From: a virus
Taxonomy: Duplodnaviria; Caudoviricetes
Length of the DNA stretch: 64,000 bases
Reading direction: 5' to 3' (one strand)
Virus record (IMG/VR): IMGVR_UViG_3300042465_005116
Location: 128,001-192,000 of that record
In this document: piece after piece, positions 1 to 64,000 of the stretch
How the letters are laid out: every line of letters starts with the position of its first letter
Position numbering within the stretch: the stretch's first letter is position 1
Notes under the pieces: generated by a model
Seen by the model: only the letters and a program-made list of their open reading frames with translations
Database searches by the model: none
Told to the model about the DNA's origin: nothing
Program-made: the position numbers and the translations under genes

Positions 1-156
1 TTCACTCAATCCTTTTTTTGCTGCCCTATAAATGTTTGTTGAAACTTGATTCATTACTTCGAACCCACGTTTTTCTAAAAAACGAGCAACCCTTATATTG
101 TTATTAGGGTCTAAATATTTTTTCCAATCAAGTGTAGTAAAAGTTCTGCTTTTCAT
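1..156 (-). CDS. 5' part of a hypothetical protein running off the window edge (MKSRTFTTLDWKKYLDP...)
   Basis: ATG at 156, open frame to position 1; not in the ORF track. Confidence 0.5.
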   Translation of the reverse strand, partial: MKSRTFTTLDWKKYLDPNNNIRVARFLEKRGFEVMNQVSTNIYRAAKKGLSE

Positions 157-205
157 GATGAAATTATTAGATTACTATTAAATATCAGTTACTAAAAGTT
201 TTAGA

Positions 206-1132
206 TTATCGTATGTTATAATAATCATTTCGAAATTGTATTTGTGAATTATGTCCATCGTTATAATATCCTGGCCCATAGTAATCAGTTGGGTAATATA
301 CTCCACCATTTCTATATCCGCCATATGAATAATCGGGTGTATAGTTAGAAGGGGTATATGGAGGCGATGGTGGTTCTGGTGGAGACGGTTCTGATTGGGG
401 TGTTTGTGTGATATTCAAACTCTTATCTGATGGTCTTGTTATAATTATTTCTTTAGGTTTAAGAGTATCAGATGTTATTGCAATTGCAAATTCTTTATCA
501 TTAAGTGTTTGTTTTAGATAATCACTCCATCCCATTCCAAATGTTCCTTGTGGGTCATGAGTAGTTATCCAAGTACCAATTCCATCAATTGGATATATAG
601 GGTCACTAATTATTTTACCGGATTCAGTATTTCTAAATCCATCAGTAAAGACTACTAACCATTGAATATGTAATAACATTTCTTCAATTGTAGCAATCGT
701 TTTAGTAACTTTAGTTTCTGAGTAAAGTTCTCCTATTGATAATTTATTTATCCTGTGATGGTTTTTTAATTCACCATAATCCATTGGTATTATTGGAACT
801 GTAAATTTATTAAAATATGGGTTACCATCTTCTTTTGCTTTTAATAATTTTTCTTTAAAAGGGTCGGATGTCCATTCTTCTACAAACCCTTCTTCCTCAT
901 CGTAAAATTGAACAATAAAATTAAAATCAACATATGGATATAGATTAGGGTCTAATACATTTAATTTATCAAGTGGATATGTTTTAAAATCAAGATAATT
1001 GGTTGTTCTATCTTTTCCATATTTACGCACGTATCCTTCCTCCTTTGAATAAAATGTTTTTATATTATTCAAATCGGTAGTTGTTTGTGCCGGATAAGTG
1101 TTTCGTAAATTTTCTAATCGAGTATAATCCAT
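206..1132 (-). CDS. hypothetical protein with Pro-rich linker and Tyr/Gly-rich C-terminus
   Basis: 308-aa ORF; PSPPEPPSPP linker; upstream ATATTTATAG motif. Confidence 0.7.
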   Translation of the reverse strand: MDYTRLENLRNTYPAQTTTDLNNIKTFYSKEEGYVRKYGKDRTTNYLDFKTYPLDKLNVLDPNLYPYVDFNFIVQFYDEEEGFVEEWTSDPFKEKLLKAKEDGNPYFNKFTVPIIPMDYGELKNHHRINKLSIGELYSETKVTKTIATIEEMLLHIQWLVVFTDGFRNTESGKIISDPIYPIDGIGTWITTHDPQGTFGMGWSDYLKQTLNDKEFAIAITSDTLKPKEIIITRPSDKSLNITQTPQSEPSPPEPPSPPYTPSNYTPDYSYGGYRNGGVYYPTDYYGPGYYNDGHNSQIQFRNDYYNIR

Positions 1133-1160
1133 ATCTATAAATATGGATAACTGAAAAATA

Positions 1161-1370
1161 TTATTGTGGAGGGTCTTCTACTATTTCTGCTTCTTCAATT
1201 GTTCTACAAAAAATATAGGTAGCATTTTTTGTTCTAAACGCACAATCACAATTTAACCATTCCTTTATTGTAGCTACATCAGGTACTCGCTCGGTTGGGT
1301 ATTCCGCTACAACTTGATATAGATTATCATTTATTTTTTGTATGGGAAATGGTATTCCTGAGTTACGCAT
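1161..1370 (-). CDS. hypothetical protein
   Basis: 69-aa ORF packed in the minus-strand operon. Confidence 0.55.
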   Translation of the reverse strand: MRNSGIPFPIQKINDNLYQVVAEYPTERVPDVATIKEWLNCDCAFRTKNATYIFCRTIEEAEIVEDPPQ

Positions 1371-1560
1371 TATTTATTGTATTCTTTGAATCCAACGATA
1401 ACAACCATTACCAACATCAATGCACCAAATATTTCTAGTAGAGATGATTGATTAGTTGGGTGGAGGTGTCCATCATATACATATACTGCTAGGGTTATCA
1501 ATAGTATCGTAAGGATTCCTTTTAAGTAATTTGAAAATGATTCGTTCATAATTTATAATT

Positions 1561-2676
1561 TTAATGTGAATCTTCTACATTATGTTTTTCTGCAAAGATT
1601 AAATAATCTGGGTTAATAACTTTTGCAATCTTTTGTCTTTCGCCGGTTTGGTGTTTGATTACAATTCCTTCCTCTGGTACTTTTGTATTTGGAATAAAAT
1701 TATTGAATGTGTATTTATCTTGTACTTCTTGTGACCAACTTCCGTAGTGTAAAATTTCTACATAAGGTAATTCCAAAATATCTTTAATCAGTAACCTAGC
1801 ATTAATAACACTTAAATACTCACTATTCTCTTTTACATCGAATCCTACGAACTTAATCTCCGTTAACCCATAATCATATCCCTTTTGGATTCCCGCTCCG
1901 TAAATCTCACCATATAAGGTAATACCATCACCAATCTCCGGCTCCATTGTATTACTCTTAACATAATCCCACAACTTATTTTTGATATCGTATTTCCTTT
2001 CAATATCATACCAAACATTGGTATCATAGAATCCTTGAGAATCAGAGCCTTTCTCTACATTATGTGAACCAACTACAAATTCATATTCAGTCCATTTGTT
2101 ACCAAACAACTTTTTAATTCTATCTAATATAGATAATTTAGTTTTCTTAACAATACCATAACGAGCATTTGTTCCGTGAATCTTACGAGTAATTTCCACA
2201 GTGTCATCTTCAGTAAACATTCCCGGTACATTTTTTAAGTTAGGAAACTTATAGTAGACATGAAAGTGTGGGTTATCTTGATAACGAATCTTTCTACCAC
2301 TTGCTAATTGAACCATTTTAACTGGTGGTTCATATTTGTAAATACCTAAATAATCCATCATATCATCACCTTCACTAACGATTGGTGTTAACGTATATGG
2401 AATAATTAAAGACTCACTATAAACTCCTCTTAACTTAACAGTTCTAACCCTACCACCATTACGAAGATAATTGGTTACTCCTAATTTTTCGGATAAATCA
2501 AATGGAATTACCGCATCGGTTGTTGCACATATTACTAACTCACCAACATTATGAGCATCTTTTTTTACTATACAATTCCAACCACCAACTACTGCTAATT
2601 CAATATTATCAGCACCATCAATAGGTTTAATTTCATTTATTTTTGCCACATAGCAAACTGAATTATTATTTTCCAT
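1561..2676 (-). CDS. ATP-dependent RNA ligase (Rnl2/DRB0094-like)
   Basis: Nucleotidyltransferase motifs KIHG (I), YGEIYG (III), FVGFDV (IIIa), EGIVIK (IV), KVINPDY (V); likely start MENNNSVCYVAK at 2676. Confidence 0.85.
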   Translation of the reverse strand: MENNNSVCYVAKINEIKPIDGADNIELAVVGGWNCIVKKDAHNVGELVICATTDAVIPFDLSEKLGVTNYLRNGGRVRTVKLRGVYSESLIIPYTLTPIVSEGDDMMDYLGIYKYEPPVKMVQLASGRKIRYQDNPHFHVYYKFPNLKNVPGMFTEDDTVEITRKIHGTNARYGIVKKTKLSILDRIKKLFGNKWTEYEFVVGSHNVEKGSDSQGFYDTNVWYDIERKYDIKNKLWDYVKSNTMEPEIGDGITLYGEIYGAGIQKGYDYGLTEIKFVGFDVKENSEYLSVINARLLIKDILELPYVEILHYGSWSQEVQDKYTFNNFIPNTKVPEEGIVIKHQTGERQKIAKVINPDYLIFAEKHNVEDSH

Positions 2677-2677
2677 A

Positions 2678-2974
2678 TTATTTATTTTTAAATTGTTCAA
2701 ACCATTCTTTAAATGATAATTTACATTCAATTCCATCAGATACATTTGCTTTCCAGCAAGCCATAAATGATTCTGCCATATCTTCCTCACTATACATTCT
2801 TTCTTTAGATTTAACACCCACTCTAAATCCACTCCAAAAAATATTGGCTTCACGATTTAAATCTGATAGATTAGATTCTTTTTCAGTATCCTCAACCCAA
2901 TTTTCATACAATCCCAAATTCTCATCATATCTCATCATGTCAATGAGGTGTTGTTTTTGTTCTTCTTTTTTCAT
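2678..2974 (-). CDS. hypothetical protein
   Basis: 98-aa ORF abutting the ligase start. Confidence 0.6.
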   Translation of the reverse strand: MKKEEQKQHLIDMMRYDENLGLYENWVEDTEKESNLSDLNREANIFWSGFRVGVKSKERMYSEEDMAESFMACWKANVSDGIECKLSFKEWFEQFKNK

Positions 2975-3018
2975 AACTTTTCTATTTCTTAAAGGTTTCG
3001 TCGTAGTATTGTGTTCCT

Positions 3019-3531
3019 TTATAATTTAATCTCAAAACGATTTTTCATTTGTTCTAACTTATCAGCAGGAACTCCATGTTGATTTACTCCACCATGTCTA
3101 TTCTCTACTATAATAGTGAATACCATATAACCATACTTTTCAGCTAACTTAAAATATTCTTCCATCTCCCATTCTTGAGTAAATGTATTTGATACTACAA
3201 TCTCTGGATAGAATTGTGGATTGACTTCGTTATCTTTCATACGAATTTCGACTTGTTCTTTACACCACTTATGTGCATCTTTTATTTTAGAACCATCAAA
3301 ATTATAGTTTCCTTCTTTATCATAAAAGAATTTATCTGCTTCACAAATTGCGTAATCATTCCAAATGAATCCGGCTAATGTTGATTTACCACTTCCTGGT
3401 AATCCCCTTACTAATGTTAATACTTTTGGTATCATATATTTTATTTCTTGTTTATCAATAAACTCTTTTATAGCTTGTCGTTTTTCATCATTGAATACAT
3501 CTTCCAATTTAATTTCTTGTTTAGTTTCCAT
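3019..3531 (-). CDS. P-loop polynucleotide kinase-like protein (AAA_33)
   Basis: Walker A GLPGSGKS, EADKFF, VVSNTFTQEWEM, ENRHGGVNQHGVP; alternative start at 3435. Confidence 0.8.
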   Translation of the reverse strand: METKQEIKLEDVFNDEKRQAIKEFIDKQEIKYMIPKVLTLVRGLPGSGKSTLAGFIWNDYAICEADKFFYDKEGNYNFDGSKIKDAHKWCKEQVEIRMKDNEVNPQFYPEIVVSNTFTQEWEMEEYFKLAEKYGYMVFTIIVENRHGGVNQHGVPADKLEQMKNRFEIKL

Positions 3532-3537
3532 ACCATT

Positions 3538-4191
3538 TTATCTATAATTTTCAACTATTTCGTGGTGGTCAAACACAAACATACTTTTGATTGGTTGTTT
3601 ATTCATCAATCTTAATATCTCACTCATTTCAATTGGATACAATTCGTTTCCATCACATCCCACATCCATCATTTTACCCGAACCAATTCGTTTATCAGCC
3701 GGAAAGTGAACGTGTCCATGCAAATGGATAGCTCCCCTAGCCATATTATCCCAACTTGCTATTGGAAAGTGCATTAGAGCGAATCTTTGTTCTCCCATTA
3801 AAGGAGTCCCTACATTCCACTTAACAACTAAGTTTAAGTATTTGTTTACGGAACTAAATAACTTTTGACAACCTTCTTTATCACTTTCAATGTGATGGTC
3901 GTGGTTACCGGTAATGATGTGAACATTTTTACAAAAAATGCTATCTCTGAATTTTTGTATTTGTTCGAATCCTCCAAAACTCCAATCACCTAAATGGAAA
4001 AGGATATCATCCTGTTCAACCTTTTCGTTGATGTTAGCAATAAGGTGTGAGTTCATTTGTTCCAATGATATGAATTCTCTACACGTTACGGGGTCTGACC
4101 ATTGGGTTGTAGATGAACATATATTAGCATGGTTGTAGTGGGTATCACTTGTGAACCATAACCTTTGTCCTTTGTTTAGATTTAATTTCAT
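3538..4191 (-). CDS. calcineurin-like metallophosphoesterase
   Basis: SDTHYNH, HLGD, GNHD, HLHGHVH motifs. Confidence 0.85.
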   Translation of the reverse strand: MKLNLNKGQRLWFTSDTHYNHANICSSTTQWSDPVTCREFISLEQMNSHLIANINEKVEQDDILFHLGDWSFGGFEQIQKFRDSIFCKNVHIITGNHDHHIESDKEGCQKLFSSVNKYLNLVVKWNVGTPLMGEQRFALMHFPIASWDNMARGAIHLHGHVHFPADKRIGSGKMMDVGCDGNELYPIEMSEILRLMNKQPIKSMFVFDHHEIVENYR

Positions 4192-4207
4192 AACCTTTTC
4201 TTATAAC

Positions 4208-4239
4208 CAAATATACAAAAAAAACCTCACATTACCAAA
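4208..4239 (-). promoter_or_regulatory. Bacteroidota-type sigma-A promoter for the RNA-repair operon
   Basis: TTTG-N20-TATATTTG. Confidence 0.75.
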
Positions 4240-4262
4240 TAATTTATGAGGTTTTTTTATAG

Positions 4263-4336
4263 TGGACCAGATAGGATTCGAACCTATGACCTCAACATTA
4301 TGAGTGTTTTGCTCTAACCAACTGAGCTACAAGTCC
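4263..4336 (-). tRNA. tRNA (CAT), probably Ile2 (lysidine) or elongator Met
   Basis: Cloverleaf, loop CTCATAA, TTCGAAT T-loop, A73. Confidence 0.85.
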
Positions 4337-4385
4337 ATTATCGTTTAATCTAACGATAAAATCTGATATCGTTTCTTTCAACGAT

Positions 4386-4418
4386 AAAAAATAAGCAGGT
4401 GTGGAATCACCTACTTAT
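4386..4418 (-). terminator. intrinsic terminator
   Basis: ATAAGTAGGTG/CACCTGCTTAT hairpin followed by a T-run. Confidence 0.6.
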
Positions 4419-4474
4419 ATAGTGAATGAGAAACATATGAATCTCTTGCGGCTATATCACCAAAGCCCATTAGG

Positions 4475-4588
4475 TGCCGGAGGAAGGATTGGTTACCTAC
4501 ACGATTTCCTTACGGAGTAATCAACTTTTTACAAAGTCACGTCTCAAGGTTTACTACCCAAAGGGAATGCTCTTTCCGCCACTCCGGC
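4475..4588 (-). ncRNA. tRNA-Leu-like RNA lacking an anticodon loop
   Basis: Perfect 7-bp acceptor GCCGGAG/CTCCGGC plus A73; 35-nt D-loop; ACTTT-GTAA-AAAGT anticodon arm; long variable arm; degenerate T-loop. Confidence 0.6.
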
Positions 4589-4604
4589 ATATATCTTTTT
4601 TTTG

Positions 4605-4678
4605 TGGAGGTGATAGGAGTCGAACCTACTACCCTCTGCGTGCAAGGCAGATGCTCTAGCCAAATGAGCTACACCCCC
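4605..4678 (-). tRNA. tRNA-Ala(TGC)
   Basis: Cloverleaf, G3:U70, loop CTTGCAC. Confidence 0.95.
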
Positions 4679-4792
4679 CCAATTAATGTAATGTCTGTAC
4701 GGTTTGTATCTTATCCACACTTTTATTGTGTTTCATTAGTTTCCATTTCATACTTAGCGTCCGTTCCGTCATTCTTTCGAATCATTACATCG

Positions 4793-4878
4793 TACCAGAG
4801 GTGGGAGTCGAACCCACACGAGCGATTTATGCTCAACAGATTTTAAGTCTGTCATGTCTACCATTCCATCACTCCGGC
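4793..4878 (-). tRNA. tRNA-Leu(TAA)
   Basis: Class II cloverleaf, loop CTTAAAA. Confidence 0.95.
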
Positions 4879-4894
4879 ATTTATTCTAATTATC

Positions 4895-5329
4895 CTAATT
4901 TAGTTTACTTAATATTACCCCATTAAGTTTAGTATGATTATCATCTGGATTTATTAATATATCGATTTTATTTTTCCATCGCGGATTCATTAAATCCCTA
5001 ACGTAGTAAACTCCATTGTATTTTCCAGCATTTGACACTCTTACTTTTTCACCAAATTTAAATTTCTTTTTTATATCTCTACTTACTGCAATCACTCTAT
5101 GTTTTTTAGGATTATCCTCATCTAATTCAAAGCCACTCGCCGTTTCTAACGGAGTATCATCAGTTTGTAAAGGGTCAATTGTATATGTAGTCATCGTAAC
5201 AACAAATTTCTTAATTTCCTTAACAACCTCTTCCTTTACCATAGTTTCGATTTTGAATGGATTGGGTGGGGTTACATTTGATGGTAGGATTACCGCAGTA
5301 ATTAATAATATCAATATTAATCTTTTCAT
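4895..5329 (-). CDS. 3D (Asp-Asp-Asp) domain cell-wall protein with N-terminal signal/anchor
   Basis: TTYT...QTDDTPLETASG, IAVSRD, VRD...IDIL pattern. Confidence 0.75.
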   Translation of the reverse strand: MKRLILILLITAVILPSNVTPPNPFKIETMVKEEVVKEIKKFVVTMTTYTIDPLQTDDTPLETASGFELDEDNPKKHRVIAVSRDIKKKFKFGEKVRVSNAGKYNGVYYVRDLMNPRWKNKIDILINPDDNHTKLNGVILSKLN

Positions 5330-5368
5330 AATTTACATTTATGGTTAATAATAACTATTACACTTTTG

Positions 5369-5442
5369 TGATTCGGAAAGGATTCGAACCTTTGGCCTAT
5401 TCATTAGAAGTGAATTGCTCTATCCAACTGAGCTACCGAACC
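5369..5442 (-). tRNA. tRNA-Arg(TCT)
   Basis: Cloverleaf, loop CTTCTAA. Confidence 0.95.
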
Positions 5443-5447
5443 AAATC

Positions 5448-5612
5448 GTTGTTTCAACTTGCAAGTTTACTCTTAACATCTCTTTCTCTACAACGTCTGA
5501 ATTTAATCAACATTTGTAGTCCGAATGTAGCTTCTGGGTAATTACTCCAATGCTTCTATGTAACTCTATATAACTTACTTTGTTACTAAGTGTGTTAAGT
5601 GTATGAAACAAC
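5448..5612 (-). ncRNA. candidate 165-nt structured RNA between tRNA-Asp and tRNA-Arg
   Basis: Terminal 9-bp stem GTTGTTTCA/TGAAACAAC continued by TACACTTAACA/TGTTAAGAGTA; internal hairpins. Confidence 0.45.
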
Positions 5613-5615
5613 TTG

Positions 5616-5689
5616 CGGAATGTATGGGACTCGAACCCATGACCTCATCCGTGACAGGGATGCATTCTAACCAACTGAACTAACACTCC
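5616..5689 (-). tRNA. tRNA-Asp(GTC)
   Basis: Cloverleaf, loop CTGTCAC, G73. Confidence 0.95.
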
Positions 5690-5694
5690 AAATG

Positions 5695-5767
5695 AGCCTC
5701 CTGTCGGATTCGAACCAACGACCCCTTCATTACAAGTGAAGTGCTCTACCAACTGAGCTAAGGAGGC
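5695..5767 (-). tRNA. tRNA-Thr(TGT)
   Basis: Cloverleaf, loop CTTGTAA. Confidence 0.95.
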
Positions 5768-5855
5768 GTTTGATAGGTGACCCTCCTATCGTGAAACTAT
5801 ACATCGTTTCTTTTCTTTATAGAACTCTATTCAGAGAACTGCTGGAACATTTTTG

Positions 5856-5927
5856 TACTCCCAACGGGATTCGAACCCGTATTACTACCGTGAAAGGGTA
5901 GTGACCTAACCATTAGTCGATAGGAGC
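5856..5927 (-). tRNA. tRNA-Glu(TTC)
   Basis: Cloverleaf, loop CTTTCAC. Confidence 0.95.
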
Positions 5928-5946
5928 ATATAATTTTATAACAATG

Positions 5947-5978
5947 TAAAGATACGAAGAATATTCCACATATCCAAA
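5947..5978 (-). promoter_or_regulatory. internal sigma-A-type promoter in the tRNA array
   Basis: TTTG-N20-TATCTTTA. Confidence 0.7.
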
Positions 5979-5979
5979 T

Positions 5980-6441
5980 TTAATTGTGTATTTTTACTAA
6001 GTGGTCAGCAGCATAAGTTGCTATTGGCCCTAATGATTTATATCTTACTGAATACCCCATACCTTCAACCATACCCACTGCTTGTCTAAACACTTCGTTA
6101 GATTTAAAGCGTGGGTCTGGGTTCAAGTCAATATCAATCCACTTAGGTTTTGGAATACCAGCCTCGCGTAATTCTTCGGCAGTTTCAATTGCAAACCAAA
6201 CTTCTTGTAATAATCTAACTGAACGGATTCTTTCTCTTTCACTATTCCATCTTCTATACAATACATGTGCACCCTTTCCTTTTCTATATAAGGCAACTAC
6301 GATTGCATAAATAGTTTTGTTACCTGAATTTTGTGAATCACAACCAATTAAGATTTCTGCATCGGTATTCGTAATCATATATTCTTTGATATATGAAATC
6401 AATTCCACTTCTTCTGCCGTATACAATTTTTTATAAACCAT
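5980..6441 (-). CDS. RNase H-like protein (YkuK/DUF458 family)
   Basis: ILIGCDSQ, LLQEVWFAIETAE, IDIDLN, AADHLVK acidic motifs. Confidence 0.75.
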   Translation of the reverse strand: MVYKKLYTAEEVELISYIKEYMITNTDAEILIGCDSQNSGNKTIYAIVVALYRKGKGAHVLYRRWNSERERIRSVRLLQEVWFAIETAEELREAGIPKPKWIDIDLNPDPRFKSNEVFRQAVGMVEGMGYSVRYKSLGPIATYAADHLVKIHN

Positions 6442-6461
6442 AATTTTACCTTTTTATTTTG

Positions 6462-6536
6462 TACCCATAGTAGGACTCGAACCTACAATTGTGTGGTGTC
6501 TAAAGCCACTGCGTATTCCAATTCCGCCATACGGGT
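6462..6536 (-). tRNA. tRNA-Leu(TAG) with short variable region
   Basis: Leu-type D-arm GGCGGAATTGGAATACGC, loop TTTAGAC, 6-nt variable region. Confidence 0.85.
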
Positions 6537-6545
6537 ATATTTCAG

Positions 6546-6631
6546 CAGAGAGTGAGGGGCTCGAACCCTCGCGGCTTTAACACCCTAACGATTTAGCAAA
6601 CCGTCCCCTTCACCAACTTGGGTAACTCTCT
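6546..6631 (-). tRNA. tRNA-Ser(GCT)
   Basis: Class II cloverleaf, loop TTGCTAA, G73. Confidence 0.95.
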
Positions 6632-6633
6632 AT

Positions 6634-6710
6634 TGGGGTGATTAATGGGATTCGAACCCATACTATCAGTACCACAAACTGACGTGCTAACCATTAACAC
6701 TATAAACACC
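6634..6710 (-). tRNA. tRNA-His(GTG)
   Basis: G-1:C73 pair, loop TTGTGGT, encoded CCA. Confidence 0.95.
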
Positions 6711-6715
6711 ATATG

Positions 6716-6786
6716 TTGCGTGTTTGAGGTTTGAACTCAATTGGTCATCCTTATGAGAGATAACTCTTTTCCACTAAGCCACGCAA
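6716..6786 (-). tRNA. atypical tRNA (CAT), probable elongator Met
   Basis: Normal anticodon arm (CTCATAA) and T-arm, but the acceptor TTGCGTG/CACGCAA lacks the 8-9 linker. Confidence 0.6.
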
Positions 6787-6790
6787 TGTG

Positions 6791-6862
6791 AGGCGGGTAT
6801 TGGATTCGAACCAATGTTAAAGGTTTTGCAGACCTCCTCCTAACCACTCGAGACAACTCGCC
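6791..6862 (-). tRNA. tRNA-Cys(GCA)
   Basis: Cloverleaf, loop CTGCAAA, U73. Confidence 0.95.
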
Positions 6863-6927
6863 ATTATTTGTTGTTCACTTTTTTTGTTTGTTCACCGATA
6901 GTGAACACTCTAAATTTGTGAACATTG

Positions 6928-7000
6928 TAGTTCCATAAGGACTCGAACCCTAACTTTTTCATCCGTAGTGAAAGGTGCTATCCAATTACACCATAGAACT
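6928..7000 (-). tRNA. tRNA-Arg(ACG)
   Basis: Cloverleaf, loop CTACGGA. Confidence 0.95.
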
Positions 7001-7006
7001 ATTTTG

Positions 7007-7077
7007 CACCCCCTGAAAGATTCGAACTTTCATCTGCGGTTTTGGAGACCGATATGCTACCATTGCACCAAAGAGAT
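7007..7077 (-). tRNA. tRNA-Trp(CCA)
   Basis: Cloverleaf, loop CTCCAAA, G73, wobble-rich acceptor. Confidence 0.9.
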
Positions 7078-7139
7078 GTATTATTAGTGTTCCAAAACTC
7101 TATTTTTTTGTTAGATTTGGAACACCAATAACCAAATTG

Positions 7140-7213
7140 TTGGTAATGCGGGATTCGAACCTGCCACCTTCTCGGTATCAGCGAGATGCTCTAACCAAAT
7201 GAGCTAATTACCA
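7140..7213 (-). tRNA. tRNA-Ile(GAT)
   Basis: Cloverleaf, loop CTGATAC. Confidence 0.95.
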
Positions 7214-7219
7214 ATGTTG

Positions 7220-7295
7220 TCGGATAAGCAGGATTCGAACCTGCGTGCTCCACATCCCAAATGTGGCGAGATAGACCTGACTCCTCTACTATCCG
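7220..7295 (-). tRNA. tRNA-Pro(TGG)
   Basis: Cloverleaf, C1:G72, loop TTTGGGA. Confidence 0.95.
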
Positions 7296-7301
7296 TTATT
7301 G

Positions 7302-7375
7302 TGAACCCGAATGGACTCGAACCATTGACTCCCTCATTAAAAGTGAGGTGCTCTAACCAACTGAGCTACGAGTTC
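7302..7375 (-). tRNA. tRNA-Lys(TTT)
   Basis: Cloverleaf, loop CTTTTAA. Confidence 0.95.
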
Positions 7376-7381
7376 ATTCTG

Positions 7382-7454
7382 TGGAGAAAGTTGGTTACGC
7401 TCCAACTCCTGTGGATTTTCAGTCCACTGCTTCTACTAAGTTAGCTTCTTCTCC
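7382..7454 (-). tRNA. tRNA-Phe(GAA) with non-canonical T-loop
   Basis: Loop CTGAAAA; T-arm GTTGG-AGCGTAA-CCAAC. Confidence 0.85.
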
Positions 7455-7461
7455 TATTAAG

Positions 7462-7543
7462 TGCCTGCAGATGGACTCGAACCACCGAACTCCGAAGAGA
7501 GGAGATTTACAGTCTCCAGCAATTGCCACTATGCGATACAGGC
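7462..7543 (-). tRNA. tRNA-Tyr(GTA)
   Basis: Class II cloverleaf, loop CTGTAAA. Confidence 0.95.
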
Positions 7544-7589
7544 TAATTGAGTTGTATTCCAAATTCGAATTTGGAATAATTTCAAATTG

Positions 7590-7663
7590 TAGAAGATATA
7601 GGATTCGAACCTATGACCCTTTGGATGTAAACCAAATGCTCTAACCAACTGAGCTAATCTTCT
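7590..7663 (-). tRNA. tRNA-Val(TAC)
   Basis: Cloverleaf, loop TTTACAT. Confidence 0.95.
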
Positions 7664-7669
7664 ATGTTG

Positions 7670-7741
7670 TTACTCGAATAGGATTCGAACCTATACTACA
7701 TCAGTCAAAGTGAGGTATGCTAACCATTACACCATCGAGCA
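7670..7741 (-). tRNA. tRNA-Gln(TTG)
   Basis: Cloverleaf, U1:A72, loop CTTTGAC. Confidence 0.9.
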
Positions 7742-7748
7742 ATTTATG

Positions 7749-7820
7749 AGCGGATGATAGGAATCGAACCTACGTCTCCTACTTGGAAGGAAGGAGTAAT
7801 AACCATTATACGACATCCGC
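7749..7820 (-). tRNA. tRNA-Gly(TCC)
   Basis: Cloverleaf, loop CTTCCAA, U73. Confidence 0.95.
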
Positions 7821-7832
7821 ATGTCAAAGAAC
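7821..7832 (-). promoter_or_regulatory. boxA-like antitermination element
   Basis: GTTCTTTGACAT in the Asn-Gly spacer; resembles rrn boxA. Confidence 0.5.
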
Positions 7833-7838
7833 CAATTG

Positions 7839-7910
7839 AGGGAAGGGAGAATTTCGAAATCTCGACCTGATGATTAACAGTCATCTGCTCTGCCTCTGAG
7901 CTACCATCCC
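7839..7910 (-). tRNA. tRNA-Asn(GTT)
   Basis: Cloverleaf, loop CTGTTAA. Confidence 0.95.
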
Positions 7911-7917
7911 ATAAACG

Positions 7918-7951
7918 AAAAAACCCTTAACTTTTTTATCAGTTAAGGGTT
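7918..7951 (-). terminator. intrinsic terminator (candidate attenuator) directly upstream of tRNA-Asn
   Basis: 11-bp stem AACCCTTAACT/AGTTAAGGGTT, 8-nt loop, T-run. Confidence 0.75.
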
Positions 7952-7981
7952 CTTAAAATATTGTTATAAAATTTTTACATT

Positions 7982-8104
7982 CTATCCACGTTTTACATCC
8001 CTTAACTTACTTCTATCCTCAATCATATTGAAGACACGATTGCCACCCCAAGCACATTTCTGTGTCGGTAGATAACTAAGCGTATGTATTGTTAAAGTTG
8101 CCAT
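7982..8104 (-). CDS. candidate leader peptide MATLTIHTLSYLPTQKCAWGGNRVFNMIEDRSKLRDVKRG (40 aa)
   Basis: ATG 8104 to TAG 7982; overlaps an anti-terminator-compatible AGTTAAGGG at 7999-8007. Confidence 0.6.
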   Translation of the reverse strand: MATLTIHTLSYLPTQKCAWGGNRVFNMIEDRSKLRDVKRG

Positions 8105-8242
8105 TGTGTATAAGTATATTAAAAACTAATTTATGTTTGTTTTTGTGTTAATAAAATAAAAAAAAGTAACTCATCTTCAATATGCACCATCCATGTCATG
8201 CACTGGTTGACAAAAGCCTCGATAAATTACTTAGTATTTTTT

Positions 8243-9127
8243 AAAAAAATCTGGATGAGAATACTCCATCTTATGAACCAGCTTTATAAGGGTTATTGGT
8301 TACCTTAATTTCCACTACCTTTTGAGTAGTACCGATTCAATGTGGGTAAGTAATGCCTACCAATCATAAAGTTACAACCTACTCTCTTTTTACTCCGCCA
8401 CTTCGAATCTGCCGACCCGATTCACATCTCGCGATGCTAGAAGTTTTTCGAAAGAATCACATTTACCTTGAGAGTATTTGTGGCAGTGAACGACTCACTA
8501 CTATGTACACACCTTTCACTTGCAACTGGTAACCACTTTTTCTTTTATTTTTATTTGATTTTCACCATTGAAAGTAAAAGTTTTGGTTTGTAGAAGAATT
8601 CAAGTAGTGGATTACCACTAGCTCCGTTCCATTTTGAAGAACGGAATACTATACTACTCGATACGATATCCCTATCGTCATATTTTAAGTCTACTTCATA
8701 TCTAAACCTTTGGTAAAGTAAAGATAAGGATAATAACAACACCACTTGTACATCATCATACCTTTCGATTTTAAGTAAACTTTCATATTGAATCACGCAA
8801 TGATATGGAGAGATTAAGTCCGTACTTCTTGCAATAACTCTATGGATTATTCTTATTGGTGTCCCCACCTCAACTGAACTTCTACCTAGCCCAGTCATTA
8901 AACCATTTCACTACGGAGTTACCCTCACTAATCAGGTCTAATGATATTCCACTTGCATACTCAAGCTCCATTCCTTTCGGTCTGAAACCGCAAATTAATT
9001 AACCAACTAATTCACTTTATCCTACTTTCGTAGTTTATTTAACCACCATATGCGGCGGGTATGTACTATGTACCACAAGGATACTATGTACAATATGTTT
9101 CGATAATTTAAAGAACTTTTTTTTGTT
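8243..9127 (-). ncRNA. large ornate non-coding RNA, GOLLD/ROOL-like
   Basis: ~880 nt without a credible ORF, between a promoter (9132-9163) and a hairpin plus T7; many GNRA hairpins; next to tRNAs. Family not verified. Confidence 0.6.
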
Positions 9128-9131
9128 AAGT

Positions 9132-9163
9132 CAAAGATACGAAATCTTTTTCACTTTTCCAAA
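9132..9163 (-). promoter_or_regulatory. sigma-A-type promoter of the large ncRNA
   Basis: TTTG-N20-TATCTTTG. Confidence 0.8.
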
Positions 9164-9237
9164 TTTATTTTAAACTTTTTTTTGTTATGTCTAATACCGA
9201 GTATCTTTCATCGCCTATAAGTTTAGAACTAACTTTG

Positions 9238-9269
9238 TAAAGATACGAAAACATTTTCACATTTCCAAA
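9238..9269 (-). promoter_or_regulatory. sigma-A-type promoter (tandem)
   Basis: TTTG-N20-TATCTTTA. Confidence 0.7.
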
Positions 9270-9341
9270 TCTTTTTTTAATTATTTTTTGTGATATTATA
9301 TATAAGTATATAAAAATATACCAAACGTAAAATAATCATTG

Positions 9342-9413
9342 TAGCGGGTGAAGGATTCGAACCTCCGACCTATAGGTTATGAGCCTACCGAGCTACCACT
9401 GCTCTAACCCGCA
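9342..9413 (-). tRNA. initiator tRNA-fMet(CAT)
   Basis: Unpaired 1:72 (T:T), GAGCAGTGGTAGCTC D-arm, loop CTCATAA. Confidence 0.9.
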
Positions 9414-9434
9414 ATATAATTTTAAAGAACATAA

Positions 9435-9540
9435 AACAAAGTAAGATAATGATATCCGGCGTTATAGTTTACCACTTATGGTTGGACTTCACACATTCGG
9501 TTTTATTAGATGTTGGCTTCAACCACTATCTTATTTTGTT
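9435..9540 (-). ncRNA. candidate 106-nt structured RNA upstream of tRNA-fMet
   Basis: 16 of 17 terminal positions pair; begins just after the promoter at 9545-9576. Confidence 0.45.
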
Positions 9541-9544
9541 AAGT

Positions 9545-9576
9545 CAAAGATACGAAAACATTTTCATATTTCCAAA
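9545..9576 (-). promoter_or_regulatory. sigma-A-type promoter
   Basis: TTTG-N20-TATCTTTG. Confidence 0.8.
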
Positions 9577-9589
9577 TCTTTTTTAATAT

Positions 9590-10036
9590 TTATTTTACTT
9601 TGTAAGATAATCCCAATCCTAATGTAAAATCATCACCAATTAAATTACCAATTCCCCATAAATTTATAACACTACTTGGTCTTAGTGGATTGTACATTAT
9701 AAGAAAATTTGGTTTATTACCATTAAGTGTAGGTTGTAATCCAAACCCAATAATCGCCTTATCCTCTTTTACTTGTCTAAGAACACCAAACTTCATATTA
9801 TCAGATACATTTCCTGTTTTGGTATTAACTCCCGGAGGAATTACTATTCCACCATTTTGTCCACCATATTCATCATACGGAAGTCCCGCATAAAATCCCC
9901 ATCCTTTTTTCATAAATCCACCTGTAATGTATCCATCAGATGGTCCACCCTTGCGGGTAGCGGTTATAAACCACTCTTGCCCTTTTGCATTAATACTTAT
10001 TCCGAGTATCAAAGCCATCACTAATAATTTTTTCAT
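9590..10036 (-). CDS. secreted protein, possible small outer-membrane beta-barrel
   Basis: Signal peptide MKKLLVMALILGISINAKG; Gly/aromatic beta-strand pattern, C-terminal LGLGLSYKVK. Confidence 0.6.
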   Translation of the reverse strand: MKKLLVMALILGISINAKGQEWFITATRKGGPSDGYITGGFMKKGWGFYAGLPYDEYGGQNGGIVIPPGVNTKTGNVSDNMKFGVLRQVKEDKAIIGFGLQPTLNGNKPNFLIMYNPLRPSSVINLWGIGNLIGDDFTLGLGLSYKVK

Positions 10037-10347
10037 AGTGCCTTTATGCTCTTTGTTTTTTCAAGAGAATCCTCTCTTATCCATTTTTGTTTTAACTTAT
10101 CTATTTTTTCAATTTTTAGGATTTTACCTTTAAGTGAGACAATCTCCTTCGTAACCTTTTCGGTACGAACCGTACGTGCAGCGAAATCTTCTTCGGTGAT
10201 TTCAATCAATTCTTTTTTTCGATTAAGAACTGATATTTCTTTTTGGATTTTTTCTATCGCTTTACCATCATTAATCAATGAGGGGTCGATAGAATTACCA
10301 ATACTATTAAAAAATAATAATATGGGTAAGGTAAGTTTTTCTAACAT
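10033..10347 (-). CDS. hypothetical coiled-coil protein with N-terminal hydrophobic segment
   Basis: 104-aa ORF. Confidence 0.55.
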   Translation of the reverse strand: MLEKLTLPILLFFNSIGNSIDPSLINDGKAIEKIQKEISVLNRKKELIEITEEDFAARTVRTEKVTKEIVSLKGKILKIEKIDKLKQKWIREDSLEKTKSIKAL

Positions 10348-10430
10348 TTGTAATCAATAGTTAAAAGTGTAACACATATAAATACATTATTATATATTTT
10401 TAATTAAATATATAACAATAATTTATTAAG

Positions 10431-10806
10431 TGGTGGAGGTGGAGGGAGTCGAACCCTCGTCCAAATACGGATTCAATAAACATCATTCACAAGCTTAGTT
10501 AGTTTTTCTTAACTAACAAAATATTCGGTTGGTTCTTCACCATCGGCAACCGATAAACAATGGGTGATTCGATTTTGGGTTCAATCACTTTTCCACCTTT
10601 GTACACATTCTTTTTAAAGTCCCACGATGTGTGCGGGAGGGATTAGGCTGCTATAGCGTAATCAGCACCTACGAAAGACATTACATCTTCGAAGGTCATT
10701 GTAGATAATTCTACGTCGTTTATTGTTCGATAGGTATTTACGGATTTCCATCTAACCCGGCTTGCAACTTACCAACTCATCGTACCTGTCAAAACCAGGC
10801 ACCCCC
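10431..10806 (-). ncRNA. ssrA: tmRNA
   Basis: 5' GGGGGTG...TTTTGACAG, 3' GGTTCGACTCCCTCCACCTCCACCA, G3:U70, tag ORF ending YAIAA*. Confidence 0.93.
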
Positions 10807-10808
10807 AT

Positions 10809-11495
10809 TTATTTTTTATTCAAAGAACGTTTAATTAAATTCTGAACCTTTTCATTTCTCAAATCAATGTACAACATTATAGTTGCTCTATATTCATTTG
10901 AGTAATTATACACATTATGATAATGATAAGAATTAAAATAATATGCTTTACCTACTTCTAATCTTTTTCTAAATATATTCGTAAACCAATCAGGTCTATG
11001 AAATCGCTTCCACCATTTAAATTCAGCCGAATCTACTACACAATATTCAAACTTTTCTGGTACTATAATTGGAATTTGAATAGTTAGTTCCCATTCTTCT
11101 TGTCCATGTTCCAATACGTGCGAGTGCCAAACTAAAGATTGTTTAGGTGCAATTCGCATCACCCTAGCTCTACTATCTAATTGGTTACCACTAATGTTTG
11201 CACATATCTCATACATATAAGGTATTGTGGATTCCAATTCGGTTTTCTGAAAGTTATATTGCTCAGTACCATCTTCGTACATATCTTTATACAAACTTCC
11301 ATCAGAACTAATCAATGAAATACCACTCCATGCTTTACGATACTTTCTTCGTACTTGCCAAAAGTTAGTTCTATAATCTTTGAATTTGTATTTGTTTTTT
11401 AACAATCCATATTCATCAATTAGTTTATCTAAATCAATATCAATGTCCAATTCTAAAAATGGAATACTTTTTAGTTGTTGTATAAGTTCATTCAT
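10809..11495 (-). CDS. 2OG-Fe(II)/cupin oxygenase, Asp/Asn beta-hydroxylase-like
   Basis: RARVMRIAP...WHSH, HNVYNYSNEYR; likely start MNELIQ (the ORF-track extension overlaps an RNA). Confidence 0.7.
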   Translation of the reverse strand: MNELIQQLKSIPFLELDIDIDLDKLIDEYGLLKNKYKFKDYRTNFWQVRRKYRKAWSGISLISSDGSLYKDMYEDGTEQYNFQKTELESTIPYMYEICANISGNQLDSRARVMRIAPKQSLVWHSHVLEHGQEEWELTIQIPIIVPEKFEYCVVDSAEFKWWKRFHRPDWFTNIFRKRLEVGKAYYFNSYHYHNVYNYSNEYRATIMLYIDLRNEKVQNLIKRSLNKK

Positions 11496-11507
11496 ATTAA
11501 TTAATTG

Positions 11508-11676
11508 CTGTAAGAGGAGGATTCGAACCATCCACGATGCGATTCAGTAAGTAACACTTTCTCCGGCCGGATGGTGGTCTACCCCATATTACTTACCTAT
11601 TTCGTTCTCACCACCCCCGAGACAGGAGGGCTTGTCTACCCGGTCATACTGAGACAACCTTTTCCAACACCTTACA
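11508..11676 (-). ncRNA. 169-nt tRNA-like RNA with GTC anticodon and expanded D-loop and variable arm
   Basis: Acceptor TGTAAGG/TCTTACA plus G73, D-stem TTG/CAA, CCCTC-CTGTCTC-GGGGG arm, ~80-nt variable arm, GGTTCGAATCC T-loop. Confidence 0.65.
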
Positions 11677-11772
11677 ATATATGAACTAACTCACTGGAAA
11701 CCTTATAATTGAATTCAATCAACTTATGGGTTAAGTACTCCGTTTATGTTAGTTCCTCGTACTCCAAGTTTG

Positions 11773-11857
11773 CAGAGAGTTAGGGATTCGAACCCCAGAT
11801 ACCTTTCAGTATGCCAGTTTTCAAGACTGGTGCCATCAACCACTCGGCCAACTCTCT
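11773..11857 (-). tRNA. tRNA-Ser(TGA)
   Basis: Class II cloverleaf, loop CTTGAAA, G73. Confidence 0.95.
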
Positions 11858-11865
11858 GTTTAATA

Positions 11866-12135
11866 TTATTGAATATGAGTTTCTTCGTTTCGAAGTGCTC
11901 TCACATCTAATGTAATATTTGATTGTCTTCTTCTTGCTTCTTCAGCTTCTTTATACCAACGAATCCAAGTTAAGGAAACATCAATTGGTGCAAGAACCCA
12001 TGCCATTACCACTACCATAATAGTATCCAATTCAGGAGAACCACCGATGGGGTCATTGCTGTATCTTTTATCTAAATTTTTAAATAATTGATAGAAACAA
12101 TAAAGAACACAAATAATGTAATACGTTAAAAACAT
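11866..12135 (-). CDS. hypothetical membrane protein
   Basis: Two hydrophobic segments. Confidence 0.55.
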   Translation of the reverse strand: MFLTYYIICVLYCFYQLFKNLDKRYSNDPIGGSPELDTIMVVVMAWVLAPIDVSLTWIRWYKEAEEARRRQSNITLDVRALRNEETHIQ

Positions 12136-12149
12136 ATATTAAATTTTAA

Positions 12150-12350
12150 TTAAACGCCTGAAGTTTTTACATCAACTAAAAAGTTTTTTAATCTTTCTAA
12201 TTTTTCAATCGTTGTAGTTGTTCCTGTAATTGGATTCAGTTCTAAAATAATATCATCTAATGATGCTGCAGTTACTAATAACGCATCGTCTTTAGAATTT
12301 AAATAGTTGTCTGAAATTCTGTACTTTTTGCAAATCTCTTGTAAGTTCAT
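12150..12350 (-). CDS. hypothetical protein
   Basis: Likely start MNLQEICKK at 12350. Confidence 0.55.
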   Translation of the reverse strand: MNLQEICKKYRISDNYLNSKDDALLVTAASLDDIILELNPITGTTTTIEKLERLKNFLVDVKTSGV

Positions 12351-12367
12351 ATTATTGTTTTTTTGTT

Positions 12368-13510
12368 TTAAATTAAAGCCCTTGTTTGTTTTGATTCTAA
12401 ATGCCAAAAATTATGTATTATATGTTGTCTATTACCAATCATTTTTAATTGTTTTAATAATACATTATATAGTGGATGTGATTCTTCTTGAACTGAACGG
12501 TCTTTTAACCATTCTTTTGTTTGATGATTCCAATCTTGTATTGCTCTAAATGTAATTGTATATCCATTTTCAGGACTCCACTTTCCATATATATCCTCAA
12601 TCATATTTACAAAATCATTCATTTCACGTACATTATGGTCTTGAACTACGAATGAAAAATTTCTATTATTAAATTTTAAGGTAGAATGATATTTTAAATT
12701 AGCCATTAAAGTATCCCAATTCCCATTTAACCTTACTTTATTTTCATATGTTTCTTTAGTTGCTGCATCAATTGATATTTCATATTCACGAACATATGGA
12801 TGAATTGGTTTAACCGATTCCCACATTTCCTGTGTCCACATATTTCCGTTTGAAACTATATAAATTTGTTTCAATTTTGGATATCGTTTGTAATCAAATG
12901 TTTGCATAAACTTTCTAAATACATTTGAATAAAATGGGTCACCACTACCTGTAATATGAATCATCTCAACCTCATTACTAAATTGTTCATTAATATCTTT
13001 TAAAATATTATCAACAAATTTATCTTTACGATTTGGTATAGTATCTAATCTACAAGATGGACATTTCAAATTACATGCGTAATCAAAATTAAAATAAATT
13101 AATTTTGGAAATAATTTCCATTCACTATCAGTTTCAGAAAGATTATATTTTTTAAAAAATTCTTCTCTCTTATAAAAGTATCCAAAATATACTGATTGTC
13201 CATAGTCCGATTCAAACTCATTTAATAATACCTTTTCATCAGTATTAATAAGTTTAGATAAAAATGGGCACTTAGTTTTTGAACAATATTTATATGAACC
13301 ATCTAAGATTCCTTCTCTTACCTTTGTATTAATATCATTAAACCAAACATCTTTTAATTCTTTAGTTTCACCGGGATTTAAATGAGACCAATCTTCAAAT
13401 GGAATATCCATCCAATCTGGACAACAACTCCAAGTCGAATTATGGAATACCATAAAATCTTCAAATGGTGCTCTACAAATATAGTTTTTTAAATTAACCT
13501 TCTCACTCAT
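12368..13510 (-). CDS. radical SAM protein with N-terminal Cys-rich (SPASM/twitch-like) domain
   Basis: CNLKCPSC (CxxxCxxC), ITGSGDPF, SIDAATKETYEN; N-terminal C...CC...C...C. Confidence 0.85.
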   Translation of the reverse strand: MSEKVNLKNYICRAPFEDFMVFHNSTWSCCPDWMDIPFEDWSHLNPGETKELKDVWFNDINTKVREGILDGSYKYCSKTKCPFLSKLINTDEKVLLNEFESDYGQSVYFGYFYKREEFFKKYNLSETDSEWKLFPKLIYFNFDYACNLKCPSCRLDTIPNRKDKFVDNILKDINEQFSNEVEMIHITGSGDPFYSNVFRKFMQTFDYKRYPKLKQIYIVSNGNMWTQEMWESVKPIHPYVREYEISIDAATKETYENKVRLNGNWDTLMANLKYHSTLKFNNRNFSFVVQDHNVREMNDFVNMIEDIYGKWSPENGYTITFRAIQDWNHQTKEWLKDRSVQEESHPLYNVLLKQLKMIGNRQHIIHNFWHLESKQTRALI

Positions 13511-13533
13511 ATATGTATATATATTAAGTTATT

Positions 13534-14205
13534 TTATTTTGAGTATTCTTCTAATTCTTCTTCGTACCAACCATTATACATTTCTCTAATTTCTAATGGA
13601 ACTCCTTTTCCAAAGTCATTACTTTCCCAACCATATTGTAAGTATGCTTGAATCTCATCTTTAATAACCATTTCAGTATATCCCATTTCTAATAAATTCT
13701 TTTCGAATATATTATAATTTTCTATGTGTATTAATGCAGTAACTGCATCTGCAGTTGCTTTATAGTTGGGATTAGTGTAATATAATCCATGACAAACTTC
13801 GTGTTTAAAGGTATCCCCTTCAGTATTACCTGCCCCAATAATATAACCATCGGCATCATCACCATTCAATTCGTATAACGTATGAATAATACTTTCCATT
13901 ACATCATCGTAATCAGTATACCTATCAGTTAGGGTATCATAACAAGTGTAGGCAATTTCTAATGGAACATTAAATCCACTCCAATCACTTCCATATGTAA
14001 ACCCTTTACCATATTCATTGGTATACCATTTCATATATTCAGAAAAACTAAAATCCTTATTACCTCTAAATGCTGGATTTGGGGATTCGTAGAATTCTTG
14101 TATTCTTAAAAAGGTCATTGCCCTATCATATGAATCTTCAATGATAACTGCAAAGATTTTTGGTTTAACCTTTTCTATTTTATAATTTATATTTATCATC
14201 CGCAA
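13534..14205 (-). CDS. hypothetical protein with HExxH motif (zincin-like)
   Basis: KHEVCHGLYY ... DEIQAY. Confidence 0.6.
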   Translation of the reverse strand: MRMININYKIEKVKPKIFAVIIEDSYDRAMTFLRIQEFYESPNPAFRGNKDFSFSEYMKWYTNEYGKGFTYGSDWSGFNVPLEIAYTCYDTLTDRYTDYDDVMESIIHTLYELNGDDADGYIIGAGNTEGDTFKHEVCHGLYYTNPNYKATADAVTALIHIENYNIFEKNLLEMGYTEMVIKDEIQAYLQYGWESNDFGKGVPLEIREMYNGWYEEELEEYSK

Positions 14206-14450
14206 TCTACTTTGGTGCTTGAAACTTTGAATTTAGTGATTATAGAATCACCCTTATATAGAAGATACGATTGTTCGTGCATGAAACATGCTTTCATTTC
14301 ATTATCATCTATATGAACCGATACTATTGGAACTTCGTTAGCAAATAAAGTATCATCCTCTGAATCATAGTATTCTCTATGGGTTATAGTGTACTCATCA
14401 AATTCAGATGAGATATCACTTATCCACTTTTTTAAATCCTTTATTTTCAT
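14196..14450 (-). CDS. hypothetical protein
   Basis: 84-aa ORF. Confidence 0.55.
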   Translation of the reverse strand: MKIKDLKKWISDISSEFDEYTITHREYYDSEDDTLFANEVPIVSVHIDDNEMKACFMHEQSYLLYKGDSIITKFKVSSTKVDCG

Positions 14451-14467
14451 ATTCTATCTTTTAAATT

Positions 14468-14713
14468 TTAATTATGTTTCATTCCTTTACAAACACCATA
14501 GCCTTGTCGTTGTGATAAACGAATAAGATTTTCTGCGATATGTTTGGGAACAATTTGAATACTGTTACCTGTCTTATGGTTGGTAATAGGAACTCCCCCA
14601 ACTCTTTCAGTAGTGGAACAATTAGTGCAAGACCTATATCCATACTTTGTAAATCGTAAAAGTGGCATATCGCCTCCACATTTAATACAAGGTGTTAATT
14701 CTAATACGTTCAT
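14468..14713 (-). CDS. small zinc-ribbon protein
   Basis: CIKC...CTNC; directly behind the promoter at 14732. Confidence 0.65.
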   Translation of the reverse strand: MNVLELTPCIKCGGDMPLLRFTKYGYRSCTNCSTTERVGGVPITNHKTGNSIQIVPKHIAENLIRLSQRQGYGVCKGMKHN

Positions 14714-14731
14714 ATTTTAAATTTTATAAAG

Positions 14732-14763
14732 CTAAATTACGATAAATTAGTGAGATTTCCAAA
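14732..14763 (-). promoter_or_regulatory. early-type promoter variant
   Basis: TTTG-N20-TAATTTAG followed by CTTTA. Confidence 0.65.
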
Positions 14764-14940
14764 TTTATTTTATTGTATTTCTAAGGGATTGATTATCAAG
14801 ATATTATGAATATTTAAAATGTTAATAACTTTTTTAAAAAAACCTTGCTAATTTTTCTGAAAAGCTTATAATTATAAAAGAGCTTTAAACTAGAAGCTGA
14901 TATAGTTAAGAAAAAAGTATAAGTAAGAGCTTATAGCTAA

Positions 14941-15189
14941 TTAGCTCTTCCACTTACCACCATCCTTAATCCATTCGTTTCTTAATTCTTTTAAGAGTCC
15001 TTGTTCTTCACTCCCTTCTCTATACCACCCCTTTTCATGTAGATGTGTTAAAAAAGTTCTAGCCGCTATTATAGTATCGGTGTTCATTAATGATGTTGTA
15101 GTTTCCATCATCTCATCTCTTAACCATTCATCAATTAAATTAATTAATTTTAATTGGTCTTTATCTAAATAGATTATATTACCCTTCAT
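14941..15189 (-). CDS. hypothetical protein
   Basis: 82-aa ORF. Confidence 0.55.
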   Translation of the reverse strand: MKGNIIYLDKDQLKLINLIDEWLRDEMMETTTSLMNTDTIIAARTFLTHLHEKGWYREGSEEQGLLKELRNEWIKDGGKWKS

Positions 15190-15210
15190 AACGATTCTGA
15201 GCGGGCAAGG

Positions 15211-15492
15211 TTAATGAGAAAATGGGTTTCCATATATTGAGGTGTAAATACCTACAATACCCACAATTAACCAAAAGAAATTCAATAGGATATATGGTTT
15301 ATTATTACGTTGCCATGCAGCGTAAGTTAAGATAACGGCATCAACTGAATTCCATATCCACATCCAAAGAAAGGGAGTATCTGGGCCCATTATAGACAGA
15401 GTTCCAAATGCTATGATTCGCATGATAACACCAATACCCTCTAATAACTCAATCCGCTTTTCGTTCTTTATTGCTTTCATATTCTTTACCAT
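15211..15492 (-). CDS. small multi-pass membrane protein
   Basis: Three hydrophobic helices. Confidence 0.6.
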   Translation of the reverse strand: MVKNMKAIKNEKRIELLEGIGVIMRIIAFGTLSIMGPDTPFLWMWIWNSVDAVILTYAAWQRNNKPYILLNFFWLIVGIVGIYTSIYGNPFSH

Positions 15493-15746
15493 TTACCGAT
15501 TGGACATTGAGAACCACGCGAAAGGGTTTTTGCTGATATGTTACATCCACATCCATATTTCCGTTCACCTGTTGTTATATGGATTCCCCATTTATTTGGG
15601 TCACACGAATTACCTGTTCTAATTAAACATTTATCACAATGCAATAACCGATTTGATGCTAAGTCTTGAGTATCAGAATCTAATATATCAAATTGTTGTC
15701 TGACGTAATTACCCCAACCCTCTAATATGTGTATGATATTAGCCAT
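15486..15746 (-). CDS. Cys-rich hypothetical protein
   Basis: CDKC...C...CGCNISAKT...CPIGKW. Confidence 0.6.
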   Translation of the reverse strand: MANIIHILEGWGNYVRQQFDILDSDTQDLASNRLLHCDKCLIRTGNSCDPNKWGIHITTGERKYGCGCNISAKTLSRGSQCPIGKW

Positions 15747-16195
15747 TTACTTTTTTATTCTTTTTTTAGTTAAATCTTTTTTTGCTATTCTAGCTAACCA
15801 TACAGCAAATGCACCTGCTATGAATGCACCTCCTGCGTTTACTATTTGATTTATATCCATATAATTTTATTTTATCCAATCATCGTATGCGTATTGATAT
15901 GAATCAACAGCTGAGTGACCCTCTGATAAATATCCTTCCGCGGAAATTTCCACTTCAGCCCTAAGACCCCATGCAGATGCTTCTAATAAAATCATTTCGA
16001 TTTCTTGCAAATCACCAATTGTAAGGTTTTCTTTTTCAGTTTTCATTTATGTTTATTTTTTGTAATCAAATCGTTTATAATCCTTATAGACCAATAAAGC
16101 CATAATTCCCATTATACCAAATAAGGCTATTAATTCAATAGTTGCTAGGGTGTAATCTACCCACGTATATATATGTTCCATAAATATTTATATGT

Positions 16196-16450
16196 TTAAA
16201 TAAAACAATTTGCTTTACACATTGTCAATAAGAAAATGTTATTTTTACAATCGGTATCTGCCCTACTCATAGCAAGGTATAAATTGTTAGCAACTACGGC
16301 CTCAACAAACCCTCCACCTGCGTAAGATGATTTATCACGAGTACACATAATCGATACCATAATATCTAAGATGTGTTCACTTACGTTATCACAATTCCAC
16401 TCTTTAGCGAATTGAATCGCACGTTCTTTACATTGTTCTCTGATGTCCAT
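16196..16450 (-). CDS. hypothetical protein
   Basis: GGGFVEAVVANNLYLAMSRAD, 84 aa. Confidence 0.6.
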   Translation of the reverse strand: MDIREQCKERAIQFAKEWNCDNVSEHILDIMVSIMCTRDKSSYAGGGFVEAVVANNLYLAMSRADTDCKNNIFLLTMCKANCFI

Positions 16451-16474
16451 ATTTTATATTTTAAAGTTTACTAA

Positions 16475-16675
16475 TTAATTATCCCACGATTCTATTCCGC
16501 GTGATGCCAATTCAACAATAGCCTCGGAGTATCTCTCCTCCGAACTAACCCCATGCCAAAAGGTGTAATCCCAATTGACCTTATGAGGGTCGTTGTGACC
16601 ATTCATCTCGGCCATACTGATAAGTAAATCAGTATACTCACTCACACTCATCGCAACAATCTCTTCATTTGTCAT
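16475..16675 (-). CDS. hypothetical protein
   Basis: 66 aa, directly behind the promoter at 16699-16730. Confidence 0.6.
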   Translation of the reverse strand: MTNEEIVAMSVSEYTDLLISMAEMNGHNDPHKVNWDYTFWHGVSSEERYSEAIVELASRGIESWDN

Positions 16676-16767
16676 ATCTCTTATTTCTTATTACATAGCT
16701 AAACTACGAAATAAAGCTCACATTTCCAAATTTTTTATCATTTATTTTTAACTAAATATTTATAGGT

Positions 16768-17094
16768 ATGATAAAGTTAAGAAATATATTAAACGAAGAA
16801 TTAGTACAAGATACTGATTTTTTAAATTTCGCAGGTAACCGGTTGGGTGGGGCTACAAAGATAGCACAAACTGCAAAAGAAAAGGGTGGGGATGCTTTAT
16901 TAACTTACCATCACTTTGCTGTGAAACTACCTTACTATGAAAAGGCTAAAAAGGGTGAATTAGATACTGATACGGTTAAAAAAGAATTCATAGAAACATT
17001 AGGTAAAATATCATTGGATATGGACCAGACTACATTTCAAATTGAAGTGGGTAGATTGGAAGTATTAGGTGAGCTATTTATAAAAAATAAATGA
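16768..17094 (+). CDS. hypothetical protein with MIKLxxILxE N-terminus
   Basis: Plus-strand three-gene operon after TATTTATA. Confidence 0.75.
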   Translation: MIKLRNILNEELVQDTDFLNFAGNRLGGATKIAQTAKEKGGDALLTYHHFAVKLPYYEKAKKGELDTDTVKKEFIETLGKISLDMDQTTFQIEVGRLEVLGELFIKNK

Positions 17095-17522
17095 TTAAGT
17101 TAAACGATATATTAAAAGAAGTAGGCAGAACTATAAATACAAAAACTGCCCCATTAAAAGATTATCCAAAGGATGTACAAAATCAGTACAACGATTTGTT
17201 AAAAAATTATGGTAAAGCTTTTGCAGATAGATATTTGGAACGATATGATGAAGATAATGAACCATCAGACACTGGATTAAAAAAACAAATATACGATAAA
17301 TTAATAATTGCTAAACAAGATACTACCAAAGAAATTAAGCAGAAAAATTACGGGTCTGATAAGTATCCTATTATATTGATTAAACATTTTGGTATTCAAT
17401 TACGCAAATTAGGAAAAATTACAGATGCTCAACTCTCTCAATTGATAAATAAAGAAAGTTTAAAAACAATTTGGAATGAGACTGATTTTGTATTTAAGAT
17501 ATTAAATAAACAAAATAAATGA
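17091..17522 (+). CDS. hypothetical protein with MIKLxxILxE N-terminus
   Basis: ATGA overlap with the previous gene. Confidence 0.75.
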   Translation: MIKLNDILKEVGRTINTKTAPLKDYPKDVQNQYNDLLKNYGKAFADRYLERYDEDNEPSDTGLKKQIYDKLIIAKQDTTKEIKQKNYGSDKYPIILIKHFGIQLRKLGKITDAQLSQLINKESLKTIWNETDFVFKILNKQNK

Positions 17523-18067
17523 TTAAGTTACTAGAAATATTACAAGAATTTGAAATACCATCCGGTGAGTGGATTAACTACGATTTACATAAGGTAGATA
17601 AAGATGGTATGGATATTATTTGGGATATGTATAAATCATCGTACCTTAAACAAGGAATGGATTTATCTGCTAACTCAGCAGGGGAGATGCAATCAAAATA
17701 TAAGGCAGTTCGTTTAAAGGATATTGATAACGATAATGTACCCGATGAGTTTATTATATATAAGGTAACTAAGTTTGGTAATAAGATTGCACTACTTGCA
17801 ACTAATGGCAAACCAGAAGCAAAAAGAGATTTAGTTAAACAAACTATTAAGTTAACTAAAACTGCCGGATGGTTTATTGAGGCTAGTTTAAAGATGGAGG
17901 AAATTCTATCTTCAGCTGGTGCACCATTTGTTACTGATGAGAATAAAATAATTGATATCATAGGTAAGGATAAAGAACCACAGTTTATTGGTAATGGATA
18001 TTATACTCGCTCACTATCTAAGGTGAGTAAAAGAATTACAAAAAGAATATACGGCAAACCTCGCTAA
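17519..18067 (+). CDS. hypothetical protein with MIKLxxILxE N-terminus
   Basis: ATGA overlap; followed by a hairpin. Confidence 0.75.
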   Translation: MIKLLEILQEFEIPSGEWINYDLHKVDKDGMDIIWDMYKSSYLKQGMDLSANSAGEMQSKYKAVRLKDIDNDNVPDEFIIYKVTKFGNKIALLATNGKPEAKRDLVKQTIKLTKTAGWFIEASLKMEEILSSAGAPFVTDENKIIDIIGKDKEPQFIGNGYYTRSLSKVSKRITKRIYGKPR

Positions 18068-18071
18068 ATAC

Positions 18072-18095
18072 AAAAAACCCCAATTGGGGTTCTTT
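18072..18095. terminator. terminator between convergent genes
   Basis: AACCCC-AATT-GGGGTT flanked by A/T runs. Confidence 0.55.
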
Positions 18096-18114
18096 GGCAC
18101 GGCATGCAAGATTT

Positions 18115-18363
18115 TTAAATAGCTCCTTCGGTATGAGCCTTATTATCATCCCAATCATCCCAACCATCACGGCCAGTTAGATTATTGATGACAGATTCAT
18201 TAAGTGATTTGTTAACCGGTCTTGTGTAACGATTCTCTCTATCGTGTAACCAAGTCTCTAATTCAAAATCGATATCACATAATGTGATATCATTTCTTTT
18301 TTTGGAAAACAAACCAGATTTACCTTTGGATGCTAAACTTGTCTTTAGAAGTTTGAACAACAT
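18115..18363 (-). CDS. hypothetical protein
   Basis: 82-aa ORF. Confidence 0.45.
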   Translation of the reverse strand: MLFKLLKTSLASKGKSGLFSKKRNDITLCDIDFELETWLHDRENRYTRPVNKSLNESVINNLTGRDGWDDWDDNKAHTEGAI

Positions 18364-18417
18364 GGTAGGTGGAATTGGGTTTAGGTAAAAGTATATATTC
18401 GTATATAAATATAAATA

Positions 18418-18762
18418 TTATTTCCAAAAAAGCTGTATTGATAATATACTAAGTGCTAACATTAAACAAACCAAAGTTTTTAATGAAACTGGCTCTTTAA
18501 ATAGTATGACACTAAGTGCTATAAATACCACTATACCAATCCCAAACCCAATCAATCTACTCGGCCATAATTGACCATTAAATAACAATACTAATGCTTC
18601 TACCGATTTTAAATAAAACCACGATGCCGGAATTGATGCTAATAGGGTTAGCATTGGGTAATCTTTATACCATCCATATTTTACACTCCCTTGCAATTGC
18701 ATGAAAGATAATATCTGTCCCATAATTCCATATAGGATTCCGTAGAATAGATTAGGATTCAT
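18418..18762 (-). CDS. four-helix membrane protein (SMR/EamA-like)
   Basis: Four hydrophobic segments, ILFKEPVSLKTLVCLML. Confidence 0.6.
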   Translation of the reverse strand: MNPNLFYGILYGIMGQILSFMQLQGSVKYGWYKDYPMLTLLASIPASWFYLKSVEALVLLFNGQLWPSRLIGFGIGIVVFIALSVILFKEPVSLKTLVCLMLALSILSIQLFWK

Positions 18763-19061
18763 TATTCCGTTTCGTGATTTAAATAATCATCAAACTCTTT
18801 TGCAGCTGATGGGTTTACTTCATATAGATGTTCTAACGCTAGTTCATATCTACCATTAGTAGATTGTAAATTAAATAATTCACTATTCAATGAATCAATG
18901 ATATTTGCTTTTTGTATATCACCACCTTGTATAAATTGTTGATTCTTCAATTCCTTAATCTGAGAGCGTTGTTGTGCTGTTAATAATAGTAATATACACG
19001 CTCCACCGATTGTAAAATACTTTTGATTGTTTTTAATAAAGTTAATCATTTTCATTTTCAT
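18762..19061 (-). CDS. membrane-anchored coiled-coil protein
   Basis: N-terminal TM plus coiled coil. Confidence 0.55.
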   Translation of the reverse strand: MKMKMINFIKNNQKYFTIGGACILLLLTAQQRSQIKELKNQQFIQGGDIQKANIIDSLNSELFNLQSTNGRYELALEHLYEVNPSAAKEFDDYLNHETE

Positions 19062-19215
19062 TTTCTTTTTTTATTTCGTTATCAAATATTCCAAATAAAT
19101 CATCACCAGTATAATCCGGATGATTCTCTTTCATGTAATCTATACCAACTACCCATCTCCAACAGATAAATCCAATTACCAATATCATTAGGCCAAAAAT
19201 CGGTATATATTCCAT
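19042..19215 (-). CDS. small membrane protein
   Basis: Likely start MEYIPIFG. Confidence 0.5.
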   Translation of the reverse strand: MEYIPIFGLMILVIGFICWRWVVGIDYMKENHPDYTGDDLFGIFDNEIKKENENEND

Positions 19216-19216
19216 A

Positions 19217-19741
19217 TTATATTTTTTTATTATTATAAATAACAAGTGGTGTAGTAATTAATCTACCATACCCACGAATCATTTGTTTATATCGTGGTTC
19301 TTCTATACTACTAATCTTTACACCTTCGTATTTATTTGCTGCGTGTATAAAATAACTATTACCAATATATGTACCAGTATGCCAACCAGATGGTGATGCT
19401 TTACTTCTGAAAAATACTAAATCACCTACCATCAAACTATCTTTTTTTAAACGTTGAGTTTGCTCCCATTGTTTATATGCTACTTCACCTAATACTTTAT
19501 TATAAACATCTTTATATAAACGTTTATTGAATTGTGAACAATCAATTCCTCGTTCACTATTCCCTCCCAATTTATATGGTTTACCTATCCAATATAACAT
19601 GAACTTATTTAGTATGGAATCAGGTGTTAGGATTTCATCACTTATTGCCGGTAATTTAAATTCAGTATATTTGTTTTTTACTTGTGACATTGAAGTCATA
19701 CCCAGTATGACTAAAATAGTTGTAATTATAATTTGTTTCAT
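19217..19741 (-). CDS. NlpC/P60 (C40) peptidoglycan peptidase with signal peptide
   Basis: GKPYKLGG...GIDCSQF, GDLVFF, HTGTYIG, FIHA. Confidence 0.9.
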   Translation of the reverse strand: MKQIIITTILVILGMTSMSQVKNKYTEFKLPAISDEILTPDSILNKFMLYWIGKPYKLGGNSERGIDCSQFNKRLYKDVYNKVLGEVAYKQWEQTQRLKKDSLMVGDLVFFRSKASPSGWHTGTYIGNSYFIHAANKYEGVKISSIEEPRYKQMIRGYGRLITTPLVIYNNKKI

Positions 19742-19745
19742 TTTA

Positions 19746-20390
19746 TCAATCCCACCATGTTCTCATATCTGAACCATCTGACCATTTCCATTGTGCTTCA
19801 AATTTTCCTTCAGTATTTAATTTAGTATAATCTTCAGTTTTAATATAATCTTTCCAATGTTCATCCGTCTGAAGTCCACTAATGATTGCCCACATTTCTA
19901 CCCATTCTTGTTTCTCTACTTTACGAGCATGGGCAAAAACTTTTTTCATATGTTTTTTTTCTGCTGGGGTATCGGTATCTACCAATCGATGTAAATCAGT
20001 TCCTTCTATATCCTCCCATTCAAGTCTTTTCCACGGGATTTCACCTAATATCTTTTCTGCCCTCTCTACATAATCATCATCTAATTTAGATTTAAGTAAT
20101 TCTAATACCCTACGAATCTTCTCTACTTTTTTATTTCTACTTTCAGGTACTTCCATACCATCTTTAGACAATCCCTTTTCTAAAATAGTTAGGGAACGAT
20201 ATAATATTTCTAAGGTATATCGATAATCCCACCATTGGTGTGAATATAATTCTTTACGGAAACGCCATATATTCTTAAAGAACAATGGAATATCAATAGT
20301 AATAGTTTCCCATACTTTCCAAAGTTTAGTATCATACCAAACCATTTTTTCTACACTCTCAAAGAATGAGTCTTTAAATTCTACTTTCAT
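19746..20390 (-). CDS. hypothetical protein
   Basis: 214-aa ORF ending MRTWWD. Confidence 0.65.
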   Translation of the reverse strand: MKVEFKDSFFESVEKMVWYDTKLWKVWETITIDIPLFFKNIWRFRKELYSHQWWDYRYTLEILYRSLTILEKGLSKDGMEVPESRNKKVEKIRRVLELLKSKLDDDYVERAEKILGEIPWKRLEWEDIEGTDLHRLVDTDTPAEKKHMKKVFAHARKVEKQEWVEMWAIISGLQTDEHWKDYIKTEDYTKLNTEGKFEAQWKWSDGSDMRTWWD

Positions 20391-20662
20391 AATATTAATA
20401 GGTGGTTATCTTCCATACCCCATAGATTCGGCGTATTTTGCTAATTGGATGCGTTCAATTAAATTCCGTTTTTCCGGTGTATCTGCAAACCACATACTTG
20501 AAACTCTATATTTCTTAGCCCAATGATTAAATTCTAACTTAGATACGTTAATTGTTGATTGTGTTTTTGCGTGTGTTTTCATTTTTTATCTTATTGTTTA
20601 TACTCAAATATACGAATAAAAATCGGTATTTCCAAATTTAAAATTAACTGATTGATTATCAA

Positions 20663-21049
20663 TTACTTAACGAATCCATGAGGAGTAGGTTTACCATCCT
20701 TATCCACTACTACGAATACTATCTTGTCTACCTTAACAATTGTTTGTTGTGTGTTCTTATTACGAACCTCACATGCAAAGGTGATTGAGGTTGTACCAAA
20801 TCCGATTAACCCACACCCGATTTCGATTATATCACCCTGTTTGGCAGTATTAACAAAATCAATTTCTGATATAATCTTTGTTACTATACTATTGGTATGT
20901 GGTGTATTTGCCGAGGTTGTTAATTGACATATAGCAAAGATTGCTGCCTCCTCATCTATCCACTTCAATAATTGTCCACCAAATAAAGTACCTCTTGCGT
21001 TTAGGTCTACCGGTTTAATTAATTTTCTAGTTTTATATTTTATTTCCAT
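20663..21049 (-). CDS. hotdog-fold acyl-CoA thioesterase
   Basis: PVDLNARGTLFGGQLLKWIDEEA, IVFVVVDKDGKPTP. Confidence 0.85.
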   Translation of the reverse strand: MEIKYKTRKLIKPVDLNARGTLFGGQLLKWIDEEAAIFAICQLTTSANTPHTNSIVTKIISEIDFVNTAKQGDIIEIGCGLIGFGTTSITFACEVRNKNTQQTIVKVDKIVFVVVDKDGKPTPHGFVK

Positions 21050-21050
21050 A

Positions 21051-21665
21051 TTATTCAGAACCACCTAATTCAAATTCGGCTTCGTTTTGTTTTACACTTT
21101 TTGGTTTTCTTTTTTTAGAAATGACTGGGGTGTGTTCCCTTACATAATCAGTTTGTGTTTTTGGTTTAGTACCAATTGAACCCATAATCTCATTAGAGAT
21201 AGTTTCAGTATTAATTCGGATATCCTCTCTTGCAATATCTGCCATCTTTTGTTTACCCTCATTGGATACTCTACTTAATGGAATTTGTGCTAGTGGGTCA
21301 TTATCGTTGCCAAAGTTTGTATTGATTGTAGTTATCTTTGTGGTCTTCACTGGTATTGATTGGTCTGGTTCAGGAAACCCATCCTTACTCCACTTATCTG
21401 CCAACTCTTTTAATAAATCAGTATTAGTAGTATCTGCAGATTTTGGTATTCCAATTCCTGCTAATTTTTTAAATGCATCCTTATCAACAAACACATCTTC
21501 GTTTTTTGTTGGTGTTTGTTTTTTAAACAAATCACTAAATTTCTTTTGTGGTCGTAGAGTTGTCCAACTACCATCTTCATTTTCTCTCATAAGAGGTGCG
21601 GCCCAACCTGAGTATCCCATCCATAATACAAATACGATACCTGCGATAATACATAATGTTATCAT
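21051..21665 (-). CDS. membrane-anchored hypothetical protein
   Basis: N-terminal TM helix. Confidence 0.6.
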   Translation of the reverse strand: MITLCIIAGIVFVLWMGYSGWAAPLMRENEDGSWTTLRPQKKFSDLFKKQTPTKNEDVFVDKDAFKKLAGIGIPKSADTTNTDLLKELADKWSKDGFPEPDQSIPVKTTKITTINTNFGNDNDPLAQIPLSRVSNEGKQKMADIAREDIRINTETISNEIMGSIGTKPKTQTDYVREHTPVISKKRKPKSVKQNEAEFELGGSE

Positions 21666-21678
21666 AACTTTCTTTTTT

Positions 21679-22101
21679 TTAAATTATATGTTCAATTTTA
21701 ACTCTGATACAAGTTTGTGGTAATCTACAATTTTTTAAATAGTTGTTTACATACCCCATAATATTTGCAGAACCAATTGGATTGGCTGAATGGGTGTATA
21801 TTTGTGGTAATGGTATTTTACTATTCATACTTTCAGCCACCAACCATTTAGCACAATCTAATCCAGTTTTTTCCAATATGTTATTGTAATCCAATTGGTA
21901 ATTAGGTGATACATTATTAAAATATTCCTTTTGTGCTGTATCTCCTAAATCGTGGTCTAAACTGATTACTTCATATTTATCTAATCCATTTAATCTGATG
22001 TGTGATACTAACTCATCATAATTTCTTACTACATGCCAATCATCACTATTTGGTGTTCTTATATCATCCAAATATAATTGTATTTTATTAGTTATCATCA
22101 T
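21679..22101 (-). CDS. cyclic-phosphate-processing receiver domain protein
   Basis: LYLDDIRTP, ISLDHDLG, TGLDCAKWL, HSANPIG. Confidence 0.75.
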   Translation of the reverse strand: MMITNKIQLYLDDIRTPNSDDWHVVRNYDELVSHIRLNGLDKYEVISLDHDLGDTAQKEYFNNVSPNYQLDYNNILEKTGLDCAKWLVAESMNSKIPLPQIYTHSANPIGSANIMGYVNNYLKNCRLPQTCIRVKIEHII

Positions 22102-22858
22102 CTATAAAATCTATTTCTCTTGTTGTAAAATTGTAATCAAATGTTATTGGATTGTTAATGGGGTCATATGTTAAATCACAAGTAGACCCATTAAACGTAT
22201 ACCCCCAATTGGTTTCTTTATATCCATACCCCTCGTGGATATGACCTGCAAAATGTAGATATGGATTTATTTCATTTAATCTATGATATAATTGTTCACA
22301 CCCTACGTTTTCGTTAGTTCTATATGTTCTATCACAATACCCGTGAATCGGACTATGAGTAATAACAATATCAGTATCATTTGGTATCCCATTCCATACT
22401 TTATTTATCTCATGCCCTCTATCTATATTAAACCCCCAACCATAACCAAATGTAGGACTGGTCGGTGAACCCCATATTTTAATATTATCCAATTCCACAA
22501 AACTATTCTCTAAATAAAATACATTTGGATTTAATCCAGATATAAGTAAATTATCTAACCAATCGGGTTTACCTTCTGCACATTCGGTATCATATTCAGT
22601 TCTACCTTCAAAGTGTGCCAATTTATTCCTCAATAGAATTTCTCTATCAAATGTCATATCGTGATTACCGGCAATAAAGATTTTATTAGTATAGTTGTCT
22701 ATACCATTAAACCATTTAACAAATCTTACAACCTCATCCTTTCTACCTAATGACGTAATATCGCCACTATGAATAAGCAAATCGCCACCTGGTAACTTAC
22801 CATTCAGTTGTTTGTGTTTGTTGTGTGTGTCACTAATGTGTGTTATTCTCATCTTCAT
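22088..22858 (-). CDS. metallophosphoesterase (MPPED-like)
   Basis: ISDTHNKH, HSGD, AGNHD, ITHSP, FAGHIHEGYG. Confidence 0.85.
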   Translation of the reverse strand: MKMRITHISDTHNKHKQLNGKLPGGDLLIHSGDITSLGRKDEVVRFVKWFNGIDNYTNKIFIAGNHDMTFDREILLRNKLAHFEGRTEYDTECAEGKPDWLDNLLISGLNPNVFYLENSFVELDNIKIWGSPTSPTFGYGWGFNIDRGHEINKVWNGIPNDTDIVITHSPIHGYCDRTYRTNENVGCEQLYHRLNEINPYLHFAGHIHEGYGYKETNWGYTFNGSTCDLTYDPINNPITFDYNFTTREIDFIDDDN

Positions 22859-23111
22859 AACTATCTTCTTTATTTCCTACTAATTGATACGCATCCCATA
22901 ATTGTCCTACTGCATATTCTATTTGAAACTTTATATCTTTATCTGATTGTGTTAATGGGTGGTCTATACAATGGTCATTAAGTGTACACATTACAATATG
23001 TAATCTATCCATTAATTCAAGGTAATGACCTTTATTTATCGAATTCTTTTTTTGTTTCTTTGATGACATCTGATACTGATTTAGTTGGGTTAGCCTGTGC
23101 GTTTCTAGCAA
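22833..23111 (-). CDS. hypothetical protein
   Basis: ORF; true start probably downstream (MSSKKQ). Confidence 0.55.
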   Translation of the reverse strand: MLETHRLTQLNQYQMSSKKQKKNSINKGHYLELMDRLHIVMCTLNDHCIDHPLTQSDKDIKFQIEYAVGQLWDAYQLVGNKEDSYEDENNTH

Positions 23112-23203
23112 CTCTAATAATGAATTCTGCCAATAGATGTTTCTTATCTATTTTTTTAATTAGGTCGATAAGGGTTTCTAAATCTTCGTAAAACTTTCCC
23201 ATA

Positions 23204-23614
23204 TTATTTTATTATAAATCTCTTATATTGTTTCTCAGCCCGTTTAGATGCTAATTCATATGGATGTGTTTTATAAGTATGACCCATCTTATAATATCGT
23301 GTCATCCATTTAGGTGATTGTAGATAATGTTGATATTCATGTAATAAAGTTTTTATAAAATCTATTTTTGAATCTATATTATCAACAACTAATACAATAA
23401 TATTGAGTTCGGGGTCGAACCACCCCTCCATATTTTTAATATCCTTTTTCTTCAATGGTCCGTCTGCAAACTCTTGTTTAATTATATTCTTTGATTTAAT
23501 AAATTGAAGTTTAGGAGTACGGGTATAGTGGCTACTTTTACCATATCGTTTTTTAATTAACTCAAAACTGCTCTTTACCTCTTTTATTAATTTTTTAGTT
23601 TTACCCATATTCAT
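23204..23614 (-). CDS. zincin-like metallopeptidase domain protein
   Basis: TLLHEYQHYLQ...HPYELAS. Confidence 0.65.
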   Translation of the reverse strand: MNMGKTKKLIKEVKSSFELIKKRYGKSSHYTRTPKLQFIKSKNIIKQEFADGPLKKKDIKNMEGWFDPELNIIVLVVDNIDSKIDFIKTLLHEYQHYLQSPKWMTRYYKMGHTYKTHPYELASKRAEKQYKRFIIK

Positions 23615-23662
23615 TTACTTTATAAGTAAAGATACGAAATAACTTTGGTAATACCAAATTTA

Positions 23663-23887
23663 TTATAGTATATTATTTTTTTTAGTTATATGTTTAACAA
23701 ACCACCATAAATGTATCAACATTATTAAACAATTTACTAATATGATTGGGGTGTCCAATTGTATGATTCCGTATGTTATCCATAGTATGCAACCAAATGT
23801 ATTCACAACCCGTAATCTGAACATATCCGTAATCAGAAACGAAGCCATTGTTACTAATGTTGCAAGGTATCCTAATATACTTACCAT
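23663..23887 (-). CDS. YgjV-like small inner-membrane protein
   Basis: LRVVNTFGCILWITYG, three TM segments. Confidence 0.65.
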   Translation of the reverse strand: MVSILGYLATLVTMASFLITDMFRLRVVNTFGCILWITYGIIQLDTPIILVNCLIMLIHLWWFVKHITKKNNIL

Positions 23888-24129
23888 GTTATAAGTTCTT
23901 CATTTTTAACTTCTTTATAATATTCGACCCTTAACTCATTTAATACATCCTGTTGTGATGAATTATATTTGCCGTAGGTAAGGACATACTTTAAAATATC
24001 ACTTGAATCGGTAATATTTATTTTTGGACTGGTAGTTGTTTGTAACCACCCCAAAAGTGTCATTACTCCTTTTGTTTGTTCTGCTGTTAATTTAAACAAT
24101 TTTTCTTTCATACTATTATTATTTAACAC
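23881..24129 (-). CDS. hypothetical protein
   Basis: 82-aa ORF. Confidence 0.5.
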   Translation of the reverse strand: MLNNNSMKEKLFKLTAEQTKGVMTLLGWLQTTTSPKINITDSSDILKYVLTYGKYNSSQQDVLNELRVEYYKEVKNEELITW

Positions 24130-24790
24130 AAAAATTTATTAAGCAATATCTATTAAAACCTATAACTCGATTTACCATATGTTCGGGATTATGTTTAGTA
24201 AAATCTAAAATGACAACATTGCCATATATCGGTAGAACTACTACTTTATTATCAATACCAAGTCCACCACCCTTACCCTCACTCCAATCATTAGAAAGAT
24301 ATATTAATAGTGCACATGTACGATTAGTAGTTGTATCATTAGCATCTGCATGATTGCGTAAAAAACAACCATCATCATATAATGTGATAGTACTACCACA
24401 ATTTCTATCTTGCGTTTTATTATAAAATAAAGAATATACATCAGATACAAAATCTAAGGTATGGTGATTATCTACATTCTTATAGTACCATATTTGGTCT
24501 AATCCATAATCATCACTATTTAAATATCTATTAAGTATATCATCCTTAATTGTTTTTAGTTCTTCAAAGGACTTATCGGTGATATCATTTGGATATAACG
24601 GGTCTGGCTTATTTTTAGAATTAATTATACTTGCTTTTAAATTTGTAAAGTCCGAAGGTCTTAACGTTCCAATCGGAATAAGACTTTCTAATTTACTATA
24701 TAAATCTAAACTTATATCTTTTAAATTAAATGAAACATAACCAGTTTCAAATAACTCCTCTTTTAACTCAATTAATTTTTTGCCATTCAT
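24119..24790 (-). CDS. 2OG-Fe(II) oxygenase (prolyl-hydroxylase-like)
   Basis: LRNHAD, LIYLSNDW..GGGL, HMV...R. Confidence 0.8.
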   Translation of the reverse strand: MNGKKLIELKEELFETGYVSFNLKDISLDLYSKLESLIPIGTLRPSDFTNLKASIINSKNKPDPLYPNDITDKSFEELKTIKDDILNRYLNSDDYGLDQIWYYKNVDNHHTLDFVSDVYSLFYNKTQDRNCGSTITLYDDGCFLRNHADANDTTTNRTCALLIYLSNDWSEGKGGGLGIDNKVVVLPIYGNVVILDFTKHNPEHMVNRVIGFNRYCLINFCVK

Positions 24791-25265
24791 TACTTATAAA
24801 TTTCCAATGTTGTATATGTTTAATTCCTACTTCAAATGGTATACTGATAAAGGATGCTTGAATATCGGTATAACCTTTTTTCTTTAATCCCTCCCACACC
24901 ACTCTATTGTTCTTGTAGTGTTCTATTATTCGATATGGATACCACAATAACTCAGTTGTAGAGTTATCACTAAATTGAATATAATCTACTTTCCAATCTC
25001 CGTAATCACCTGTATCATTCCAATAACGTATCTTACGTGCAGGTAATCTGAATATACCCTCTGATTTAAATTGTTCGTAGTGATTGTATTTATTCATCTC
25101 AACATCACATCCTCTTTTATATTGTGGAGCAATTAAATCTAAATCCCAATATCCACCATACTCAATACCATACCAACCCCTATCTTCTAAAAACGCCTTA
25201 GCAACAATTCTATCGTAAGTATCATCGTGATTTAAGGCAGTTGGTTTGGTTACTACATTATTCAT
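24768..25265 (-). CDS. hypothetical protein, possible PD-(D/E)xK fold
   Basis: DLDL...DVEMNK pattern; weak. Confidence 0.5.
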   Translation of the reverse strand: MNNVVTKPTALNHDDTYDRIVAKAFLEDRGWYGIEYGGYWDLDLIAPQYKRGCDVEMNKYNHYEQFKSEGIFRLPARKIRYWNDTGDYGDWKVDYIQFSDNSTTELLWYPYRIIEHYKNNRVVWEGLKKKGYTDIQASFISIPFEVGIKHIQHWKFISNEWQKIN

Positions 25266-25609
25266 TAGTTAAAGTTTATACTTGATTCGAATTTACTCCT
25301 TTCAGTTGGTTCATATGAATAGGGTGATTCCTTAATTTGTTTAATCATTTTATACAATACCGCACACTCCTCATACCATTCCACCTCCGTTGCCCATTCT
25401 AACATTTCAGTTATATCTGATATCTTTTCCTCCATTGATATTGAGGTATCGGACATCAACTCAGTTCTGAATCTCGTATCCATTAACATATGAATAGAAT
25501 GTTCGAATAACTTATCGCGTAGGGAATTAAGAGCTTCAAAGTTTTTATCTCCGGTTACCCATTCATTAGTTTCGTGTTCATCTGAATTAAACATATCATC
25601 CCAAGCCAT
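25265..25609 (-). CDS. hypothetical protein with UVR-like C-terminal motif
   Basis: EWYEECAVL. Confidence 0.5.
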   Translation of the reverse strand: MAWDDMFNSDEHETNEWVTGDKNFEALNSLRDKLFEHSIHMLMDTRFRTELMSDTSISMEEKISDITEMLEWATEVEWYEECAVLYKMIKQIKESPYSYEPTERSKFESSINFN

Positions 25610-25612
25610 AAT

Positions 25613-26272
25613 CTATTGTGTTTTAAGTTTCTTTTTATATTTCTTTGTTGCCTTTATTAATTCCTTATTTAGCGGTTGGGTTTCTACCGAAACCATTACT
25701 ACTGCACTTGTATCTAATTTAGATAGTTGTTCTTCGAATTCATCGGCCATTCCTTCGTAATCATAAACCTTATCACCCTTATCATCAGTATAAAAGTTTA
25801 CAGGGACCGTAAAGAATACAGCACCGGTATCTTGTTTATGGGGGTTACCATCGAACCCACCATTATTGGATTCTATATCAAACCCCTCTTCGTGTGCATT
25901 ATGTTCGGCGAATGCAGCATCATATAATCCTAACTGCTCATCATCTTCCATCATTTCTGTCAGACGAGTTCTAACCGATTCCTTTACATCTCTATGAAAG
26001 ACAACCTCGGCAACATCATCTTCCTTCCAATCATTTAATGCTTTTTTTAAATCTTCGGTATCAGTTTCCCTATACTCATCTGCCGCATCGTATACCCAAT
26101 TTTTAAATGCTGTTTGGTGATATCCCAATCCTACAATGAGGGTTTGAAAGGCCTCCATCAATTCATCTAAATCGGTATCACTATGGTCTATCTCAACCGA
26201 TACCCTTGTACCATATTGTTGTGCCGTAATGATTGTGGGCTTTATAAAGTCCGTTATACTTTTGTTATTCAT
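25613..26272 (-). CDS. acidic hypothetical protein
   Basis: 219-aa ORF. Confidence 0.6.
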   Translation of the reverse strand: MNNKSITDFIKPTIITAQQYGTRVSVEIDHSDTDLDELMEAFQTLIVGLGYHQTAFKNWVYDAADEYRETDTEDLKKALNDWKEDDVAEVVFHRDVKESVRTRLTEMMEDDEQLGLYDAAFAEHNAHEEGFDIESNNGGFDGNPHKQDTGAVFFTVPVNFYTDDKGDKVYDYEGMADEFEEQLSKLDTSAVVMVSVETQPLNKELIKATKKYKKKLKTQ

Positions 26273-26419
26273 ATTATTTGTTTTTAATTGTTTTCATCTA
26301 AATCCCAATCGGCCTCGTTGTTATCCCCAATGGTGTTACCCATCTTTACCATCATATAGGTAAATCCTATAACTCCACTAAACCATACTACCATTATTAT
26401 TATTTCCGTTTCCATCTTC

Positions 26420-27034
26420 TTATATTGTTGAACAATAATTTACTCTCCATAATCCATCAGTCCCCTTTACTAAATATCTACCACATCTTCGATTTGGGTC
26501 TTGTCGCTTCAAATTATGTAGGTGATGTATAAATGAACCTCCCCTTTCTTTGTCGCTAAAACCTCTTATTTTCAATTGATAGTAGTTCTGCATATCAGTA
26601 AATCGAACCCCATTCCCCAATACGCCACCCGCATTACATTCCACAAAGTCCAGTAGCTCTTGCCCCACCCATCCCCATTCGCCCTTCACTAGTTTCTCAC
26701 CACCAGTTATCCGATAGTAATCCGCCCGAACCCTATTAAGGAAGTCCGAATAAGTGTTCCAATACTTACCGGCAGTGATTATCATATCTAATTCACGCCA
26801 GATAACGAAACGGTCTTCAGTCGTGTATCGGGTATTCCCCATAACCCAATCACGAAGCCTTAATAGACCCGTAGTATATTCCGGTGTCAGTTCAGCATAT
26901 GATATGTAATAGGGTTCTATACTCGCTAACTCCTTTCTAGTACTCCGTGCTGGGGTATAGGTAGGTGTAGGGTATTGTAGTGTACTACTTAGTATACTAT
27001 GTAGTGTAGGAGTAGTAATGCTTGTGGGGTTCAT
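26420..27034 (-). CDS. hypothetical protein
   Basis: 204-aa ORF, Thr/Pro-rich N-terminus. Confidence 0.55.
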   Translation of the reverse strand: MNPTSITTPTLHSILSSTLQYPTPTYTPARSTRKELASIEPYYISYAELTPEYTTGLLRLRDWVMGNTRYTTEDRFVIWRELDMIITAGKYWNTYSDFLNRVRADYYRITGGEKLVKGEWGWVGQELLDFVECNAGGVLGNGVRFTDMQNYYQLKIRGFSDKERGGSFIHHLHNLKRQDPNRRCGRYLVKGTDGLWRVNYCSTI

Positions 27035-27048
27035 ATACGCAACGTCGT

Positions 27049-27270
27049 TTAAGGTTTAATTTTTTTTCTTTGTTCTTCGAACCACTTATGTAGTTGTTCG
27101 TTTCTCTTACGCGGGAATCTTTTATCATCATCGGGAAAGTACTTCTCCCATAGAACTAATGCCCACATAACTAATCCAAAGGATACTAAGGTGATACCTG
27201 TTAATAAGTCTGCACGTTCCATTATTTCTTTTTTGGTTTTGGTTTGGTTACATCCCTTAACATCTCCCAA
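27049..27270 (-). CDS. small membrane protein
   Basis: Single TM; start uncertain. Confidence 0.45.
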   Translation of the reverse strand: MGDVKGCNQTKTKKEIMERADLLTGITLVSFGLVMWALVLWEKYFPDDDKRFPRKRNEQLHKWFEEQRKKIKP

Positions 27271-27416
27271 TCTTCTTTGGATATGGGTTTTGCCATAAAT
27301 ATAGATTGTCTTATAAATGGGGATTGTGCTATGTGCATGAAATCCGACCTCTTCCTTTCAAATACTTCAACAAACTCGTCATACGTCTTTGTTCCTGTTA
27401 TAATATCTATTGACAT
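27222..27416 (-). CDS. hypothetical protein
   Basis: Directly behind the promoter at 27435-27466. Confidence 0.55.
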   Translation of the reverse strand: MSIDIITGTKTYDEFVEVFERKRSDFMHIAQSPFIRQSIFMAKPISKEDWEMLRDVTKPKPKKK

Positions 27417-27472
27417 AGTGGTTATTATTTAAAGCTAAGATACGAATAAAAATCCGTATTTCCAAATTTATT

Positions 27473-27829
27473 TTAAGTTTTTAAGTAGTTCTCATCTATT
27501 AGATGCTTAAAGTAATCCTCTATGGACTTCATAAACTCATTAGGGGTTTTCATATTTTTAGGACTAAACCCAAATGTTGGGTATGTCATAGGTGGGAATA
27601 CTGCATTAGGGCCGGTGGTATCATCCATCAATTGTAAGGTATAGAATTCACCAACGAAATTATGTTCTAATACCCTATTTAATACCAACCTCATATAATG
27701 GTTATAGGTATCCGATTTAATGGCCATATGATAGGATTCCGGTATGGGGGTAGTAACCCTCGTGATATGATAATCAGTTCCTATTATATGGGTGTTATTA
27801 ATTTTTTCTATGTTTCGTATTGTTAACAT
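27473..27829 (-). CDS. hypothetical protein
   Basis: 118-aa ORF. Confidence 0.55.
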   Translation of the reverse strand: MLTIRNIEKINNTHIIGTDYHITRVTTPIPESYHMAIKSDTYNHYMRLVLNRVLEHNFVGEFYTLQLMDDTTGPNAVFPPMTYPTFGFSPKNMKTPNEFMKSIEDYFKHLIDENYLKT

Positions 27830-28067
27830 ATTGTTTTATTTTATATACAACCATTACACTCAGTATTAGGATATTGAATGCGTAGTTAAAAAGGAGTGGC
27901 ATATCTCTTAATGGTATAATGTATATAAACATAAACACTTCACCCAAATACCACATCATAAGGAACGGCCAACCTAAGTGGCACCTCCCATCTTTAATTG
28001 TTCTTATCATTTCAGGGAACGCACATACTCCTAAGAATATTGCCCCTAAGTAACCCAGTATTTCCAT
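27798..28067 (-). CDS. PQ-loop/SemiSWEET-like membrane protein
   Basis: AFPEMIRTIK, three TM helices, LLFNY. Confidence 0.65.
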   Translation of the reverse strand: MEILGYLGAIFLGVCAFPEMIRTIKDGRCHLGWPFLMMWYLGEVFMFIYIIPLRDMPLLFNYAFNILILSVMVVYKIKQYVNNTKHRKN

Positions 28068-28088
28068 ATTATCGTTTTTGTAGTTCTT

Positions 28089-28493
28089 CTATTTCCTCAT
28101 CCAGTGAGGTAGGCTGTTTATCATATTATATAGTTGTGCTGATATAGAGAATGATGATGATATTGGTGCCGATAGGTTTTCTAAATCTATCAATCTATCT
28201 ACCAATAATTCCCAATTTTGTCTGAACCCAGTTATTGTCCGAATCGCATCGGTTTGGACTTGTATTTGAGTATGTAGTTTATTTTTAGGATTGCCCAACC
28301 AAATGATATGCTCATGTGGGTTTGGATTGTTGATATGTAAGGATAATTCCCACTTTGGTTTTTGTGGTAAGTTTAGATTCAATACATCCGCAAGGTATTC
28401 CGTTTCATACGCATTGTGTATTGGGTTAACTATACAATAACCTCTATATGTAATACCACTCAATTTCTCCCACCCTTTTATTTTTACTCCCAT
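28089..28493 (-). CDS. hypothetical protein
   Basis: 134-aa ORF. Confidence 0.55.
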   Translation of the reverse strand: MGVKIKGWEKLSGITYRGYCIVNPIHNAYETEYLADVLNLNLPQKPKWELSLHINNPNPHEHIIWLGNPKNKLHTQIQVQTDAIRTITGFRQNWELLVDRLIDLENLSAPISSSFSISAQLYNMINSLPHWMRK

Positions 28494-29659
28494 TAGATTA
28501 AACTTTTAGGTTTAGTTATATTACCAATCTCATAAAGCCTATCTATGAAAAGGTCTTTACATATTTGTTTACGATACTCTGAATTAAAGTATAACTCCTG
28601 ATTATGTCTGCAGATGGATACCACCTCCGGTGAATCCCACACTCTTGCTAATTCTACGGCACTATCTATAATTTTAGTTATTTTATCTCCACCACTCATA
28701 TCATCATAATCCTCATTGATTATGGAATCGAATGTTTTGAACCCCATCTCCCTTAGGGCTTTGAGGTGTCCTTTAGATGCTGATATAACAAATGGTCTTC
28801 CTAAGTATATTGCCTTAAATGTTTTTTCCGTTAGGTGTATTGCATCTTCATCTAATATCGTTTCCGTTACGATATCTACTTTACTTCGGTAATACCATTC
28901 TGGGTTTATGGTGAATAGGAATTCATCGTGGTATGATAACTTACTACCATACATTACATCCCCTTCCAATTGGATACCATCAAACTCATCTATGTTTATA
29001 TTCAGTTCTGATATTAGTTTCTTACTTATCTTATTAGGGGGTACAAAGTTATCTACCCACGTGAAACGAGTATCTCCCAACAATCCCCTATTAAACAACT
29101 CTTCTATGATTCGGTATTTGTGATGATACATCCTTCGGTTTAAACATAAGAACTCCTTATCCGGTTGGATGGTAGTGTTAATACCAACCTCTCCAATATA
29201 CTCCTTCATATGATTATAGGTTGATAAGAAAAAATGTGGGAAAAAGAAAGTATTCAATGCGTAATTATCATATCGTATTTTATGTACCCCAATTCTAGAG
29301 GAATCATTCTTTACAACAATCAAGCGATTGATATCAATTCCCTTTAATTTTAACGCATTCAAAAAGGATACACTCAATTTATCTACCCTCTGATGTGTCT
29401 CTCTAGAGAAATCCCCCATAAAGTAAAAGTTCTGATGTTGTATCCTATCCAATAGGTTTAGGAACTCATCTGATATAGTATTGGTTGTATATGGAAGCTT
29501 GGGACTGGTTTCCCATACAAAGACTAAGAAGTTTAGTTTGCTCGGGTCTATGATATCAGTATTCACATTCTTAAAACGAATACCTATATCCATTCGTTCA
29601 AGCATCTCCCTAACACCAGAACCTTCCATTATATCGGTATACCAAAAATCCATTTCCAT
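28493..29659 (-). CDS. putative glycosyltransferase-like protein
   Basis: FLCLNRR, DIVTET...LTEKTFKAIYLGRPFV...GFKTF. Confidence 0.5.
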   Translation of the reverse strand: MEMDFWYTDIMEGSGVREMLERMDIGIRFKNVNTDIIDPSKLNFLVFVWETSPKLPYTTNTISDEFLNLLDRIQHQNFYFMGDFSRETHQRVDKLSVSFLNALKLKGIDINRLIVVKNDSSRIGVHKIRYDNYALNTFFFPHFFLSTYNHMKEYIGEVGINTTIQPDKEFLCLNRRMYHHKYRIIEELFNRGLLGDTRFTWVDNFVPPNKISKKLISELNINIDEFDGIQLEGDVMYGSKLSYHDEFLFTINPEWYYRSKVDIVTETILDEDAIHLTEKTFKAIYLGRPFVISASKGHLKALREMGFKTFDSIINEDYDDMSGGDKITKIIDSAVELARVWDSPEVVSICRHNQELYFNSEYRKQICKDLFIDRLYEIGNITKPKSLI

Positions 29660-29973
29660 TATACTGCTGATTTCTGAAATGATATCATCTTACTTAATAA
29701 TTTATCCCTATCCTTTAAATTCGGAATCGTAATGAGTTGATTCGTATTTGATTTCTTCTTTCTATCCTCAAACGAAATTAGGACACCCCTTCTATTGGTG
29801 TAATCCTTATATATCATTATCTCATTGTAATCAGTACTATGTGACCACGCTATATGGTATAGGTAGTATTCAGTATTCTCACCCCTATACGCAATTTGTA
29901 CACTACTACCATCAAGTAGTATATGTCTAGCTGTTAGCTTATTGGGGTCGTCTAACCGGATTTTCCTACTCAT
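29659..29973 (-). CDS. hypothetical protein
   Basis: 104-aa ORF. Confidence 0.55.
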   Translation of the reverse strand: MSRKIRLDDPNKLTARHILLDGSSVQIAYRGENTEYYLYHIAWSHSTDYNEIMIYKDYTNRRGVLISFEDRKKKSNTNQLITIPNLKDRDKLLSKMISFQKSAV

Positions 29974-30242
29974 TATTCAATCGTTACATTTAATCCCCTC
30001 AATACTAAGGCATCTTTGTATTTAACCAAATCCTCATATGAACCCCTCTTTACGGAACACTTGCCGGTATTGTGAATAATCATTGCACATTGTTCCGCTT
30101 GTGTCGCCTCATGTCCTAATAACTTAATAAGACACAGGATAACCCATTCAAAGGTATTATAATCATCGTTCCAAATAATGAGGTTAGATTCTAATCCCGT
30201 ACCAACTACTTCATCTAATTCTATTTCATCTAATTCAATCAT
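29973..30242 (-). CDS. clpS: ATP-dependent Clp protease adaptor ClpS
   Basis: LIIWNDDYNTFEWVI..L...GHEATQAEQCAMIIHNTGKCSVKRG. Confidence 0.9.
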   Translation of the reverse strand: MIELDEIELDEVVGTGLESNLIIWNDDYNTFEWVILCLIKLLGHEATQAEQCAMIIHNTGKCSVKRGSYEDLVKYKDALVLRGLNVTIE

Positions 30243-30496
30243 ATTACATTTGCTTTATCCCATTCCTTTTTAAGATACCATCGATGTTTAACTTGTGAAT
30301 CCTCATTAAACTCTTCTAAGATATAAGTAAGAAGCCCTTTGGTGGATGCATCATATACTCCCGACGTATAAGTCCAAGCTAATTGTTGGCGATGGTTACT
30401 CGCCTGAACCTTAGTTCGAATCATCCAATCCCATTCATCTTTTATCAACCAACCCAACCATTCCTTTTGTATTGGTTTTAATACTTCATGTTTCAT
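30239..30496 (-). CDS. hypothetical protein
   Basis: 85-aa ORF. Confidence 0.55.
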   Translation of the reverse strand: MKHEVLKPIQKEWLGWLIKDEWDWMIRTKVQASNHRQQLAWTYTSGVYDASTKGLLTYILEEFNEDSQVKHRWYLKKEWDKANVI

Positions 30497-30655
30497 ACCA
30501 ATTCGTTTTGCGTAACACTAATGATACTAATGACTCACTTACCCATAGTAGTAAGGATAAGAACTAAGTAATTACTCAATCCCCATAAGACAAAGAGTAT
30601 ACCTAAGACAACCCCTATAAGGAAACCTATAATACTAATACTCCTCTCTACCCAC

Positions 30656-30835
30656 TTACTCACCTACCAACTCCAACATATCCCTCCAAGCAAGAGAACA
30701 CTCATTACTCTCCGAACCACCCTCCTCAATCTCAGATACAGCAAGGTGATATAAATCCCTTAACTCATCTGCCTGTTTGGGATACATATCTATTAATCTC
30801 AGTACCTCCAATCTCAACTCTCTTAAACCTATCAT
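30656..30835 (-). CDS. hypothetical 59-aa protein (MIGLRELRLEVL...)
   Basis: Read by hand; overlaps the upstream stop (ATGA). Confidence 0.45.
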   Translation of the reverse strand: MIGLRELRLEVLRLIDMYPKQADELRDLYHLAVSEIEEGGSESNECSLAWRDMLELVGE

Positions 30836-31047
30836 ATCGTATTCCTATTTATTGTTTCGTTTGTCGGTAATACATAATGGATATCTAATTCACTTAGGAC
30901 ACTTTGTATCATTGAATCACCTATTCCACTATTGGTTTTTGTATGTTCTAAGTAGTGGTCTACATACATTTGTGCCGTTACTACTTTACCATCCTTTGTG
31001 ACTTCTATCTTAATGATACCACTTTCATTTGTTATTTCGTTACTCAT
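30832..31047 (-). CDS. hypothetical protein
   Basis: Directly behind the promoter at 31066-31097. Confidence 0.6.
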   Translation of the reverse strand: MSNEITNESGIIKIEVTKDGKVVTAQMYVDHYLEHTKTNSGIGDSMIQSVLSELDIHYVLPTNETINRNTI

Positions 31048-31119
31048 ATTATTAATTATTTATACCAAAGATACGAAAAGTATTCCATATTTCCAAATCT
31101 AAAAAAGAAGTACCCACCC

Positions 31120-31506
31120 TTAACTTCCCATTTGAAGCCTATCATTGGAATAACACTCCCGAATCCCATTAAGGATATCCCTACCATCTTCCCCATAGAC
31201 CTCGAAATCTAAGACTCCCCCTAAATGTTTGACAATCGCTGAACCATTTAGGGTAATCAAATGGGGTGTATGACCATCTTCTCGAAACCCAATATGGACT
31301 TCGAACGCCTTGCCAAAGTTATGTAAGGAATCAAAATGCCAAATCATCTTTTCAATACCTGCCTTATGGCGTTCGGTTAATCGGTAGTTTCCGTTTGGAG
31401 TACGTGTTCCGGTTGGACCACTAGTAACTGTTACTATTGGTATTGTATTTCCACTACTCATTACCTTTTTAATAATTCCTAATGTATTTGCTGTATTCAT
31501 ACTCAT
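31120..31506 (-). CDS. hypothetical protein
   Basis: 128-aa ORF. Confidence 0.6.
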   Translation of the reverse strand: MSMNTANTLGIIKKVMSSGNTIPIVTVTSGPTGTRTPNGNYRLTERHKAGIEKMIWHFDSLHNFGKAFEVHIGFREDGHTPHLITLNGSAIVKHLGGVLDFEVYGEDGRDILNGIRECYSNDRLQMGS

Positions 31507-31718
31507 ATTGACTCATTTATTCTTTGATATACTATATCACCCCATAGGGGTAACCAGCCTATTTTTTCCTAGAGTGAAAAAGCTCGCCTCGATAAAAAAA
31601 CGTATCCGAGCCCCTTCGGGCCTCTTCGCCTTTTCTTGAGTTACAAGAAACCTCAAGGGGCGGGGTAAGCTACAGCTCCCCTCCCTCCTAGTGCAGTGTG
31701 ATACATATTGTTACATAC

Positions 31719-32066
31719 TTAGCCTAAGAGGTCTACTTGTGGATTCTCCGCTACTTCCTCCGGAGTCATAGAACTTGAGAGACCTAACTCTTCCAGTTCG
31801 CGAATCGCTTCCCTCTTTCCTCCTCTTATCAGATTCTCTGCTCCTTGCACATCTACTGCGATGATTGCTTTCTCTAAGGTGATGTATCTCCTATCTATAA
31901 TAGATTTCATTTTTGCTGGTCCCTTCTCGATGTAGACCATATCGGGGTACTTCTCTGATGGTGTATAGAGTATCTTTACGTTCTTATACTTCCATATACC
32001 AGCTTCTAATTCTTTTAATCCGTTCATACTATTGGGTTTATGTTTTATAATTTGAGTCATTTTCAT
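31719..32066 (-). CDS. hypothetical protein
   Basis: 115-aa ORF. Confidence 0.6.
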   Translation of the reverse strand: MKMTQIIKHKPNSMNGLKELEAGIWKYKNVKILYTPSEKYPDMVYIEKGPAKMKSIIDRRYITLEKAIIAVDVQGAENLIRGGKREAIRELEELGLSSSMTPEEVAENPQVDLLG

Positions 32067-32074
32067 TATTAGTG

Positions 32075-32653
32075 TTACGCAACCTTTAAGTAAGGTAAGG
32101 CTTTCTCGATAGTGGCATCGGTTACTTTGTAACTCTTAACCTTCTCAATCGCCTTCTCTAAGGATATCGGTCCCCAAACGTACTTACCGGCAATCATATC
32201 GGTCAACATACGAATCACATCAGGATATGTTCCGAAAGGCGCCTTATTACCAACATGAACATATTTCACACCTGCCTCGATTTCAGTACCATTCTCAGTC
32301 TTCATACCACTTACTTCGTATGAATCGTAACAATCTGTCCAACCATTAAACTTACCATACTCAAATGAGTTGGCGATGGTTCTGATATCAGCGTAGATAC
32401 TCACTTCAACTTCAGACCCGTCTGGCATACACATATCCACATCTAATGAGTTACCATTAGCGAAGGATGATGATTTACACCATATCAGGATGTTAGGGTA
32501 TTTGGACTTGGTATATGATTTAACTATCTTACCGGCGATTACTGGACTACCATAGATATAGGGGGTAACACCATCATTTCTCATTCTGATGACCTCTGCA
32601 GGTAACTCAACTTTAACTCCATTTACTACGATTGCGATTTTCTTACTTTTCAT
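32075..32653 (-). CDS. hypothetical protein, LPD29-like
   Basis: KSKYPNI...SSSFANGNSLDV...FEYGKFNGWTDCY; own promoter at 32690-32721. Confidence 0.5.
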   Translation of the reverse strand: MKSKKIAIVVNGVKVELPAEVIRMRNDGVTPYIYGSPVIAGKIVKSYTKSKYPNILIWCKSSSFANGNSLDVDMCMPDGSEVEVSIYADIRTIANSFEYGKFNGWTDCYDSYEVSGMKTENGTEIEAGVKYVHVGNKAPFGTYPDVIRMLTDMIAGKYVWGPISLEKAIEKVKSYKVTDATIEKALPYLKVA

Positions 32654-32758
32654 GTTTTATATTTTAATTGTTTATCTCTTATTACAAAGCTAACATACGA
32701 AGAATAATCGGTATTACCAAATGTTTTACCAATTATTTTTCAGAAAGTTATCAACATT

Positions 32759-33223
32759 TTATGCCGCCTTAGGAGTATTGTAAACGAAGGACTTACAACT
32801 ATGGAACTTCGTGTTCATCGCTTTCCATATGTTCCAGTCAACCATCTTAGGGAACGCACCATGCATATCACCTACTGTCAAACTCTCTAAGAGGCTCTTA
32901 TCAATACTATTCCATTTACCACCTTTGGTAGTCAGAACGGAGAACCAACTCCCCTTATACCCTAACTCACTCTCTTTGAAGAATTCCACATAGGTAGTGT
33001 GTTTAGATAGATAGTATGGTAACGCCTCCACCTTACAAGTAACTTCTGCAATGATAGGGAATCCAGCTCTTGCTTTAGTAATCATTCGGAACTTATAATC
33101 AACACCGGTTTCCATTAGGTTACCAACTGTGATTCGATTACCATTAATACGGATAGTACCATAGAATACTCCACCCGCCATTGTTCCTGTTGTCAACTCA
33201 ATTAAATTTGTCATATCTCTCAT
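32759..33223 (-). CDS. early-region hypothetical protein (MRDM start)
   Basis: Own promoter at 33235-33266. Confidence 0.65.
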   Translation of the reverse strand: MRDMTNLIELTTGTMAGGVFYGTIRINGNRITVGNLMETGVDYKFRMITKARAGFPIIAEVTCKVEALPYYLSKHTTYVEFFKESELGYKGSWFSVLTTKGGKWNSIDKSLLESLTVGDMHGAFPKMVDWNIWKAMNTKFHSCKSFVYNTPKAA

Positions 33224-33300
33224 TGTTTATAAAGCTAATCTACAAAGAATAATCCACATTTCCAAATATTTAACCATTTATTTTTAAACTATTTTAGGCA

Positions 33301-33340
33301 AAAAATAACCCATCTCGCGGAGGCTAATCTCGAGATGGGT
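33301..33340 (-). terminator. intrinsic terminator
   Basis: ACCCATCTCG/CGAGATGGGT stem followed by TATTTTT. Confidence 0.7.
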
Positions 33341-33565
33341 AGTTCAGAATGAACATTTCAGGATAGGAGAGAATGAGAGGCCTCCCTTTTTTAACTACTT
33401 CATAACCAACCCCTTAGCTATGAGTAGGGTAATAGACACCCGTGTGGTAATACCCGCGGGATTTACAACTATATCTTCCGGCATCCTAGAGAACACTCAA
33501 TCGGATGACCTATTCTTATAAAGCTAAGATACGAATAAAAATCCGTATTTCCAAATTTAATGTGT

Positions 33566-33595
33566 AAAAAAATGGGACCTATTACAGTCCCATTT
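33566..33595 (-). terminator. intrinsic terminator
   Basis: AAATGGGAC/GTCCCATTT stem followed by a T-run. Confidence 0.65.
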
Positions 33596-33621
33596 GTTAT
33601 TACCTAACCATTAGATGCTAA

Positions 33622-33843
33622 TTAAGCAGCCAATAATTCTTTTCTAGCAATACGTGCCTTATTCAAAGACTTCGTAGATACTGAAAATTTCTCACCCTCA
33701 ACAGCTACACGTACTCTGTAACTTACGTTACCAGTAGGGCTAGTGATTTTTTGGATGTTTGATTGAACTGACTCATACTGAGTTTTTCTCTTTGCAGATG
33801 CCTTCTTTGAAGTTGTCCCTGCTTTCTTTGACATTTTTGCCAT
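33622..33843 (-). CDS. basic nucleic-acid-binding protein (AP2-like C-terminus)
   Basis: Lys-rich N-terminus; SYRVRVAVEGEKF...KSLNKARIARKEL. Confidence 0.55.
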   Translation of the reverse strand: MAKMSKKAGTTSKKASAKRKTQYESVQSNIQKITSPTGNVSYRVRVAVEGEKFSVSTKSLNKARIARKELLAA

Positions 33844-34041
33844 AGTGTTTATGATTTAACGGCCGGTGTTGAATAGGGGTCCCAGCCTTTACCCCATTTA
33901 TTAATGTTGTTTACTTAGTAAAGATACGACAATTATTTGATACTACCAAATATTTGGGTAACTATTTTTTGGATTACTTCCCATAGGGTAGGTTGTTCCA
34001 TTGTTATTACGTCCACATAGGACTGAATACGTCTACTCATA

Positions 34042-34242
34042 TTATCGGTTTTCGTTTAAGGTGAATAGGGATTTGGGTAGTGGAGTATGTGATTCAATGA
34101 CACCCAATAGATATCCAGCTCTTTCAGCTATTCTATTTATCTCACTCTCTTCACGGTCTCTAATCCATGTATCACTATTGAACATTTCGGATAAGGCTAT
34201 CTTAAGCACCTCCACATGTTCAGGGGTTAAATTCAATTTCAT
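34042..34242 (-). CDS. hypothetical protein
   Basis: 66-aa ORF. Confidence 0.55.
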   Translation of the reverse strand: MKLNLTPEHVEVLKIALSEMFNSDTWIRDREESEINRIAERAGYLLGVIESHTPLPKSLFTLNENR

Positions 34243-34472
34243 ATTACTTGTGTTTAATGTGTTCTAACGTGGTTTTAAAAAAGGCGTATCCAACGATGGT
34301 TACTACTGCGATTAATACCGCTTCTAAAATTGTAATGTGTGTGTTCATATCTCTCATTGTTATAAAGCTAAGATACGGCAGTTTTTCCGTATTTCCAAAT
34401 TATTGACCTGGTTTTTTAAAAGTTCTTGATTGAGTATCAACGAGTTAGCTTAACGGGTTGACTACCAATGGG

Positions 34473-34682
34473 TTAGGGAAACTCTACTGCTGAACCATTA
34501 CTAGCGAATACGTTTATATCGTTGTAATCGGGTAGGGATACATTGTAGAACCCATCATTGAAATCCGTTAGGGTAACATCCAACCATTCGATTTGAATTT
34601 GGTTATTGTCACAATAGGCTTCGAATTCGACCGGATTCATACCAGTAGTTGCAGCGATTAAGTTTTTTAATGATACTCTCAT
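34473..34682 (-). CDS. hypothetical protein (paralog of 34699..34977)
   Basis: GMNPVEFEAYC...TDFNDGFYNVSLPDY. Confidence 0.65.
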   Translation of the reverse strand: MRVSLKNLIAATTGMNPVEFEAYCDNNQIQIEWLDVTLTDFNDGFYNVSLPDYNDINVFASNGSAVEFP

Positions 34683-34698
34683 ATATTTGTTTTTAGGG

Positions 34699-34977
34699 TT
34701 AATTAGTTATTACGACCGGTTGACCATTCACTGCGTACGCACATCGGTAACCATATTCAGGTAGAGTGACGTGGTATATCCCTTTATTAAAATCAGTAGG
34801 GGATGTGACCAACGAAACTGTTTGTATTCCTGCCAGTTCGCAGTACGCTTGAAATTCATTAGGTTTCATACCCGGTCCACCTTCGGTGATATTGACTAGG
34901 TTCATTAGGGATTTCAGACGGCTCATAGTGTTAGGGGTTATGTTCATAGGATTAGGGGTTAGGGGTTTCTCTCTCAT
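34699..34977 (-). CDS. hypothetical protein (paralog of 34473..34682)
   Basis: GMKPNEFQAYC...TDFNKGIYHVTLPEY; start moved behind the promoter at 34985. Confidence 0.65.
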   Translation of the reverse strand: MREKPLTPNPMNITPNTMSRLKSLMNLVNITEGGPGMKPNEFQAYCELAGIQTVSLVTSPTDFNKGIYHVTLPEYGYRCAYAVNGQPVVITN

Positions 34978-35047
34978 TACAAAGCTAATATACAAATAAT
35001 AAGGGAGACTACCAAATTTATTTGAAATCAATCTCTCTGACTATCAG

Positions 35048-35479
35048 TTAGTTAGAGTTTCGGTAATTAGAACGATATCTCTTATTGACTCTATGTCCCA
35101 CCTTATTAAAGATTTCATAAGACCTCATACCAGATGATGTATTCATATAGAACCAACTCCAATCCGCATCAGAATAGAATCTATCCCAATTAGGACCTTT
35201 CTCTAACATTCGTTCAGTAGGGTTATAGGTAAGAACACCAATCTCTTTAAGACTCTTATATACACAAGAGTAATAACCAGGAGAACTCTCACCCATCTCG
35301 TAGATTACATTCGTCCACTTCGGTTTAGATAGATACTCCATCACATTCTTTAGTGGGTGATAGATTCGGAGTAAGTATCTTTTATTTACTTCACTCCAAT
35401 GGGTACTCATTAACTTATCTTCGAACAATTCATTCGCGATATCATCAAAGACCAAATTCGTTTTATTTACACTAATCAT
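35048..35479 (-). CDS. hypothetical protein
   Basis: 143-aa ORF. Confidence 0.6.
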   Translation of the reverse strand: MISVNKTNLVFDDIANELFEDKLMSTHWSEVNKRYLLRIYHPLKNVMEYLSKPKWTNVIYEMGESSPGYYSCVYKSLKEIGVLTYNPTERMLEKGPNWDRFYSDADWSWFYMNTSSGMRSYEIFNKVGHRVNKRYRSNYRNSN

Positions 35480-35491
35480 AATATATGGGGT

Positions 35492-35731
35492 TTATTTGTT
35501 TGTAAAAAGTTTATCAATAGTAGAAGGAGAGTAATCAGATAGTGAAAGGAAGTTCACTAGGTTACATACACTATCATAACTCAACCTCGTCCAATTGACT
35601 TCGGTTCTTAACTCATCCAGTACCATACTGATGGTATAAGGAAAAGAAGGTTCAGTACTTAATAGATACTCCAGATGATTTGGATTCAATCGGTAGTAAA
35701 GGGAATTAGGGTTGTATTTCATATCTCTCAT
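35492..35731 (-). CDS. early-region hypothetical protein (MRDM start)
   Basis: Own promoter at 35742-35773. Confidence 0.65.
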   Translation of the reverse strand: MRDMKYNPNSLYYRLNPNHLEYLLSTEPSFPYTISMVLDELRTEVNWTRLSYDSVCNLVNFLSLSDYSPSTIDKLFTNK

Positions 35732-36155
35732 TGTTATAAAGCTAATCTACACATAATATTTCACATTTCCAAATTATTTCCCATTTATTTTACTGACAGG
35801 ATGTCTTCCAGTGCTAAGCGATTGAGTATCAACCGCTTTATTTTCCCAAAATAATACAACCTGGTTAACATAATGCAAATTATATAACAAAAGAATCCCC
35901 ATAAAATACAAATGTGATAACGAATTGACCCTGAATCCCTTATGCAGTCACGAAGGAAACCAAACTGGGTCGTTACAGTCCAACGCACTCCGCCCACCCA
36001 CCCTATAAAGGTACGGAAAAAAATCCACATTTCCAAATAAAAAGGATGACAATGTGTCCGATTTGAGCGATTTGCAATGCGTTCAAGGAATCCCCCATCC
36101 CGTTGCGGATATTGCAATCCGGAGTGAATTGGCACTATGACATAATGTCCGAATC

Positions 36156-36191
36156 ACAAATGTGGATAACTCGTATACAAATGTGAATAAC
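36156..36191. repeat. 15-bp direct repeat pair, each containing a DnaA-box consensus
   Basis: ACAAATGTGGATAAC (36156) and ACAAATGTGAATAAC (36177); TTATNCACA on the minus strand. Confidence 0.6.
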
Positions 36192-36383
36192 GTGTGTAAA
36201 AATAAGCGATAGAAAATTTTTTTATGTGCAAACAAAGGTGTAGTGGCTATGAGTATATATGGATATAGTGTCATAGGGTGGGAGGTTGTGGGAAAATGTG
36301 TCATAAATTATTGTTCCACGCCCTTCATTGTGCAACTACTTAACTAAGAAGCCCCATCCACAATAGTGATAAGACCCGCTTAG

Positions 36384-36468
36384 GAGGATATCGAGGGGTT
36401 AACTCCAATGGGGTGGTATAATTTCACCGCATGGGCATAGAATCCCCTTAAAACCCCTCGATATCCTC
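36384..36468. repeat. perfect 17-bp inverted repeat with 51-nt spacer
   Basis: GAGGATATCGAGGGGTT ... AACCCCTCGATATCCTC. Confidence 0.85.
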
Positions 36469-36808
36469 ACCTCTCAGCACTCTCGAGTACCCCCAGCAGT
36501 GTGAGCTAAATACCATGAGTGAAGGGTGTGTACTCTTTCTTTTATACTATGTGGACTCCCTACGCTATCCTTATTGTGTGTACTGGGTGTCCTATCGTAT
36601 GGACATAAAAAAAGGATATCCTCATTTCATCTGAGTGTATCCTTATCCTTGTCCCATTGATGTGTATCCCCTACTTAGTTACTACTATGTGAGTCATTAT
36701 CCTCTTTAGTGTTACGCAATTCCTTATTTATTTGACCTCTCCCAACACGTCGGACATTCCCCTACGATTTGAATGAGTGTCCCACATATCGTACATAGTT
36801 CGTTTTGT

Positions 36809-37003
36809 TTACCCATGTGTATTCCTATTCCTTTTACGTGTCGTTAATTCCTTCGCATCCCTTCCCATCGCGGAGTACATAAATCTTACCCATGCAAGGG
36901 GATATCGAAGGAGGTATTGGATTCGAGGCGTTCCTCTCATAAATTGATTACTCCTCTCTACGAACCATAAGTGATTCTCTACAAATTTTACTAGCCATTT
37001 CAT
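36809..37003 (-). CDS. hypothetical protein
   Basis: 64-aa ORF. Confidence 0.45.
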   Translation of the reverse strand: MKWLVKFVENHLWFVERSNQFMRGTPRIQYLLRYPLAWVRFMYSAMGRDAKELTTRKRNRNTHG

Positions 37004-37246
37004 AACCTTATTATTTATTTTGTTCTTTTAGATTTATGATTAGGTGGTTTATTAACTCATCCCAACTTTCCGCTTTATCCATTACTATTCTATTGTATTC
37101 ACTTAGTACCTTATGGAGTTGCTCCTCACTTAATAGGATACCATGTTGTACTCCTATTTCTTTAATATCGTTTATACTTACATTCATATTACTATCAAAA
37201 AAATCCTAGTTGACGACTCCGGCCGAACGAATTGACCAAATCGATG

Positions 37247-37360
37247 TTACGGATTGAGTGGGGTTAAAAACATTAGTAGTAAAGATATTATCAATACTAC
37301 CACTACTGCCCTCATTGCATATTCCCCATCCCTCTTATATTCTTTTTTATTCTTTATCAT
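37247..37360 (-). CDS. 37-aa single-helix membrane peptide
   Basis: MIKNKKEYKRDGEYAMRAVVVVLIISLLLMFLTPLNP; flanked by an imperfect inverted repeat. Confidence 0.45.
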   Translation of the reverse strand: MIKNKKEYKRDGEYAMRAVVVVLIISLLLMFLTPLNP

Positions 37361-37408
37361 ACCGGTCGGATTCGTTGCGGCCTTCGTATTAGTTAGACCA
37401 ATTGGGGT

Positions 37409-37600
37409 TTAATCTAAATACTCAATTGATTCCGTTACTATGGTTGCAATACAATAAAATAGGATTGCCGGAAATGGTGTGAATATCGATGCGAGAAATA
37501 ATACTCTCCAAATTGCAACATCACTATTAGTGTATCTTGCTAATCCACTACATACTCCCCATATCTTTTTATCCAATTCACTTCTATAATATTTTTTCAT
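37409..37600 (-). CDS. PspC domain protein
   Basis: YYRSELDKKIWGVCSGLARY....VAIWRVLF. Confidence 0.85.
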   Translation of the reverse strand: MKKYYRSELDKKIWGVCSGLARYTNSDVAIWRVLFLASIFTPFPAILFYCIATIVTESIEYLD

Positions 37601-37756
37601 ATTACCATCGTTGTTTTTTGTTAACTCCTATCCATGTATCTTTTTTCTTATCAGTTGCCTCTTTAGTTTTTGGACGGGGTTTTAATTTTATTTTTACAGG
37701 AGTTTCGGTATACTCCCACTTCTCTATATTATTGGGGTCTATTCGTGCCATATGGG

Positions 37757-38068
37757 TTACAATAAAAATTCAGTATCATCACCGGTTGAATAAGGTATAT
37801 ATTGAGAAACAAATTCTTGATGGTTTCTCCATCTTTCTGCATCTTCTCTTAATTGACGAATCTCATCTCTCAACTCTACTGCTTCCGCATGTAATTGTTG
37901 AATCTCTGCTTTTAATCTTTCATTATCTCCTTGTATATTAAGGATTTGCAATTGGTAAACTCTATTGTTACCATCTTCATATACTCCCATGTGTTTGTCT
38001 ATGTTTTGTGTGTAGGTCGTTCCATCACTCAATGGAAAGGTTTTCGTTAAGTAATCCTCACGCTTCAA
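37757..38068 (-). CDS. coiled-coil hypothetical protein
   Basis: Heptad-rich, 103 aa. Confidence 0.55.
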   Translation of the reverse strand: MKREDYLTKTFPLSDGTTYTQNIDKHMGVYEDGNNRVYQLQILNIQGDNERLKAEIQQLHAEAVELRDEIRQLREDAERWRNHQEFVSQYIPYSTGDDTEFLL

Positions 38069-38240
38069 TTTCTTTTTGGATAGTTTCGATTTGATGCTCT
38101 AATTGGTCAATCTCAATATTCAATTTATTCAATTGATATTCTAATAACTCTTTATCTGATTTTTTCAGATGTAACTCATTTTGCAATGGTAGTAGTTGTC
38201 TTTCGAATCTACGTGGGATGGGTTTGGAATTTGTGTTCAT
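38058..38240 (-). CDS. coiled-coil hypothetical protein
   Basis: 60 aa. Confidence 0.5.
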   Translation of the reverse strand: MNTNSKPIPRRFERQLLPLQNELHLKKSDKELLEYQLNKLNIEIDQLEHQIETIQKEIEA

Positions 38241-38249
38241 AACTTATTT

Positions 38250-39056
38250 TTATATTTGTGAATCTATTTTAAATATACGATTTATAATATTTTCTGCCAT
38301 AATTTGATGACCTTCTACTGATGGGTGTAAATCTTGATAACCACCTTCATCCCAGTTACCTTCGTTATGGGTATAACAAAACGCATTATCCCTTATTAAT
38401 AATTTATTGTTAGTTAGTAAGGTGTGAATATTAGTAGAAGTTTGACCATTAATAGTCATAGTTATTATATTATTTTCTATTTTTTCTTCGAATTCCTTTG
38501 AAATGACGGGTATGAATGCATACATCAATAGTAAATGAAAATGTATGTGTGGGTGTTTATCTCTTACCGAACAAAATAAATCTATATAATCCTTTGCGGA
38601 TTGTTCTTCATCAAATGTTTCAATGAATCCATGAATTTGTTCTCTCAATACAGGGTCAGTTTTTGGGTCACCTAATAGGTGAACCATTTCGGTTGGTGTA
38701 TATTGTACTTTATCTTTGGATATAAACCGCAACATTTGTGGTTCAATAATAATATGTTTTATATGATTTATATCCGTTGAATTAGTATCTAATAATTTAG
38801 ATAATATATCCGTTGAATTATACATCCAATCTTTATGGGTATCATTACCAACAATTTCATTATAACCCAATTCGTTACAAACTAATTTAGACCAACGGAA
38901 CTTTCGTATATTATTAAAATCTTCGTTACACCATTGATGTGGCAATACTACTCCATTTTGCTTTAACCAATCAGAATCATTAAATCTTTTGGATAACTCC
39001 AATTCTAATCCAATACCTTGTGTAAACGAACTCCCACTAAATAATATTGATTGCAT
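38250..39056 (-). CDS. SGNH/GDSL-like hydrolase or acyltransferase
   Basis: SGSSFTQG ... DLHPSVEGH. Confidence 0.65.
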   Translation of the reverse strand: MQSILFSGSSFTQGIGLELELSKRFNDSDWLKQNGVVLPHQWCNEDFNNIRKFRWSKLVCNELGYNEIVGNDTHKDWMYNSTDILSKLLDTNSTDINHIKHIIIEPQMLRFISKDKVQYTPTEMVHLLGDPKTDPVLREQIHGFIETFDEEQSAKDYIDLFCSVRDKHPHIHFHLLLMYAFIPVISKEFEEKIENNIITMTINGQTSTNIHTLLTNNKLLIRDNAFCYTHNEGNWDEGGYQDLHPSVEGHQIMAENIINRIFKIDSQI

Positions 39057-39119
39057 TATTTTGATTCTAGTGTGTTTATATATAAATTGAGTTTTTCACA
39101 CAATTTAGGAAATAAATTT

Positions 39120-40109
39120 TTATTCACTAATATTATCCAAAGTTTGTATAATATCTTTATTAATAGTTTTTTCATAATTTATATTTTTTTTATTTAGAAT
39201 ATTAAATATTAGTTTTTCATACAAAAAAATACTGGATGTTTCAAAGTATCGTTCAATCGAATTTGAAAAGAAATAAAATCGTTTATTGGATACACGTTTA
39301 AGCATATTAGTATGGTCTATGTCGGCATTCTTTACATTCCATTGATTTGAATTATGAAATAAATTGTATCTATTAGTATACTCTTCAATACCCAACTCAT
39401 CTATAAATATTGCAGGATGTGAATCTATATCATTTATATCAATTACTTTAATAGTTTCCCAATTTTTAAATTGATGTAATAATAAATATGCTAAATGAAA
39501 TACTGGTTGAGTATGTAAATCTGATAATATTACGTCATCTATTCTTGATTTTAAAAATAAATCGTTTAAAAAATACTCATTAAACCTTTCCCATTCTTTA
39601 GACCACTCATCATTAAAATTTATAGATGAGGTTACTGAGTCGGTTGGGTTTGTTAATAACTTATAATCTATTGGATAGTTAGTTAAATCAAAACTAAATT
39701 CACTATGATATTGCACATTATTTAATGTGTTATTAATATATGCTGTTTGAATTTCCACAAAAAACTCAGCCAATTTATGAATCATACCAGAACGAAACCT
39801 ATCTTTTGGGTTTCGTATTACAATCACCGATACCTTATTAAAAATATTAATGATATCATCTTGTGTATATTGATTGGTGATTACATTATGATTAAAATCT
39901 TCAATTGTTATATTACCTATAAATCCATTTGGTAACTCACATATTAGCATATCCTTTTCAAGTTCATGTTCCGGATTATACTCGTAAAAAGATAATCTCA
40001 AATACCCACTTTCAGAATTTGAAAAATTATTTAAATAGATACTACCAACCTTAGTAGCGGTAATCCAATATGAATTACCCATAGGTATTAAATTTATATG
40101 TATAGACAT
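39120..40109 (-). CDS. sulfotransferase-like protein
   Basis: TKVGS, VIRNPKDRFRSG, DLHTQP. Confidence 0.6.
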   Translation of the reverse strand: MSIHINLIPMGNSYWITATKVGSIYLNNFSNSESGYLRLSFYEYNPEHELEKDMLICELPNGFIGNITIEDFNHNVITNQYTQDDIINIFNKVSVIVIRNPKDRFRSGMIHKLAEFFVEIQTAYINNTLNNVQYHSEFSFDLTNYPIDYKLLTNPTDSVTSSINFNDEWSKEWERFNEYFLNDLFLKSRIDDVILSDLHTQPVFHLAYLLLHQFKNWETIKVIDINDIDSHPAIFIDELGIEEYTNRYNLFHNSNQWNVKNADIDHTNMLKRVSNKRFYFFSNSIERYFETSSIFLYEKLIFNILNKKNINYEKTINKDIIQTLDNISE

Positions 40110-40110
40110 T

Positions 40111-41145
40111 CTATTGAGGTGGTTTATTTTTTAGTAACATTAAGTAGGTGACCATTTCCATTGAATATATAGCAGAATCTTTAAAATAATCAGTTAATTC
40201 TTTAAGTTCTATATTTTTAAACATATTATTTGATTCTCTAATAAAATTTACATATTCTTCTTCAGTTCTAGTTACAACACCATAATCTGAAATGATATCG
40301 TTACCCAATAATGAACGTTTGGCTTTATGTTTTGCAGGTGTCTTTGAGTACCATTCGCGTAATCTTAGTTTAGTCTTTTCAAACTCAGCTTTACCTAATT
40401 CTAATTCAAATAAATCATTTCTAGAATCTAAATCGTTTATATCTATTATTTCTAAATTAGATAAAATATTAAATTCAGTAAACAACATGTGTGATTTATA
40501 TAGATATGGCTGAGTATGTATATCACCTGTGAAACTTCTATTTACTACGTTGTATTTTAATATATCGGTAAATAATTCATAACAAAAATCTTTCCATATA
40601 CTAAACCATTTAATAGTGATTGTATCATTTTCATTTATACGTTCTGTATTAATTAATTTATAATTTTCAAATAAAAAAGTATAGTCTATTGGATAGGTTG
40701 AGTGAGATGCTATACCAGGACACAATTCACATTTAGTCCAATCTAAGGTAGACGGGGTATTGTAAGCGGTATATAATTCTTCAAAAAATTGTTTTGTTTT
40801 TTGAATTAATCCGGTAATGAATCTATCAAATGGATTTCGAATAACCCAAACTGAGCATCGATTCATTATAAATTTTAATTCATCTTTTGTAAGTTTTATT
40901 TCGTTATGATTAGAATCTTTAATAGTTACTAAAAATTTAACTCCTGATAATTCTATATTATTTTTATCCTCTAATGAATTCTCACTTGTTGGGGTTATTT
41001 TTATATATTTTATAGTATCTGTATCACTTACATATTGTGATAGATATCTACTTCCAACTTTGGCGTTTGTTATCCAGTATCGACTCCCCATAGGAATTAG
41101 GGTGTAATCAAACTCTATATTATAACCCGATAAATCTATTGACAT
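40111..41145 (-). CDS. sulfotransferase-like protein
   Basis: AKVGSRYL, VIRNPFDRFITG, DIHTQP. Confidence 0.6.
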   Translation of the reverse strand: MSIDLSGYNIEFDYTLIPMGSRYWITNAKVGSRYLSQYVSDTDTIKYIKITPTSENSLEDKNNIELSGVKFLVTIKDSNHNEIKLTKDELKFIMNRCSVWVIRNPFDRFITGLIQKTKQFFEELYTAYNTPSTLDWTKCELCPGIASHSTYPIDYTFLFENYKLINTERINENDTITIKWFSIWKDFCYELFTDILKYNVVNRSFTGDIHTQPYLYKSHMLFTEFNILSNLEIIDINDLDSRNDLFELELGKAEFEKTKLRLREWYSKTPAKHKAKRSLLGNDIISDYGVVTRTEEEYVNFIRESNNMFKNIELKELTDYFKDSAIYSMEMVTYLMLLKNKPPQ

Positions 41146-41147
41146 TT

Positions 41148-41471
41148 TTAATTTAGTTTTGGTAGTTCTAATACAAGTCCATTTAATTTATCAGTCAAAT
41201 GTAATTGACATGACAATCTTGATTTTGCCGTTCTTAAATCACCAACATCATCTAACATCATATCTTCAATCGTACCCATTTTTACTAACTCATTATCAGA
41301 GTTTATATAAACATGACAAGTAGAACACATTCCAAGTCCTGAACAAGTTCCTTCTATTCCAAACTCATTGGCTCTTAGGAATTCCATCAAATTCATACTC
41401 ATGTTTGTTGGAGCTTCTAATGTGTGTAAATTATTTACTCTGTCTATAATATTAATTGTTATACTACTCAT
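41148..41471 (-). CDS. 2Fe-2S ferredoxin (adrenodoxin-type)
   Basis: CSGLGMCSTCHVY ... SRLSCQ. Confidence 0.9.
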   Translation of the reverse strand: MSSITINIIDRVNNLHTLEAPTNMSMNLMEFLRANEFGIEGTCSGLGMCSTCHVYINSDNELVKMGTIEDMMLDDVGDLRTAKSRLSCQLHLTDKLNGLVLELPKLN

Positions 41472-42453
41472 TTATATTATGTAATAAGTTATAAAATGTT
41501 TGAATTTCTAATGTGTATAATTTGTAGTTAGCCAACCAATCGTATATTGGTTGCCAGTTTATATCTTTAAATACAATATTTGATTCTTGATAATACGGAT
41601 TTCCAAAAAAATGATTTAGATTCTCTCTAACGTGTATATCACTTATACTAGATAAAATTAAATCTTTAGATTCATTTAATTTATTTATATCTATTATTTT
41701 CATATTTTTAAATACATCAATATCCATTAAAAATTGGTATTGCAAATATAAAAATGTTTGAGTATGGTTATTCGTTTCGATTAAATAAGAAAGGTCATTT
41801 GGATGAATAGAATCAAATGTTAATTTACAAAATTTTTGCCATTCTAACTTCCATTCTGCCGTTATTTTATTTGGGTATCTATTAATCGTATCCAAATTTA
41901 TCTTAGTATTATTTATGATATCGTCTGAAAATGGATTATAAAATATATTCCAATTGATGTCAAATAGATGTTCATTTAAATTACCAGTTAATAATTTACA
42001 CTCTTCGATAGATTTATTTTGTTTGTATAGTTTTATACTTTCAAAAAACCATTCTACTAACATTTGAGATACACCTGATTTTAAACGTTCTAATGGATTG
42101 CGTATCAATCCAAAATTTGTTTTACCTAAAATATCAATTAATTCATCTTTAGTAACTGGTTTATTCCATTCATTAACAGCAAGTATTTGCCAGTTAAAAT
42201 AATTACCCTTTATAATGATAGAATCTGAATTGGGTTTGAAATCCACAACATCAAATTTATTTTCTATACGAAAATTATCATATTGATAAAAAACCGGCGT
42301 TATACTGAGTGCAGTATATTGTGAGTTACCATTTAATTGACTAAAATTTGTTAAAAACCTAGAACCAACTTTGGGATTTGTTATCCAATAATCAGTACCG
42401 ATTTTATAAATCATTGCTGACCAACCTACATTTAGTAATTTACTATTCATCAT
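41464..42453 (-). CDS. sulfotransferase-like protein
   Basis: PKVGSRFL, LIRNPLERLKSG, NHTQ. Confidence 0.6.
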   Translation of the reverse strand: MMNSKLLNVGWSAMIYKIGTDYWITNPKVGSRFLTNFSQLNGNSQYTALSITPVFYQYDNFRIENKFDVVDFKPNSDSIIIKGNYFNWQILAVNEWNKPVTKDELIDILGKTNFGLIRNPLERLKSGVSQMLVEWFFESIKLYKQNKSIEECKLLTGNLNEHLFDINWNIFYNPFSDDIINNTKINLDTINRYPNKITAEWKLEWQKFCKLTFDSIHPNDLSYLIETNNHTQTFLYLQYQFLMDIDVFKNMKIIDINKLNESKDLILSSISDIHVRENLNHFFGNPYYQESNIVFKDINWQPIYDWLANYKLYTLEIQTFYNLLHNINE

Positions 42454-42470
42454 ATATAAATATATACTTT

Positions 42471-43670
42471 TTAAATAATGGTGTTATTAATCCATTTGTC
42501 ATACTCAACTTTTGAAATTGCTAAATTATGTTTTGTTTTATTCTTAGAATTAATATCTTCAGTTACCATATCTTTAATTTTAGTAATGGTTTCATCAGAT
42601 ACTTTAAAGAATTTATTATTAAATAACATCTCGTTTACTAATAAAACATGAACAAATGGATGTGGGTGGTATCCAAACGATGCTATAAATCTTTCTGGAT
42701 TTAACTCCATATCAAATCTTGCATCTTGACAAGCGGATAAGTATCCATACACACCATATTCCTCTAATGCATATTCATCAATACCACCATAACGATATCC
42801 ACCTTTGTTATAAAACCACCAATTGGATAAATCAATTTTATTAAATAATGAATTAAATTGTGGAAATATATTAACCAAATCATCTTTTTCAGATATATCT
42901 AAATTCTTTTTAAATTTGATATTTTGTTTAAGTATTCCATCATTAATTATCATTGGTTTATTTAAATATGATTCATATTTGTGAACTATATTATCATTAT
43001 TACCACTAGCCCATGCACTAAATTGTGATTGCATCATAGCAAAATTATAATCAATTAAATTAGATTTTAAATATCGTTGTAAATTTAATATGTTATCTAA
43101 GTATTTTTTAACACGCACTTCAAATGGAATTCTTAATTCATATTCTAGTCCTATATTAAAATAAAATTCAAAATCAATATCATTTAATTTCGAAATATCA
43201 GTTGGGTCGGTATGTAATGGGTTTATATAAAATAGCCCATCTATTGACATTATATTATGCACATCTTGTAAACACTTAATATTGATTGAATCGTATAATT
43301 GTTGAATTATTTCATTATTATTACCTTTAATATAAAAATGTCTATTTTTATATTTTTCTTTAGCAATATTATTATTTAAAAGTTGATGTGAATATGCAGC
43401 TTGATTAATAGTAATTCTTTCAATTTGAGTCCATTCTACAAAACAATAAATATTCTCAGGCTTAACTCCTAATTTAAAAAGGGTTTCTATTGTGTGTATT
43501 ACACTATCGTAAGCCCAATCAGAACTCTGACTTGCACATCCAACTTCAATAAAAATTAAATTATCTGATGTATCTAATTTAACATCTAAATTTTTAACTT
43601 CTAAACTACTGAGTGTAGTTGCATAACTACAACCACTTGCTACGATATATTTGTAGTTATTTAGATTCAT
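42471..43670 (-). CDS. SGNH-like protein (long form)
   Basis: SGCSY, GCASQSS, VEWTQ, GYHP. Confidence 0.55.
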   Translation of the reverse strand: MNLNNYKYIVASGCSYATTLSSLEVKNLDVKLDTSDNLIFIEVGCASQSSDWAYDSVIHTIETLFKLGVKPENIYCFVEWTQIERITINQAAYSHQLLNNNIAKEKYKNRHFYIKGNNNEIIQQLYDSINIKCLQDVHNIMSIDGLFYINPLHTDPTDISKLNDIDFEFYFNIGLEYELRIPFEVRVKKYLDNILNLQRYLKSNLIDYNFAMMQSQFSAWASGNNDNIVHKYESYLNKPMIINDGILKQNIKFKKNLDISEKDDLVNIFPQFNSLFNKIDLSNWWFYNKGGYRYGGIDEYALEEYGVYGYLSACQDARFDMELNPERFIASFGYHPHPFVHVLLVNEMLFNNKFFKVSDETITKIKDMVTEDINSKNKTKHNLAISKVEYDKWINNTII

Positions 43671-44895
43671 ATTTTATAAAATTATTGATGTACTTAGTAG
43701 AATATGTTAAATTATTTTTACTAATACCATCATAATTAATATCTTCATTTAATTTATCATTTATAAAAGTAATCCATTTTGGATTTATTTTAAAAAAGGG
43801 ATTATTAAAACATATTTTATCATGTAATAAAGTATATAGTAATTCAGTTGGATGCCAATTTGGTCCACCTATAAATTCTTGAGTAGGTAATTGAGTATCA
43901 TTTTTTATTTTTGTATAAGCGTGAATTCCATATGTATCAAACATATATTCATCAATACCACCACGAGAAGAATTATCTGATTCATAGAACCACCAATTAG
44001 TAAAATCAATTAGGTTATATAAGTGTGTTATCTGTGGATATACAATTTCAACAGGTTCTCCTAATTTAATGGTTTCTATATATTGATTATTATATATTAT
44101 TTCATCTTTTCCATTCAAATAATATGGATGATATTTCCGGCCAAGTTTTATTTTTTGTTCATATTCAAACCCATTTGTAACCCATCCAGCAAACTCACAT
44201 TGCATATTACAAAAATTATATTGAATATTTAATGATTTTAAATAAGATTGTAATGATATAATATTACTTAAATATTTTGTTAATAATTCTATATTACTTG
44301 TTTTATGATATCTAGTTTTATGTGTTTCGTACCAAAGTTCCCATTCAGTTGGTAAATTTTTAAAATTGGTAGGTATTAATTGATTGGCAGATAAATATAA
44401 TCTATTTTCAATAACTCCTACGTTTATTAATTCATCAAGTCTTCCAAATTTAAATTGATTTTTTATATAATTAATATTCAATTTAGTATCTTTACTATAT
44501 ACTTTTAAAAAACTATTTACTTTTACATCTGATATTTTTATATAACTATCATGTGGTATGGAATATCTATTATACTGAGTCCACTCCACAAAACAATAAA
44601 TGTTTTCCAATTTAACTCCTAATTGTATTAATTTTTGAATAGCATATTGAGTAGAATGTAAAATCCATTCTGATGTTTGTGATGGTAAACTTACATCAAT
44701 ATTAATAATATTATCATCACTATTTGTTTGAATAATTTTTGGGTTTGTTAAACCATTGTCTAATGCACTTTTTTCTAATTCACCGAATTCACTATGTATT
44801 TTTTCATAATGCGTATGGGTATGTATTGTGTTTTCAATTAAAACACTATAACTACAACCAGATGTAATTATGTATTTGTAATTATTCCAATTCAT
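43657..44895 (-). CDS. SGNH-like protein (long form, paralog of 42471)
   Basis: SGCSY, VEWTQ, GGIDEY, NWHP. Confidence 0.55.
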   Translation of the reverse strand: MNWNNYKYIITSGCSYSVLIENTIHTHTHYEKIHSEFGELEKSALDNGLTNPKIIQTNSDDNIINIDVSLPSQTSEWILHSTQYAIQKLIQLGVKLENIYCFVEWTQYNRYSIPHDSYIKISDVKVNSFLKVYSKDTKLNINYIKNQFKFGRLDELINVGVIENRLYLSANQLIPTNFKNLPTEWELWYETHKTRYHKTSNIELLTKYLSNIISLQSYLKSLNIQYNFCNMQCEFAGWVTNGFEYEQKIKLGRKYHPYYLNGKDEIIYNNQYIETIKLGEPVEIVYPQITHLYNLIDFTNWWFYESDNSSRGGIDEYMFDTYGIHAYTKIKNDTQLPTQEFIGGPNWHPTELLYTLLHDKICFNNPFFKINPKWITFINDKLNEDINYDGISKNNLTYSTKYINNFIKYESK

Positions 44896-45601
44896 TTATT
44901 ATAAATTTTGCACATTCTAAATGTGCTTCTGCTGTTGGGTGATTACGTGGTAAGAATCCTTCACCCATAAATTTAATATAATCATACATAGTACCAAATG
45001 TAAATTCATCAGGTAACATATTCCACAATACTTTCAAATCTAATTGATTAGTACGTTTACCAAATTTATCTATTTTATCTTCAGGTTCTTCTGGTAATCT
45101 ATAATCGTAAAATGTATTAAAAAAATAGTATGGTATATTGTGTTTATCTAAAAAAGCAGATAAACTAATTATCTGATTAAATGTTCTGATATATGATGGA
45201 ATATCTTCTGTCTGATGTAATACGAATTGGTCTTCGGTTGTTCTATCTTTATCATTCTCACCCCATTTATCATATCCCACCCATAATCGTTCTTGTTGAT
45301 ATGAATCACCTGTCCACCATTCAAATCTTGTTGGGGATGTCCATCCAATTGATACAATAAGTTCATCCGAATATACCCAACCAGTTTCTTCACTCCATAT
45401 ATTTCTATCAAATATCCAACGAGATACATCTCTAATTGTTTGACGATATATATAATCATTTGAAACTCCGGCAGTTGCATTGTTGCAATCTATCCAATCA
45501 AAGTGTTTTGCTATGTGATGCGAAAACCTTTCGGTTTCTTTATTCTCTAACTCAGCACCCCATACTACGGAATCACCATGTGTGTATAGTATTTTACTCA
45601 T
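44882..45601 (-). CDS. SGNH-like protein
   Basis: HGDSVVWG, AGVSN, GWTSPTR, NHP; start MSKILY. Confidence 0.65.
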   Translation of the reverse strand: MSKILYTHGDSVVWGAELENKETERFSHHIAKHFDWIDCNNATAGVSNDYIYRQTIRDVSRWIFDRNIWSEETGWVYSDELIVSIGWTSPTRFEWWTGDSYQQERLWVGYDKWGENDKDRTTEDQFVLHQTEDIPSYIRTFNQIISLSAFLDKHNIPYYFFNTFYDYRLPEEPEDKIDKFGKRTNQLDLKVLWNMLPDEFTFGTMYDYIKFMGEGFLPRNHPTAEAHLECAKFIINELE

Positions 45602-46224
45602 TACTGATATATTTTTTGTGTACTCAAATCGTTGTACAACCAACTACCACCACAATGTGGATTATTTGAATGTATCTTTGATGAATGAAATATTTCTAAT
45701 CCTCTCTGTGCTTGTTCTGGTGACATATACATATGCCAACCTATACAATCAAACTCATCCTCTTTATATAATTTGTATTTATGCCGACCATCGTATATCA
45801 TCGGTCTTGCCCACTCATTGAATTTCTCATCATCGGTAAGTATCATACCACCTTGTCCAATGTTTAGGATTTTTTTAATATGAAACGATAATATCATATA
45901 ATTTTCACCATCATACATTCCTTGATGAAACGCAGTTGCTGCATCTACTATTGGGACACCATCAAATTTATATAACCCATCCCATTCGTAATCTTCGAAT
46001 ATAGGTTTGTTACCAGATAGGATAATTTGGTTTGGGACGGATACATACGTTCTTGCCGGTATTCCAATTTCTTGACCAACTATACCCAAATAGTGTAATA
46101 CCAAGCGAATTGCATTAGAATTTGAATCGCATGCAATTCCATATTTTGAACCACAGTAATCTGCTATTTCATTTTCAAAATGGGTAACCCAATCCCAACT
46201 ATCATTTATTGTATAATCTCGCAT
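45601..46224 (-). CDS. DegT/DnrJ/EryC1/StrS-family PLP aminotransferase (short form)
   Basis: FENEIADYCG, DAA, SFHIKK..GQGGMILTDD. Confidence 0.85.
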   Translation of the reverse strand: MRDYTINDSWDWVTHFENEIADYCGSKYGIACDSNSNAIRLVLHYLGIVGQEIGIPARTYVSVPNQIILSGNKPIFEDYEWDGLYKFDGVPIVDAATAFHQGMYDGENYMILSFHIKKILNIGQGGMILTDDEKFNEWARPMIYDGRHKYKLYKEDEFDCIGWHMYMSPEQAQRGLEIFHSSKIHSNNPHCGGSWLYNDLSTQKIYQ

Positions 46225-47017
46225 ATTCGTTTAATATGTAACTTGCCAATTCCTTTGATGCTAATTCATTTGGATGACCATTATTTCCATTAGTAAGAGT
46301 TTCATATTCATTCTTACCATTTTTCCATAACCATTCATTAATACTTAATCCATCAAATGATATAAAATTTTTATTGTAAATGTAATCAACTACCCCATCA
46401 TTCAGTATACTTGAAAAATCTCCAATATTTTCTACTGAATATTTTATATCATTTGGGTATTTTCTTATTTTAAACTGTCTTAATGAATTATCTATTAATA
46501 TTTTGGTTGGATTAATTGCATCAAAAAAAATATAAGGAATATTGTTTGCTTCCAAATAAGTTTTAAGCGTAATCATATTATAATATGTTTTAAATATACA
46601 ATAACGCAACGAAGAAAAAAATGGCCAGAGTGAATCTTTATTCTTTCTCACCCATCCATGTGGTGTAAGTATATCACCTTGCCAAATATCATTTTCTTTA
46701 TTCTCATCAATGAAATCTTCCGGTTGCATCGAATGAAAACAACCCAAACCTTCGTGTGGTTCAAAAAATACCATTTGTCTAGTTGGTTCGGACCAACCAA
46801 TCATTACTACTGAATCTTTTGCTATTTCTTGATTACTAATTAAAAATGATAATACTTTTTGGGTGATGAATTCATTCCCTACCCCACCTTTTGCTAAATT
46901 GTGAAGTGTTTGACCAGTTTGTTGGGATATCCAATATGCCCAACTTCCATTATTACCTAAATTATGTCCTTCGGAGAATGAACATCCACCTACTATCAGA
47001 TTTGTTTTATTCATCAA
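46202..47017 (-). CDS. SGNH-like protein
   Basis: GGCSFSEG, GGVGN, GWSEPTR, GHP. Confidence 0.65.
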   Translation of the reverse strand: MMNKTNLIVGGCSFSEGHNLGNNGSWAYWISQQTGQTLHNLAKGGVGNEFITQKVLSFLISNQEIAKDSVVMIGWSEPTRQMVFFEPHEGLGCFHSMQPEDFIDENKENDIWQGDILTPHGWVRKNKDSLWPFFSSLRYCIFKTYYNMITLKTYLEANNIPYIFFDAINPTKILIDNSLRQFKIRKYPNDIKYSVENIGDFSSILNDGVVDYIYNKNFISFDGLSINEWLWKNGKNEYETLTNGNNGHPNELASKELASYILNEYARLYNK

Positions 47018-47803
47018 TTATGTATTTTTAGGAGTATACCCATAATCTTCGCCTCCTTTACCAACAAAATGCCCACTCCATTCGGCATCTTCATGCAGTT
47101 TATGGTGTGAGTAATCATTTGTAGTATAGGTACTTCTATGTGGTGGATTTTCTTTATCTGGTTCGGATGTTGAAATGTAATAAAAGAAACGTATCGCACA
47201 TCTACCATATACATCATCAGGACAATCAACTTTACTTACTGAGTGAACTGGCCCTTTTGTTACATTTTCAGAAATAATAAAACGATTAAATAGTGGTGCA
47301 ATGGATTCAACTATTTTTGCATCTGGGTCTAATTCAGGGTTTGATGTCCACTCTACGTTGTGTCCACCCCATTCTGATTTCCAATTCGGTGTGATATATA
47401 ATATCCCTGTAAGTTTTCTATGTAATCGTAATCTATCATTCCAATTGAAATCAAAGTGTGGAGATAATATCGTTCCCTTTCTTAAAATAGAATATCCTGC
47501 ACCAACTAAATGTGGGTCAGGTAATAATCCTACAATTCCTGTCATATTTTCAAGTTGATATAAGAACTCGCCTGAATGCATTATATCGTATGTAACTCTA
47601 TGTGCGGTTGGTAGTGAAATTAGGTCATTGAACTCTTCCATACGAGAACCTGCTCTGGTAAATACTGTCCATCCACCTTTGGGAGCATTCACGCATTCCT
47701 CATAAAGTTTCATGCAGGTTTCCTGGTCTAAAAAGTTATCAATTGTAACTCGAGGAAATCCTTCCTCTTTATTTCTATCCCATTCTACTTTTTTGTTAAT
47801 CAT
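47018..47803 (-). CDS. 2OG-Fe(II) oxygenase
   Basis: PHLVGAG, HFDFNW, RKL, WGG, HSV...R. Confidence 0.8.
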   Translation of the reverse strand: MINKKVEWDRNKEEGFPRVTIDNFLDQETCMKLYEECVNAPKGGWTVFTRAGSRMEEFNDLISLPTAHRVTYDIMHSGEFLYQLENMTGIVGLLPDPHLVGAGYSILRKGTILSPHFDFNWNDRLRLHRKLTGILYITPNWKSEWGGHNVEWTSNPELDPDAKIVESIAPLFNRFIISENVTKGPVHSVSKVDCPDDVYGRCAIRFFYYISTSEPDKENPPHRSTYTTNDYSHHKLHEDAEWSGHFVGKGGEDYGYTPKNT

Positions 47804-47804
47804 A

Positions 47805-48623
47805 TTAAATACTATTAATTTCAGAAATAAATTTTGGGTATATTATATCGTTAAAAAAATTGGTATGTTGTGTTTCATCAGGATGATTTCCAGTTTGTTT
47901 AAAAGGTTCGCCTTTATTTATTAAATATTCAGTAAAGCCATCACCTATATTATCAATTTTAAAATCACTACTCCAAATAAATTTATCCCAATTTATTTTC
48001 TTTTTTATAATTTCCAATGAATCTGATTCTTCAGAATAATTCATCAATTTTTCAATTTCCAGTTTGTTTATTTTTTGTTTTTGTAAATCACCTTTAATAT
48101 CTCCAATACTTTTTATCATATCAAATGATGCTTCAGTTGTTAAAAAGTTTGCAATTGAAAACATTAAATAAGGTATTCCCAAATTCTCTAAAAATAATTG
48201 AGTATAATAGATATCATCTAATGTATTTAATAACTGACCATATTTAGAATATAAATTTTCATAAAATATTTTAGATTTACCTTCTAATGATGTACCATTT
48301 CTAGTATAACCAACTTTACCAACCCAATCATCATTATGTAAATTTAATTTAATTAGTGGGGCATCATCTTCAGACATAAATGAAATTGGATAATCCCATC
48401 TATCAATTGTAGACCATTGAATTATCACAAAATCATATTTTTTATTATTATTTATTCTACTTTTTCGAAATATTTCAGCTTGAATTTGTCTCCGTATATA
48501 GGTATTCCCTGCACCATGATGTGCTATATTTGATATATTAAATTTTGGGTCTTTTTTTGAGAAATTTGAAGACCATCCATTTTGAGGAGCAGTAAAACTA
48601 CATCCAGAAATTAATATATTCAT
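47805..48623 (-). CDS. SGNH-like protein
   Basis: SGCSFT, GAGN, QWS..DR, NHP. Confidence 0.65.
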   Translation of the reverse strand: MNILISGCSFTAPQNGWSSNFSKKDPKFNISNIAHHGAGNTYIRRQIQAEIFRKSRINNNKKYDFVIIQWSTIDRWDYPISFMSEDDAPLIKLNLHNDDWVGKVGYTRNGTSLEGKSKIFYENLYSKYGQLLNTLDDIYYTQLFLENLGIPYLMFSIANFLTTEASFDMIKSIGDIKGDLQKQKINKLEIEKLMNYSEESDSLEIIKKKINWDKFIWSSDFKIDNIGDGFTEYLINKGEPFKQTGNHPDETQHTNFFNDIIYPKFISEINSI

Positions 48624-48624
48624 A

Positions 48625-49029
48625 CTACCAACTAATTTCCCAGTCTTTAAAATCAGATGCCAAACAATCTATCTTATAATCCTTTCTACCACCTACCACT
48701 TCTTGTATCTTATTCTTTGCAGTGTTTCTGATACCATTCAATCCATGAGTTAGGGTCAACGCGTTTGCACCAGATACTCCATTTCTCACATTGGATTCGT
48801 TATGCCAAATATGTAAATTCATTTGTGCAAGAACTACAATTGCCCTCACTTGTTCACCTGTTAATCTACCATCAGTTTCGCTTAAAATTAATTCAATATC
48901 ATGAACAATTTCATCTATTTCTTTTGCATATTCCGATTTATGGTCTGCAATGAATACTTCTTTTAATTGTGAGATTGATAATCTATCTATCAATTCTGCT
49001 AGTGTAGGTAAATACTTTCGTTCTGTCAT
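48625..49029 (-). CDS. conserved helical protein (DUF4254-like)
   Basis: LAELIDRLSI..LK, NLHIWHNES, NGIRN. Confidence 0.55.
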   Translation of the reverse strand: MTERKYLPTLAELIDRLSISQLKEVFIADHKSEYAKEIDEIVHDIELILSETDGRLTGEQVRAIVVLAQMNLHIWHNESNVRNGVSGANALTLTHGLNGIRNTAKNKIQEVVGGRKDYKIDCLASDFKDWEISW

Positions 49030-49032
49030 TTT

Positions 49033-49773
49033 TTATATAGTTGATACGCCTCTCTTTTGTACTACAAGAGTTGCTTTTTGATTTGCAAATTCTATTGATT
49101 CAGATACATCCAATGTTTCTATATACCTAAAAACAAATGATGCCATCCAGGTATCACCTGCTCCACTTAAATCACGTACTTCAATTGAATTATCAACTGA
49201 GTATCTCTTTCGTTGATACATACATCCTCTTTCAGACATGGTAACTATTAATTTACTTTCCCACTCATCATATACTGCACCATGTTTCAAGCAGTTTTCC
49301 CACTCCACTTCGTTCATTTTAACAAATGTGTAATTTTCAAAGTAATTATGTTCTATTACTTTTTTAGTATCAATGAATGATAACTTGGCTCTTTCTGAAA
49401 TATCTTGAATATCTTTTAGGGTTAGGAATCCCTTATCATAATCCGCAACTACTACTGCATCATATGAATCAAAATCTACTTTCTTTACATCAAAGGTGTT
49501 TCTAACTTTATCATTAGAATCCACTCTTAAAAGCATTTGATTTGATTTTTCCTCTACATATCGAGTCTTTGTAATTTGTTCGTGGTTAGATATTAATTCA
49601 ATTTTTTCCACTCCCAACTTGCGTAGATTTGCAACTACGTTTCCTGCCATTCCATCGTTGGTAATGGTCTTTGAGGGTTCAAAGACGGGTATTGGTGCTT
49701 CTGGACTTAATCGTTCGCAACGACCATAAATAAACACATCCGTGCAATTATCGCCTATAACTAAAATCTTCAT
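49033..49773 (-). CDS. PfkB-family sugar kinase, RfaE/HldE kinase-domain-like
   Basis: RLSPEAPIPV, GMAGNV, DYDKG, DLSGAGDT. Confidence 0.85.
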   Translation of the reverse strand: MKILVIGDNCTDVFIYGRCERLSPEAPIPVFEPSKTITNDGMAGNVVANLRKLGVEKIELISNHEQITKTRYVEEKSNQMLLRVDSNDKVRNTFDVKKVDFDSYDAVVVADYDKGFLTLKDIQDISERAKLSFIDTKKVIEHNYFENYTFVKMNEVEWENCLKHGAVYDEWESKLIVTMSERGCMYQRKRYSVDNSIEVRDLSGAGDTWMASFVFRYIETLDVSESIEFANQKATLVVQKRGVSTI

Positions 49774-49841
49774 AACAATATAAATTAAATGTATCTTATA
49801 TCTTTAAATATTAAAAATATATTTTTTGCTACATTATGAAT

Positions 49842-50174
49842 TTAAAATTCATTTATTTGTTTATTTGTATAATTTTTTAGTTCAGTAACTCTCTGACACA
49901 TTTCATATTCCTCATGTTCTAATGCCCAGTCCATTATTTTTTCTAACGTTTCATCATATCCATCCTTGTAAATTGAAAAATCATATGCCATATGTTTCCC
50001 TCTTACAAATGATTCAACTCTTAGACACTTAACTTCATTTAACTCATTATATAATAATTCTTCACAACCAACCAATAATTCGGACATCAATACTGATTTA
50101 CCTCTATCAGTTGCCCATTCAAAAATATCAGAATTACCTATGTAAATTGTTAATATCTCTCTTGGTTCGTCCAT
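49842..50174 (-). CDS. hypothetical protein with UVR-like C-terminal motif
   Basis: ALEHEEYEMCQRV. Confidence 0.55.
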   Translation of the reverse strand: MDEPREILTIYIGNSDIFEWATDRGKSVLMSELLVGCEELLYNELNEVKCLRVESFVRGKHMAYDFSIYKDGYDETLEKIMDWALEHEEYEMCQRVTELKNYTNKQINEF

Positions 50175-50394
50175 TAGACCTTAGTTCTTCAAATTTTTCT
50201 TTTTATTACGAAAATAATATTCTATTACATCCTTACGAGTTTCTCCAAATTGTTTATAATACAAATCTATATATTTTCTAGTTGCATCTATTTGCAATAT
50301 GTTAGACATTGAATTTATCACCTTTAGTAGTTTTTTCATATCAGTTTGATTATATCATATTCCTATAATATATATCCAACATTTAATTTTTACA

Positions 50395-50886
50395 CTAAAA
50401 TAGGTGTGATAATCCTCGTGTGTTAGCCCTTTTAAATTGGATATCTATTTCAGATTTAGTGGTTGCTTCTTTAACCTGTTTCTTATACCAATAGTATAAA
50501 TTTTCTAATGTACCCTTACCTCTCTGACGTTCTAATGATTTTTCCCAAAGGTCTTTACCAAACTCTTCTTTTAATTCTTTTCGTAATTTCCAAAGGATTC
50601 TATTTTCATCTGCAAAGGCTTCCAATTCTAATTTGATAGCCTTAATTCGCTTCATCCTTCCAGCCTCCAAAGAAGCCTCATTACGATTTTTGATATCCGT
50701 ACCCCCATAATTATTATAAGCATCCTCACTAGCTTTCTTGGCACTCTCTTTAACTTCCCTAGCTTCACTAAACATATAAGAATAATCAAAGTCACCATTT
50801 CGTATCTTTAATAAAAGTGGGGCATCTGAATGAAGTGGTTTATTTGGTCTTCCCTTCGTATACCATCTGAATTTATTGTAACTCAT
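50395..50886 (-). CDS. hypothetical protein
   Basis: 163-aa ORF. Confidence 0.6.
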   Translation of the reverse strand: MSYNKFRWYTKGRPNKPLHSDAPLLLKIRNGDFDYSYMFSEAREVKESAKKASEDAYNNYGGTDIKNRNEASLEAGRMKRIKAIKLELEAFADENRILWKLRKELKEEFGKDLWEKSLERQRGKGTLENLYYWYKKQVKEATTKSEIDIQFKRANTRGLSHLF

Positions 50887-51404
50887 CTATTTAATTTTTT
50901 AACACATTCATCAATCTTATCTCTCAATTTACCACCATTACCCCAATCACCACTAACTTGTACGTGATGAAATTGTGCGATACCTAATGATTTGTAACCA
51001 TAATTTAATTGCATATCATCAATAGAAATCCAATTAGTAGGTTTGAATGATTTAACCCATGTCTCAATCTCACACGCTCTATCCCATTCGCCTGATGAAC
51101 TCATTTTCTTTTTAGGATTAAAGTGGGTGGTGGTATCTAATAAATTCCATCTACCAATACCATAGTATTCGAATATCATAGCCAAATCAGCAAGAGTATA
51201 ATGCTTTCTCCAATCTGATGATACTACTAATCGTGCATCGGTTTGTTTTATAATTTCAGCGAGTGCATCACAATCTTCTTTAACCCACGGGTATGGTATT
51301 GTAAATTCATGCGAAGTTCCCTTCATTATTTTTACTTTACCTTCATCCCACGTCCCCCAAGCCAAAGGGCCATCAACATCTATAAAAATTACTTTGCCTG
51401 ACAT
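50883..51404 (-). CDS. HAD-superfamily phosphatase (Swiss-Army-knife RNA-repair-like)
   Basis: FIDVDGPL, VVSSDWR, WISIDD. Confidence 0.75.
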   Translation of the reverse strand: MSGKVIFIDVDGPLAWGTWDEGKVKIMKGTSHEFTIPYPWVKEDCDALAEIIKQTDARLVVSSDWRKHYTLADLAMIFEYYGIGRWNLLDTTTHFNPKKKMSSSGEWDRACEIETWVKSFKPTNWISIDDMQLNYGYKSLGIAQFHHVQVSGDWGNGGKLRDKIDECVKKLNR

Positions 51405-51407
51405 GGA

Positions 51408-51671
51408 TTATAATTTTTCAACGCGTTCCATTACATCGGTTACATCCTCTGGTCTTAGATAACCAATTACATCATCCGTAATTGGAGTATCATAACATAT
51501 CTCACCATCTTTGAAAATAGCCAATTCGTATAATCCCTTATCACCACCATATGAATGTGGGCTTTTTACTACGGATACTTCATACCCATTATCGAATTGA
51601 GTTCTGCTTACAATTCCAAAATCAGAACCCATTGGGTTTATTTTGAATTGGATATCTTTAAATGTTTTCAT
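51408..51671 (-). CDS. conserved phage hypothetical protein
   Basis: FDNGYEVSVV...YGG..GLYELA...TPITDDVIGYL. Confidence 0.65.
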   Translation of the reverse strand: MKTFKDIQFKINPMGSDFGIVSRTQFDNGYEVSVVKSPHSYGGDKGLYELAIFKDGEICYDTPITDDVIGYLRPEDVTDVMERVEKL

Positions 51672-51699
51672 AACTTTTTAGTATAAATTTTAAAAATTT

Positions 51700-51742
51700 G
51701 AGTGGAGTAGGGATTCGAACCCTACACTCCTAAAGCTCCACT
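51700..51742 (-). ncRNA. tRNA-like minihelix (acceptor stem plus T-arm) in a 3' UTR
   Basis: AGTGGAG-N11-TAGGG-TTCGAAT-CCCTA-CTCCACT-C. Confidence 0.55.
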
Positions 51743-51745
51743 TAA

Positions 51746-51916
51746 TTACTTCACTGCTGAAGTAGAATCAACTACTGGTGTAGAAGTAGAATCAGCTGCT
51801 ACTGCAGAAGAATCGGTTACTACGGTCGTTGAATCAGTTGTAGCTTCAGTCGAAGCGTTACCACCACATGCAGTTAAACCTGCTGCGATGAAAAGTGCAA
51901 ATAGTACTTTTTTCAT
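51746..51916 (-). CDS. 56-aa Ser/Thr-rich lipoprotein
   Basis: MKKVLFALFIAAGLTA-C lipobox; three DST motifs; read by hand. Confidence 0.75.
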   Translation of the reverse strand: MKKVLFALFIAAGLTACGGNASTEATTDSTTVVTDSSAVAADSTSTPVVDSTSAVK

Positions 51917-52011
51917 ATTGTTGTTTTTTTAGTCCCGTTGATTAACAATTATTCAAACTTAACTATGGTGGGACGTGAACCATAATCTCATTTGATGTTT
52001 TTATTTATATG

Positions 52012-52043
52012 TAAATATACGAATTTATTCTCAATCTACCAAA
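52012..52043 (-). promoter_or_regulatory. sigma-A-type promoter of the lipoprotein transcript
   Basis: TTTG-N20-TATATTTA. Confidence 0.6.
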
Positions 52044-52591
52044 TATTTATTCAATTCTTTTAGAAATAATTCAGCTCCTAAATGGTGATTCTCTTCCCAA
52101 TCATCTGGATTGCCATCATCTGATATGAATTTATAAGCCTTAAAATCATACCCATATATCTTACAAACCTTTGCCAAAGCATATGCTTCCATATCAAATA
52201 CCCCATTTTTAGGGTTTTGTTCAAAGTGGTCTTGTGTATGACAAAGATACCCTCCTGCCCCAAATATAATCGGTTCATCACCTATTTGTGGATACATTTC
52301 CTTATCAAAGGGAGTAGTTTTTAGGGGTGAAAATGGTCTACCATCCATATCCTCTTGAACAAATACCTTACACTCTACCAAAGAATGGGTTGGTGTGGAT
52401 TTTGAGCCGGCAGAACCATAGTTTAACACCATTGTATTAGTATTGTATACTTCATATGTAGGGGAGAGGACTTCGGTTGCTTTTATTGCAGCATTAACCT
52501 TACCCACTCCGGTATAAAATACCTCCACTCCTTCTGGTAGAAGTTCCTTTGGGAGTTCGGTTTCTAATGCAACGAATAACTTAATCTTCAT
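52031..52591 (-). CDS. MTA/SAH nucleosidase-like (PNP_UDP_1 fold)
   Basis: TGVGKVNAA, NYGSAGS, DMEAYALAKVC, KFISD. Confidence 0.85.
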   Translation of the reverse strand: MKIKLFVALETELPKELLPEGVEVFYTGVGKVNAAIKATEVLSPTYEVYNTNTMVLNYGSAGSKSTPTHSLVECKVFVQEDMDGRPFSPLKTTPFDKEMYPQIGDEPIIFGAGGYLCHTQDHFEQNPKNGVFDMEAYALAKVCKIYGYDFKAYKFISDDGNPDDWEENHHLGAELFLKELNKYLVD

Positions 52592-53078
52592 AGTATATTA
52601 AACTTTTAACATCTGGTCTATCTACAATACCAATATCCACCAAACATAATTTACCGATAACTTTCAACCCCTCTGCCTTACATAATAATTCGGCAGTATC
52701 AATTGTACCACCTGTTGCAAGGACATCATCTACTATAACTGCGGTTGAACCATCATTACCAAACTTAGACATTTCTAACATATCAGTGCCATATTCCAAA
52801 TTGTATGGTAATCCCCAATTATCTTTAGTTGGCAATTTCCCTTTCTTGCGTATCATTCGGATACCCCCACCAAACTTATAAGATAGTGCAGATGCAAAAA
52901 GAAATCCTCTTGCTTCTACTGCCACCCAATAATCAGGTATCTCTACCAACGTACCCATTCTTTTAATTGCCTCTTTAAATACATTTTGATTAGCAAGTAA
53001 TGGTTGGATATCTCTATACATAATTCCTTCCTTTGGAAAATCAGGAATTGTTTGTATGTAATCCTTAAAATTTATCAT
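52581..53078 (-). CDS. apt: adenine phosphoribosyltransferase
   Basis: IPDFPKEGIMYRDI, VEARGFLF, RKKGKLP, VIVDDVLATGGT. Confidence 0.95.
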   Translation of the reverse strand: MINFKDYIQTIPDFPKEGIMYRDIQPLLANQNVFKEAIKRMGTLVEIPDYWVAVEARGFLFASALSYKFGGGIRMIRKKGKLPTKDNWGLPYNLEYGTDMLEMSKFGNDGSTAVIVDDVLATGGTIDTAELLCKAEGLKVIGKLCLVDIGIVDRPDVKSLIYYED

Positions 53079-53373
53079 AACGAATTTTATTTAAATGTTC
53101 TTCTACTTTTTCAATAAATAGAATATCGTATACATCTTTACCAATATCAGTTGGTTCTACGTTAATTGCAGATTTAGCCCAATCTAATGCATTTTTTATA
53201 TCTTCAGTTGAAAACACTGGTTTACTTTCTGCTAATTGTTCGTTTACAAATTGGATATATTCATCTGAATTAATCCATTCTTGATATCGTTGTTCTTCAT
53301 CACTCATTTCTTGTAGTGTGTAGAAGTCATCTTCACTAAGATTGTTTACTAGGTTTTCCTTTATCTTTCCCAT
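53065..53373 (-). CDS. hypothetical protein
   Basis: 102-aa ORF. Confidence 0.55.
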   Translation of the reverse strand: MGKIKENLVNNLSEDDFYTLQEMSDEEQRYQEWINSDEYIQFVNEQLAESKPVFSTEDIKNALDWAKSAINVEPTDIGKDVYDILFIEKVEEHLNKIRYDKF

Positions 53374-53490
53374 TTTGGATAATTTTTATTTGTGATTCGG
53401 TTAGAATCTTGTTTGATTTAATTTCTTCTTGTTTTGGTACGTGGTAATTTTTTACCAACTTTTCTAGCCAGTTTTCGTTTATAGGTTTAC

Positions 53491-53709
53491 TCATTTATTA
53501 TATTGTTTTTGAATTTTTAAATCTTGCAGTTTCGATTTTGTTTTTAAAATTAGCATATTAAGGTTAGTAATTTTAAATTTTTTAAATAGTTTACCAAACC
53601 AATTAGTTGGATTAGTTGATTCTACTTCCTGTAATGCTAATTGTAAGTTCTTTAAATCTTTTTTAAGAGGCATTGTTAATGATATTTTGGGTTTGGGTGA
53701 TTGTTTCAT
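53491..53709 (-). CDS. hypothetical protein
   Basis: 72-aa ORF; frame choice versus an overlapping ORF is uncertain. Confidence 0.4.
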   Translation of the reverse strand: MKQSPKPKISLTMPLKKDLKNLQLALQEVESTNPTNWFGKLFKKFKITNLNMLILKTKSKLQDLKIQKQYNK

Positions 53710-53877
53710 CTGCAGTATTTACTTTTGCTCTATACATCATACGAATAATCGTACCCAATTCTTCATCAGTAGTATCGTCATCCATTATGATTTCTTTTCT
53801 AACTAATAAAGATTCTTTGCCTTCTCTTGCAAGTTTAATGATTTCTTTTAAATAATGGGTATTCATATAATTGTTTT

Positions 53878-54213
53878 TTAATAGCCAACCATATCCTCTG
53901 ATAGTTCTGGTACATATCCATCTCTTACTAAATCTGGATACTCTTGATTCAACCAATAGTTTTCAGAATTCTCAATTCCTAATATAGTTTCATCATATAT
54001 ATCATCAATCTCATATCCGCTACCATATCCATGTGCAACTACTGCCTTAGAAATTTCTCTTAATGATTTCTCATCATCTTCACTATATGCTTTTATCAAA
54101 GCCTTTTTAATATTGGTTTTCATTATCTCACCAATCTTTTCGTTATGAGTATACATATCCTGATTCCAGGGCTTTGTAATATTAATTCCGTATTTAGTTC
54201 CTAATGTTTTCAT
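53878..54213 (-). CDS. hypothetical protein
   Basis: 111-aa ORF. Confidence 0.6.
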   Translation of the reverse strand: MKTLGTKYGINITKPWNQDMYTHNEKIGEIMKTNIKKALIKAYSEDDEKSLREISKAVVAHGYGSGYEIDDIYDETILGIENSENYWLNQEYPDLVRDGYVPELSEDMVGY

Positions 54214-54419
54214 ATTGATTTATAATTTAAATAAACGTCTCTAATTGCATTTAATCTAAGTTGAACATCATCGCCATAAAATCCAAGTGAGTGGTCATAT
54301 AAATCATATAAAAATTGATAATCCGCTTTACTAATATGATTTAGTCCATCTACCCAATACCAAGCTATTAATGTTTGTAATGCTTGTTTTCGTTCTTCGG
54401 TCATTTCATTCTTCACCAT
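54210..54419 (-). CDS. hypothetical protein
   Basis: 69-aa ORF. Confidence 0.5.
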   Translation of the reverse strand: MVKNEMTEERKQALQTLIAWYWVDGLNHISKADYQFLYDLYDHSLGFYGDDVQLRLNAIRDVYLNYKSI

Positions 54420-54494
54420 AATCTAGTTATTTTAAGGTTAAATAAAAGAAGGAGGGGAGAAACTCCCCCCATTCAGTTGTAATAATGATTAACC

Positions 54495-55712
54495 CTAAAA
54501 CTGTGGAATCTCATCCACATTATCTTCAGTCTTCGCTTCGAAAAGCGGAGAACCATTTTCATCCTTTTCGTACTTTTGAACTAATTGCTTAACATAAGTT
54601 CTTTCAGAATCAACCCCACCATCGTTAGAGAAGAAAGGGAAGATTGAAATCTCTGCAGCTTCAAACAAATTGAATCCATCATAAACCAAACTCGCCATTT
54701 CAACCGATGCTCTGGTAGAAACCATTGAGGATAACTTTCCACTATCACTCATTGATTGAGTTCTTGTGTGGTGAGAAATCTCAGAGATTGCTTTCAAATC
54801 ATCTTCAGCAACTTCTGGGAACATATATTTAAGTAATTCAAATTCCTGTACATCATTCAACACATCCATTTCAATTGTTACGAAACGGTCTAACATTGCT
54901 CGGTCAATAACACGAGTAGAGGTATATTCAGAACCAATATTGGCAGTTGCGATAAAGGTAACTCCGTCTGCAACATTTACAATTGGTGAACCTTCTGCCT
55001 CGTCCAATCGTAAGTATCTTTGACCTTGGTCTAAAACACTCATTAAGATATTCCAAGCATCTGGGTGAGCTCTACTTAACTCATCCAATAAGATAACTGC
55101 GTTTGGTGTCTTAATCGCTTTAACGAAAGCAGATTCAGAGAAGAACGTTCCCTTGCCTTGGTCAAAGTGAGTATTACCAATTAAGGTTGCTCTCGGGTCT
55201 TGAGTGGCACCTAAGTTGAAATAGAAATCAGGTCTCTCTAATGATTTAACCAACGCCTTTGCGGCTAATGTTTTACCACAACCAGCAGGGCCGGTCATCA
55301 TAATATTCTTAGCACGAACTGCTGAACGTATTAAATATTTCCACTTAAGGTCTGTCATCACCAACTCACGTGGTTTTAACGATACCGAACCCTTGTGGAT
55401 GAAATCCTTAACTGCATTGTGGTCTGCGGATTCCTCAATTTGGATACCACCATCTGCGGTATTCATTGGGATAATCATCGCGTTATATACACCCATATCT
55501 ACTTTACGATAGGTTTTTTTACCTGTCTTATCTACATAGGCTTGAACCGCTTTACCTTCGTTGAAGGCTTGTTTACGGGTTAAGGATGTACCTAATGTAC
55601 CAACCTTGTTACCGGCAGTGTCAATCATTTTGAAAGTACTACCAAATTTTTCTACTTTGTAGATTTCGTTAGCAACGAACCCTACCACATTTAAATCGAG
55701 ATTTTTTTTCAT
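54495..55712 (-). CDS. MoxR-family AAA+ ATPase (CbbQ/NorQ/CobS-like)
   Basis: GPAGCGKT, LLDELSRA, FIATANIG, DRAMLDRF; start MKKNLD. Confidence 0.9.
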   Translation of the reverse strand: MKKNLDLNVVGFVANEIYKVEKFGSTFKMIDTAGNKVGTLGTSLTRKQAFNEGKAVQAYVDKTGKKTYRKVDMGVYNAMIIPMNTADGGIQIEESADHNAVKDFIHKGSVSLKPRELVMTDLKWKYLIRSAVRAKNIMMTGPAGCGKTLAAKALVKSLERPDFYFNLGATQDPRATLIGNTHFDQGKGTFFSESAFVKAIKTPNAVILLDELSRAHPDAWNILMSVLDQGQRYLRLDEAEGSPIVNVADGVTFIATANIGSEYTSTRVIDRAMLDRFVTIEMDVLNDVQEFELLKYMFPEVAEDDLKAISEISHHTRTQSMSDSGKLSSMVSTRASVEMASLVYDGFNLFEAAEISIFPFFSNDGGVDSERTYVKQLVQKYEKDENGSPLFEAKTEDNVDEIPQF

Positions 55713-55747
55713 TGTTTTAAGTTTTAATGTTATCAATTATTACAAAG

Positions 55748-55779
55748 CTAATATACGACCTTTTATTGAGATTTCCAAA
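55748..55779 (-). promoter_or_regulatory. early-type promoter of the MoxR ATPase
   Basis: TTTG-N20-TATATTAG followed by CTTTG. Confidence 0.7.
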
Positions 55780-55849
55780 TATATTGCCATTTATTTTTAA
55801 AGTTTTTTTATGAATAAAAACAAGCCATTGAAAACCAATGACTTATATA

Positions 55850-57943
55850 TTATTTAGAAAGAAAGAGTGAATTCATTGTTTTGGTGATTTGTGAAACGTT
55901 TGTCACATCAATACATTCAGCACCCTTACCATACATCGTTTTAAATGCCGATGAAATTCTACCTGAACTACCTTCCTCTACGAAGTAAGAAAGTGTTTTA
56001 ATACCCATCCCTTCAATTTGTCTAACCATCTTTTGAGTATGTTTGTAAGCAGGTCCACCATGATAATCAAACTTACTTCCATTAAAGTAAGGTTCACCAT
56101 CGGATATGTTTAAGAAATACGAATCCATATCGTTATTAGATGGAACTAACAATTTCATAATTGCTTCGTAACATAATCCTTCCGGTGTAGTACCCCCTGC
56201 ATTTAAGCCAGGGAATAAAGCTTTCACTTTTGAAATCTTATCAACTCGTGAATCATAAGCAATAACCACATAAGGTTTTGAATCGGTTGTGGTTCTGATT
56301 GAAATCTGAATTGATAGATTTTGAATCATATCAACTGCCTTACATAACGCGGTTACGTTGGTAAGAGTTTCCACCCATTTTCTACCACTCATTGAACCAG
56401 ATGCATCAATCGAAACGTGCAAGTTAGCCTTTTTGTATGAATCAATCTCAGTAAATTGGAAAACGTTTTCGTTTCCGAATCCTAATGATGAAATCATTCT
56501 CTTATCAATACGACCAACTTTTTGTCTATTAAAGACCGTCGTTCTATCTTCACCTCGTACCTGTAATCTCTTACCTAACAAAGTTCCGATACGAATTCCG
56601 TTGTCAATTGCAGCCTGATTATATTTGTGAAATTCCTTAGTTTCCCAATTTACATAACTAAGAGGGAACGTGTCGGTATTCATCAATGCCGTAGTTAATT
56701 TATTAACCACAATACATTCAACACCTCGTTGTGGGTTACCCCAACCATTTGGCATATCCACACCCACCGATTTAATTTCAGAACCAGATTCTTCAATTGA
56801 GTTAAGGTCTGTCAATTCTCTATTACTAATACCCTTCTTATGGATATTACCACGTAAGAAATCTTTTTGTTTATCTATTTTCTTTTTTAATAACTTTTTT
56901 TGAGTTTCTGATAATTCGGTAGCCGATTTTGAACTACCATCTGAATCAGAGGTAGATGGCTTACCACCTTCCATCGGAGATGATGCAGACATTGATGAAC
57001 CTCCCATTGAATTTTCATCTTCATCACCCACCATTTCAGTTTTACCATTTTCAGAATCAGAATCAGATTCATCCGATTCATCATTTGATTGACCAGAACC
57101 ACCACCACCTTCACCTTCTTCGTCTCCATTTTCTCCCTCACCGGTTTCACCTTGTGTAGAGTTAGATTGGTCTTGTGCTTTAGTTGCGATAGGTAAGTTA
57201 GTTAAAATCTCTTCAAAGATACTCAATGCAACATCAAACGCATCTTTTGTAGATTGTAAACGGCTGATATTACCCAACCCAACCAATTTGTAAATGGCTT
57301 TAAGACCGTTCAACTTATTAAGGTCAGCGTTTTTATTATGGAGGTTGATAATTCTGAACATATATGATTCAATAGTTTCCTCATTATATTCATCACTTTT
57401 CAATGCCTTATCAATTAAAGGGTCATTAAAGTACTTATCATACATTGAACGATAATACTCTCTATAACCAGGTGCCTGATTAAATACATACCAGTCAATT
57501 CGTCTATCTTCAACATAGTTCCAAATATCTTTTACGATTGATATCGGATTCATAATCCCTTTTTTAATTGCGGAATCAGAAACCGAAGCGGGAATCATTG
57601 AATGAATATCTCTCAATAATTCAAAGTTAGATAATTTAATGTGAGAACCCTCGTGTAACGCCAATCCAACTGCCACGTCAAAATCCTTTGGTTCAACTAC
57701 ATTAGAACCAATTACCACTGCTTTACCATCAGTATAGGAATTACCCTTACCGGAGAATTTCACAGGAATTGATTTGTTAGTAACAATGTTTACGAAGTTT
57801 GAAATCGCCCTCTTTGCAGTGGCTAATTTATAAAGGTCATGTGATTTACGCTCAACATCATTCATGTTGGTAACTAAGATGTCATCATCTTCCCAATCGC
57901 GTAACCAGTAAGAGGCGTGGGGTTTATAAGAATATTTACTCAT
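55850..57943 (-). CDS. von Willebrand factor A protein with N-terminal HExxH domain and acidic linker (CobT-like)
   Basis: LHEGSHIK; E/D/S/G-rich linker; MIDAS DASGSMS, GGTTPEG, ISDGEP. Confidence 0.85.
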   Translation of the reverse strand: MSKYSYKPHASYWLRDWEDDDILVTNMNDVERKSHDLYKLATAKRAISNFVNIVTNKSIPVKFSGKGNSYTDGKAVVIGSNVVEPKDFDVAVGLALHEGSHIKLSNFELLRDIHSMIPASVSDSAIKKGIMNPISIVKDIWNYVEDRRIDWYVFNQAPGYREYYRSMYDKYFNDPLIDKALKSDEYNEETIESYMFRIINLHNKNADLNKLNGLKAIYKLVGLGNISRLQSTKDAFDVALSIFEEILTNLPIATKAQDQSNSTQGETGEGENGDEEGEGGGGSGQSNDESDESDSDSENGKTEMVGDEDENSMGGSSMSASSPMEGGKPSTSDSDGSSKSATELSETQKKLLKKKIDKQKDFLRGNIHKKGISNRELTDLNSIEESGSEIKSVGVDMPNGWGNPQRGVECIVVNKLTTALMNTDTFPLSYVNWETKEFHKYNQAAIDNGIRIGTLLGKRLQVRGEDRTTVFNRQKVGRIDKRMISSLGFGNENVFQFTEIDSYKKANLHVSIDASGSMSGRKWVETLTNVTALCKAVDMIQNLSIQISIRTTTDSKPYVVIAYDSRVDKISKVKALFPGLNAGGTTPEGLCYEAIMKLLVPSNNDMDSYFLNISDGEPYFNGSKFDYHGGPAYKHTQKMVRQIEGMGIKTLSYFVEEGSSGRISSAFKTMYGKGAECIDVTNVSQITKTMNSLFLSK

Positions 57944-57978
57944 ATGTTTATGTTTTAGTGTTATCAATTATTACAAAG

Positions 57979-58112
57979 CTAAACTACTAATAAAAATCGG
58001 TATTTCCAAATTTTTACCCATTTATTTTTAAATTATTTTGGGTCTTACTATTAGGGGTGTTATCTCTCATTGTTATAAAGCTAAACTACACATTATTTAC
58101 CACATTTCCAAA
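57979..58112 (-). promoter_or_regulatory. tandem early-type promoters
   Basis: TTTG-N20-TAGTTTAG at 57979-58010 and at 58081-58112. Confidence 0.7.
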
Positions 58113-58193
58113 TATTTTACCAATTATTTTAAAAAAAAAATAACCTATTGGTTATCAATAGGTTATATATAATTTTTTTAAGATAAGATTAAA

Positions 58194-58502
58194 TTAGTTG
58201 TATTTTAATCCAAAGAAACCATAGTTCTTATGTACGGAGTCTTCATCTCCTGCCCCAATTGCGATATCTTCATCTTCATAGATAGCAGAAACGGGACACT
58301 CCGGCACACACGCTCCACAATTTATACAAGTATCTGGGTTGATATACATTTGCCCACCGGGAAATGCTGCTCTACCATCTCTTTCAATTTCACCGCCTGA
58401 ACCTTCCATATCAATAGGTCCATGAATACAATCAACTGGACATGCACTTGCACATGCAGTATCCATACAATCAACACAAGCCCTACCAATGATAAAACTC
58501 AT
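58194..58502 (-). CDS. 4Fe-4S dicluster ferredoxin
   Basis: CVDCMDTACASACPVDC and CINCGACVPECP. Confidence 0.9.
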   Translation of the reverse strand: MSFIIGRACVDCMDTACASACPVDCIHGPIDMEGSGGEIERDGRAAFPGGQMYINPDTCINCGACVPECPVSAIYEDEDIAIGAGDEDSVHKNYGFFGLKYN

Positions 58503-58521
58503 AATTTATATTTTTTTATTT

Positions 58522-58926
58522 TTAGATTCCTTCAAGGATTAATTCCTGTAATCCTTGCTTTTGTCTATAATCTTTTATTGCTTCTTTTATCGCATCTTCT
58601 GCCAATACTGAACAATGTATCTTAACTGGTGGTAGGGATAGTTCCTCTACCAATTCCATATTATCCATTTTGATTGCATCATCTATTGACATTCCTTTCA
58701 ACCATTCCGTTGCTAGGGATGATGCTGCTATTGCAGAACCACATCCAAAGGTTTTGAATTTGGCATCAGTTATGATATTATCATTAACTTCTATTTGTAG
58801 TCTCATTACATCACCACATTCAGGTGCACCCACTAATCCCGTACCTACGTTGGATTTACTTTTATCCAAAGTACCTACGTTACGTGGGTTATTGAAATGG
58901 TCTATTACTTTATCTCCGTATGCCAT
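58522..58926 (-). CDS. iscU: Fe-S cluster scaffold IscU
   Basis: NPRNVG, GAPECGDVMRLQI, FKTFGCGSAIA, LPPVKIHCS. Confidence 0.95.
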   Translation of the reverse strand: MAYGDKVIDHFNNPRNVGTLDKSKSNVGTGLVGAPECGDVMRLQIEVNDNIITDAKFKTFGCGSAIAASSLATEWLKGMSIDDAIKMDNMELVEELSLPPVKIHCSVLAEDAIKEAIKDYRQKQGLQELILEGI

Positions 58927-58929
58927 AAT

Positions 58930-59163
58930 TTATTTTTTATTTAAGTATCTCGTAAGAAATATATACACCAACCAAAAAGAGCCTGAAATTGAGTAAAAGA
59001 TAACGTCTGCTCCCCAATACGAACCTGTCAGTTCCATCATTAGTTTGAATAGTGCATCGTAACCAAGTGGTAGAAAGAACATCGCTAACATTAGTGATGT
59101 ATCTTTGTAAAGCATCAAGCGATGCTCCTTTTCCTTTAATTTGTTTAGTTTTTTTACTATCAC
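58930..59163 (-). CDS. small two-helix membrane protein
   Basis: Two TM segments. Confidence 0.55.
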   Translation of the reverse strand: MIVKKLNKLKEKEHRLMLYKDTSLMLAMFFLPLGYDALFKLMMELTGSYWGADVIFYSISGSFWLVYIFLTRYLNKK

Positions 59164-59223
59164 CGTCGTTCATTTATAAGTTAGTTTCGTGAATAATGCG
59201 TAACCTTTTATATAAGTATCATC

Positions 59224-60552
59224 CTAATCAATATAAAGGAAATCCAAATATTTATCAGATTTTAATTTCTGACGTATTCTTTCATCTGAACATTTAAAGT
59301 GATTTGCTGCTTCTAATAAGGAATAAAACTCCATACCTTCACAACTAATTATCGGCACTTCTATACGAATTGTGCCGTTCCATAGTTTTTCCATTTCATC
59401 ATATGTAATATCCCATTCATCAGTTTTTTTCCAATGACGGTATTTTAAGTTACCGGAATCTATAAAATTACGAGCTCGTTGTTCACTAAAATCTCCACCA
59501 ATTAGTTCTGCTATTTGTTTAGGAGTTTCAAATGGAATACCATCCACCTCATATCGAATTGTGGGTTTGGTTTCTGCTCCTACTATTTGCCAATCTTTGT
59601 ATTTTGATTTAGTAGATTTGCATCTACGTTCTATCTCCGTTGCAACTAATTCATTTGGGTCTATTGATATTGCTGCTTCTCTGAATGATTTATATCTAAT
59701 CCCATCTACAATACATTTATACGAACCATCCCAATTAATATCTTCAGTTGCTAAATCAGGATTACCCTTTACAAATACTAATACGTTTTGATGAACCGAT
59801 GCTATTTTTCGATTTCTATCAAAATATGTTTTGGATATTTTAGATGCCTGATGTTGTGAGTTAAATAACACCATATCGTTATAAAAACTAAAACCAATTT
59901 CCTCACATCCCATTATTGTTTTAGCAACTAAGTTTCGATACTTACCAATTTTATAATTCCCTGTCTTAGATACCTCACGGGTTTCTGATAGAACTATACA
60001 AAAGAATCTATTATCTTTTAGTTTAGAATAGGACTCAGTTAAAATGTGTGCATATGCATCATCAAAATCCTCATCATCCATATTTGATAAATCGTTTTCA
60101 TTATCAGAATATATTTCTAAATCGTAGTAAGGTGGACATGTAAATACAAAATCATAGGTTTCATCATCAAGTGTTTCCAATATCGTTGCACTATCACCTA
60201 CTATCCAATTTGGTTTTTCAGATTGTTTTTGATTTGCAAGGATTTGAGTTTCTGATATATCAATACCTGTGTAATGGTATCCCATTTCTGATGCAACTAT
60301 TCCTCTAACACTACCTCCTGCAAATGGGTCTAATATAGTTCCACCTTTGGGACAAAACCAATCATACATCAATTCACATAATGTAGCATCAAATATTGAT
60401 ACGGAAGGTTCTTCAGTATCCCAAAAATTTGTTTTGGAAATAGTTTGTTCTCTACCTAATTCGGATTGAATTTTATAGGTATTAATCCACCATCTCTTTC
60501 TATCTTGCCACTCTTTTGTACGAGTGTCTAAAATAGAGAAAGGTTTAATCAT
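59224..60552 (-). CDS. amino-DNA methyltransferase with C-terminal NUMOD1/HTH-like repeats
   Basis: DPFAGG (motif I), FTCPPYY (motif IV); three DG/EG-x-x-(Y/F)-x-(S/T)-x-x-(E/Q)-(A/I)-A repeats. Confidence 0.8.
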   Translation of the reverse strand: MIKPFSILDTRTKEWQDRKRWWINTYKIQSELGREQTISKTNFWDTEEPSVSIFDATLCELMYDWFCPKGGTILDPFAGGSVRGIVASEMGYHYTGIDISETQILANQKQSEKPNWIVGDSATILETLDDETYDFVFTCPPYYDLEIYSDNENDLSNMDDEDFDDAYAHILTESYSKLKDNRFFCIVLSETREVSKTGNYKIGKYRNLVAKTIMGCEEIGFSFYNDMVLFNSQHQASKISKTYFDRNRKIASVHQNVLVFVKGNPDLATEDINWDGSYKCIVDGIRYKSFREAAISIDPNELVATEIERRCKSTKSKYKDWQIVGAETKPTIRYEVDGIPFETPKQIAELIGGDFSEQRARNFIDSGNLKYRHWKKTDEWDITYDEMEKLWNGTIRIEVPIISCEGMEFYSLLEAANHFKCSDERIRQKLKSDKYLDFLYID

Positions 60553-60913
60553 TTTGTTTTGATTTGTAATATTCTTCTATCTTCATATCAAGATAATCAA
60601 TAGAACCACTATGTGTACTAGAAAACCCTTCATACTTTAAATACCGTTTAATCGCATTAGGATTTTCTTCTAATTCCGATTTTAATTTTTTTAACTCCGG
60701 TAGATGTGCAGTAATATAGGTCATAACTTATTTATTTTTTAATATTCATCCGAAGTAAACCCATTAGATTTTCTTTCCAAATCTTCATATAGGGCATCCA
60801 TCTCCTTTAAGACAAGTTTTACCTGTCTCCAATCTTGCTCATCTATTGCATCTTCTAAAATATTACAATATTTTCCAATAAGCGTTGTTAAATCATCCAT
60901 ATATCTTTTTAAT

Positions 60914-61777
60914 TTATTTTATATATATATCATTTTCTATATTTTTAATTATAGAATTTGAAATTAAATTATGAAATTTTAAGCTTGGATGGTCATTATT
61001 AGACCAGGGTAAATCAGTTGCTATTCTATATTCCGATTTAGAATTGTATACTGAAAAAATAGTTTCATATTCTTTACCATCCGACTCAATAGATACCAGA
61101 TTTTCTTTGTAAAAATTATATAATTCTAAATCTATATTTTTTAAGTTCTCATATTTTTGAATATCATTTGTCCAAGTTCCTAATAATTTTATTTTTATAC
61201 CAGTTTTCTGAATATCTAATAGGAATTTTAATGTCTTTATTAATTCGGTAATTGAGTATTCATTGTCGATATCTATTGGAGTCTTACCATTAAAATAACG
61301 ATTGTATAATTCATATGATTTATACTTTTTATATTCATCCAAACTAAGTTCATTACATTCGTAACTAATTCTGTCATTTAGAATTTCTCTTACCGAAATA
61401 CTGCAACAATCATTTGTACATTTATCGTGAATATAGACATCTCTTAAAATTTCAGTAAATTGTAATACTATATATTCAATATCACCCTCATACTCTAATA
61501 ATGATGATGATATAAACTTACGCATAGTAGTCAAACTTCCACCATTCTTTGGATATACTAAATCAAATGTATTAAAGTGTTGTGCTACTTTTCTAGCAAA
61601 CCGATTTGATTCTATAAACTTGATATGACCAGGTTTCTGATACATAACTGCTTCTGGAAAGTAATATCCCTTATGCTCTTGTTTATAATAATCGTACCGA
61701 ATCGTTGGGTATTCGGAATATAATTCTAATGCTTCACCCCATGTGAACGAACATCCTGCGAATATTATACCTTTCAT
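60914..61777 (-). CDS. SGNH-like protein
   Basis: AGCSFTWG, NGGS, QFT, DHP. Confidence 0.65.
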   Translation of the reverse strand: MKGIIFAGCSFTWGEALELYSEYPTIRYDYYKQEHKGYYFPEAVMYQKPGHIKFIESNRFARKVAQHFNTFDLVYPKNGGSLTTMRKFISSSLLEYEGDIEYIVLQFTEILRDVYIHDKCTNDCCSISVREILNDRISYECNELSLDEYKKYKSYELYNRYFNGKTPIDIDNEYSITELIKTLKFLLDIQKTGIKIKLLGTWTNDIQKYENLKNIDLELYNFYKENLVSIESDGKEYETIFSVYNSKSEYRIATDLPWSNNDHPSLKFHNLISNSIIKNIENDIYIK

Positions 61778-62979
61778 AAAAATAGTTTATTTATTAAATC
61801 AGTTCTATGTTCGTTCTTCTCACTTATTAAGTGATATAGATTTGAAATATTGTTTTGAAATTTATCTCTATGAGTATCCCATAGTTCATTTACTTTAGAT
61901 GTAGTAACATATGTATCTACAAATTGTTTAAATCTAGTAATACAATCTTGTTGTAAACTATAAATTAAACTATGATTTTGTACGAAGTTATGTAAATTAC
62001 TTTGTTGCAACATATCATATGAAAAGAACCCCAAACGTTCCAACTCTTTTGTCATTGTGTACGAACAACAATTATAAAATGGAAATCCGTAGTAATATTC
62101 TTTAAAAGTTTTTTCAGTTATGAATACTTCCGGCTCTTCTAAACAAGTTTCAAATGTAATATGCATTTTAGCATCATACATATCGTTGAAATATGTATTA
62201 TGTAAGTTTACTTTATTAAGATTTAAAAAAATCCTATCTACTGATTGTAATGTATCCTCTGAGTTCACATCGTATTCAAGCACATTTAGGTGTCTTAAAT
62301 CACTTATTTTTTTTACGTTAAGATGTTCTGAATTAGAAAGTAAGTATTTAGAAATTTCATCTCTCCAACCTTTGTATCCATCTCTATGATATAAAGCTAT
62401 ATCGAAATTATGTGCTATGTTTTCTTTTTTAGAATACCATCGTTCCTCTAAGTGAATTAATGATTGGTATCTAAGAAATCCAGAATAAGCATTTTGTATG
62501 AAATTTTTATGAGAACGAGTCTCAACATCAATATTAAACCCAAATTCTTTTTTAATAAATTCATCAGAATGTGTAATTGAATCTAAATTTGAACTCAATA
62601 ATAATAATCCCATCTCTAAGCATTTTACTTTGAGTTTGGAATGGTGATATATTTCACCATCATTTTCTAATGAAATGATTTTACCAAAGCCCTGAGTCTT
62701 TAATCGATTGAATTTATCATACCCATCAATGCTACCATCAATGTAGGTGATAATTATTGAATTTTGAAAAGAAGGTAATTTTAATGGATTAGTTTCAACA
62801 AAATGATTTATTTCATTTGTAATATATACATCAAATTTATGAGAATCAACTTCAGCTAAAAATCTATATGGTTCTGAATGCTGTAAACTATCTACATATA
62901 TTTTATTCACATATGGTTTTAATAAACGATATACAAATAAAAAATCTGTTCTATTTTCAGTTATGATGTGTGTAACCAA
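61774..62979 (-). CDS. putative glycosyltransferase-like protein
   Basis: ITFET...FITEKTFKEYYYGFPF...LGF, resembling the C-terminus of 28493..29659. Confidence 0.45.
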   Translation of the reverse strand: MVTHIITENRTDFLFVYRLLKPYVNKIYVDSLQHSEPYRFLAEVDSHKFDVYITNEINHFVETNPLKLPSFQNSIIITYIDGSIDGYDKFNRLKTQGFGKIISLENDGEIYHHSKLKVKCLEMGLLLLSSNLDSITHSDEFIKKEFGFNIDVETRSHKNFIQNAYSGFLRYQSLIHLEERWYSKKENIAHNFDIALYHRDGYKGWRDEISKYLLSNSEHLNVKKISDLRHLNVLEYDVNSEDTLQSVDRIFLNLNKVNLHNTYFNDMYDAKMHITFETCLEEPEVFITEKTFKEYYYGFPFYNCCSYTMTKELERLGFFSYDMLQQSNLHNFVQNHSLIYSLQQDCITRFKQFVDTYVTTSKVNELWDTHRDKFQNNISNLYHLISEKNEHRTDLINKLFL

Positions 62980-63115
62980 TTTAATTAAATTTATCTACCT
63001 TGACCACGATAATTCTTTTCTTTTCTATCGTGTCTATTAGTAGTTTTAGATGCCTTACCGGATTTTCTTTTTCCGAATGTTACTTTTGATGTAGTTAAGG
63101 ATTTTCCTTTTGCCA

Positions 63116-63997
63116 TTATTTGATAAACCCTGCGGATTTCAATGCCCTAGCATTTAATACCCACTGTTTTCCTATTGGGTTGTAAATAGGTTTGCGTAGA
63201 AATTGGTCAATAGATGTTTGAATATTTCGTGCGATGGGTTTATCAGATGTTACAACCTTTCCGGCTTTTTTATCCTTAAAATTATAAATGTTTTTACTAT
63301 AACTAGTGTTGTCAACAATTATAAAATTTCCACCAAACATACCTTGAAATGCACCTAAGTTATTTTGACAATCCTTCCAGATTTTATTTACTAAATCATC
63401 GGATAATGTCCTATCCCTTTCTGCATTTCTCTTTAACGCAACCTCCAGCGAAGTATTTACGAATACCATATAACAATCGTATCCTAAACTTTCTGCATGT
63501 TCTTTCTTTTTCTTTATTTTAGTAACCTCATCACCAGTACCATCGATAATCATACCCAACCTACCTGCTTCATAAAAAGCTCTTTGTTTATTGGTTAAGT
63601 CTTTTGCATGGTTTCTAATTGAATTTTTATTATCTTCTCCTGCAATCATATCCCAAAGTTCCGGATTTTCTTTTTCAATCGTACCTAAATCTTTTGAATT
63701 GATTCCGTTATCCTTTAATCCTTTTTCAAATAGACTATCAGAGTTAATTAATTTTAACCCACCAGCAGATACTGCTGACATTGTTTTATGTGATACCCCA
63801 AAAATCTCATTTGCAATGAAAGATTTACCACTTCCTGGTCCACCTGCCATAAATACACATTTTAGGATGCCGGGGTCATCTACACCTTCAAGTATTAAAT
63901 GTTCAATGATAGATTCCTTTATGGATATCATTTCAGATTCCATATCAAACATATTATCAACTATAATTGCTTCTGCAATTAATTTCTTAATACTCAT
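63116..63997 (-). CDS. zeta-toxin-like P-loop kinase
   Basis: CVFMAGGPGSGKSF, INSD, IIDGTG, MVFVNTSLEVALKRNAER. Confidence 0.75.
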   Translation of the reverse strand: MSIKKLIAEAIIVDNMFDMESEMISIKESIIEHLILEGVDDPGILKCVFMAGGPGSGKSFIANEIFGVSHKTMSAVSAGGLKLINSDSLFEKGLKDNGINSKDLGTIEKENPELWDMIAGEDNKNSIRNHAKDLTNKQRAFYEAGRLGMIIDGTGDEVTKIKKKKEHAESLGYDCYMVFVNTSLEVALKRNAERDRTLSDDLVNKIWKDCQNNLGAFQGMFGGNFIIVDNTSYSKNIYNFKDKKAGKVVTSDKPIARNIQTSIDQFLRKPIYNPIGKQWVLNARALKSAGFIK

Positions 63998-64000
63998 AAG

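Follow-up and report, generated by a model that had tools for sequence, protein, structure and literature searches.

A minimal complete tRNA repertoire with tmRNA and GOLLD RNA in the stable-RNA island of a putative freshwater jumbo phage

The 64-kb stretch of viral DNA analysed here (the window) carries a stable-RNA island encoding the smallest tRNA repertoire that reads the standard genetic code, together with a tmRNA and a GOLLD RNA, and this repertoire is conserved within the clade. The island would belong to an uncultured freshwater (lake) jumbo phage and most likely act as a self-supplied decoding kit for failing host tRNAs, a reading that we favour with moderate confidence. Feature coordinates are given in Table 1.

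Table 1 Features of the island and adjoining genes (positions in the window)
Feature	Position	Strand	Support
ATP-dependent RNA ligase, DRB0094 type (OB domain + RNA_ligase)	1561..2853	-	phrog_968, E 2.2e-57
P-loop kinase (AAA_33), candidate polynucleotide kinase	3019..3531	-	E 3.1e-9
Calcineurin-like phosphoesterase, first of RNA-repair trio	3538..4191	-	Metallophos, E 2.2e-6
tRNA-Ile2 (CAT, lysidine type), assigned	4262..4336	-	ARAGORN (labelled Met) + Rfam 67.7 bits
tRNA-Ala (TGC)	4604..4678	-	ARAGORN + Rfam 65.7 bits
tRNA-Leu (TAA)	4792..4878	-	ARAGORN + Rfam 55.6 bits
tRNA-Arg (TCT)	5368..5442	-	ARAGORN + Rfam 72.9 bits
tRNA-Asp (GTC)	5615..5689	-	ARAGORN + Rfam 67.1 bits
tRNA-Thr (TGT)	5694..5767	-	ARAGORN + Rfam 71.5 bits
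tRNA-Glu (TTC)	5855..5927	-	ARAGORN + Rfam 63.4 bits
RNase H-like protein (PF04308), within tRNA island	5980..6441	-	E 2.3e-20
tRNA-Leu (TAG)	6461..6536	-	ARAGORN + Rfam 50.6 bits
tRNA-Ser (GCT)	6545..6631	-	ARAGORN + Rfam 52.7 bits
tRNA-His (GTG), encoded G-1 and 3' CCA	6634..6710	-	ARAGORN + Rfam
Atypical elongator tRNA-Met (CAT), reduced D arm, assigned	6716..6785	-	Rfam 22.9 bits, below cut-off
tRNA-Cys (GCA)	6790..6862	-	ARAGORN + Rfam 44.9 bits
tRNA-Arg (ACG)	6927..7000	-	ARAGORN + Rfam 53.8 bits
tRNA-Trp (CCA)	7006..7077	-	ARAGORN + Rfam 56.5 bits
tRNA-Ile (GAT)	7139..7213	-	ARAGORN + Rfam 64.1 bits
tRNA-Pro (TGG)	7219..7295	-	ARAGORN + Rfam 55.4 bits
tRNA-Lys (TTT)	7301..7375	-	ARAGORN + Rfam 71.6 bits
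tRNA-Phe (GAA), non-canonical T loop, D loop without GG	7381..7454	-	ARAGORN + Rfam 46 bits
tRNA-Tyr (GTA)	7461..7543	-	ARAGORN + Rfam 49.5 bits
tRNA-Val (TAC)	7589..7663	-	ARAGORN + Rfam 73.8 bits
tRNA-Gln (TTG)	7669..7741	-	ARAGORN + Rfam 59 bits
tRNA-Gly (TCC)	7748..7820	-	ARAGORN + Rfam 61.9 bits
tRNA-Asn (GTT), first of 16-tRNA run	7838..7910	-	ARAGORN + Rfam 56 bits
Intrinsic terminator, 11-bp stem + T run	7918..7951	-	-14.8 kcal/mol; 7 nt before tRNA-Asn
40-codon leader ORF, candidate attenuator leader	7982..8104	-	all 20 amino acids in first 30 codons
GOLLD RNA, conserved 3' domain	8252..8661	-	Rfam RF02032, 264 bits (cut-off 150)
Promoter-like site, Bacteroidota type (TTTG-N-TAnnTTTG), ahead of GOLLD	9132..9163	-	pattern match
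Initiator tRNA-fMet (CAT), assigned	9341..9413	-	ARAGORN + Rfam 65.2 bits
Promoter-like site ahead of tRNA-fMet	9545..9576	-	pattern match
tmRNA, encoded CCA, predicted tag ending ...GADYAIAA	10431..10806	-	ARAGORN + Rfam RF00023, 111.5 bits
tRNA-Ser (TGA)	11772..11857	-	ARAGORN + Rfam 55.9 bits

With ARAGORN, 24 tRNAs and one tmRNA were called, all on the minus strand at 4262–11857, and no further tRNA or tmRNA was called in the 64-kb window outside this region. The same 24 tRNAs were recovered with Rfam at 44.9–73.8 bits (cut-off 29), and the 25th is an atypical CAT species (6716–6785). The set comprises 23 distinct anticodons, CAT occurring three times, without redundancy. A U34 tRNA serves each of the seven four-codon boxes, with no G34 or C34 isoacceptor, Arg is decoded by ACG plus TCT, and two-codon boxes have single tRNAs. 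Because this U34 pattern holds across all seven boxes and the repertoire recurs in 34 related loci, the set is non-random. Sixteen tRNAs form an uninterrupted run from 7910 down to 6461, and among the island RNAs CCA is encoded only in tRNA-His and the tmRNA. The original prediction, made from the letters alone, had given 25 tRNAs plus tmRNA, no redundancy and the same restriction of CCA; all three were confirmed within the window, and every entry of its anticodon list was correct.

A pattern scan of window positions 1–16000 for CAT-type tRNAs returned exactly three, and these are assignable by published discriminators (PMC1635315) to the predicted identities, of which fMet had been named and Met and Ile2 supposed. 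In the tRNA at 4262–4336, A3-T70 and C4-G69 mark tRNA-Ile(CAT); since its body shares 91% identity with E. coli tRNA-Met, it is the acceptor stem that decides the assignment. The tRNA at 9341–9413 (A11-T24, G12-C23, a U1.U72 mismatch and A29G30G31/C39C40T41) was assigned as initiator by the same rules, and that at 6716–6785, whose C3-G70 fits Met, as elongator. The latter was not called by ARAGORN. Its sequence is identical at the same Cys/His position in three related loci (L001, L002 and L013), whereas double changes in L008 preserve the helices (G4-C69 to A4-T69; T stem T-A to A-T) and L004 has the anticodon-stem double change A28-T42 to T28-A42. Among 17 distinct family members, 8 of the 10 predicted pairs show compensatory changes, while CUCAUAA and U31.G39 are invariant. 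These compensatory changes show that the gene is genuine despite the sub-threshold score. That the sole elongator tRNA-Met candidate has an unusual structure and scores below the Rfam threshold nonetheless counts against the complete-kit reading.

In its anticodons the island coincides exactly with the 25-species minimum that Alkatib et al. 2012 (PMC3499367) defined by experiment in tobacco plastids as the smallest set reading the standard code and that has so far been matched only by the apicoplast (PMC12069591). One U34 tRNA per four-codon box would read its box by superwobble, with Arg ACG read as I34. Predicted to cover all sense codons except possibly CGG, the set is complete and non-redundant, yet CGG, which has no cognate tRNA, is used (1.0 per 1000 codons, in 11 of 66 ORFs). 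The proposed check of CGG frequency in phage genes revealed rarity but no special avoidance, as CGG makes up 7% of CGN, against 6–13% for other NNG codons within their boxes.

Phage tRNAs are classically explained by codon-usage compensation (reviewed in PMC10264068): the tRNAs would boost supply for preferred A/T-ending codons poorly served by the host, and completeness would merely follow from a large genome. With about 31–37% GC, the phage is AT-rich. A-ending codons are commonest in five of the seven four-codon boxes, where U34 tRNAs fit them, so codon matching contributes; ATA, at 41% of Ile codons (AUA, 35 per 1000 codons), likewise matches Ile2. However, GGT accounts for 51% of Gly codons and ACT plus ACC for 59% of Thr codons, preferences better served by G34 tRNAs than by the U34 tRNA carried alone, so that the U34 choice is unexplained by codon tuning. 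Rarely used boxes (Cys, Trp, CGN) are served as well, as is every amino acid; the set contains no duplicate tRNAs for heavily used codons, stays constant despite gene exchange, and is linked to RNA-repair genes and a leader with all 20 amino acids. We therefore consider compensation an unlikely explanation.

Relatives were found via the marker gene at 5980..6441, which yielded 101 related IMG/VR stretches, most with surrounding tRNA arrays. In 34 related IMG/VR loci, each with 22 or more tRNAs, the repertoire is the same apart from a few extras, chiefly Gly-GCC (23 of 34) and in some Ile-TAT, Lys-CTT or a second odd CAT tRNA. Given these extras, exact minimality is not strictly selected; in plastids, superwobble carried its highest cost in the Gly box (PMC3499367). 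Near-complete relatives have genomes of 274–324 kb, and whole-record scans of three (100%, 100% and 97% complete) gave 25, 26 and 25 tRNA hits, confined in each case to a single island of roughly 5–7 kb, with none outside it. Identities between tRNAs of the window and L002 range from 100% down to 66%, though the neighbouring protein is 99% identical, and the nearest match of the window tRNA-Phe (91%) belongs to a distant relative. These comparisons show conservation of the repertoire rather than of individual genes, single tRNA genes being swapped between lineages, and indicate that the minimal set is a lineage trait.

Such exchange of individual tRNA genes, and the presence of tRNA arrays with GOLLD in unrelated lineages (e.g. 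Mycobacterium arrays cited in a cryo-EM preprint), would also suit a mobile or hitch-hiking module, in which array and GOLLD spread among phages and replicons by recombination with little benefit to the phage. We regard this as very improbable, since the repertoire is constant across relatives whose marker proteins are only 55–99% identical, compensatory stem changes indicate purifying selection, and a dedicated regulatory leader is conserved. A complete and conserved set might instead be a generic decoder that frees the phage from tRNA-pool differences among hosts, without host tRNAs being attacked or lost, as argued for the Xanthomonas jumbo phage XacN1 (56 tRNAs, all 20 amino acids, wide host range; PMC5852040). 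This does not account for why RNA healing and sealing enzymes and the tmRNA are so closely linked to the tRNAs, and the need of the tRNAs for host-specific enzymes (C4-G69 for TilS, no CCA) makes them less generic; such host-range insurance is, in our estimate, quite unlikely. TilS, a CCA-adding enzyme and SmpB were not found in four relatives (three of 97–100% and one of 79% CheckV completeness), so tRNA maturation would depend on host enzymes, and the set would be of no use in a host whose tRNA biogenesis is damaged.

The GOLLD RNA, absent from the original prediction, probably extends 5' towards about 9127. It was present in all four relatives searched, inside the tRNA run in three and between tRNA run and tmRNA in the fourth. 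GOLLD itself brings no novelty; what is new is that in this clade it consistently accompanies a minimal complete tRNA set and a tmRNA. The promoter-like pattern had 9 matches in the window versus 3.0 expected, and none of 100 shuffles reached 9.

The chance of finding all 20 amino acids in 30 residues, as in the leader ORF, is about 2e-4 (P), and no other of the 125 window ORFs of 35–60 aa contains all 20. The feature recurs in six of six close relatives, the Cys codon position varying, and in 21 other loci homologous all-20 leader ORFs precede tRNA runs by 59–211 nt. The terminator 5' arm is predicted to pair alternatively with a segment inside the ORF; this segment and both arms covary three ways in relatives (TTAAGGG/CCCTTAA vs TTAGAGG/CCTCTAA), and distant relatives have the same design in unrelated sequence (CCAGGGC/GCCCTGG; CCAGGA/TCCTGG). 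The 16-tRNA run is preceded by this leader ORF with a covarying terminator/antiterminator and is probably switched on by demand: as the leader holds all 20 amino acids and the 5' arm has an alternative partner, a ribosome stalled on the leader because any one charged tRNA is lacking would tip the balance towards transcription beyond the terminator into the tRNA genes.

The phosphoesterase, kinase and ligase adjoin the tRNA island and would heal and seal cut tRNAs. The ligase also matches TIGR02306 (E 9.8e-26), at 90.4 bits under that model's curated cut-off of 151. Other parts of the window contain cREC together with a phosphoesterase, as well as a HAD_SAK_2 domain. In jumbo phages, the co-occurrence of tRNA arrays and RNA-repair genes has already been interpreted as counter-defence (PMC7824862; PMC10264068), and phage tRNAs escape defence nucleases or take the place of the tRNAs these attack (PMC10264068, PMC11555353, PMC11464382). 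As a decoding kit, the island would keep every codon of the AT-rich phage genes translatable whatever the fate of the host tRNA pool, which might be lost by dilution or decay after host shut-off or by cleavage by tRNA-targeting defence nucleases, while the tmRNA would release stalled ribosomes. The kit would not be autonomous, as processing, CCA addition, A34 deamination, lysidinylation and charging would fall to host enzymes. The proposal of wholesale host-pool replacement rather than codon tuning is upheld only in part: the complete set, the clade-conserved repertoire, the lack of tRNAs beyond the island in near-complete relatives, the U34 choice beyond tuning and the RNA-repair neighbours favour it, but destruction or replacement of host tRNAs is unsupported, relatives are without TilS, CCA-adding enzyme and SmpB, and CGG is used.

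Leader-peptide attenuators control amino-acid operons (trp, his, leu, thr, pheA) and share with the phage leader a short translated ORF, an intrinsic terminator and covariation-backed competition between an ORF-proximal segment and the terminator 5' arm. Their leaders, however, carry an excess of codons for just one amino acid or a handful and regulate biosynthetic genes, whereas in the phage leader each of the 20 occurs one to a few times and tRNA genes follow; no published all-20-amino-acid leader ahead of tRNA genes was found in a literature search. As reported for GOLLD env-38, GOLLD lies downstream of a Met-type tRNA, here inside the tRNA island. Repair of PrrC-cleaved tRNA-Lys by T4 Pnkp/Rnl1 likewise involves healing and sealing enzymes beside tRNA genes, and T4 and tRNA-replacement systems share with the island the idea that phage tRNAs stand in for damaged host tRNAs; unlike in T4, the kinase and the phosphatase are two distinct proteins in the island's neighbourhood, and the ligase belongs to the DRB0094 type.

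Phage tRNA islands are already known, and the exact minimal set is what is new; a literature search found no paper describing a phage tRNA set as an exact minimum. Jumbo-phage groups average 18–22 tRNAs (PMC7824862), and 26 tRNAs for 19 amino acids are given for Sf14 (PMC12482277). The arrays of large phages (XacN1, KVP40, T5, jumbo groups) resemble the present one in forming clustered islands, in covering all 20 amino acids in some phages, and in co-occurring with RNA ligases, kinases and phosphoesterases, for which a role against tRNA-cleaving host defences has been proposed. Known arrays are redundant or incomplete, whereas the set described here is the exact non-redundant minimum and is conserved as such; KVP40, for instance, has separate Leu tRNAs for UUA and UUG. 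In count and decoding logic the set resembles that of the apicoplast (Plasmodium falciparum, PMC12069591) and the plastid minimum (PMC3499367): 25 tRNAs including the initiator, U34 superwobble throughout the four-codon boxes, CGN read by one ACG tRNA, and three CAU tRNAs, lysidine serving to read AUA, a codon that the phage too uses heavily. The organellar sets, however, reflect genome reduction with no other source of tRNAs, while the phage set is an addition in a cell with a full tRNA pool.

The tRNA repertoire was determined with ARAGORN over the 64 kb window and with Rfam at gathering thresholds. ARAGORN called 24 tRNAs and a single tmRNA, which form one island on the minus strand; the same 24 tRNAs were confirmed by Rfam at 44.9–73.8 bits against a cut-off of 29, and neither method gave a tRNA in the remaining 56 kb. 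Each four-codon box was served by a single U34 tRNA (Ala-TGC, Gly-TCC, Leu-TAG, Pro-TGG, Ser-TGA, Thr-TGT, Val-TAC), G34 and C34 isoacceptors for these boxes being absent from the ARAGORN calls in the window; the CGN box was served by a single ACG tRNA, AGR by TCT, and the two-codon boxes by one tRNA apiece. With three CAU species (initiator, Ile2 and an atypical elongator Met), every amino acid and every rare box was covered once, and duplicates were absent from the window. The original prediction, read from the sequence alone, had listed anticodons that match the detected genes exactly; its 25th tRNA, a third CAT species, is backed by orthologues and compensatory changes, and its statement that only tRNA-His and tmRNA template CCA holds for the window. 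Its account of the tRNA set had missed the GOLLD RNA inside the island.

Positions of features in the window (strand given where reported; rows naming only database matches are ORFs)
Feature	Position	Strand	Remark
No Pfam, PHROG or NCBIfam match	206-1132
ATP-dependent RNA ligase, DRB0094 type	1561-2853		directly beside island
P-loop kinase	3019-3531		directly beside island
Calcineurin-like phosphoesterase	3538-4191		directly beside island
tRNA island	4262-11857	minus
tRNA-Ile2 (CAT)	4262-4336	minus
Long RNA with tRNA-like ends	4475-4588	minus	adjoins tRNA-Ala
Only unnamed PHROGs match (Pfam, PHROG, NCBIfam)	4895-5329
RNase H-like protein, PF04308	5980-6441	minus	embedded in island
Uninterrupted 16-tRNA run	7910 down to 6461	minus
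Atypical elongator tRNA-Met (CAT)	6716-6785	minus	between tRNA-His and tRNA-Cys
tRNA-Phe(GAA)	7381-7454	minus
Terminator	7951-7918		11-bp stem and T run; ends 7 nt short of tRNA-Asn
Leader ORF, 40 codons	8104-7982		ahead of 16-tRNA run
GOLLD RNA (RF02032)	8252-8661	minus
Promoter-like site, long consensus	9132-9163	minus
Initiator tRNA (CAT)	9341-9413	minus
Promoter-like site, long consensus	9545-9576	minus
No Pfam, PHROG or NCBIfam match	9590-10036
No Pfam, PHROG or NCBIfam match	10033-10347
Second long RNA with tRNA-like ends	~11508-11700	minus	next to tRNA-Ser-TGA
No Pfam, PHROG or NCBIfam match	13534-14205
Promoter-like site, long consensus	20605-20636	minus
cREC cyclic-phosphate domain protein (cREC_REC) overlapping second, calcineurin-like phosphoesterase	21679-22858		far from island
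Promoter-like site, long consensus	31066-31097	minus
HAD_SAK_2 RNA-repair phosphatase	50883-51404		far from island
Auxiliary genes (AAA+ protease-like ATPase, IscU/NifU scaffold, ferredoxin)	54495-55736, 58194-58926

The atypical CAT tRNA was not called by ARAGORN and scored 22.9 bits with Rfam, below the cut-off. Folded alone, it formed the acceptor stem and the anticodon and T arms, a D stem being hard to make out; the folding energy was unremarkable (MFE z-score only −1.6). Three of the related IMG/VR loci found via the island's PF04308 protein (L001, L002 and L013) carried an identical sequence at the same position; in the L008 copy the acceptor pair G4-C69 was replaced by A4-T69 and a T-stem pair T-A by A-T, and in the L004 copy the anticodon-stem pair A28-T42 by T28-A42. 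Among 17 distinct members of this family in related phages, double, pair-preserving changes were found in 8 of 10 predicted pairs, those assessed belonging to the anticodon and T arms, as the variable 5′ and D-arm portion was wrongly aligned by MAFFT; the loop CUCAUAA and its closing pair U31·G39 were invariant. Because of the identical orthologues and the compensatory changes, the sequence is regarded as a real gene, and a pseudogene or chance match was rejected. A pattern scan of window positions 1-16000 returned exactly three CAT-type tRNAs in the island region.

Comparison with annotated E. coli genes gave an ambiguous typing of the CAT tRNAs and was dropped: the gene at 4262-4336 was 91% identical in its body to elongator tRNA-Met and, over its full length, 77% identical to tRNA-Ile. 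Published acceptor- and D-stem discriminators were used instead, taken from Silva et al. 2006 (PMC1635315). By these, a tRNA with A3 or G3 and T70 or C70 is neither of the Met types but tRNA-Ile(CAT), in which C4-G69 and C5-G68 are frequent, and an initiator is recognised by A11-T24 together with G12-C23. Since the similarity search was indecisive, the assignment of this gene as tRNA-Ile2 rests on the acceptor-stem rules (A3-T70, C4-G69 and U5·G68; most members of its family have C5-G68). The initiator showed A11-T24, G12-C23, a U1·U72 mismatch and an AGG/CCT variant of the anticodon-stem signature R29G30G31/Y39C40Y41. The atypical gene, with C3-G70 and an acceptor stem resembling that of the initiator, is by these features assigned to elongator tRNA-Met. 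To see which CAT family is Ile2, relatives with an additional Ile-TAT tRNA were checked for loss of one of them, with a mixed outcome: L021 and L022 were without the Ile2 type and L037, L040 and L044 kept all three. Two paralogous atypical CAT tRNAs were seen in L004 (~9664-9745 and 10533-10603) and in L006 (~9713-9794 and 10533-10603), one of the window type, missed by ARAGORN and Rfam, the other with GGTCTCATAAGCC; the tRNA count of these two loci is therefore truly 26, and one of the paralogues may serve as something else than elongator Met.

Assuming superwobble by U34, inosine at A34 and lysidine in Ile2, wobble rules gave 60 of 61 sense codons as readable by the set, with CGG as the exception. 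The experimental minimum for the standard code is 25 species, initiator included (Alkatib et al. 2012, PMC3499367); the 25 isotypes of the Plasmodium apicoplast are described as the lowest number among known translation systems, the synthetic minimal cell JCVI-syn3.0 having 27 and the endosymbiont Nasuia 28 (PMC12069591). Codons were counted in 66 ORFs (14,194 codons). ATA reached 35 per 1000 codons and 41% of Ile, a heavy use that makes the Ile2 tRNA important. CGG, which the original prediction had singled out for a frequency check, was rare (14 codons, 1.0 per 1000) but not specially avoided, as it made up 7% of CGN, compared with 6–13% for other NNG codons in their own boxes, and was present in 11 of the 66 ORFs; it must be read by a host tRNA or, as in plastids, inefficiently by the ACG tRNA. 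Tuning of the tRNAs to phage codon usage agrees with the dominance of A-ending codons in five of the seven four-codon boxes, which match the U34 tRNAs. Gly codons were 51% GGT and Thr codons 59% ACT plus ACC, for both of which G34 tRNAs would be the better fit and only U34 species are present. Because of this mismatch, and because all boxes are covered once with no duplicates, codon tuning alone is insufficient to explain the set.

The PF04308 gene retrieved 101 related IMG/VR stretches, many on contigs of 160–334 kb, and repertoires were compared across the 34 loci that carry 22 or more tRNAs. One common stock of anticodons recurred, Tyr, both Arg, Val, Gly-TCC, Leu-TAG, Cys, Thr, Pro, Gln, Trp and His occurring in 34 of 34 loci; the few extras were Gly-GCC (23 loci), Ile-TAT (7), Lys-CTT (3) and Arg-CCG (1). 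Plastids that lose the Gly-GCC isoacceptor have a severe phenotype with near-white seedlings and strongly delayed greening (PMC3499367), and as Gly-GCC is also the commonest extra here, minimality relaxes first where superwobble is costly. The original prediction would be refuted by many further redundant tRNAs elsewhere in the genome, and whole records of relatives were scanned with Rfam for this reason: all matches fell within one island in G002 (287 kb, 100% complete; 25 matches at 158.1–165.2 kb), G003 (274 kb, 100%; 26 at 85.2–92.0 kb) and G007 (324 kb, 97%; 25 at 110.5–115.4 kb), while G008, a more distant relative, had 33 matches with four outside the island.

The closest relative, L002, has a PF04308 protein 99% identical to that of the window. 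Between these two, tRNA-Arg-TCT, Leu-TAG, Cys, Trp, Val, Gly and Asn were 100% identical, and the lowest identities were those of Phe (66%), Gln (74%) and Tyr (77%); the best counterpart of the window Phe (91%) came from a distant relative, and the window Tyr was identical to that of L013. Single tRNA genes are thus swapped between lineages while the repertoire stays constant, which speaks for selection on the set. Searched by megablast against 50,697 phage records, the island gave no close isolated relative, only single-tRNA-sized matches to crAss-like phages, Cellulophaga phages and T4-like coliphages.

No suppressor tRNA was found by ARAGORN within the window. The region at 33-38 kb contains few long ORFs, for which stop-codon recoding was considered as a cause. 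Amber-suppressor-type CTA tRNAs occur in some relatives (L044 12054-12128, L069 12039-12113, L072 3636-3708, L049 15023-15094), a hint that part of the clade may recode TAG or defend itself against recoding.

At the tRNA ends, tRNA-His carried an encoded G-1 together with the templated CCA, and in the other window tRNAs position 74 was C, with AA after it in most cases. Over the window island and loci L001-L081, C74 was present in 1310 of 1339 tRNAs and the full CCA was templated in only 12%, sporadically and by no clear rule (44% of distinct His and 48% of distinct Ala genes); the commonest trailer after the discriminator was CAA (44%), and the C74/CAA trailer may reflect a habit of the host or a processing signal that has been conserved. 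The tRNA-Phe has the T loop AGCGTAA, without TTC, and a D loop without GG, so that the usual elbow contacts are missing together; this form, with a covarying T stem, was also seen in L018, L023, L026, L033, L034, L038 and L053, the closest relative L002 having a canonical tRNA-Phe. Of the two long RNAs with tRNA-like ends, the one beside tRNA-Ala (GCCGGAG...CTCCGGCACC) was otherwise present only in the closest relative, and the second ends in GGTTCGAATCC plus an acceptor strand. Both were uncalled as tRNAs and leave the count of decoding tRNAs unaffected.

The tmRNA (RF00023) scored 111.5 bits against a cut-off of 47 and has tRNA-like ends with an encoded CCA and an ARAGORN-predicted tag frame ending in a stop. 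GOLLD scored 264 bits against a cut-off of 150, covering model positions 1-416 with the conserved 3′ domain, and lies downstream of the initiator tRNA, the arrangement reported for GOLLD env-38. All four relatives that were searched have it; in three it sits inside the tRNA run, in the other one it separates this run from the tmRNA. TilS, a CCA-adding enzyme and SmpB were not found in these relatives, and the kit therefore relies on the host for maturation and trans-translation. RNA-repair genes lie both directly beside the island and far from it. In jumbo phages, tRNA arrays with RNA repair have been described and interpreted as a counter-measure to host tRNA attack (Iyer et al. 2021, PMC7824862), and there are experimental cases of phage tRNAs defeating tRNA-targeting defences (PMC10264068, PMC11555353, PMC11464382). 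By analogy, the linkage with repair genes observed here would fit phage tRNAs acting as a counter-defence against tRNA-targeting nucleases.

In more than 100 related stretches of phage DNA the RNase H-like PF04308 protein is embedded in the tRNA island, and homologues occur in 735-kb uncultured phages and in KVP40-like vibriophages, there ~5 kb from the tRNA cluster (KVP40 locus L082, 5974-6504); it is a candidate tRNA-processing or RNA-turnover enzyme. The auxiliary genes towards the end of the window, which also include a ClpS-like adaptor of unmapped position, have no relation to the tRNA finding.

Ahead of the 16-tRNA run, the leader ORF contains all 20 amino acids within its first 30 codons, for which the probability is ~2e-4 at phage amino-acid composition, and it was the only all-20 ORF among 125 window ORFs of 35–60 residues. 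A segment inside the ORF repeats the 3′ arm of the terminator and can pair with its 5′ arm, the alternative hairpins being similarly stable (−17.2 and −14.8 kcal/mol). The leader was kept in L004, L006, L010, L012 and L013, each with all 20 amino acids and a varying position of the Cys codon, and the three segments covary (TTAAGGG/CCCTTAA in the window and L006 vs TTAGAGG/CCTCTAA in the others). Distant relatives have homologous all-20 leaders 59–211 nt upstream of the first tRNA, with the same design in unrelated sequence (CCAGGGC with GCCCTGG; CCAGGA with TCCTGG in L064). With a short ORF, an intrinsic terminator and a mutually exclusive, covarying antiterminator pairing, leader and terminator have the predicted architecture of a leader-peptide attenuator. 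In such a device, a shortage through uncharged tRNA would stall the ribosome anywhere in the leader, leaving the ORF segment free to form the antiterminator and permitting read-through into the tRNA genes. A literature search gave no precedent for an all-20 leader before tRNA genes.

The promoter pattern TTTG-N18-22-TAnnTTTG matched the window 9 times vs 3.0 expected, and 0 of 100 shuffles reached 9; an extended consensus was located ahead of tRNA-fMet and GOLLD. Four promoter-like sites share TTTGGAAA..., then TTCGTAT[AC]TTTG, which exceeds the generic TTTG/TAnnTTTG motif and suggests a phage-specific class of strong promoters. Bacteroidetes tRNA genes are mostly without CCA (PMC5143459). The host is tentatively assigned to Bacteroidota because the promoter motif is enriched, the tRNA genes mostly lack CCA and their nearest matches are in Bacteroidota phages; a search of the ESM Atlas with the IscU-like phage protein was uninformative on the host.

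Large phages are often tRNA-rich, and the current view is that their tRNAs protect translation from host attack. For the present island, codon tuning fits the evidence less well than selection for a decoder that is complete, economical and self-supplied and is tied to RNA repair and ribosome rescue. The original prediction had likewise placed a complete decoder before codon tuning, and this part stands; the wholesale replacement of the host tRNA pool, which it had proposed, goes beyond this evidence, and the set needs host maturation enzymes. We tentatively propose, with somewhat less than even confidence, that this freshwater jumbo-phage clade carries a demand-regulated emergency kit, in which a 25-tRNA core, its main operon freed from termination by the all-20 leader, is backed by tmRNA, RNA repair and GOLLD. 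Any shortage of charged tRNA, for example when a host anticodon nuclease fires, would then switch on the full decoder of the phage. If true, the leader would be the first known case of an attenuator sensing decoding capacity as a whole and governing tRNA genes, and the set with its leader would be a testable model of a virus sensing and repairing failing decoding capacity.

The island is also a natural, independently evolved test of the rules for a minimal decoder, with every box relying on superwobble, CGN left to one ACG tRNA and AUA read through lysidine, and the clade shows the order in which these rules relax, beginning most often in the Gly box. As a compact, sequence-defined set, the tRNAs could serve minimal or orthogonal translation systems. 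No earlier account of a clade-kept minimal set with such a sensor was found in the literature. That phages have tRNA islands accompanied by repair genes, tmRNA and GOLLD is already known; new is a clade that maintains the exact theoretical-minimum repertoire with a probable sensor of decoding capacity in front, the set of the window equalling the 25-species minimum derived from plastid genetics and otherwise seen only in the apicoplast.

What the first reader, a model, noticed from the sequence alone, without database searches (positions are those of the whole stretch)
4475..4588. tRNA-Leu mimic whose anticodon loop is replaced by a GNRA tetraloop
Seen: it aligns arm-for-arm with the neighbouring tRNA-Leu(TAA) (same GCCGGAG-TG start, 3-bp D-stem, G26, long variable arm, A73). 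However, the anticodon arm is ACTTT-GTAA-AAAGT (4-nt loop), the D-loop is 35 nt, the variable arm also ends in GTAA, and the T-loop is TAACCAAT. The acceptor stem is perfectly paired, which argues against random decay. Known: bacterial LeuRS relies mainly on A73 and tertiary shape, not the anticodon. Inference: a non-decoding, possibly aminoacylatable tRNA mimic, for example a decoy for anticodon nucleases or tRNA-sensing defences, a Leu donor, or a scaffold.
Basis: partly seen in the sequence, partly recalled or inferred. Interest (0 to 1): 0.72.

Follow-up and report, generated by a model that had tools for sequence, protein, structure and literature searches.

The report
Self-pairing tRNA mimic of freshwater phages
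This gene in the tRNA row of a large freshwater phage belongs to a conserved, apparently undescribed family of tRNA-shaped RNAs that cannot read codons and whose codon-reading loop has, in nearly all relatives, become a self-sticky palindrome that can only pair between two molecules, while the copy studied here is a rare variant with that loop sealed shut.

Summary
Every described feature is present at 4475-4588 (minus strand). ARAGORN and Rfam miss it. I recovered 70 distinct homologs from large freshwater phages (probably Bacteroidota hosts); of the 51 whose neighbours I mapped, most lie just before tRNA-CAT. Acceptor, T and variable stems covary, so it is not a pseudogene. The GNRA tetraloop is not the family trait: only 2 of 70 have it, as a derived state. 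In 66 of 70 the anticodon position carries an open loop of about 8-13 nt with a palindromic hexamer. Six different palindromes occur, and the two adjacent central bases are complementary in 69 of 69. Adjacent bases cannot pair within one strand, so this points to loop-loop pairing between two copies. The D-loop insert usually carries a second self-complementary loop. G18G19 and the TPsiC loop are lost, and the gene always ends A-C-C-notA (70/70, versus 5/587 neighbouring tRNAs), so leucine charging is doubtful. Best reading: an RNase P-processed, probably uncharged, self-dimerising tRNA mimic acting on a host tRNA-binding protein; the target is inferred, not shown. The scan noted similar designs before on other DNA; sequence look-ups found no match to this family.

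The parts
4475..4588 (-). tRNA-shaped non-coding RNA gene (G1 = 4588, discriminator A73 = 4475), derived from tRNA-Leu
   Evidence: Sequence; 70 distinct homologs; covariance model R1 scores it 89.7 bits and scores the tRNA-Leu(TAA) genes highest among ordinary tRNAs, 22-31 bits
4582..4588 (-). Acceptor stem 5' strand (pairs with 4476-4482)
   Evidence: 99.7% of cells paired, 5 of 7 pairs with two-sided change
4539..4579 (-). D arm: 3-bp stem (4579-4577 with 4541-4539), A14-A15 and A20a-G21-A22 kept, G18G19 replaced by a 29-nt hairpin insert (4573-4545)
   Evidence: D stem 100% paired. In relatives the insert's loop is TGTACA (22), AGTACA (12), TTCGAA (14), TGGCCA (2), ACGCGT, CTCGAG or a U-GACG-A tetraloop (13); this copy has the rare CCC-TTT-GGG type (3); 2 have no insert
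4523..4538 (-). Anticodon-position arm. Here zipped to a GUAA tetraloop (4532-4529); the family position of the palindromic hexamer is 4533-4528 (TGTAAA here: central TA kept, the C-G pair turned into G.A)
   Evidence: loop self-duplex only -0.8 kcal/mol here against -4.6 to -10.3 in relatives
4503..4522 (-). Long variable arm with internal loop and CC-GNRA(N)-GG tip
   Evidence: Covarying stem pairs; GAAA tip in L106 and in an RNA-library contig (A>T at 4512)
4483..4500 (-). T arm with 8-nt loop U-(ANNC)-A-NN in place of TPsiC
   Evidence: U at loop position 1 and A at position 6 in all 69 rows with an 8-nt loop (these two are also parser requirements); 16 loop variants, none TTC
4472..4475 (-). 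3' end A73-C74-C75 followed by a base that is never A
   Evidence: ACCT 55, ACCG 10, ACCC 5, ACCA 0 of 70; neighbouring real tRNAs: N-C-notC 523, NCCA 59, NCC-notA 5 of 587
4589..4592 (-). 5' leader ATAT (A-4, A-2, U-1), an RNase P-type leader
   Evidence: A-4 in 69/69, A-2 66/69, U-1 59/69; real tRNAs of the same arrays have A-4 in 382/587 and all three in 158/587

Best explanation
A phage-encoded, non-decoding RNA that evolved from a tRNA-Leu gene (probably the UAG isoacceptor; the commonest loop UCUAGA still contains UAG). It keeps the tRNA core (acceptor stem, U8:A14, A15:U48, long variable arm, A73) but has dropped the standard elbow and anticodon. It is co-transcribed with the tRNA array and cut at its 5' end by host RNase P, using an optimal leader and a genome-encoded A-C-C end to make up for the lost elbow (inferred). 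In most members two copies pair through the palindromic loop at the anticodon position, as retroviral dimer-initiation loops do, and often also through a second self-complementary loop in the D insert, giving dimers or larger assemblies (inferred from covariation, about 0.8). It is probably not charged (about 0.6). The most likely job is to present tRNA-shaped acceptor arms that occupy a host tRNA-binding protein, such as a tRNA-cutting or tRNA-3'-end-attacking defence enzyme, while the paired loop offers no anticodon to cut or decode (about 0.35-0.4; pure inference). The copy in this window is a derived variant whose loop is sealed into a GUAA tetraloop and is predicted to be monomeric at this site.
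For: Shown: 70 distinct homologs with covarying stems. Watson-Crick palindromic hexamer in 66/70: TCTAGA 37, TTCGAA 15, TCCGGA 6, ACTAGT 4, CCTAGG 3, TCGCGA 1; two more keep CTAG. No search pattern contained this loop; the 19 members from the last search, which did not use the T loop or 3' end either, were 19/19 palindromic and 19/19 ACC-notA. Adjacent positions 3 and 4 are complementary in 69/69 (TA 48, CG 20, GC 1) and rank with the real stem pairs in mutual information. 26 of 29 distinct loops hold a palindrome against a shuffle mean of 4.2, maximum 12 in 20,000. With the hexamer masked, the tree needs 17 hexamer changes; independent pairs go the complementary way 6/6 (positions 2-5) and 4/4 (positions 3-4). 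The same logic was validated by cryo-EM for OLE and GOLLD bridges (10.1101/2024.12.08.627333). RNase P pairs with R73-C74-C75 and stacks on the elbow (PMC11143913). Context: near-complete tRNA set, tmRNA, GOLLD and downstream RNA ligase, AAA_33 kinase and phosphoesterase genes, which I read as an RNA repair kit. RNA-library contigs of close relatives cover the element.
Against: No binding, dimer, processing or charging experiment exists. The copy in this window and L106 lack the palindrome, 2 members lack the D insert, and some relatives with the same tRNA row lack the gene (L003, L018, L033), so dimerisation and even the gene are dispensable. Repeated palindrome switches on the tree could partly reflect recombination in mosaic tRNA arrays, and many branches are unsupported. 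No partner protein or defence system was identified. A CC end is also a normal substrate for the host CCA-adding enzyme, so a charged form is not excluded. The RNA coverage comes from contigs only, which cannot give ends, strand or level.
Confidence: 0.55

Rival explanations
1. A purely structural RNA multimer, like the GOLLD and ROOL cages that also sit in phage tRNA arrays. The tRNA shape is kept only for processing and stability; two different self-complementary loops build rings or filaments with no host protein target.
For: Two independent self-complementary loops per molecule in most members; GOLLD in the same array of all seven member loci where the flank reached it; symmetric kissing loops build the OLE and GOLLD assemblies.
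Against: Members without the D insert, or with both loops closed as in this window, persist with an intact core. The invariant A73-C-C-notA end and leucine-type core suggest protein recognition. The element's palindrome does not track any GOLLD palindrome.
Confidence: 0.2
2. One reading: a leucine-charged, non-decoding tRNA that serves as a Leu donor, or as a charged decoy.
For: A73, A15:U48, U8:A14, A20a and a long variable arm are kept; the anticodon arm is dispensable for E. coli LeuRS (PMC9976931); a CC end can be completed by the host CCA-adding enzyme (established knowledge).
Against: G18G19 are essential and D/T-loop disruption abolishes leucylation in E. coli; both are missing here. 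Genomic A76 never occurs in 70 sequences despite 9 changes at that site, while 67% of neighbouring C-only tRNAs have A there. The host LeuRS may differ from that of E. coli.
Confidence: 0.15
3. An unusual decoding tRNA, for example an amber suppressor (loop UUCUAGA contains CUA) or a four-base decoder.
For: The commonest loop contains UUCUAGA, which could be read as a CUA anticodon.
Against: The stem is only about 3 bp and the loop about 8-13 nt. The triplet is not conserved (TTCGAA, TCCGGA, TCGCGA, TGTAAA variants). There is no TPsiC loop. The window uses TAG as an ordinary stop (10 of 65 long ORFs).
Confidence: 0.03
4. The palindrome acts at DNA level (protein site or mutational artefact), or the gene is a decaying tRNA-Leu duplicate.
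For: Hexamer palindromes are typical of DNA-binding sites; the gene is absent from some relatives.
Against: A protein site would keep its sequence, not swap among six palindromes. All four stems covary. Relatives show no build-up of uncompensated changes in the acceptor stem (1 of 315 cells unpaired).
Confidence: 0.04

Closest known systems
Bacterial class II tRNA-Leu (Rfam RF00005; identity set reviewed in PMC9976931)
   Same: Acceptor stem start, U8:A14, G13.A22 3-bp D stem, A15:U48, A20a, long variable arm, A73; model R1 picks tRNA-Leu(TAA) as the nearest ordinary tRNA
   Different: No G18G19, no TPsiC loop (8-nt loop), hairpin insert in the D loop, 3-bp stem with a palindromic loop of about 8-13 nt instead of an anticodon arm, end always CC-notA
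Symmetric kissing loops of OLE (L9.3) and GOLLD (L21a) RNAs (10.1101/2024.12.08.627333) and retroviral dimer-initiation loops, including GACG tetraloops (PMC516450)
   Same: Palindromes that switch to other palindromes, including at adjacent bases; an open loop with a central hexamer; GACG tetraloops in 13 members
   Different: Here the loop sits on a 90-130 nt tRNA scaffold at the anticodon position; no structure or dimer has been observed; no Rfam match to those families at this place
Phage T4 stable RNAs species 1 (rnaC) and species 2 (rnaD)
   Same: Non-decoding stable RNA genes inside a phage tRNA cluster, function unknown
   Different: No sequence likeness (model R1 finds nothing in the T4 locus L102); rnaC keeps a normal GGTTCGAATCC T arm
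YrlA Y RNAs (PMC4201824), allo-tRNAs and tRNA-Pyl (PMC7609411)
   Same: tRNA mimic or non-canonical tRNA; tRNA-Pyl also lacks G18G19 and TPsiC
   Different: From my own knowledge YrlA has a Ro60-binding stem and a closed acceptor hairpin; allo-tRNAs have 8/4 or 9/3 stems and real anticodons; this RNA is 7/5 with free acceptor ends and no anticodon. No Rfam hit

Membership tests
Decoding tRNA (RF00005) | 5-bp anticodon stem with 7-nt loop and a conserved anticodon | tested here: not met
   About 3-bp stem, loop of about 8-13 nt, triplet not conserved; tetraloop in this copy
Decoding tRNA (RF00005) | G18G19 in the D loop and TPsiC T loop | tested here: not met
   Absent in all members, including 19 found without a T-loop filter
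Decoding tRNA (RF00005) | 7-bp acceptor plus 5-bp T stem, discriminator, tRNA-like leader | tested here: met
   the second T-stem pair is a mismatch in 23 of 45
LeuRS substrate (E. coli rules) | A73, A15:U48, A20a | tested here: met
   Invariant or nearly so in the alignment; note A15 and the AGA of the D loop were part of most search patterns
LeuRS substrate (E. coli rules) | G18G19 and D/T-loop tertiary contact | tested here: not met
   Missing; requirement from PMC9976931
LeuRS substrate (E. coli rules) | Mature 3' CCA and measurable leucylation | not testable with these tools
   Gene ends ACC-notA in 70/70; no raw small-RNA reads were available (one search listed contig runs only)
Self-kissing (homodimer) RNA loop | Palindrome in an unpaired loop that covaries to other palindromes, including at adjacent positions | tested here: met
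   Met for the family (66/70; 69/69 at the adjacent pair); not met for the window's own copy
Self-kissing (homodimer) RNA loop | Physical dimer formation | not testable with these tools
   Only duplex energies were computed
GOLLD, ROOL, OLE, YrlA and other Rfam families | Match to the family covariance model | tested here: not met
   No relevant hit at gathering score or at E<=10 over the element
T4 rnaC/rnaD | Sequence or structure homology | tested here: not met
Allo-tRNA (8/4, 9/3) | 12-bp acceptor domain in 8/4 or 9/3 form | tested here: not met
   7/5 arrangement in all core members; definition from PMC7609411

The most novel reading that the evidence does not exclude
A natural tRNA-shaped building block with two different self-complementary loops that assembles into RNA-only dimers, rings or filaments, presenting several uncharged CC-ended acceptor arms at once as a multivalent trap for a host tRNA-targeting defence protein; the sealed GUAA variant of this window would be its monomeric form.
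Probability: 0.15. Interest if true: 0.9.

Novelty: new variant of a known kind. Interest (0 to 1): 0.7.

Why it matters
Phage tRNA arrays are central to the conflict over translation, and this adds a conserved RNA family that standard tRNA finders and Rfam miss. It carries unusually clean evolutionary evidence of pairing between molecules on a very small tRNA scaffold, so it is an easy target for native gels and cryo-EM, with natural controls: six orthogonal palindromes, members with one or two sticky loops, and the sealed variant in this window. The strict CC-without-A end, opposite to the C-only rule of the neighbouring tRNAs, gives a direct handle on how a tRNA mimic is processed yet kept out of translation. 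If it neutralises a defence enzyme, it would be an RNA-only counter-defence.

Tried and rejected
GNRA tetraloop as the family hallmark: rejected (2/70). Invariant TAACCAAT T loop: this was an artefact of my first search patterns; a search without it gave 16 variants. Amber suppressor: rejected (loop variation; TAG is a stop). Pairing of the loop with GOLLD: no matching or covarying palindrome. Watson-Crick pairing of the T loop or of base 76 with another part: no such signal among the top mutual-information pairs. One unexplained signal, loop 3' flank against the base before the variable-arm CC (66/69 complementary), may be kinship and was not tested. Phage-encoded CCA-adding enzyme: none in four member genomes. 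No homolog among 50,697 GenBank phage records or in Flavobacterium phage immuto_3-5A, the closest cultured relative by one protein. Of 62 pattern hits among 185,579 prokaryote genomes only one passed my structural filter, a 558-bp contig binned with Algoriphagus, which may be a misbinned phage piece. One search used a mis-registered structure and is superseded. One search stopped with an error at its last locus; one search repeated the count. RNA runs were contigs only, so ends, strand and level could not be read. Ten paper searches found no description. The supplement of the 10,006-candidate list (PMC10690425) is not held, so an unannotated entry there cannot be excluded. No whole genome is held for the window.

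Full report
Setting. The window is part of a large AT-rich phage. Its minus strand carries 24 tRNA genes and a tmRNA called by ARAGORN and a GOLLD RNA. Just downstream of the array lie a metallophosphoesterase, an AAA_33 kinase and an RNA ligase, which I read as an RNA repair kit (inference). Related contigs reach 207-289 kb. Three lines point to a Bacteroidota host: TAnnTTTG promoter motifs in front of the array, Flavobacterium and Cellulophaga phages as the closest cultured relatives of the neighbouring protein, and tRNA genes that encode C74 only, as in a Chitinophagaceae genome (26 of 29).

Observation. ARAGORN and Rfam give no tRNA call for it, even at E<=10. Folding alone is weak support (z = -1.9), so I looked for homologs.

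Homologs. Loci chosen only by the neighbouring protein gave 9 copies. Pattern scans of viral, metagenome and genome collections raised this to 51 distinct core sequences plus two distant ones. A last scan that ignored the T loop and the 3' end added 19, for 70 in all. Among the first 51, the gene usually sits just before tRNA-CAT, most often after tRNA-Ala. Some relatives with the same tRNA row lack it. In 45 aligned sequences 96.3% of cells pair and 13 of 20 pairs change on both sides; the acceptor stem has 1 unpaired cell in 315. This is purifying selection on structure, not decay. A covariance model of the family ranks tRNA-Leu(TAA) as the nearest ordinary tRNA, consistent with descent from tRNA-Leu.

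The anticodon position. The GUAA tetraloop is found only in this copy (identical to L009) and in L106. On a tree built with the hexamer masked, these two group with L248, a palindrome-bearing member with the same D insert (support 100/99), so the sealed loop is most simply a derived state. In the rest, a stem of about 3 bp holds an open loop of about 8-13 nt with a central palindrome: TCTAGA 37, TTCGAA 15, TCCGGA 6, ACTAGT 4, CCTAGG 3, TCGCGA 1; two more keep CTAG. No search pattern included this loop. Among 29 distinct loops 26 hold a palindromic hexamer, against a shuffle mean of 4.2 and a maximum of 12 in 20,000. The 19 later members were all palindromic. Positions 1-6, 2-5 and 3-4 are complementary in 67, 67 and 69 of 69 rows, and the 3-4 pair ranks among the true stem pairs by mutual information. 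The tree needs 17 hexamer changes, and independent pairs change in the complementary direction 6 of 6 and 4 of 4 times (the second is too few for a significant sign test, and recombination may inflate the counts). Adjacent bases cannot pair within one strand. The same argument identified intermolecular bridges in OLE and GOLLD that cryo-EM confirmed (10.1101/2024.12.08.627333). Computed loop self-duplexes are -4.6 to -10.3 kcal/mol for relatives but -0.8 for this copy. In register, this copy reads TGTAAA: the central TA is kept, the C-G pair became G.A, and the flanks zip up as U-A pairs.

The D insert. The hairpin that replaces G18G19 ends in TGTACA (22), AGTACA (12), TTCGAA (14), TGGCCA (2), ACGCGT, CTCGAG or a U-GACG-A tetraloop (13). 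GACG tetraloops contribute to retroviral RNA dimerisation (PMC516450). So most members have a second self-complementary loop. This copy has the rare CCC-TTT-GGG type, and two members have no insert.

Elbow and ends. The T loop has 8 nt (one member 9), with 16 variants and never TTC; my first impression that TAACCAAT was invariant came from my own patterns. The gene ends A-C-C followed by T, G or C in 70 of 70, with 9 changes on the tree and never A. Real tRNAs of the same arrays end N-C-notC in 523, NCCA in 59 and NCC-notA in 5 of 587. The leader has A-4 in 69/69 against 382/587. Bacterial RNase P pairs with R73-C74-C75 and stacks on the elbow (PMC11143913), so I infer that the encoded CC and the good leader compensate for the lost elbow. 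The absence of A76 suggests selection against a ready CCA end; this is moderate evidence, since the host enzyme could still add A. E. coli LeuRS needs G18G19 and the D/T contact (PMC9976931), so charging is doubtful. Four member genomes encode no CCA-adding enzyme.

Expression. In a freshwater metatranscriptome (run X1) contigs of close relatives cover the element, including the GAAA variable-loop variant, and a 99%-identical GOLLD contig is present. These are contigs from an RNA library; they show presence, not ends, strand or level.

Mechanism. Shown: a conserved, non-decoding tRNA-shaped gene whose anticodon-position loop is under selection for self-complementarity. Inferred with good odds: pairing between copies (0.8 for the family, not for this copy) and RNase P processing. 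Inferred with modest odds: uncharged state (0.6) and a role as decoy for a host tRNA-binding or tRNA-attacking protein (0.35-0.4), suggested only by the tRNA replacement set and repair genes around it. A purely structural multimer, as with GOLLD, is the main rival.

Known kinds. It works like a tRNA mimic fitted with a retrovirus-type or OLE/GOLLD-type symmetric kissing loop. It fails the membership tests for tRNA, allo-tRNA, T4 rnaC/rnaD and all Rfam families. Paper searches found no description; a prior unannotated entry in the 10,006-candidate list could not be checked. The scan's own notes describe tRNA-shaped RNAs with self-pairing loops in other phages. One of them, read together with my first homolog table, prompted me to look at the loops. 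Sequence look-ups found no match to this family outside this phage's own windows, and I did not test those notes.

Verdict. Observation confirmed; interpretation partly supported. A real and apparently undescribed RNA family, with the window holding an atypical sealed member. Interest 0.7; new variant of a known kind.

Noticed in passing
window 11508-11676 (-): A second unannotated tRNA-shaped gene: T arm GGTTCGAATCC, 5-bp stem with 7-nt loop CTGTCTC (GTC, Asp-like, G discriminator) and a structured variable region of about 80 nt containing CCGGCCGG. 49 distinct matches in my loci; missed by ARAGORN and Rfam.
   Followed up: partly
window 4385-4470 (-): Conserved cassette directly 3' of the element in this window and several relatives (15 distinct matches): a hairpin whose loop (GGTGA, or GATGA) appears to covary with a downstream TCAC or TCATC as a pseudoknot, an inner GAGA/TCTC hairpin, then a terminator-like stem with a T run. 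No Rfam family; could be a regulatory or self-processing RNA.
   Followed up: partly
window 6712-6785 (-): A divergent tRNA with CAT anticodon between tRNA-Cys and tRNA-His that ARAGORN and Rfam miss; 11 distinct matches in relatives.
   Followed up: partly
window 4340-4385 (-): Double AT-rich hairpin spacer before tRNA-CAT, also present in relatives that lack the element (L003, L018).
   Followed up: no
L085:2500-2581, L081:4257-4353, L087:902-1000, L090:4870-4970, L100:3020-3123, L215:356-486: Apparently unrelated phage and prophage loci carry other tRNA-shaped genes without G18G19 and with the same 8-nt T loop TAACCAAT (model scores 25-44 bits for five of them, L090 not scored); L085 encodes CCA, L081 and L087 have a CGGCCG palindrome in a large loop. 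The loop may be a recurrent substitute for the TPsiC elbow.
   Followed up: partly
tRNA genes of the window and of related arrays; L382-L411: Nearly all real tRNA genes encode C74 but mostly not C75 (523 of 587), as does a Chitinophagaceae genome (26 of 29). This suggests a Bacteroidota-specific 3' processing rule.
   Followed up: partly
window 8252-9040 (-): GOLLD RNA; in run X1 a 545-nt contig with only 5 differences covers it at depth about 1,860.
   Followed up: no
window 1561-4191 (-): RNA ligase with OB-fold domain, AAA_33 kinase and calcineurin-like phosphoesterase directly downstream of the tRNA array, a likely tRNA repair operon.
   Followed up: partly

Follow-up and report, generated by a model that had tools for sequence, protein, structure and literature searches.

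A putative leader-peptide attenuator encoding all 20 amino acids lies directly upstream of the tRNA array of a giant freshwater phage

The question raised by this locus is how a phage tRNA array is transcribed when a terminator-like hairpin stands immediately in front of it. On the minus strand of the window (the whole 64,000-nucleotide stretch of DNA analysed), which also carries the leader elements and the GOLLD RNA described below, ARAGORN and Rfam located 22 tRNA genes at 4262..7910, interrupted by two ORFs and covering all 20 amino acids. The hairpin preceding them spans 7954-7919 and was found to consist of a 14-pair stem (core AACCCTTAACT/AGTTAAGGGTT) with an 8-nt loop and a folding energy of -18 kcal/mol, with a T-run at 7923-7918. 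Only 7 bases (7917-7911) separate the T-run from tRNA-Asn (7910-7838), in agreement with the spacing given in the first-pass annotation. This leaves no room for a promoter, and the array must therefore be transcribed through the terminator. The structure at 7954-7918 is interpreted as an intrinsic terminator; termination itself is inferred. The first-pass annotation had also described tRNA-Asn as the first of 16 consecutive tRNAs. It is indeed the first one after the hairpin, but it is not the first in the region, as tRNA-Met (9413-9341) and tRNA-Ser (11857-11772) lie further upstream, together with a tmRNA (10806-10431); moreover, the uninterrupted run found by ARAGORN comprises 15 tRNAs up to the first intervening ORF, with a single weak tRNA-like match (6716-6785) in addition.

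Upstream of the hairpin, an ORF of 40 codons plus a TAG stop codon was read from the sequence at 7982..8104, with the ATG at 8104 and the TAG at 7984-7982. The earlier description of this ORF as encoding all 20 amino acids proved correct in both coordinates and composition, and its first 30 codons are already sufficient to contain every residue type. Relatives drawn from IMG/VR and from metagenome contigs of up to 288 kb comprised 51 loci of uncultured freshwater jumbo phages, encoding approximately 30 distinct peptides of 38-55 aa. In each of them the leader is followed by a terminator and then by a tRNA array, with tRNA-Asn starting within ~30 nt in all but one locus; in one relative (L002), the downstream tRNAs were likewise found to cover all 20 amino acids. 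Among the loci found, the leader gene was never seen away from a tRNA array. No leader relatives were found in bacterial genomes, where a single 11-residue match was spurious, and three HMM matches (P0014, P0023 and P0024) were also discarded as spurious hits to repeat proteins. The tRNA island of the cultured Cellulophaga phage phi4:1 contains no analogous ORF encoding all 20 amino acids, and neither the leader nor the array was found downstream of the GOLLD RNA in the 630-640 kb phages LR756502 and LR745206. The source of the DNA is considered to be a giant freshwater phage with a Bacteroidota-like host; inference of the host from the largest protein, whose only matches (36-41% identity) were an uncultured 484-kb phage and a Microcystis phage, was uninformative.

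The leader ORF was intact in all complete relatives. Its ATG was invariant across the alignments, indels were multiples of 3, and the type of stop codon varied (TAG, TAA or TGA) while its position was kept. The dN/dS ratio was 0.49 in frame compared to 1.2-1.4 out of frame. The suspicion, arising from the Rfam match to GOLLD, that the frame was a chance ORF in the spacer between GOLLD and the tRNAs was ruled out by this conserved, frame-specific ORF in relatives. The N-terminal part of the peptide is conserved as LHT..LPTQ.C.W.G[NI]RMF, and conservation is markedly higher over the first 28 residues than over the remainder; in 16 sequences H7, P13, T14, Q15, W19, G21, F25 and I28 were invariant. 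In distant members, PTQ is replaced by PTL, QSQ or PML, and C17 by N, R or K. These findings support the view that the leader ORF is conserved and evolves like a coding sequence; its translation is inferred. Gene callers have reported the ORF in public data sets as a hypothetical protein. The first-pass annotation had pointed to atypical GC-rich codons, for which little support was obtained: the codon-adaptation-like index falls at the 5.8th percentile of gene windows, a marginal enrichment in rare codons, and the GC3 of 0.28 is not unusual compared to 0.23 +/- 0.09. The leader codons neither match nor avoid the phage anticodons more than those of ordinary genes do (42.5% matched versus 45.3%). 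This last comparison cannot discriminate, because the phage tRNA set decodes essentially every codon.

The ORF had been said to contain a copy of the terminator 3' arm, and this copy is present. The sequence AGTTAAGGG at 7999..8007 (codons 33-35; region 2) is identical to the terminator 3' arm, which together with the six-T run that follows it was delimited by the terminator scan at 7918..7932 (region 4), and is complementary to the core CCCTTAACT at 7949-7941 of the terminator 5' arm (region 3; 7941..7954). By this complementarity, region 2 would form the 5' strand of an antiterminator, and region 3 would be common to both the antiterminator and the terminator. Pairing of the ORF to the terminator arm with this strength occurred in 0.3% of codon shuffles. 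An equivalent hairpin and T-run were found in all 22 relatives analysed, with folding energies of -13.5 to -23.1 kcal/mol. Region 2 was the best in-ORF partner of the terminator 5' arm in 22 of 22 sequences, with energies of -10.8 to -16.1 kcal/mol in 20 of them, and the distance from the end of region 2 to the stop codon was 13-14 nt in 18 of the 22.

Covariation of the helix formed by regions 2 and 3 was scored on end-anchored segments instead of the MAFFT alignment. When RNAalifold was run on the plain MAFFT alignment, the long-range helices were missed and only a hairpin in the middle of the ORF and part of the terminator were recovered, because indels in the arms were misaligned. In the end-anchored segments, the 2:3 helix was present in four Watson-Crick states with G.U intermediates across relatives, and clean swaps between GC and AU were found at two pairs without any one-sided breaks there. 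Overall, 94.9% of cells were paired versus 21-68% in slid controls, and none of 500 shuffles reached the observed pairing or covariation score; this significance is inflated, since the sequences are related. The helix was weakened in two relatives (L029 and L030). At region 2 the peptide carries R, G, E or V in different relatives and the base pairing persists, indicating that the constraint on region 2 acts on the RNA. That region 2 is a mere duplicate of the 3' arm was also considered and could be excluded: in L033, L016-18, L039 and L041, regions 2 and 4 differ, yet each pairs with region 3, and the constraint is therefore one of complementarity and not of duplication.

These findings bear on the possibility that the ORF is an ordinary gene for a small phage protein, followed by its own terminator, with the array reached by constitutive leak-through and the in-ORF complement tuning mRNA stability or terminator strength without any sensing of translation. 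The purifying selection acting on the ORF, its conserved N-terminus and its prediction as a hypothetical protein would all be expected of such a gene. However, a dN/dS of approximately 0.5 is high for a folded protein, and no Pfam family matches the peptide. This explanation also does not account for residue changes in region 2 that keep the pairing, for the fixed spacing between region 2 and the stop codon, for the confinement of the gene to tRNA arrays, or for the 38-40 aa forms, which lack the middle third of the peptide and still retain the all-20 composition. It is regarded as highly unlikely.

The amino acid composition of the leader was compared with chance expectation. The probability of finding all 20 amino acids was approximately 2e-4 in 30 residues, 5e-3 (0.4-0.6%) in 40 and 4e-2 in 53, and none of 10,106 windows of 30 residues from real proteins contained them all. 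Among the 125 ORFs of 35-60 aa in the window, the leader was the only one with all 20 residues. In the relatives, all 20 amino acids were present in 28 of 30 distinct peptides and an internal Met in 29 of 30, the exceptions being L028, without Glu and an internal Met, and P0026, without Arg. When representatives below 70% identity were considered, 14 of 15 contained all 20, whereas 20,000 trials with column-permuted alignments gave 3.7 on average and never more than 11. Cys, Tyr, Gln and Arg were found at differing positions among the peptides, with Cys occupying 4 alignment columns and Tyr 6; as far as the aligned peptides can tell, the composition is conserved through relocation of the rare residues. 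In 20 of 22 sequences the set of residue types was completed 2-7 codons ahead of the point where pairing in region 2 begins; L033 departs from this, with its final residue type encoded inside region 2. In the 38-40 aa forms, 9-13 of the amino acids are encoded only once. Comparison among relatives shows that both the all-20 composition and its completion before region 2 behave as features under selection. The amino acids encoded by the leader are also those covered by the tRNAs of the downstream array, all 20 of them, so that, with their placement ahead of region 2, the regulatory codons are as expected for an attenuator.

Two further RNA elements are predicted within the ORF. Region 1 (CTTTAAC, codons 3-5; 8091..8097) is proposed from minimum free energy (MFE) folds to act as the anti-antiterminator partner of region 2. 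In single-sequence MFE predictions of transcripts of stepwise increasing length, region 2 paired with nucleotides 1-30 of the ORF in all 22 transcripts cut short ahead of region 3, regions 2 and 3 paired in 21 of 22 transcripts ending at the terminator loop, and the 1:2 pairing together with the terminator was recovered in 20 of 22 full-length leaders. The support for region 1 is only moderate, because the 1:2 duplex is weak (-6.4 to -9.2 kcal/mol) and no better than shuffles (p 0.04-0.26) or non-cognate pairings. Region 1 also lies inside the footprint of an initiating ribosome. The second element is a mid-ORF hairpin (CC-CACA-GAAA-TGTG-GG, codons 13-19; 8048..8068), which folding prediction placed in every one of the 22 sequences; its energy ranges from -3.4 to -10.8 kcal/mol, and the p values from shuffling each sequence are 0.002-0.35. 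It is the hairpin recovered by RNAalifold. By eye, the hairpin is kept in variants such as CATT/AATG, ATGTT/AACAT and ATGCT/AGCGT despite changes in the encoded residues. Pausing of RNA polymerase is a possible role for it.

Since these helices are the best-supported features of the locus, an untranslated RNA switch or processing element was also considered, in which a structured 5' RNA (or an extension of the GOLLD 3' end) has its folds set by a protein, a small molecule or an uncharged tRNA and the reading frame is incidental. The leader region folds better than shuffles (z = -4.1), and a large structured RNA lies directly upstream, both of which would fit such an element. In contrast, the frame is open in every complete locus over 38 to 55 codons, with frame-specific substitutions and an invariant ATG, and the all-20 composition would be meaningless without translation. 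Furthermore, no T-box was detected when 3500-13000 was scanned with Rfam at E <= 1, and 7918-8140 matched no family at all. An untranslated element is thus very unlikely as the explanation of this locus.

The reading that is favoured is that read-through into the complete phage tRNA set is governed by a ribosome-mediated (leader-peptide) transcription attenuator, which is judged likely on comparative evidence: a conserved ORF with coding-type substitutions, selection for all 20 amino acids and their placement, covariation of regions 2 and 3, a fixed distance to the stop codon and a position before the array. A leader-ORF/antiterminator arrangement had been proposed in the first-pass annotation, and every comparative prediction of it that could be tested held, including an intact, coding-like ORF in relatives, covariation of region 2 with the terminator 5' arm, a constant position directly before the tRNA array and an all-20 composition that is itself conserved and, in 20 of 22 sequences, complete ahead of region 2. 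Two alternative folds are envisaged. In fold A, region 2 would pair with region 3 to form the antiterminator and allow read-through; in fold B, region 3 would pair with region 4 to form the terminator and stop transcription, with region 2 held by region 1 or covered by the ribosome. During smooth translation, the ribosome would enter the final twelve or so codons and then arrive at the stop codon while the polymerase has still to complete the terminator; by covering or unwinding region 2 it would let the terminator form and keep the tRNA genes off. A ribosome delayed at any earlier codon would leave region 2 free to capture region 3, and the tRNA array would be transcribed. With codons for all 20 amino acids placed ahead of region 2, many of the amino acids being encoded only once in the shortest forms, the element would report a shortage of any single aminoacyl-tRNA. 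Such a shortage might come from starvation, from phage- or defence-induced tRNA loss or from a mismatch in codon usage, and the element would switch itself off once the phage tRNAs had restored decoding. The phage would probably make its own tRNAs only when ribosomes struggle to decode. The kinetic competition and the relevant physiological signal are inferred, as are translation and termination. That stalling leads to read-through is likewise an inference, as is tRNA cleavage as the trigger in place of a slowdown of decoding of any kind.

Several features go unexplained by this model in its plain form, the lack of an identified promoter among them. A single codon per amino acid would be far less sensitive than the tandem codon runs of classical attenuators, and a pure sensor of codon content would not need the degree of conservation seen in the N-terminal peptide (LHT..LPTQ..W.G.RMF). 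The same RNA switch might instead respond to nascent-peptide arrest, the type represented by the TnaC, SecM and Erm leaders, with the N-terminal peptide stalling the ribosome on a specific ligand or cell state and the stall freeing region 2. The strong conservation of the first 28 residues would then be explained, and by geometry a stall near codons 25-28 would leave region 2 uncovered. However, arrest gives no account of the retention of all 20 amino acids through relocated Cys, Tyr, Gln and Arg, several of the 'invariant' residues change in distant members, part of the N-terminal conservation overlaps RNA elements (region 1 and the mid-ORF hairpin), and no known arrest motif was matched. Arrest as the signal is therefore considered unlikely, and the attenuator that senses decoding at every codon remains the preferred reading.

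The region upstream of the leader was examined for other elements. GOLLD RNA (8239..9074) was identified by the Rfam match RF02032 at 8661-8252 (264 bits) and ends approximately 150 nt upstream of the leader ORF; it is context and not a part of the switch, and it was absent from the first-pass annotation. Of 20 related loci, 19 carry GOLLD upstream of the leader. In metatranscriptome contigs the depth is about 200 to 30,000 over 8239-9074, with a sharp fall beyond, and only ~3x over the leader; contigs cannot reveal RNA ends. An A/T-rich motif, TATACTTATACACA, lies directly upstream of the start codon (8105..8118) and is conserved in the alignments; in most relatives it reads TATAyTTATA and precedes the ATG by 8-18 nt. 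Its role may be that of a -10-like promoter element or of the translation-initiation region. As a recurring phage promoter it was rejected, with 2 matches in the window versus 1.1 expected. No Bacteroidota-type promoter (TTTG...TAnnTTTG) was found between the GOLLD 3' end and the ATG, and no promoter for the leader-tRNA unit was identified.

A more specific proposal is offered only tentatively and carries less than even confidence. The leader may serve as a one-shot 'decoding self-test' that switches on the full phage decoding set, in which the pioneer ribosome would have to keep pace with RNA polymerase through a codon for every amino acid. The loss of one tRNA species, to an anticodon nuclease of the host or to host shut-off induced by the phage, could cause the test to fail. 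Together with the tmRNA, the GOLLD RNA and putative RNA-repair genes, the leader and array would then form a counter-defence island for translation rescue, and the GOLLD-leader-tRNA synteny would provide a first functional handle on GOLLD. If the attenuator is confirmed, classical attenuation logic would extend to the control of tRNA genes, with a leader apparently selected for every amino acid, and large phages would deploy their tRNA sets on demand through ribosome feedback and not by a fixed temporal programme. Phage tRNAs would be tied mechanistically to tRNA-depleting defences and host shut-off, the enigmatic GOLLD RNA would be placed in a defined operon context, and an element of ~200 nt could act as a natural reporter of 'translation health'. 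The comparative signal, namely the all-20 rule, the position rule and the four covarying helix states, is strong enough for direct experiments to be designed.

No published example of leader-peptide attenuation controlling tRNA genes was found in the literature, nor was the design of a general sensor of decoding capacity found described there. To our knowledge, the known cases of leader-peptide attenuation concern amino-acid biosynthesis and a small number of synthetase genes, each responding to between one and three amino acids, and such attenuators are little known in Bacteroidota. T-box riboswitches likewise use a terminator/antiterminator switch to report on the tRNA pool and control translation-related genes. 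In contrast to the phage element, which has a conserved ORF and in which no T-box or specifier features were found with Rfam, a T-box binds one uncharged tRNA directly and without a ribosome. The pheST attenuator of E. coli, with its pheM leader, is also a case of leader-peptide control of a translation component through decoding of cognate codons; however, its target is a single aminoacyl-tRNA synthetase and its signal a single amino acid, read through runs of Phe codons, and it is neither pan-specific nor viral and does not regulate tRNA genes. The enterobacterial amino-acid attenuators include leaders tuned to a single amino acid (trpL, hisL, pheL and leuL) and multivalent ones (ilvGMEDA, ilvBN and thr). 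With these the phage element shares a short leader ORF, which in enterobacteria is translated, and the placing of an intrinsic terminator immediately ahead of the genes under control. It also shares an antiterminator that uses the terminator 5' arm, an upstream segment, in the phage only predicted, able to sequester the antiterminator strand and, as proposed here, an outcome decided by the position of the ribosome when the polymerase reaches the terminator. Unlike them, the phage element is viral, with a Bacteroidota-like host, has its proposed region 1 beside the start codon, and would regulate tRNAs rather than biosynthetic enzymes; and whereas the enterobacterial leaders carry tandem runs of codons for one to three amino acids, the phage leader carries single or few codons for all 20, spread upstream of region 2.

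When the minus strand of the window was read, the 40-codon leader ORF was found to run from an ATG at 8104 to a TAG at 7984-7982. Behind its stop codon lay an A/T-rich spacer of 27 nt, a hairpin at 7954-7919 (8-nt loop on a stem of 14 pairs, core AACCCTTAACT/AGTTAAGGGTT), six consecutive T at 7923-7918 and, 7 nt past the T-run, tRNA-Asn, which starts at 7910, all on the minus strand. With a gap of just 7 nt between the T-run and tRNA-Asn, transcription could reach the array only by passing the terminator. Within the ORF, AGTTAAGGG (codons 33-35; 8007-7999, minus strand) is the same as the hairpin 3' arm and therefore complements the 5' arm at 7949-7941. The leader ORF, the terminator, the in-ORF copy of the 3' arm and the all-20 peptide claimed in the first-pass annotation were all confirmed on the sequence. 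Downstream of the hairpin there were 22 tRNAs, covering all 20 amino acids. tRNA-Asn had been taken as the first of 16 consecutive tRNAs; it heads those behind the hairpin, but tRNA-Met, a tmRNA and tRNA-Ser lie further upstream of the leader, and the sixteenth member would be a weak tRNA-like match at 6716-6785 (minus strand), between tRNA-Cys and tRNA-His, that scored below threshold (Rfam tRNA, 22.9 bits). The leader codons described as atypical and GC-rich were marginally so by a codon-adaptation-like index (5.8th percentile of gene windows), but GC3 was unremarkable.

An RNase H-like protein gene (PF04308, E 2e-20) was present within the array at 5980-6441 (minus strand). The spacer right behind tRNA-Asn carried GGTTCTTTGACAT at 7821-7837 (minus strand), which is kept in the related locus L002; shorter variants were seen behind tRNA-Asn in L003 and ahead of the first tRNA in L030. 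The array's last tRNA is directly followed by genes for a calcineurin-like phosphoesterase (PF00149; metallophosphoesterase) and an AAA_33 P-loop kinase at 3019-4191 (minus strand), compatible with an RNA end-healing pair; the presence of a ligase was unchecked.

The large structured RNA GOLLD (Rfam RF02032, 264 bits, E 6e-75; 3' domain at 8661-8252, minus strand) ends approximately 150 nt upstream of the leader ORF. The first expectation after this match was a chance frame in a non-coding spacer, with the hairpin as the GOLLD terminator, and this was ruled out by the relatives. Relatives were sought by exact matching of the hairpin, by a degenerate peptide motif, by protein words, in a metagenome scan and with a full HMM run against 1.84 billion representatives. 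The combined yield was approximately 30 distinct peptides, 38-55 residues long, on contigs of uncultured freshwater phages that reach 288 kb in length. No leader relatives were found in bacterial genomes or in the GenBank phage set. Wherever a locus was long enough to show it, the layout was the same: the ORF, a spacer of approximately 25-45 nt, the hairpin with its T-run and the tRNA array. The proposed conservation of the ORF, and of its place before tRNA arrays, thus held in related phages. The T-run lay within approximately 10 nt of tRNA-Asn in most loci and 30 nt from it in L041; the exception was L030, with tRNA-Gln 140 nt downstream.

The ATG was invariant, and no complete locus had an interrupted ORF. 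The ORFs differed in length only by multiples of three nt (13 codons deleted in the window's group, one-codon indels elsewhere), the stop codon differed among relatives (TAG, TAA, TGA), and median pairwise dN/dS was 0.49 in frame compared to 1.37 and 1.23 in the other two frames. A frame-shifted tail was found in one database protein (P0018), and the peptide had no match in Pfam. Most relatives were supplied by translated searches, so broken copies of the ORF could have escaped detection. Judged by sequence comparison, the leader frame is a coding frame; translation has not been shown.

All 20 amino acids were found in 28 of the 30 distinct peptides, and an internal Met in 29. The chance of all 20 in a random peptide with this phage's amino-acid usage is 0.4-0.6% for a 40-mer and 3-5% for a 53-mer. 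The window peptide contains all 20 within its first 30 residues (chance 2e-4), as did 0 of 10,106 real 30-residue windows. The set was complete by residue 31-33 in four other short lineages and, in 20 of 22 sequences, 2-7 codons ahead of where pairing begins in region 2, the in-ORF antiterminator strand. Rare residues had changed place instead of disappearing: in the alignment, Cys occupied four columns, Tyr six, and Gln and Arg many. Cys and Arg were exchanged between positions 17 and 23 in L002; in members without Q15 and C17 (PTQ.C to PTL.N), position 10 or 11 was Cys and Gln was found at another site; and the window's group, which lacks the segment where the 53-aa forms have their sole Val, Asp and Tyr, had Tyr11, Val24 and Asp30 instead. 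Among 15 representatives below 70% identity, 14 had all 20, whereas 20,000 within-column permutations averaged 3.7 and never exceeded 11; permuting columns breaks relatedness, so that the significance is overstated. As read from the aligned peptides, these relocations are direct evidence of compensation, and the all-20 composition is, on such comparative grounds, a conserved, selected property.

The best ORF partner for each sequence's own terminator 5' arm (region 3) was sought in 22 sequences without constraint on position. It was the same codon-aligned segment, region 2, in 22/22, and in 18 of these 13-14 nt lay between its end and the stop codon. The region 2:3 pairing comprised 7-9 base pairs with -10.8 to -16.1 kcal/mol in 20 sequences (codon-shuffle p 0.001-0.095 each) and was weaker in L029 and L030. 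Four Watson-Crick states were found (AGTTAAGGG:CCCTTAACT, GTTAGGG:CCCTAAC, AGTTAGAGG:CCTCTAACT and AGTTAGGGG:CCCCTAACT), together with G.U intermediates. On an alignment anchored only at both ends, 94.9% of region 2:3 cells were paired, a value reached by 0 of 500 shuffles, and only 21-68% when partners were slid by 1-3 columns. Two-sided changes occurred at three pairs, two of which had clean GC<->AU exchanges (17/4 and 13/7) and no one-sided breaks. Through these states and exchanges, the in-ORF segment covaries with the terminator arm in relatives, as had been anticipated. The codon within region 2 specifies Arg, Gly, Glu or Val according to lineage, indicating a constraint on RNA and not on peptide. 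In L033, L016-18, L039 and L041, region 2 (AGTTAGAGG) is unlike the 3' arm (region 4; AGTTGGGGG or AGTTAGGGGG), and both pair with the 5' arm. This difference ruled out a simple duplication of the 3' arm and speaks against a protein-binding motif common to both.

Unconstrained single-sequence folding of the 22 leaders at successive transcript lengths predicted three steps: with region 3 still untranscribed, region 2 is paired to ORF nt 1-30 (22/22); with region 3 and the loop present, region 2 is paired to region 3 (21/22); and the full-length leader adopts the 1:2 helix plus the terminator (20/22). Region 1, the proposed anti-antiterminator partner, was predicted at codons 3-5 (8097-8091, minus strand). 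The alternatives expected of an attenuator were therefore each predicted in 20-22 of 22 leaders. Alone, the 1:2 duplex was weak (-6.4 to -9.2 kcal/mol), no better than shuffles or between-lineage pairings; this predicted helix is moderately supported. A small hairpin over codons 13-19 (8068-8048) was predicted in 22/22 sequences and by RNAalifold and is retained while the encoded residues change; that it could be a pause hairpin is conjecture.

Of 20 related loci, 19 had GOLLD on the upstream side of the leader; no leader or array was found downstream of the GOLLD copies of two 630-640 kb phages. A cryo-EM paper on GOLLD says only that it occurs near tRNA islands and that its function is unknown (doi 10.1101/2024.12.08.627333). 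In four freshwater metatranscriptomes, GOLLD (8239-9074, minus strand) was very abundant, covered at a depth of approximately 200 to 30,000, with sharp edges near 8239 and 9074, and the leader at approximately 3x; coverage came from assembled contigs, in which RNA ends are not visible. Bacteroidota-type promoters (TTTG-N17-22-TAnnTTTG) were enriched in the window (12 compared to 4.1 expected, threefold over shuffles), and from this enrichment the host is probably a member of Bacteroidota. One such promoter precedes GOLLD at 9163-9132 (minus strand); none was found between GOLLD and the leader.

A second hairpin, with nine T in a row, was observed at 8150-8222 (minus strand), in the stretch that joins the GOLLD 3' end to the leader. 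It is kept in L002 with approximately 250 nt inserted ahead, and may be a second terminator that shields the leader unit from GOLLD. An extended consensus, TTTGGAAA..TG.A......TTCGTATMTTTG, was common to four Bacteroidota-type promoters (9132-9163, 9545-9576, 20605-20636 and 31066-31097, all minus strand). For the phage tmRNA at 10431-10806 (minus strand, 111.5 bits), the predicted tag is unusually long, with 24 residues and AIAA at its end, and a tmRNA is also upstream of GOLLD in L003, L004, L009 and L016. tRNA-like fragments (T-arm-like GGTTCGATTCC pieces) were present in the GOLLD-leader stretch of L003 (4630-5200), L004 (3830-4370, minus strand) and L002 (760-1020), a small lipoprotein-like ORF (MKKVLAIF...SCGG...) in that of L003 and L004, and a small called gene at the corresponding place in L035 and L042.

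In its anatomy, the leader matches a classical leader-peptide attenuator of four segments. The trailing edge of a ribosome lies approximately 12-15 nt behind the P site, and the fixed 13-14 nt between region 2 and the stop codon fits a trailing edge overlapping region 2. Under smooth translation, the ribosome would get as far as the final dozen codons and the stop, with its trailing edge over region 2, and the terminator would form. If the ribosome were delayed earlier, region 2 would remain available for pairing with region 3, and transcription would continue into the tRNA genes. All amino acids are encoded where a stall frees region 2, and therefore shortage of any aminoacyl-tRNA would induce the array; the use of single codons, not tandem runs, suggests by inference a response to near-complete tRNA loss more than to mild starvation. 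The switch should shut off once decoding recovers through the phage tRNAs. A two-state variant without the 1:2 helix, in which no ribosome or a slow one gives read-through and a fast one gives termination, fits the data equally well. These findings confirm the initial observation and, as far as sequence evidence reaches, support its interpretation as an attenuator; the mechanism is experimentally untested.

A T-box was ruled out for the phage leader by the Rfam scan. Neither a leader-peptide attenuator ahead of tRNA genes nor an all-20 leader was found described in the literature. The phage leader would resemble in its working the multivalent attenuators of the ilv and thr operons, as well as trpL, hisL and pheL; on sequence evidence, it has most of the features that define them. 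Compared to these systems, what is new in the phage leader is that tRNAs are the regulated genes, that the leader is pan-specific and that the setting is viral.
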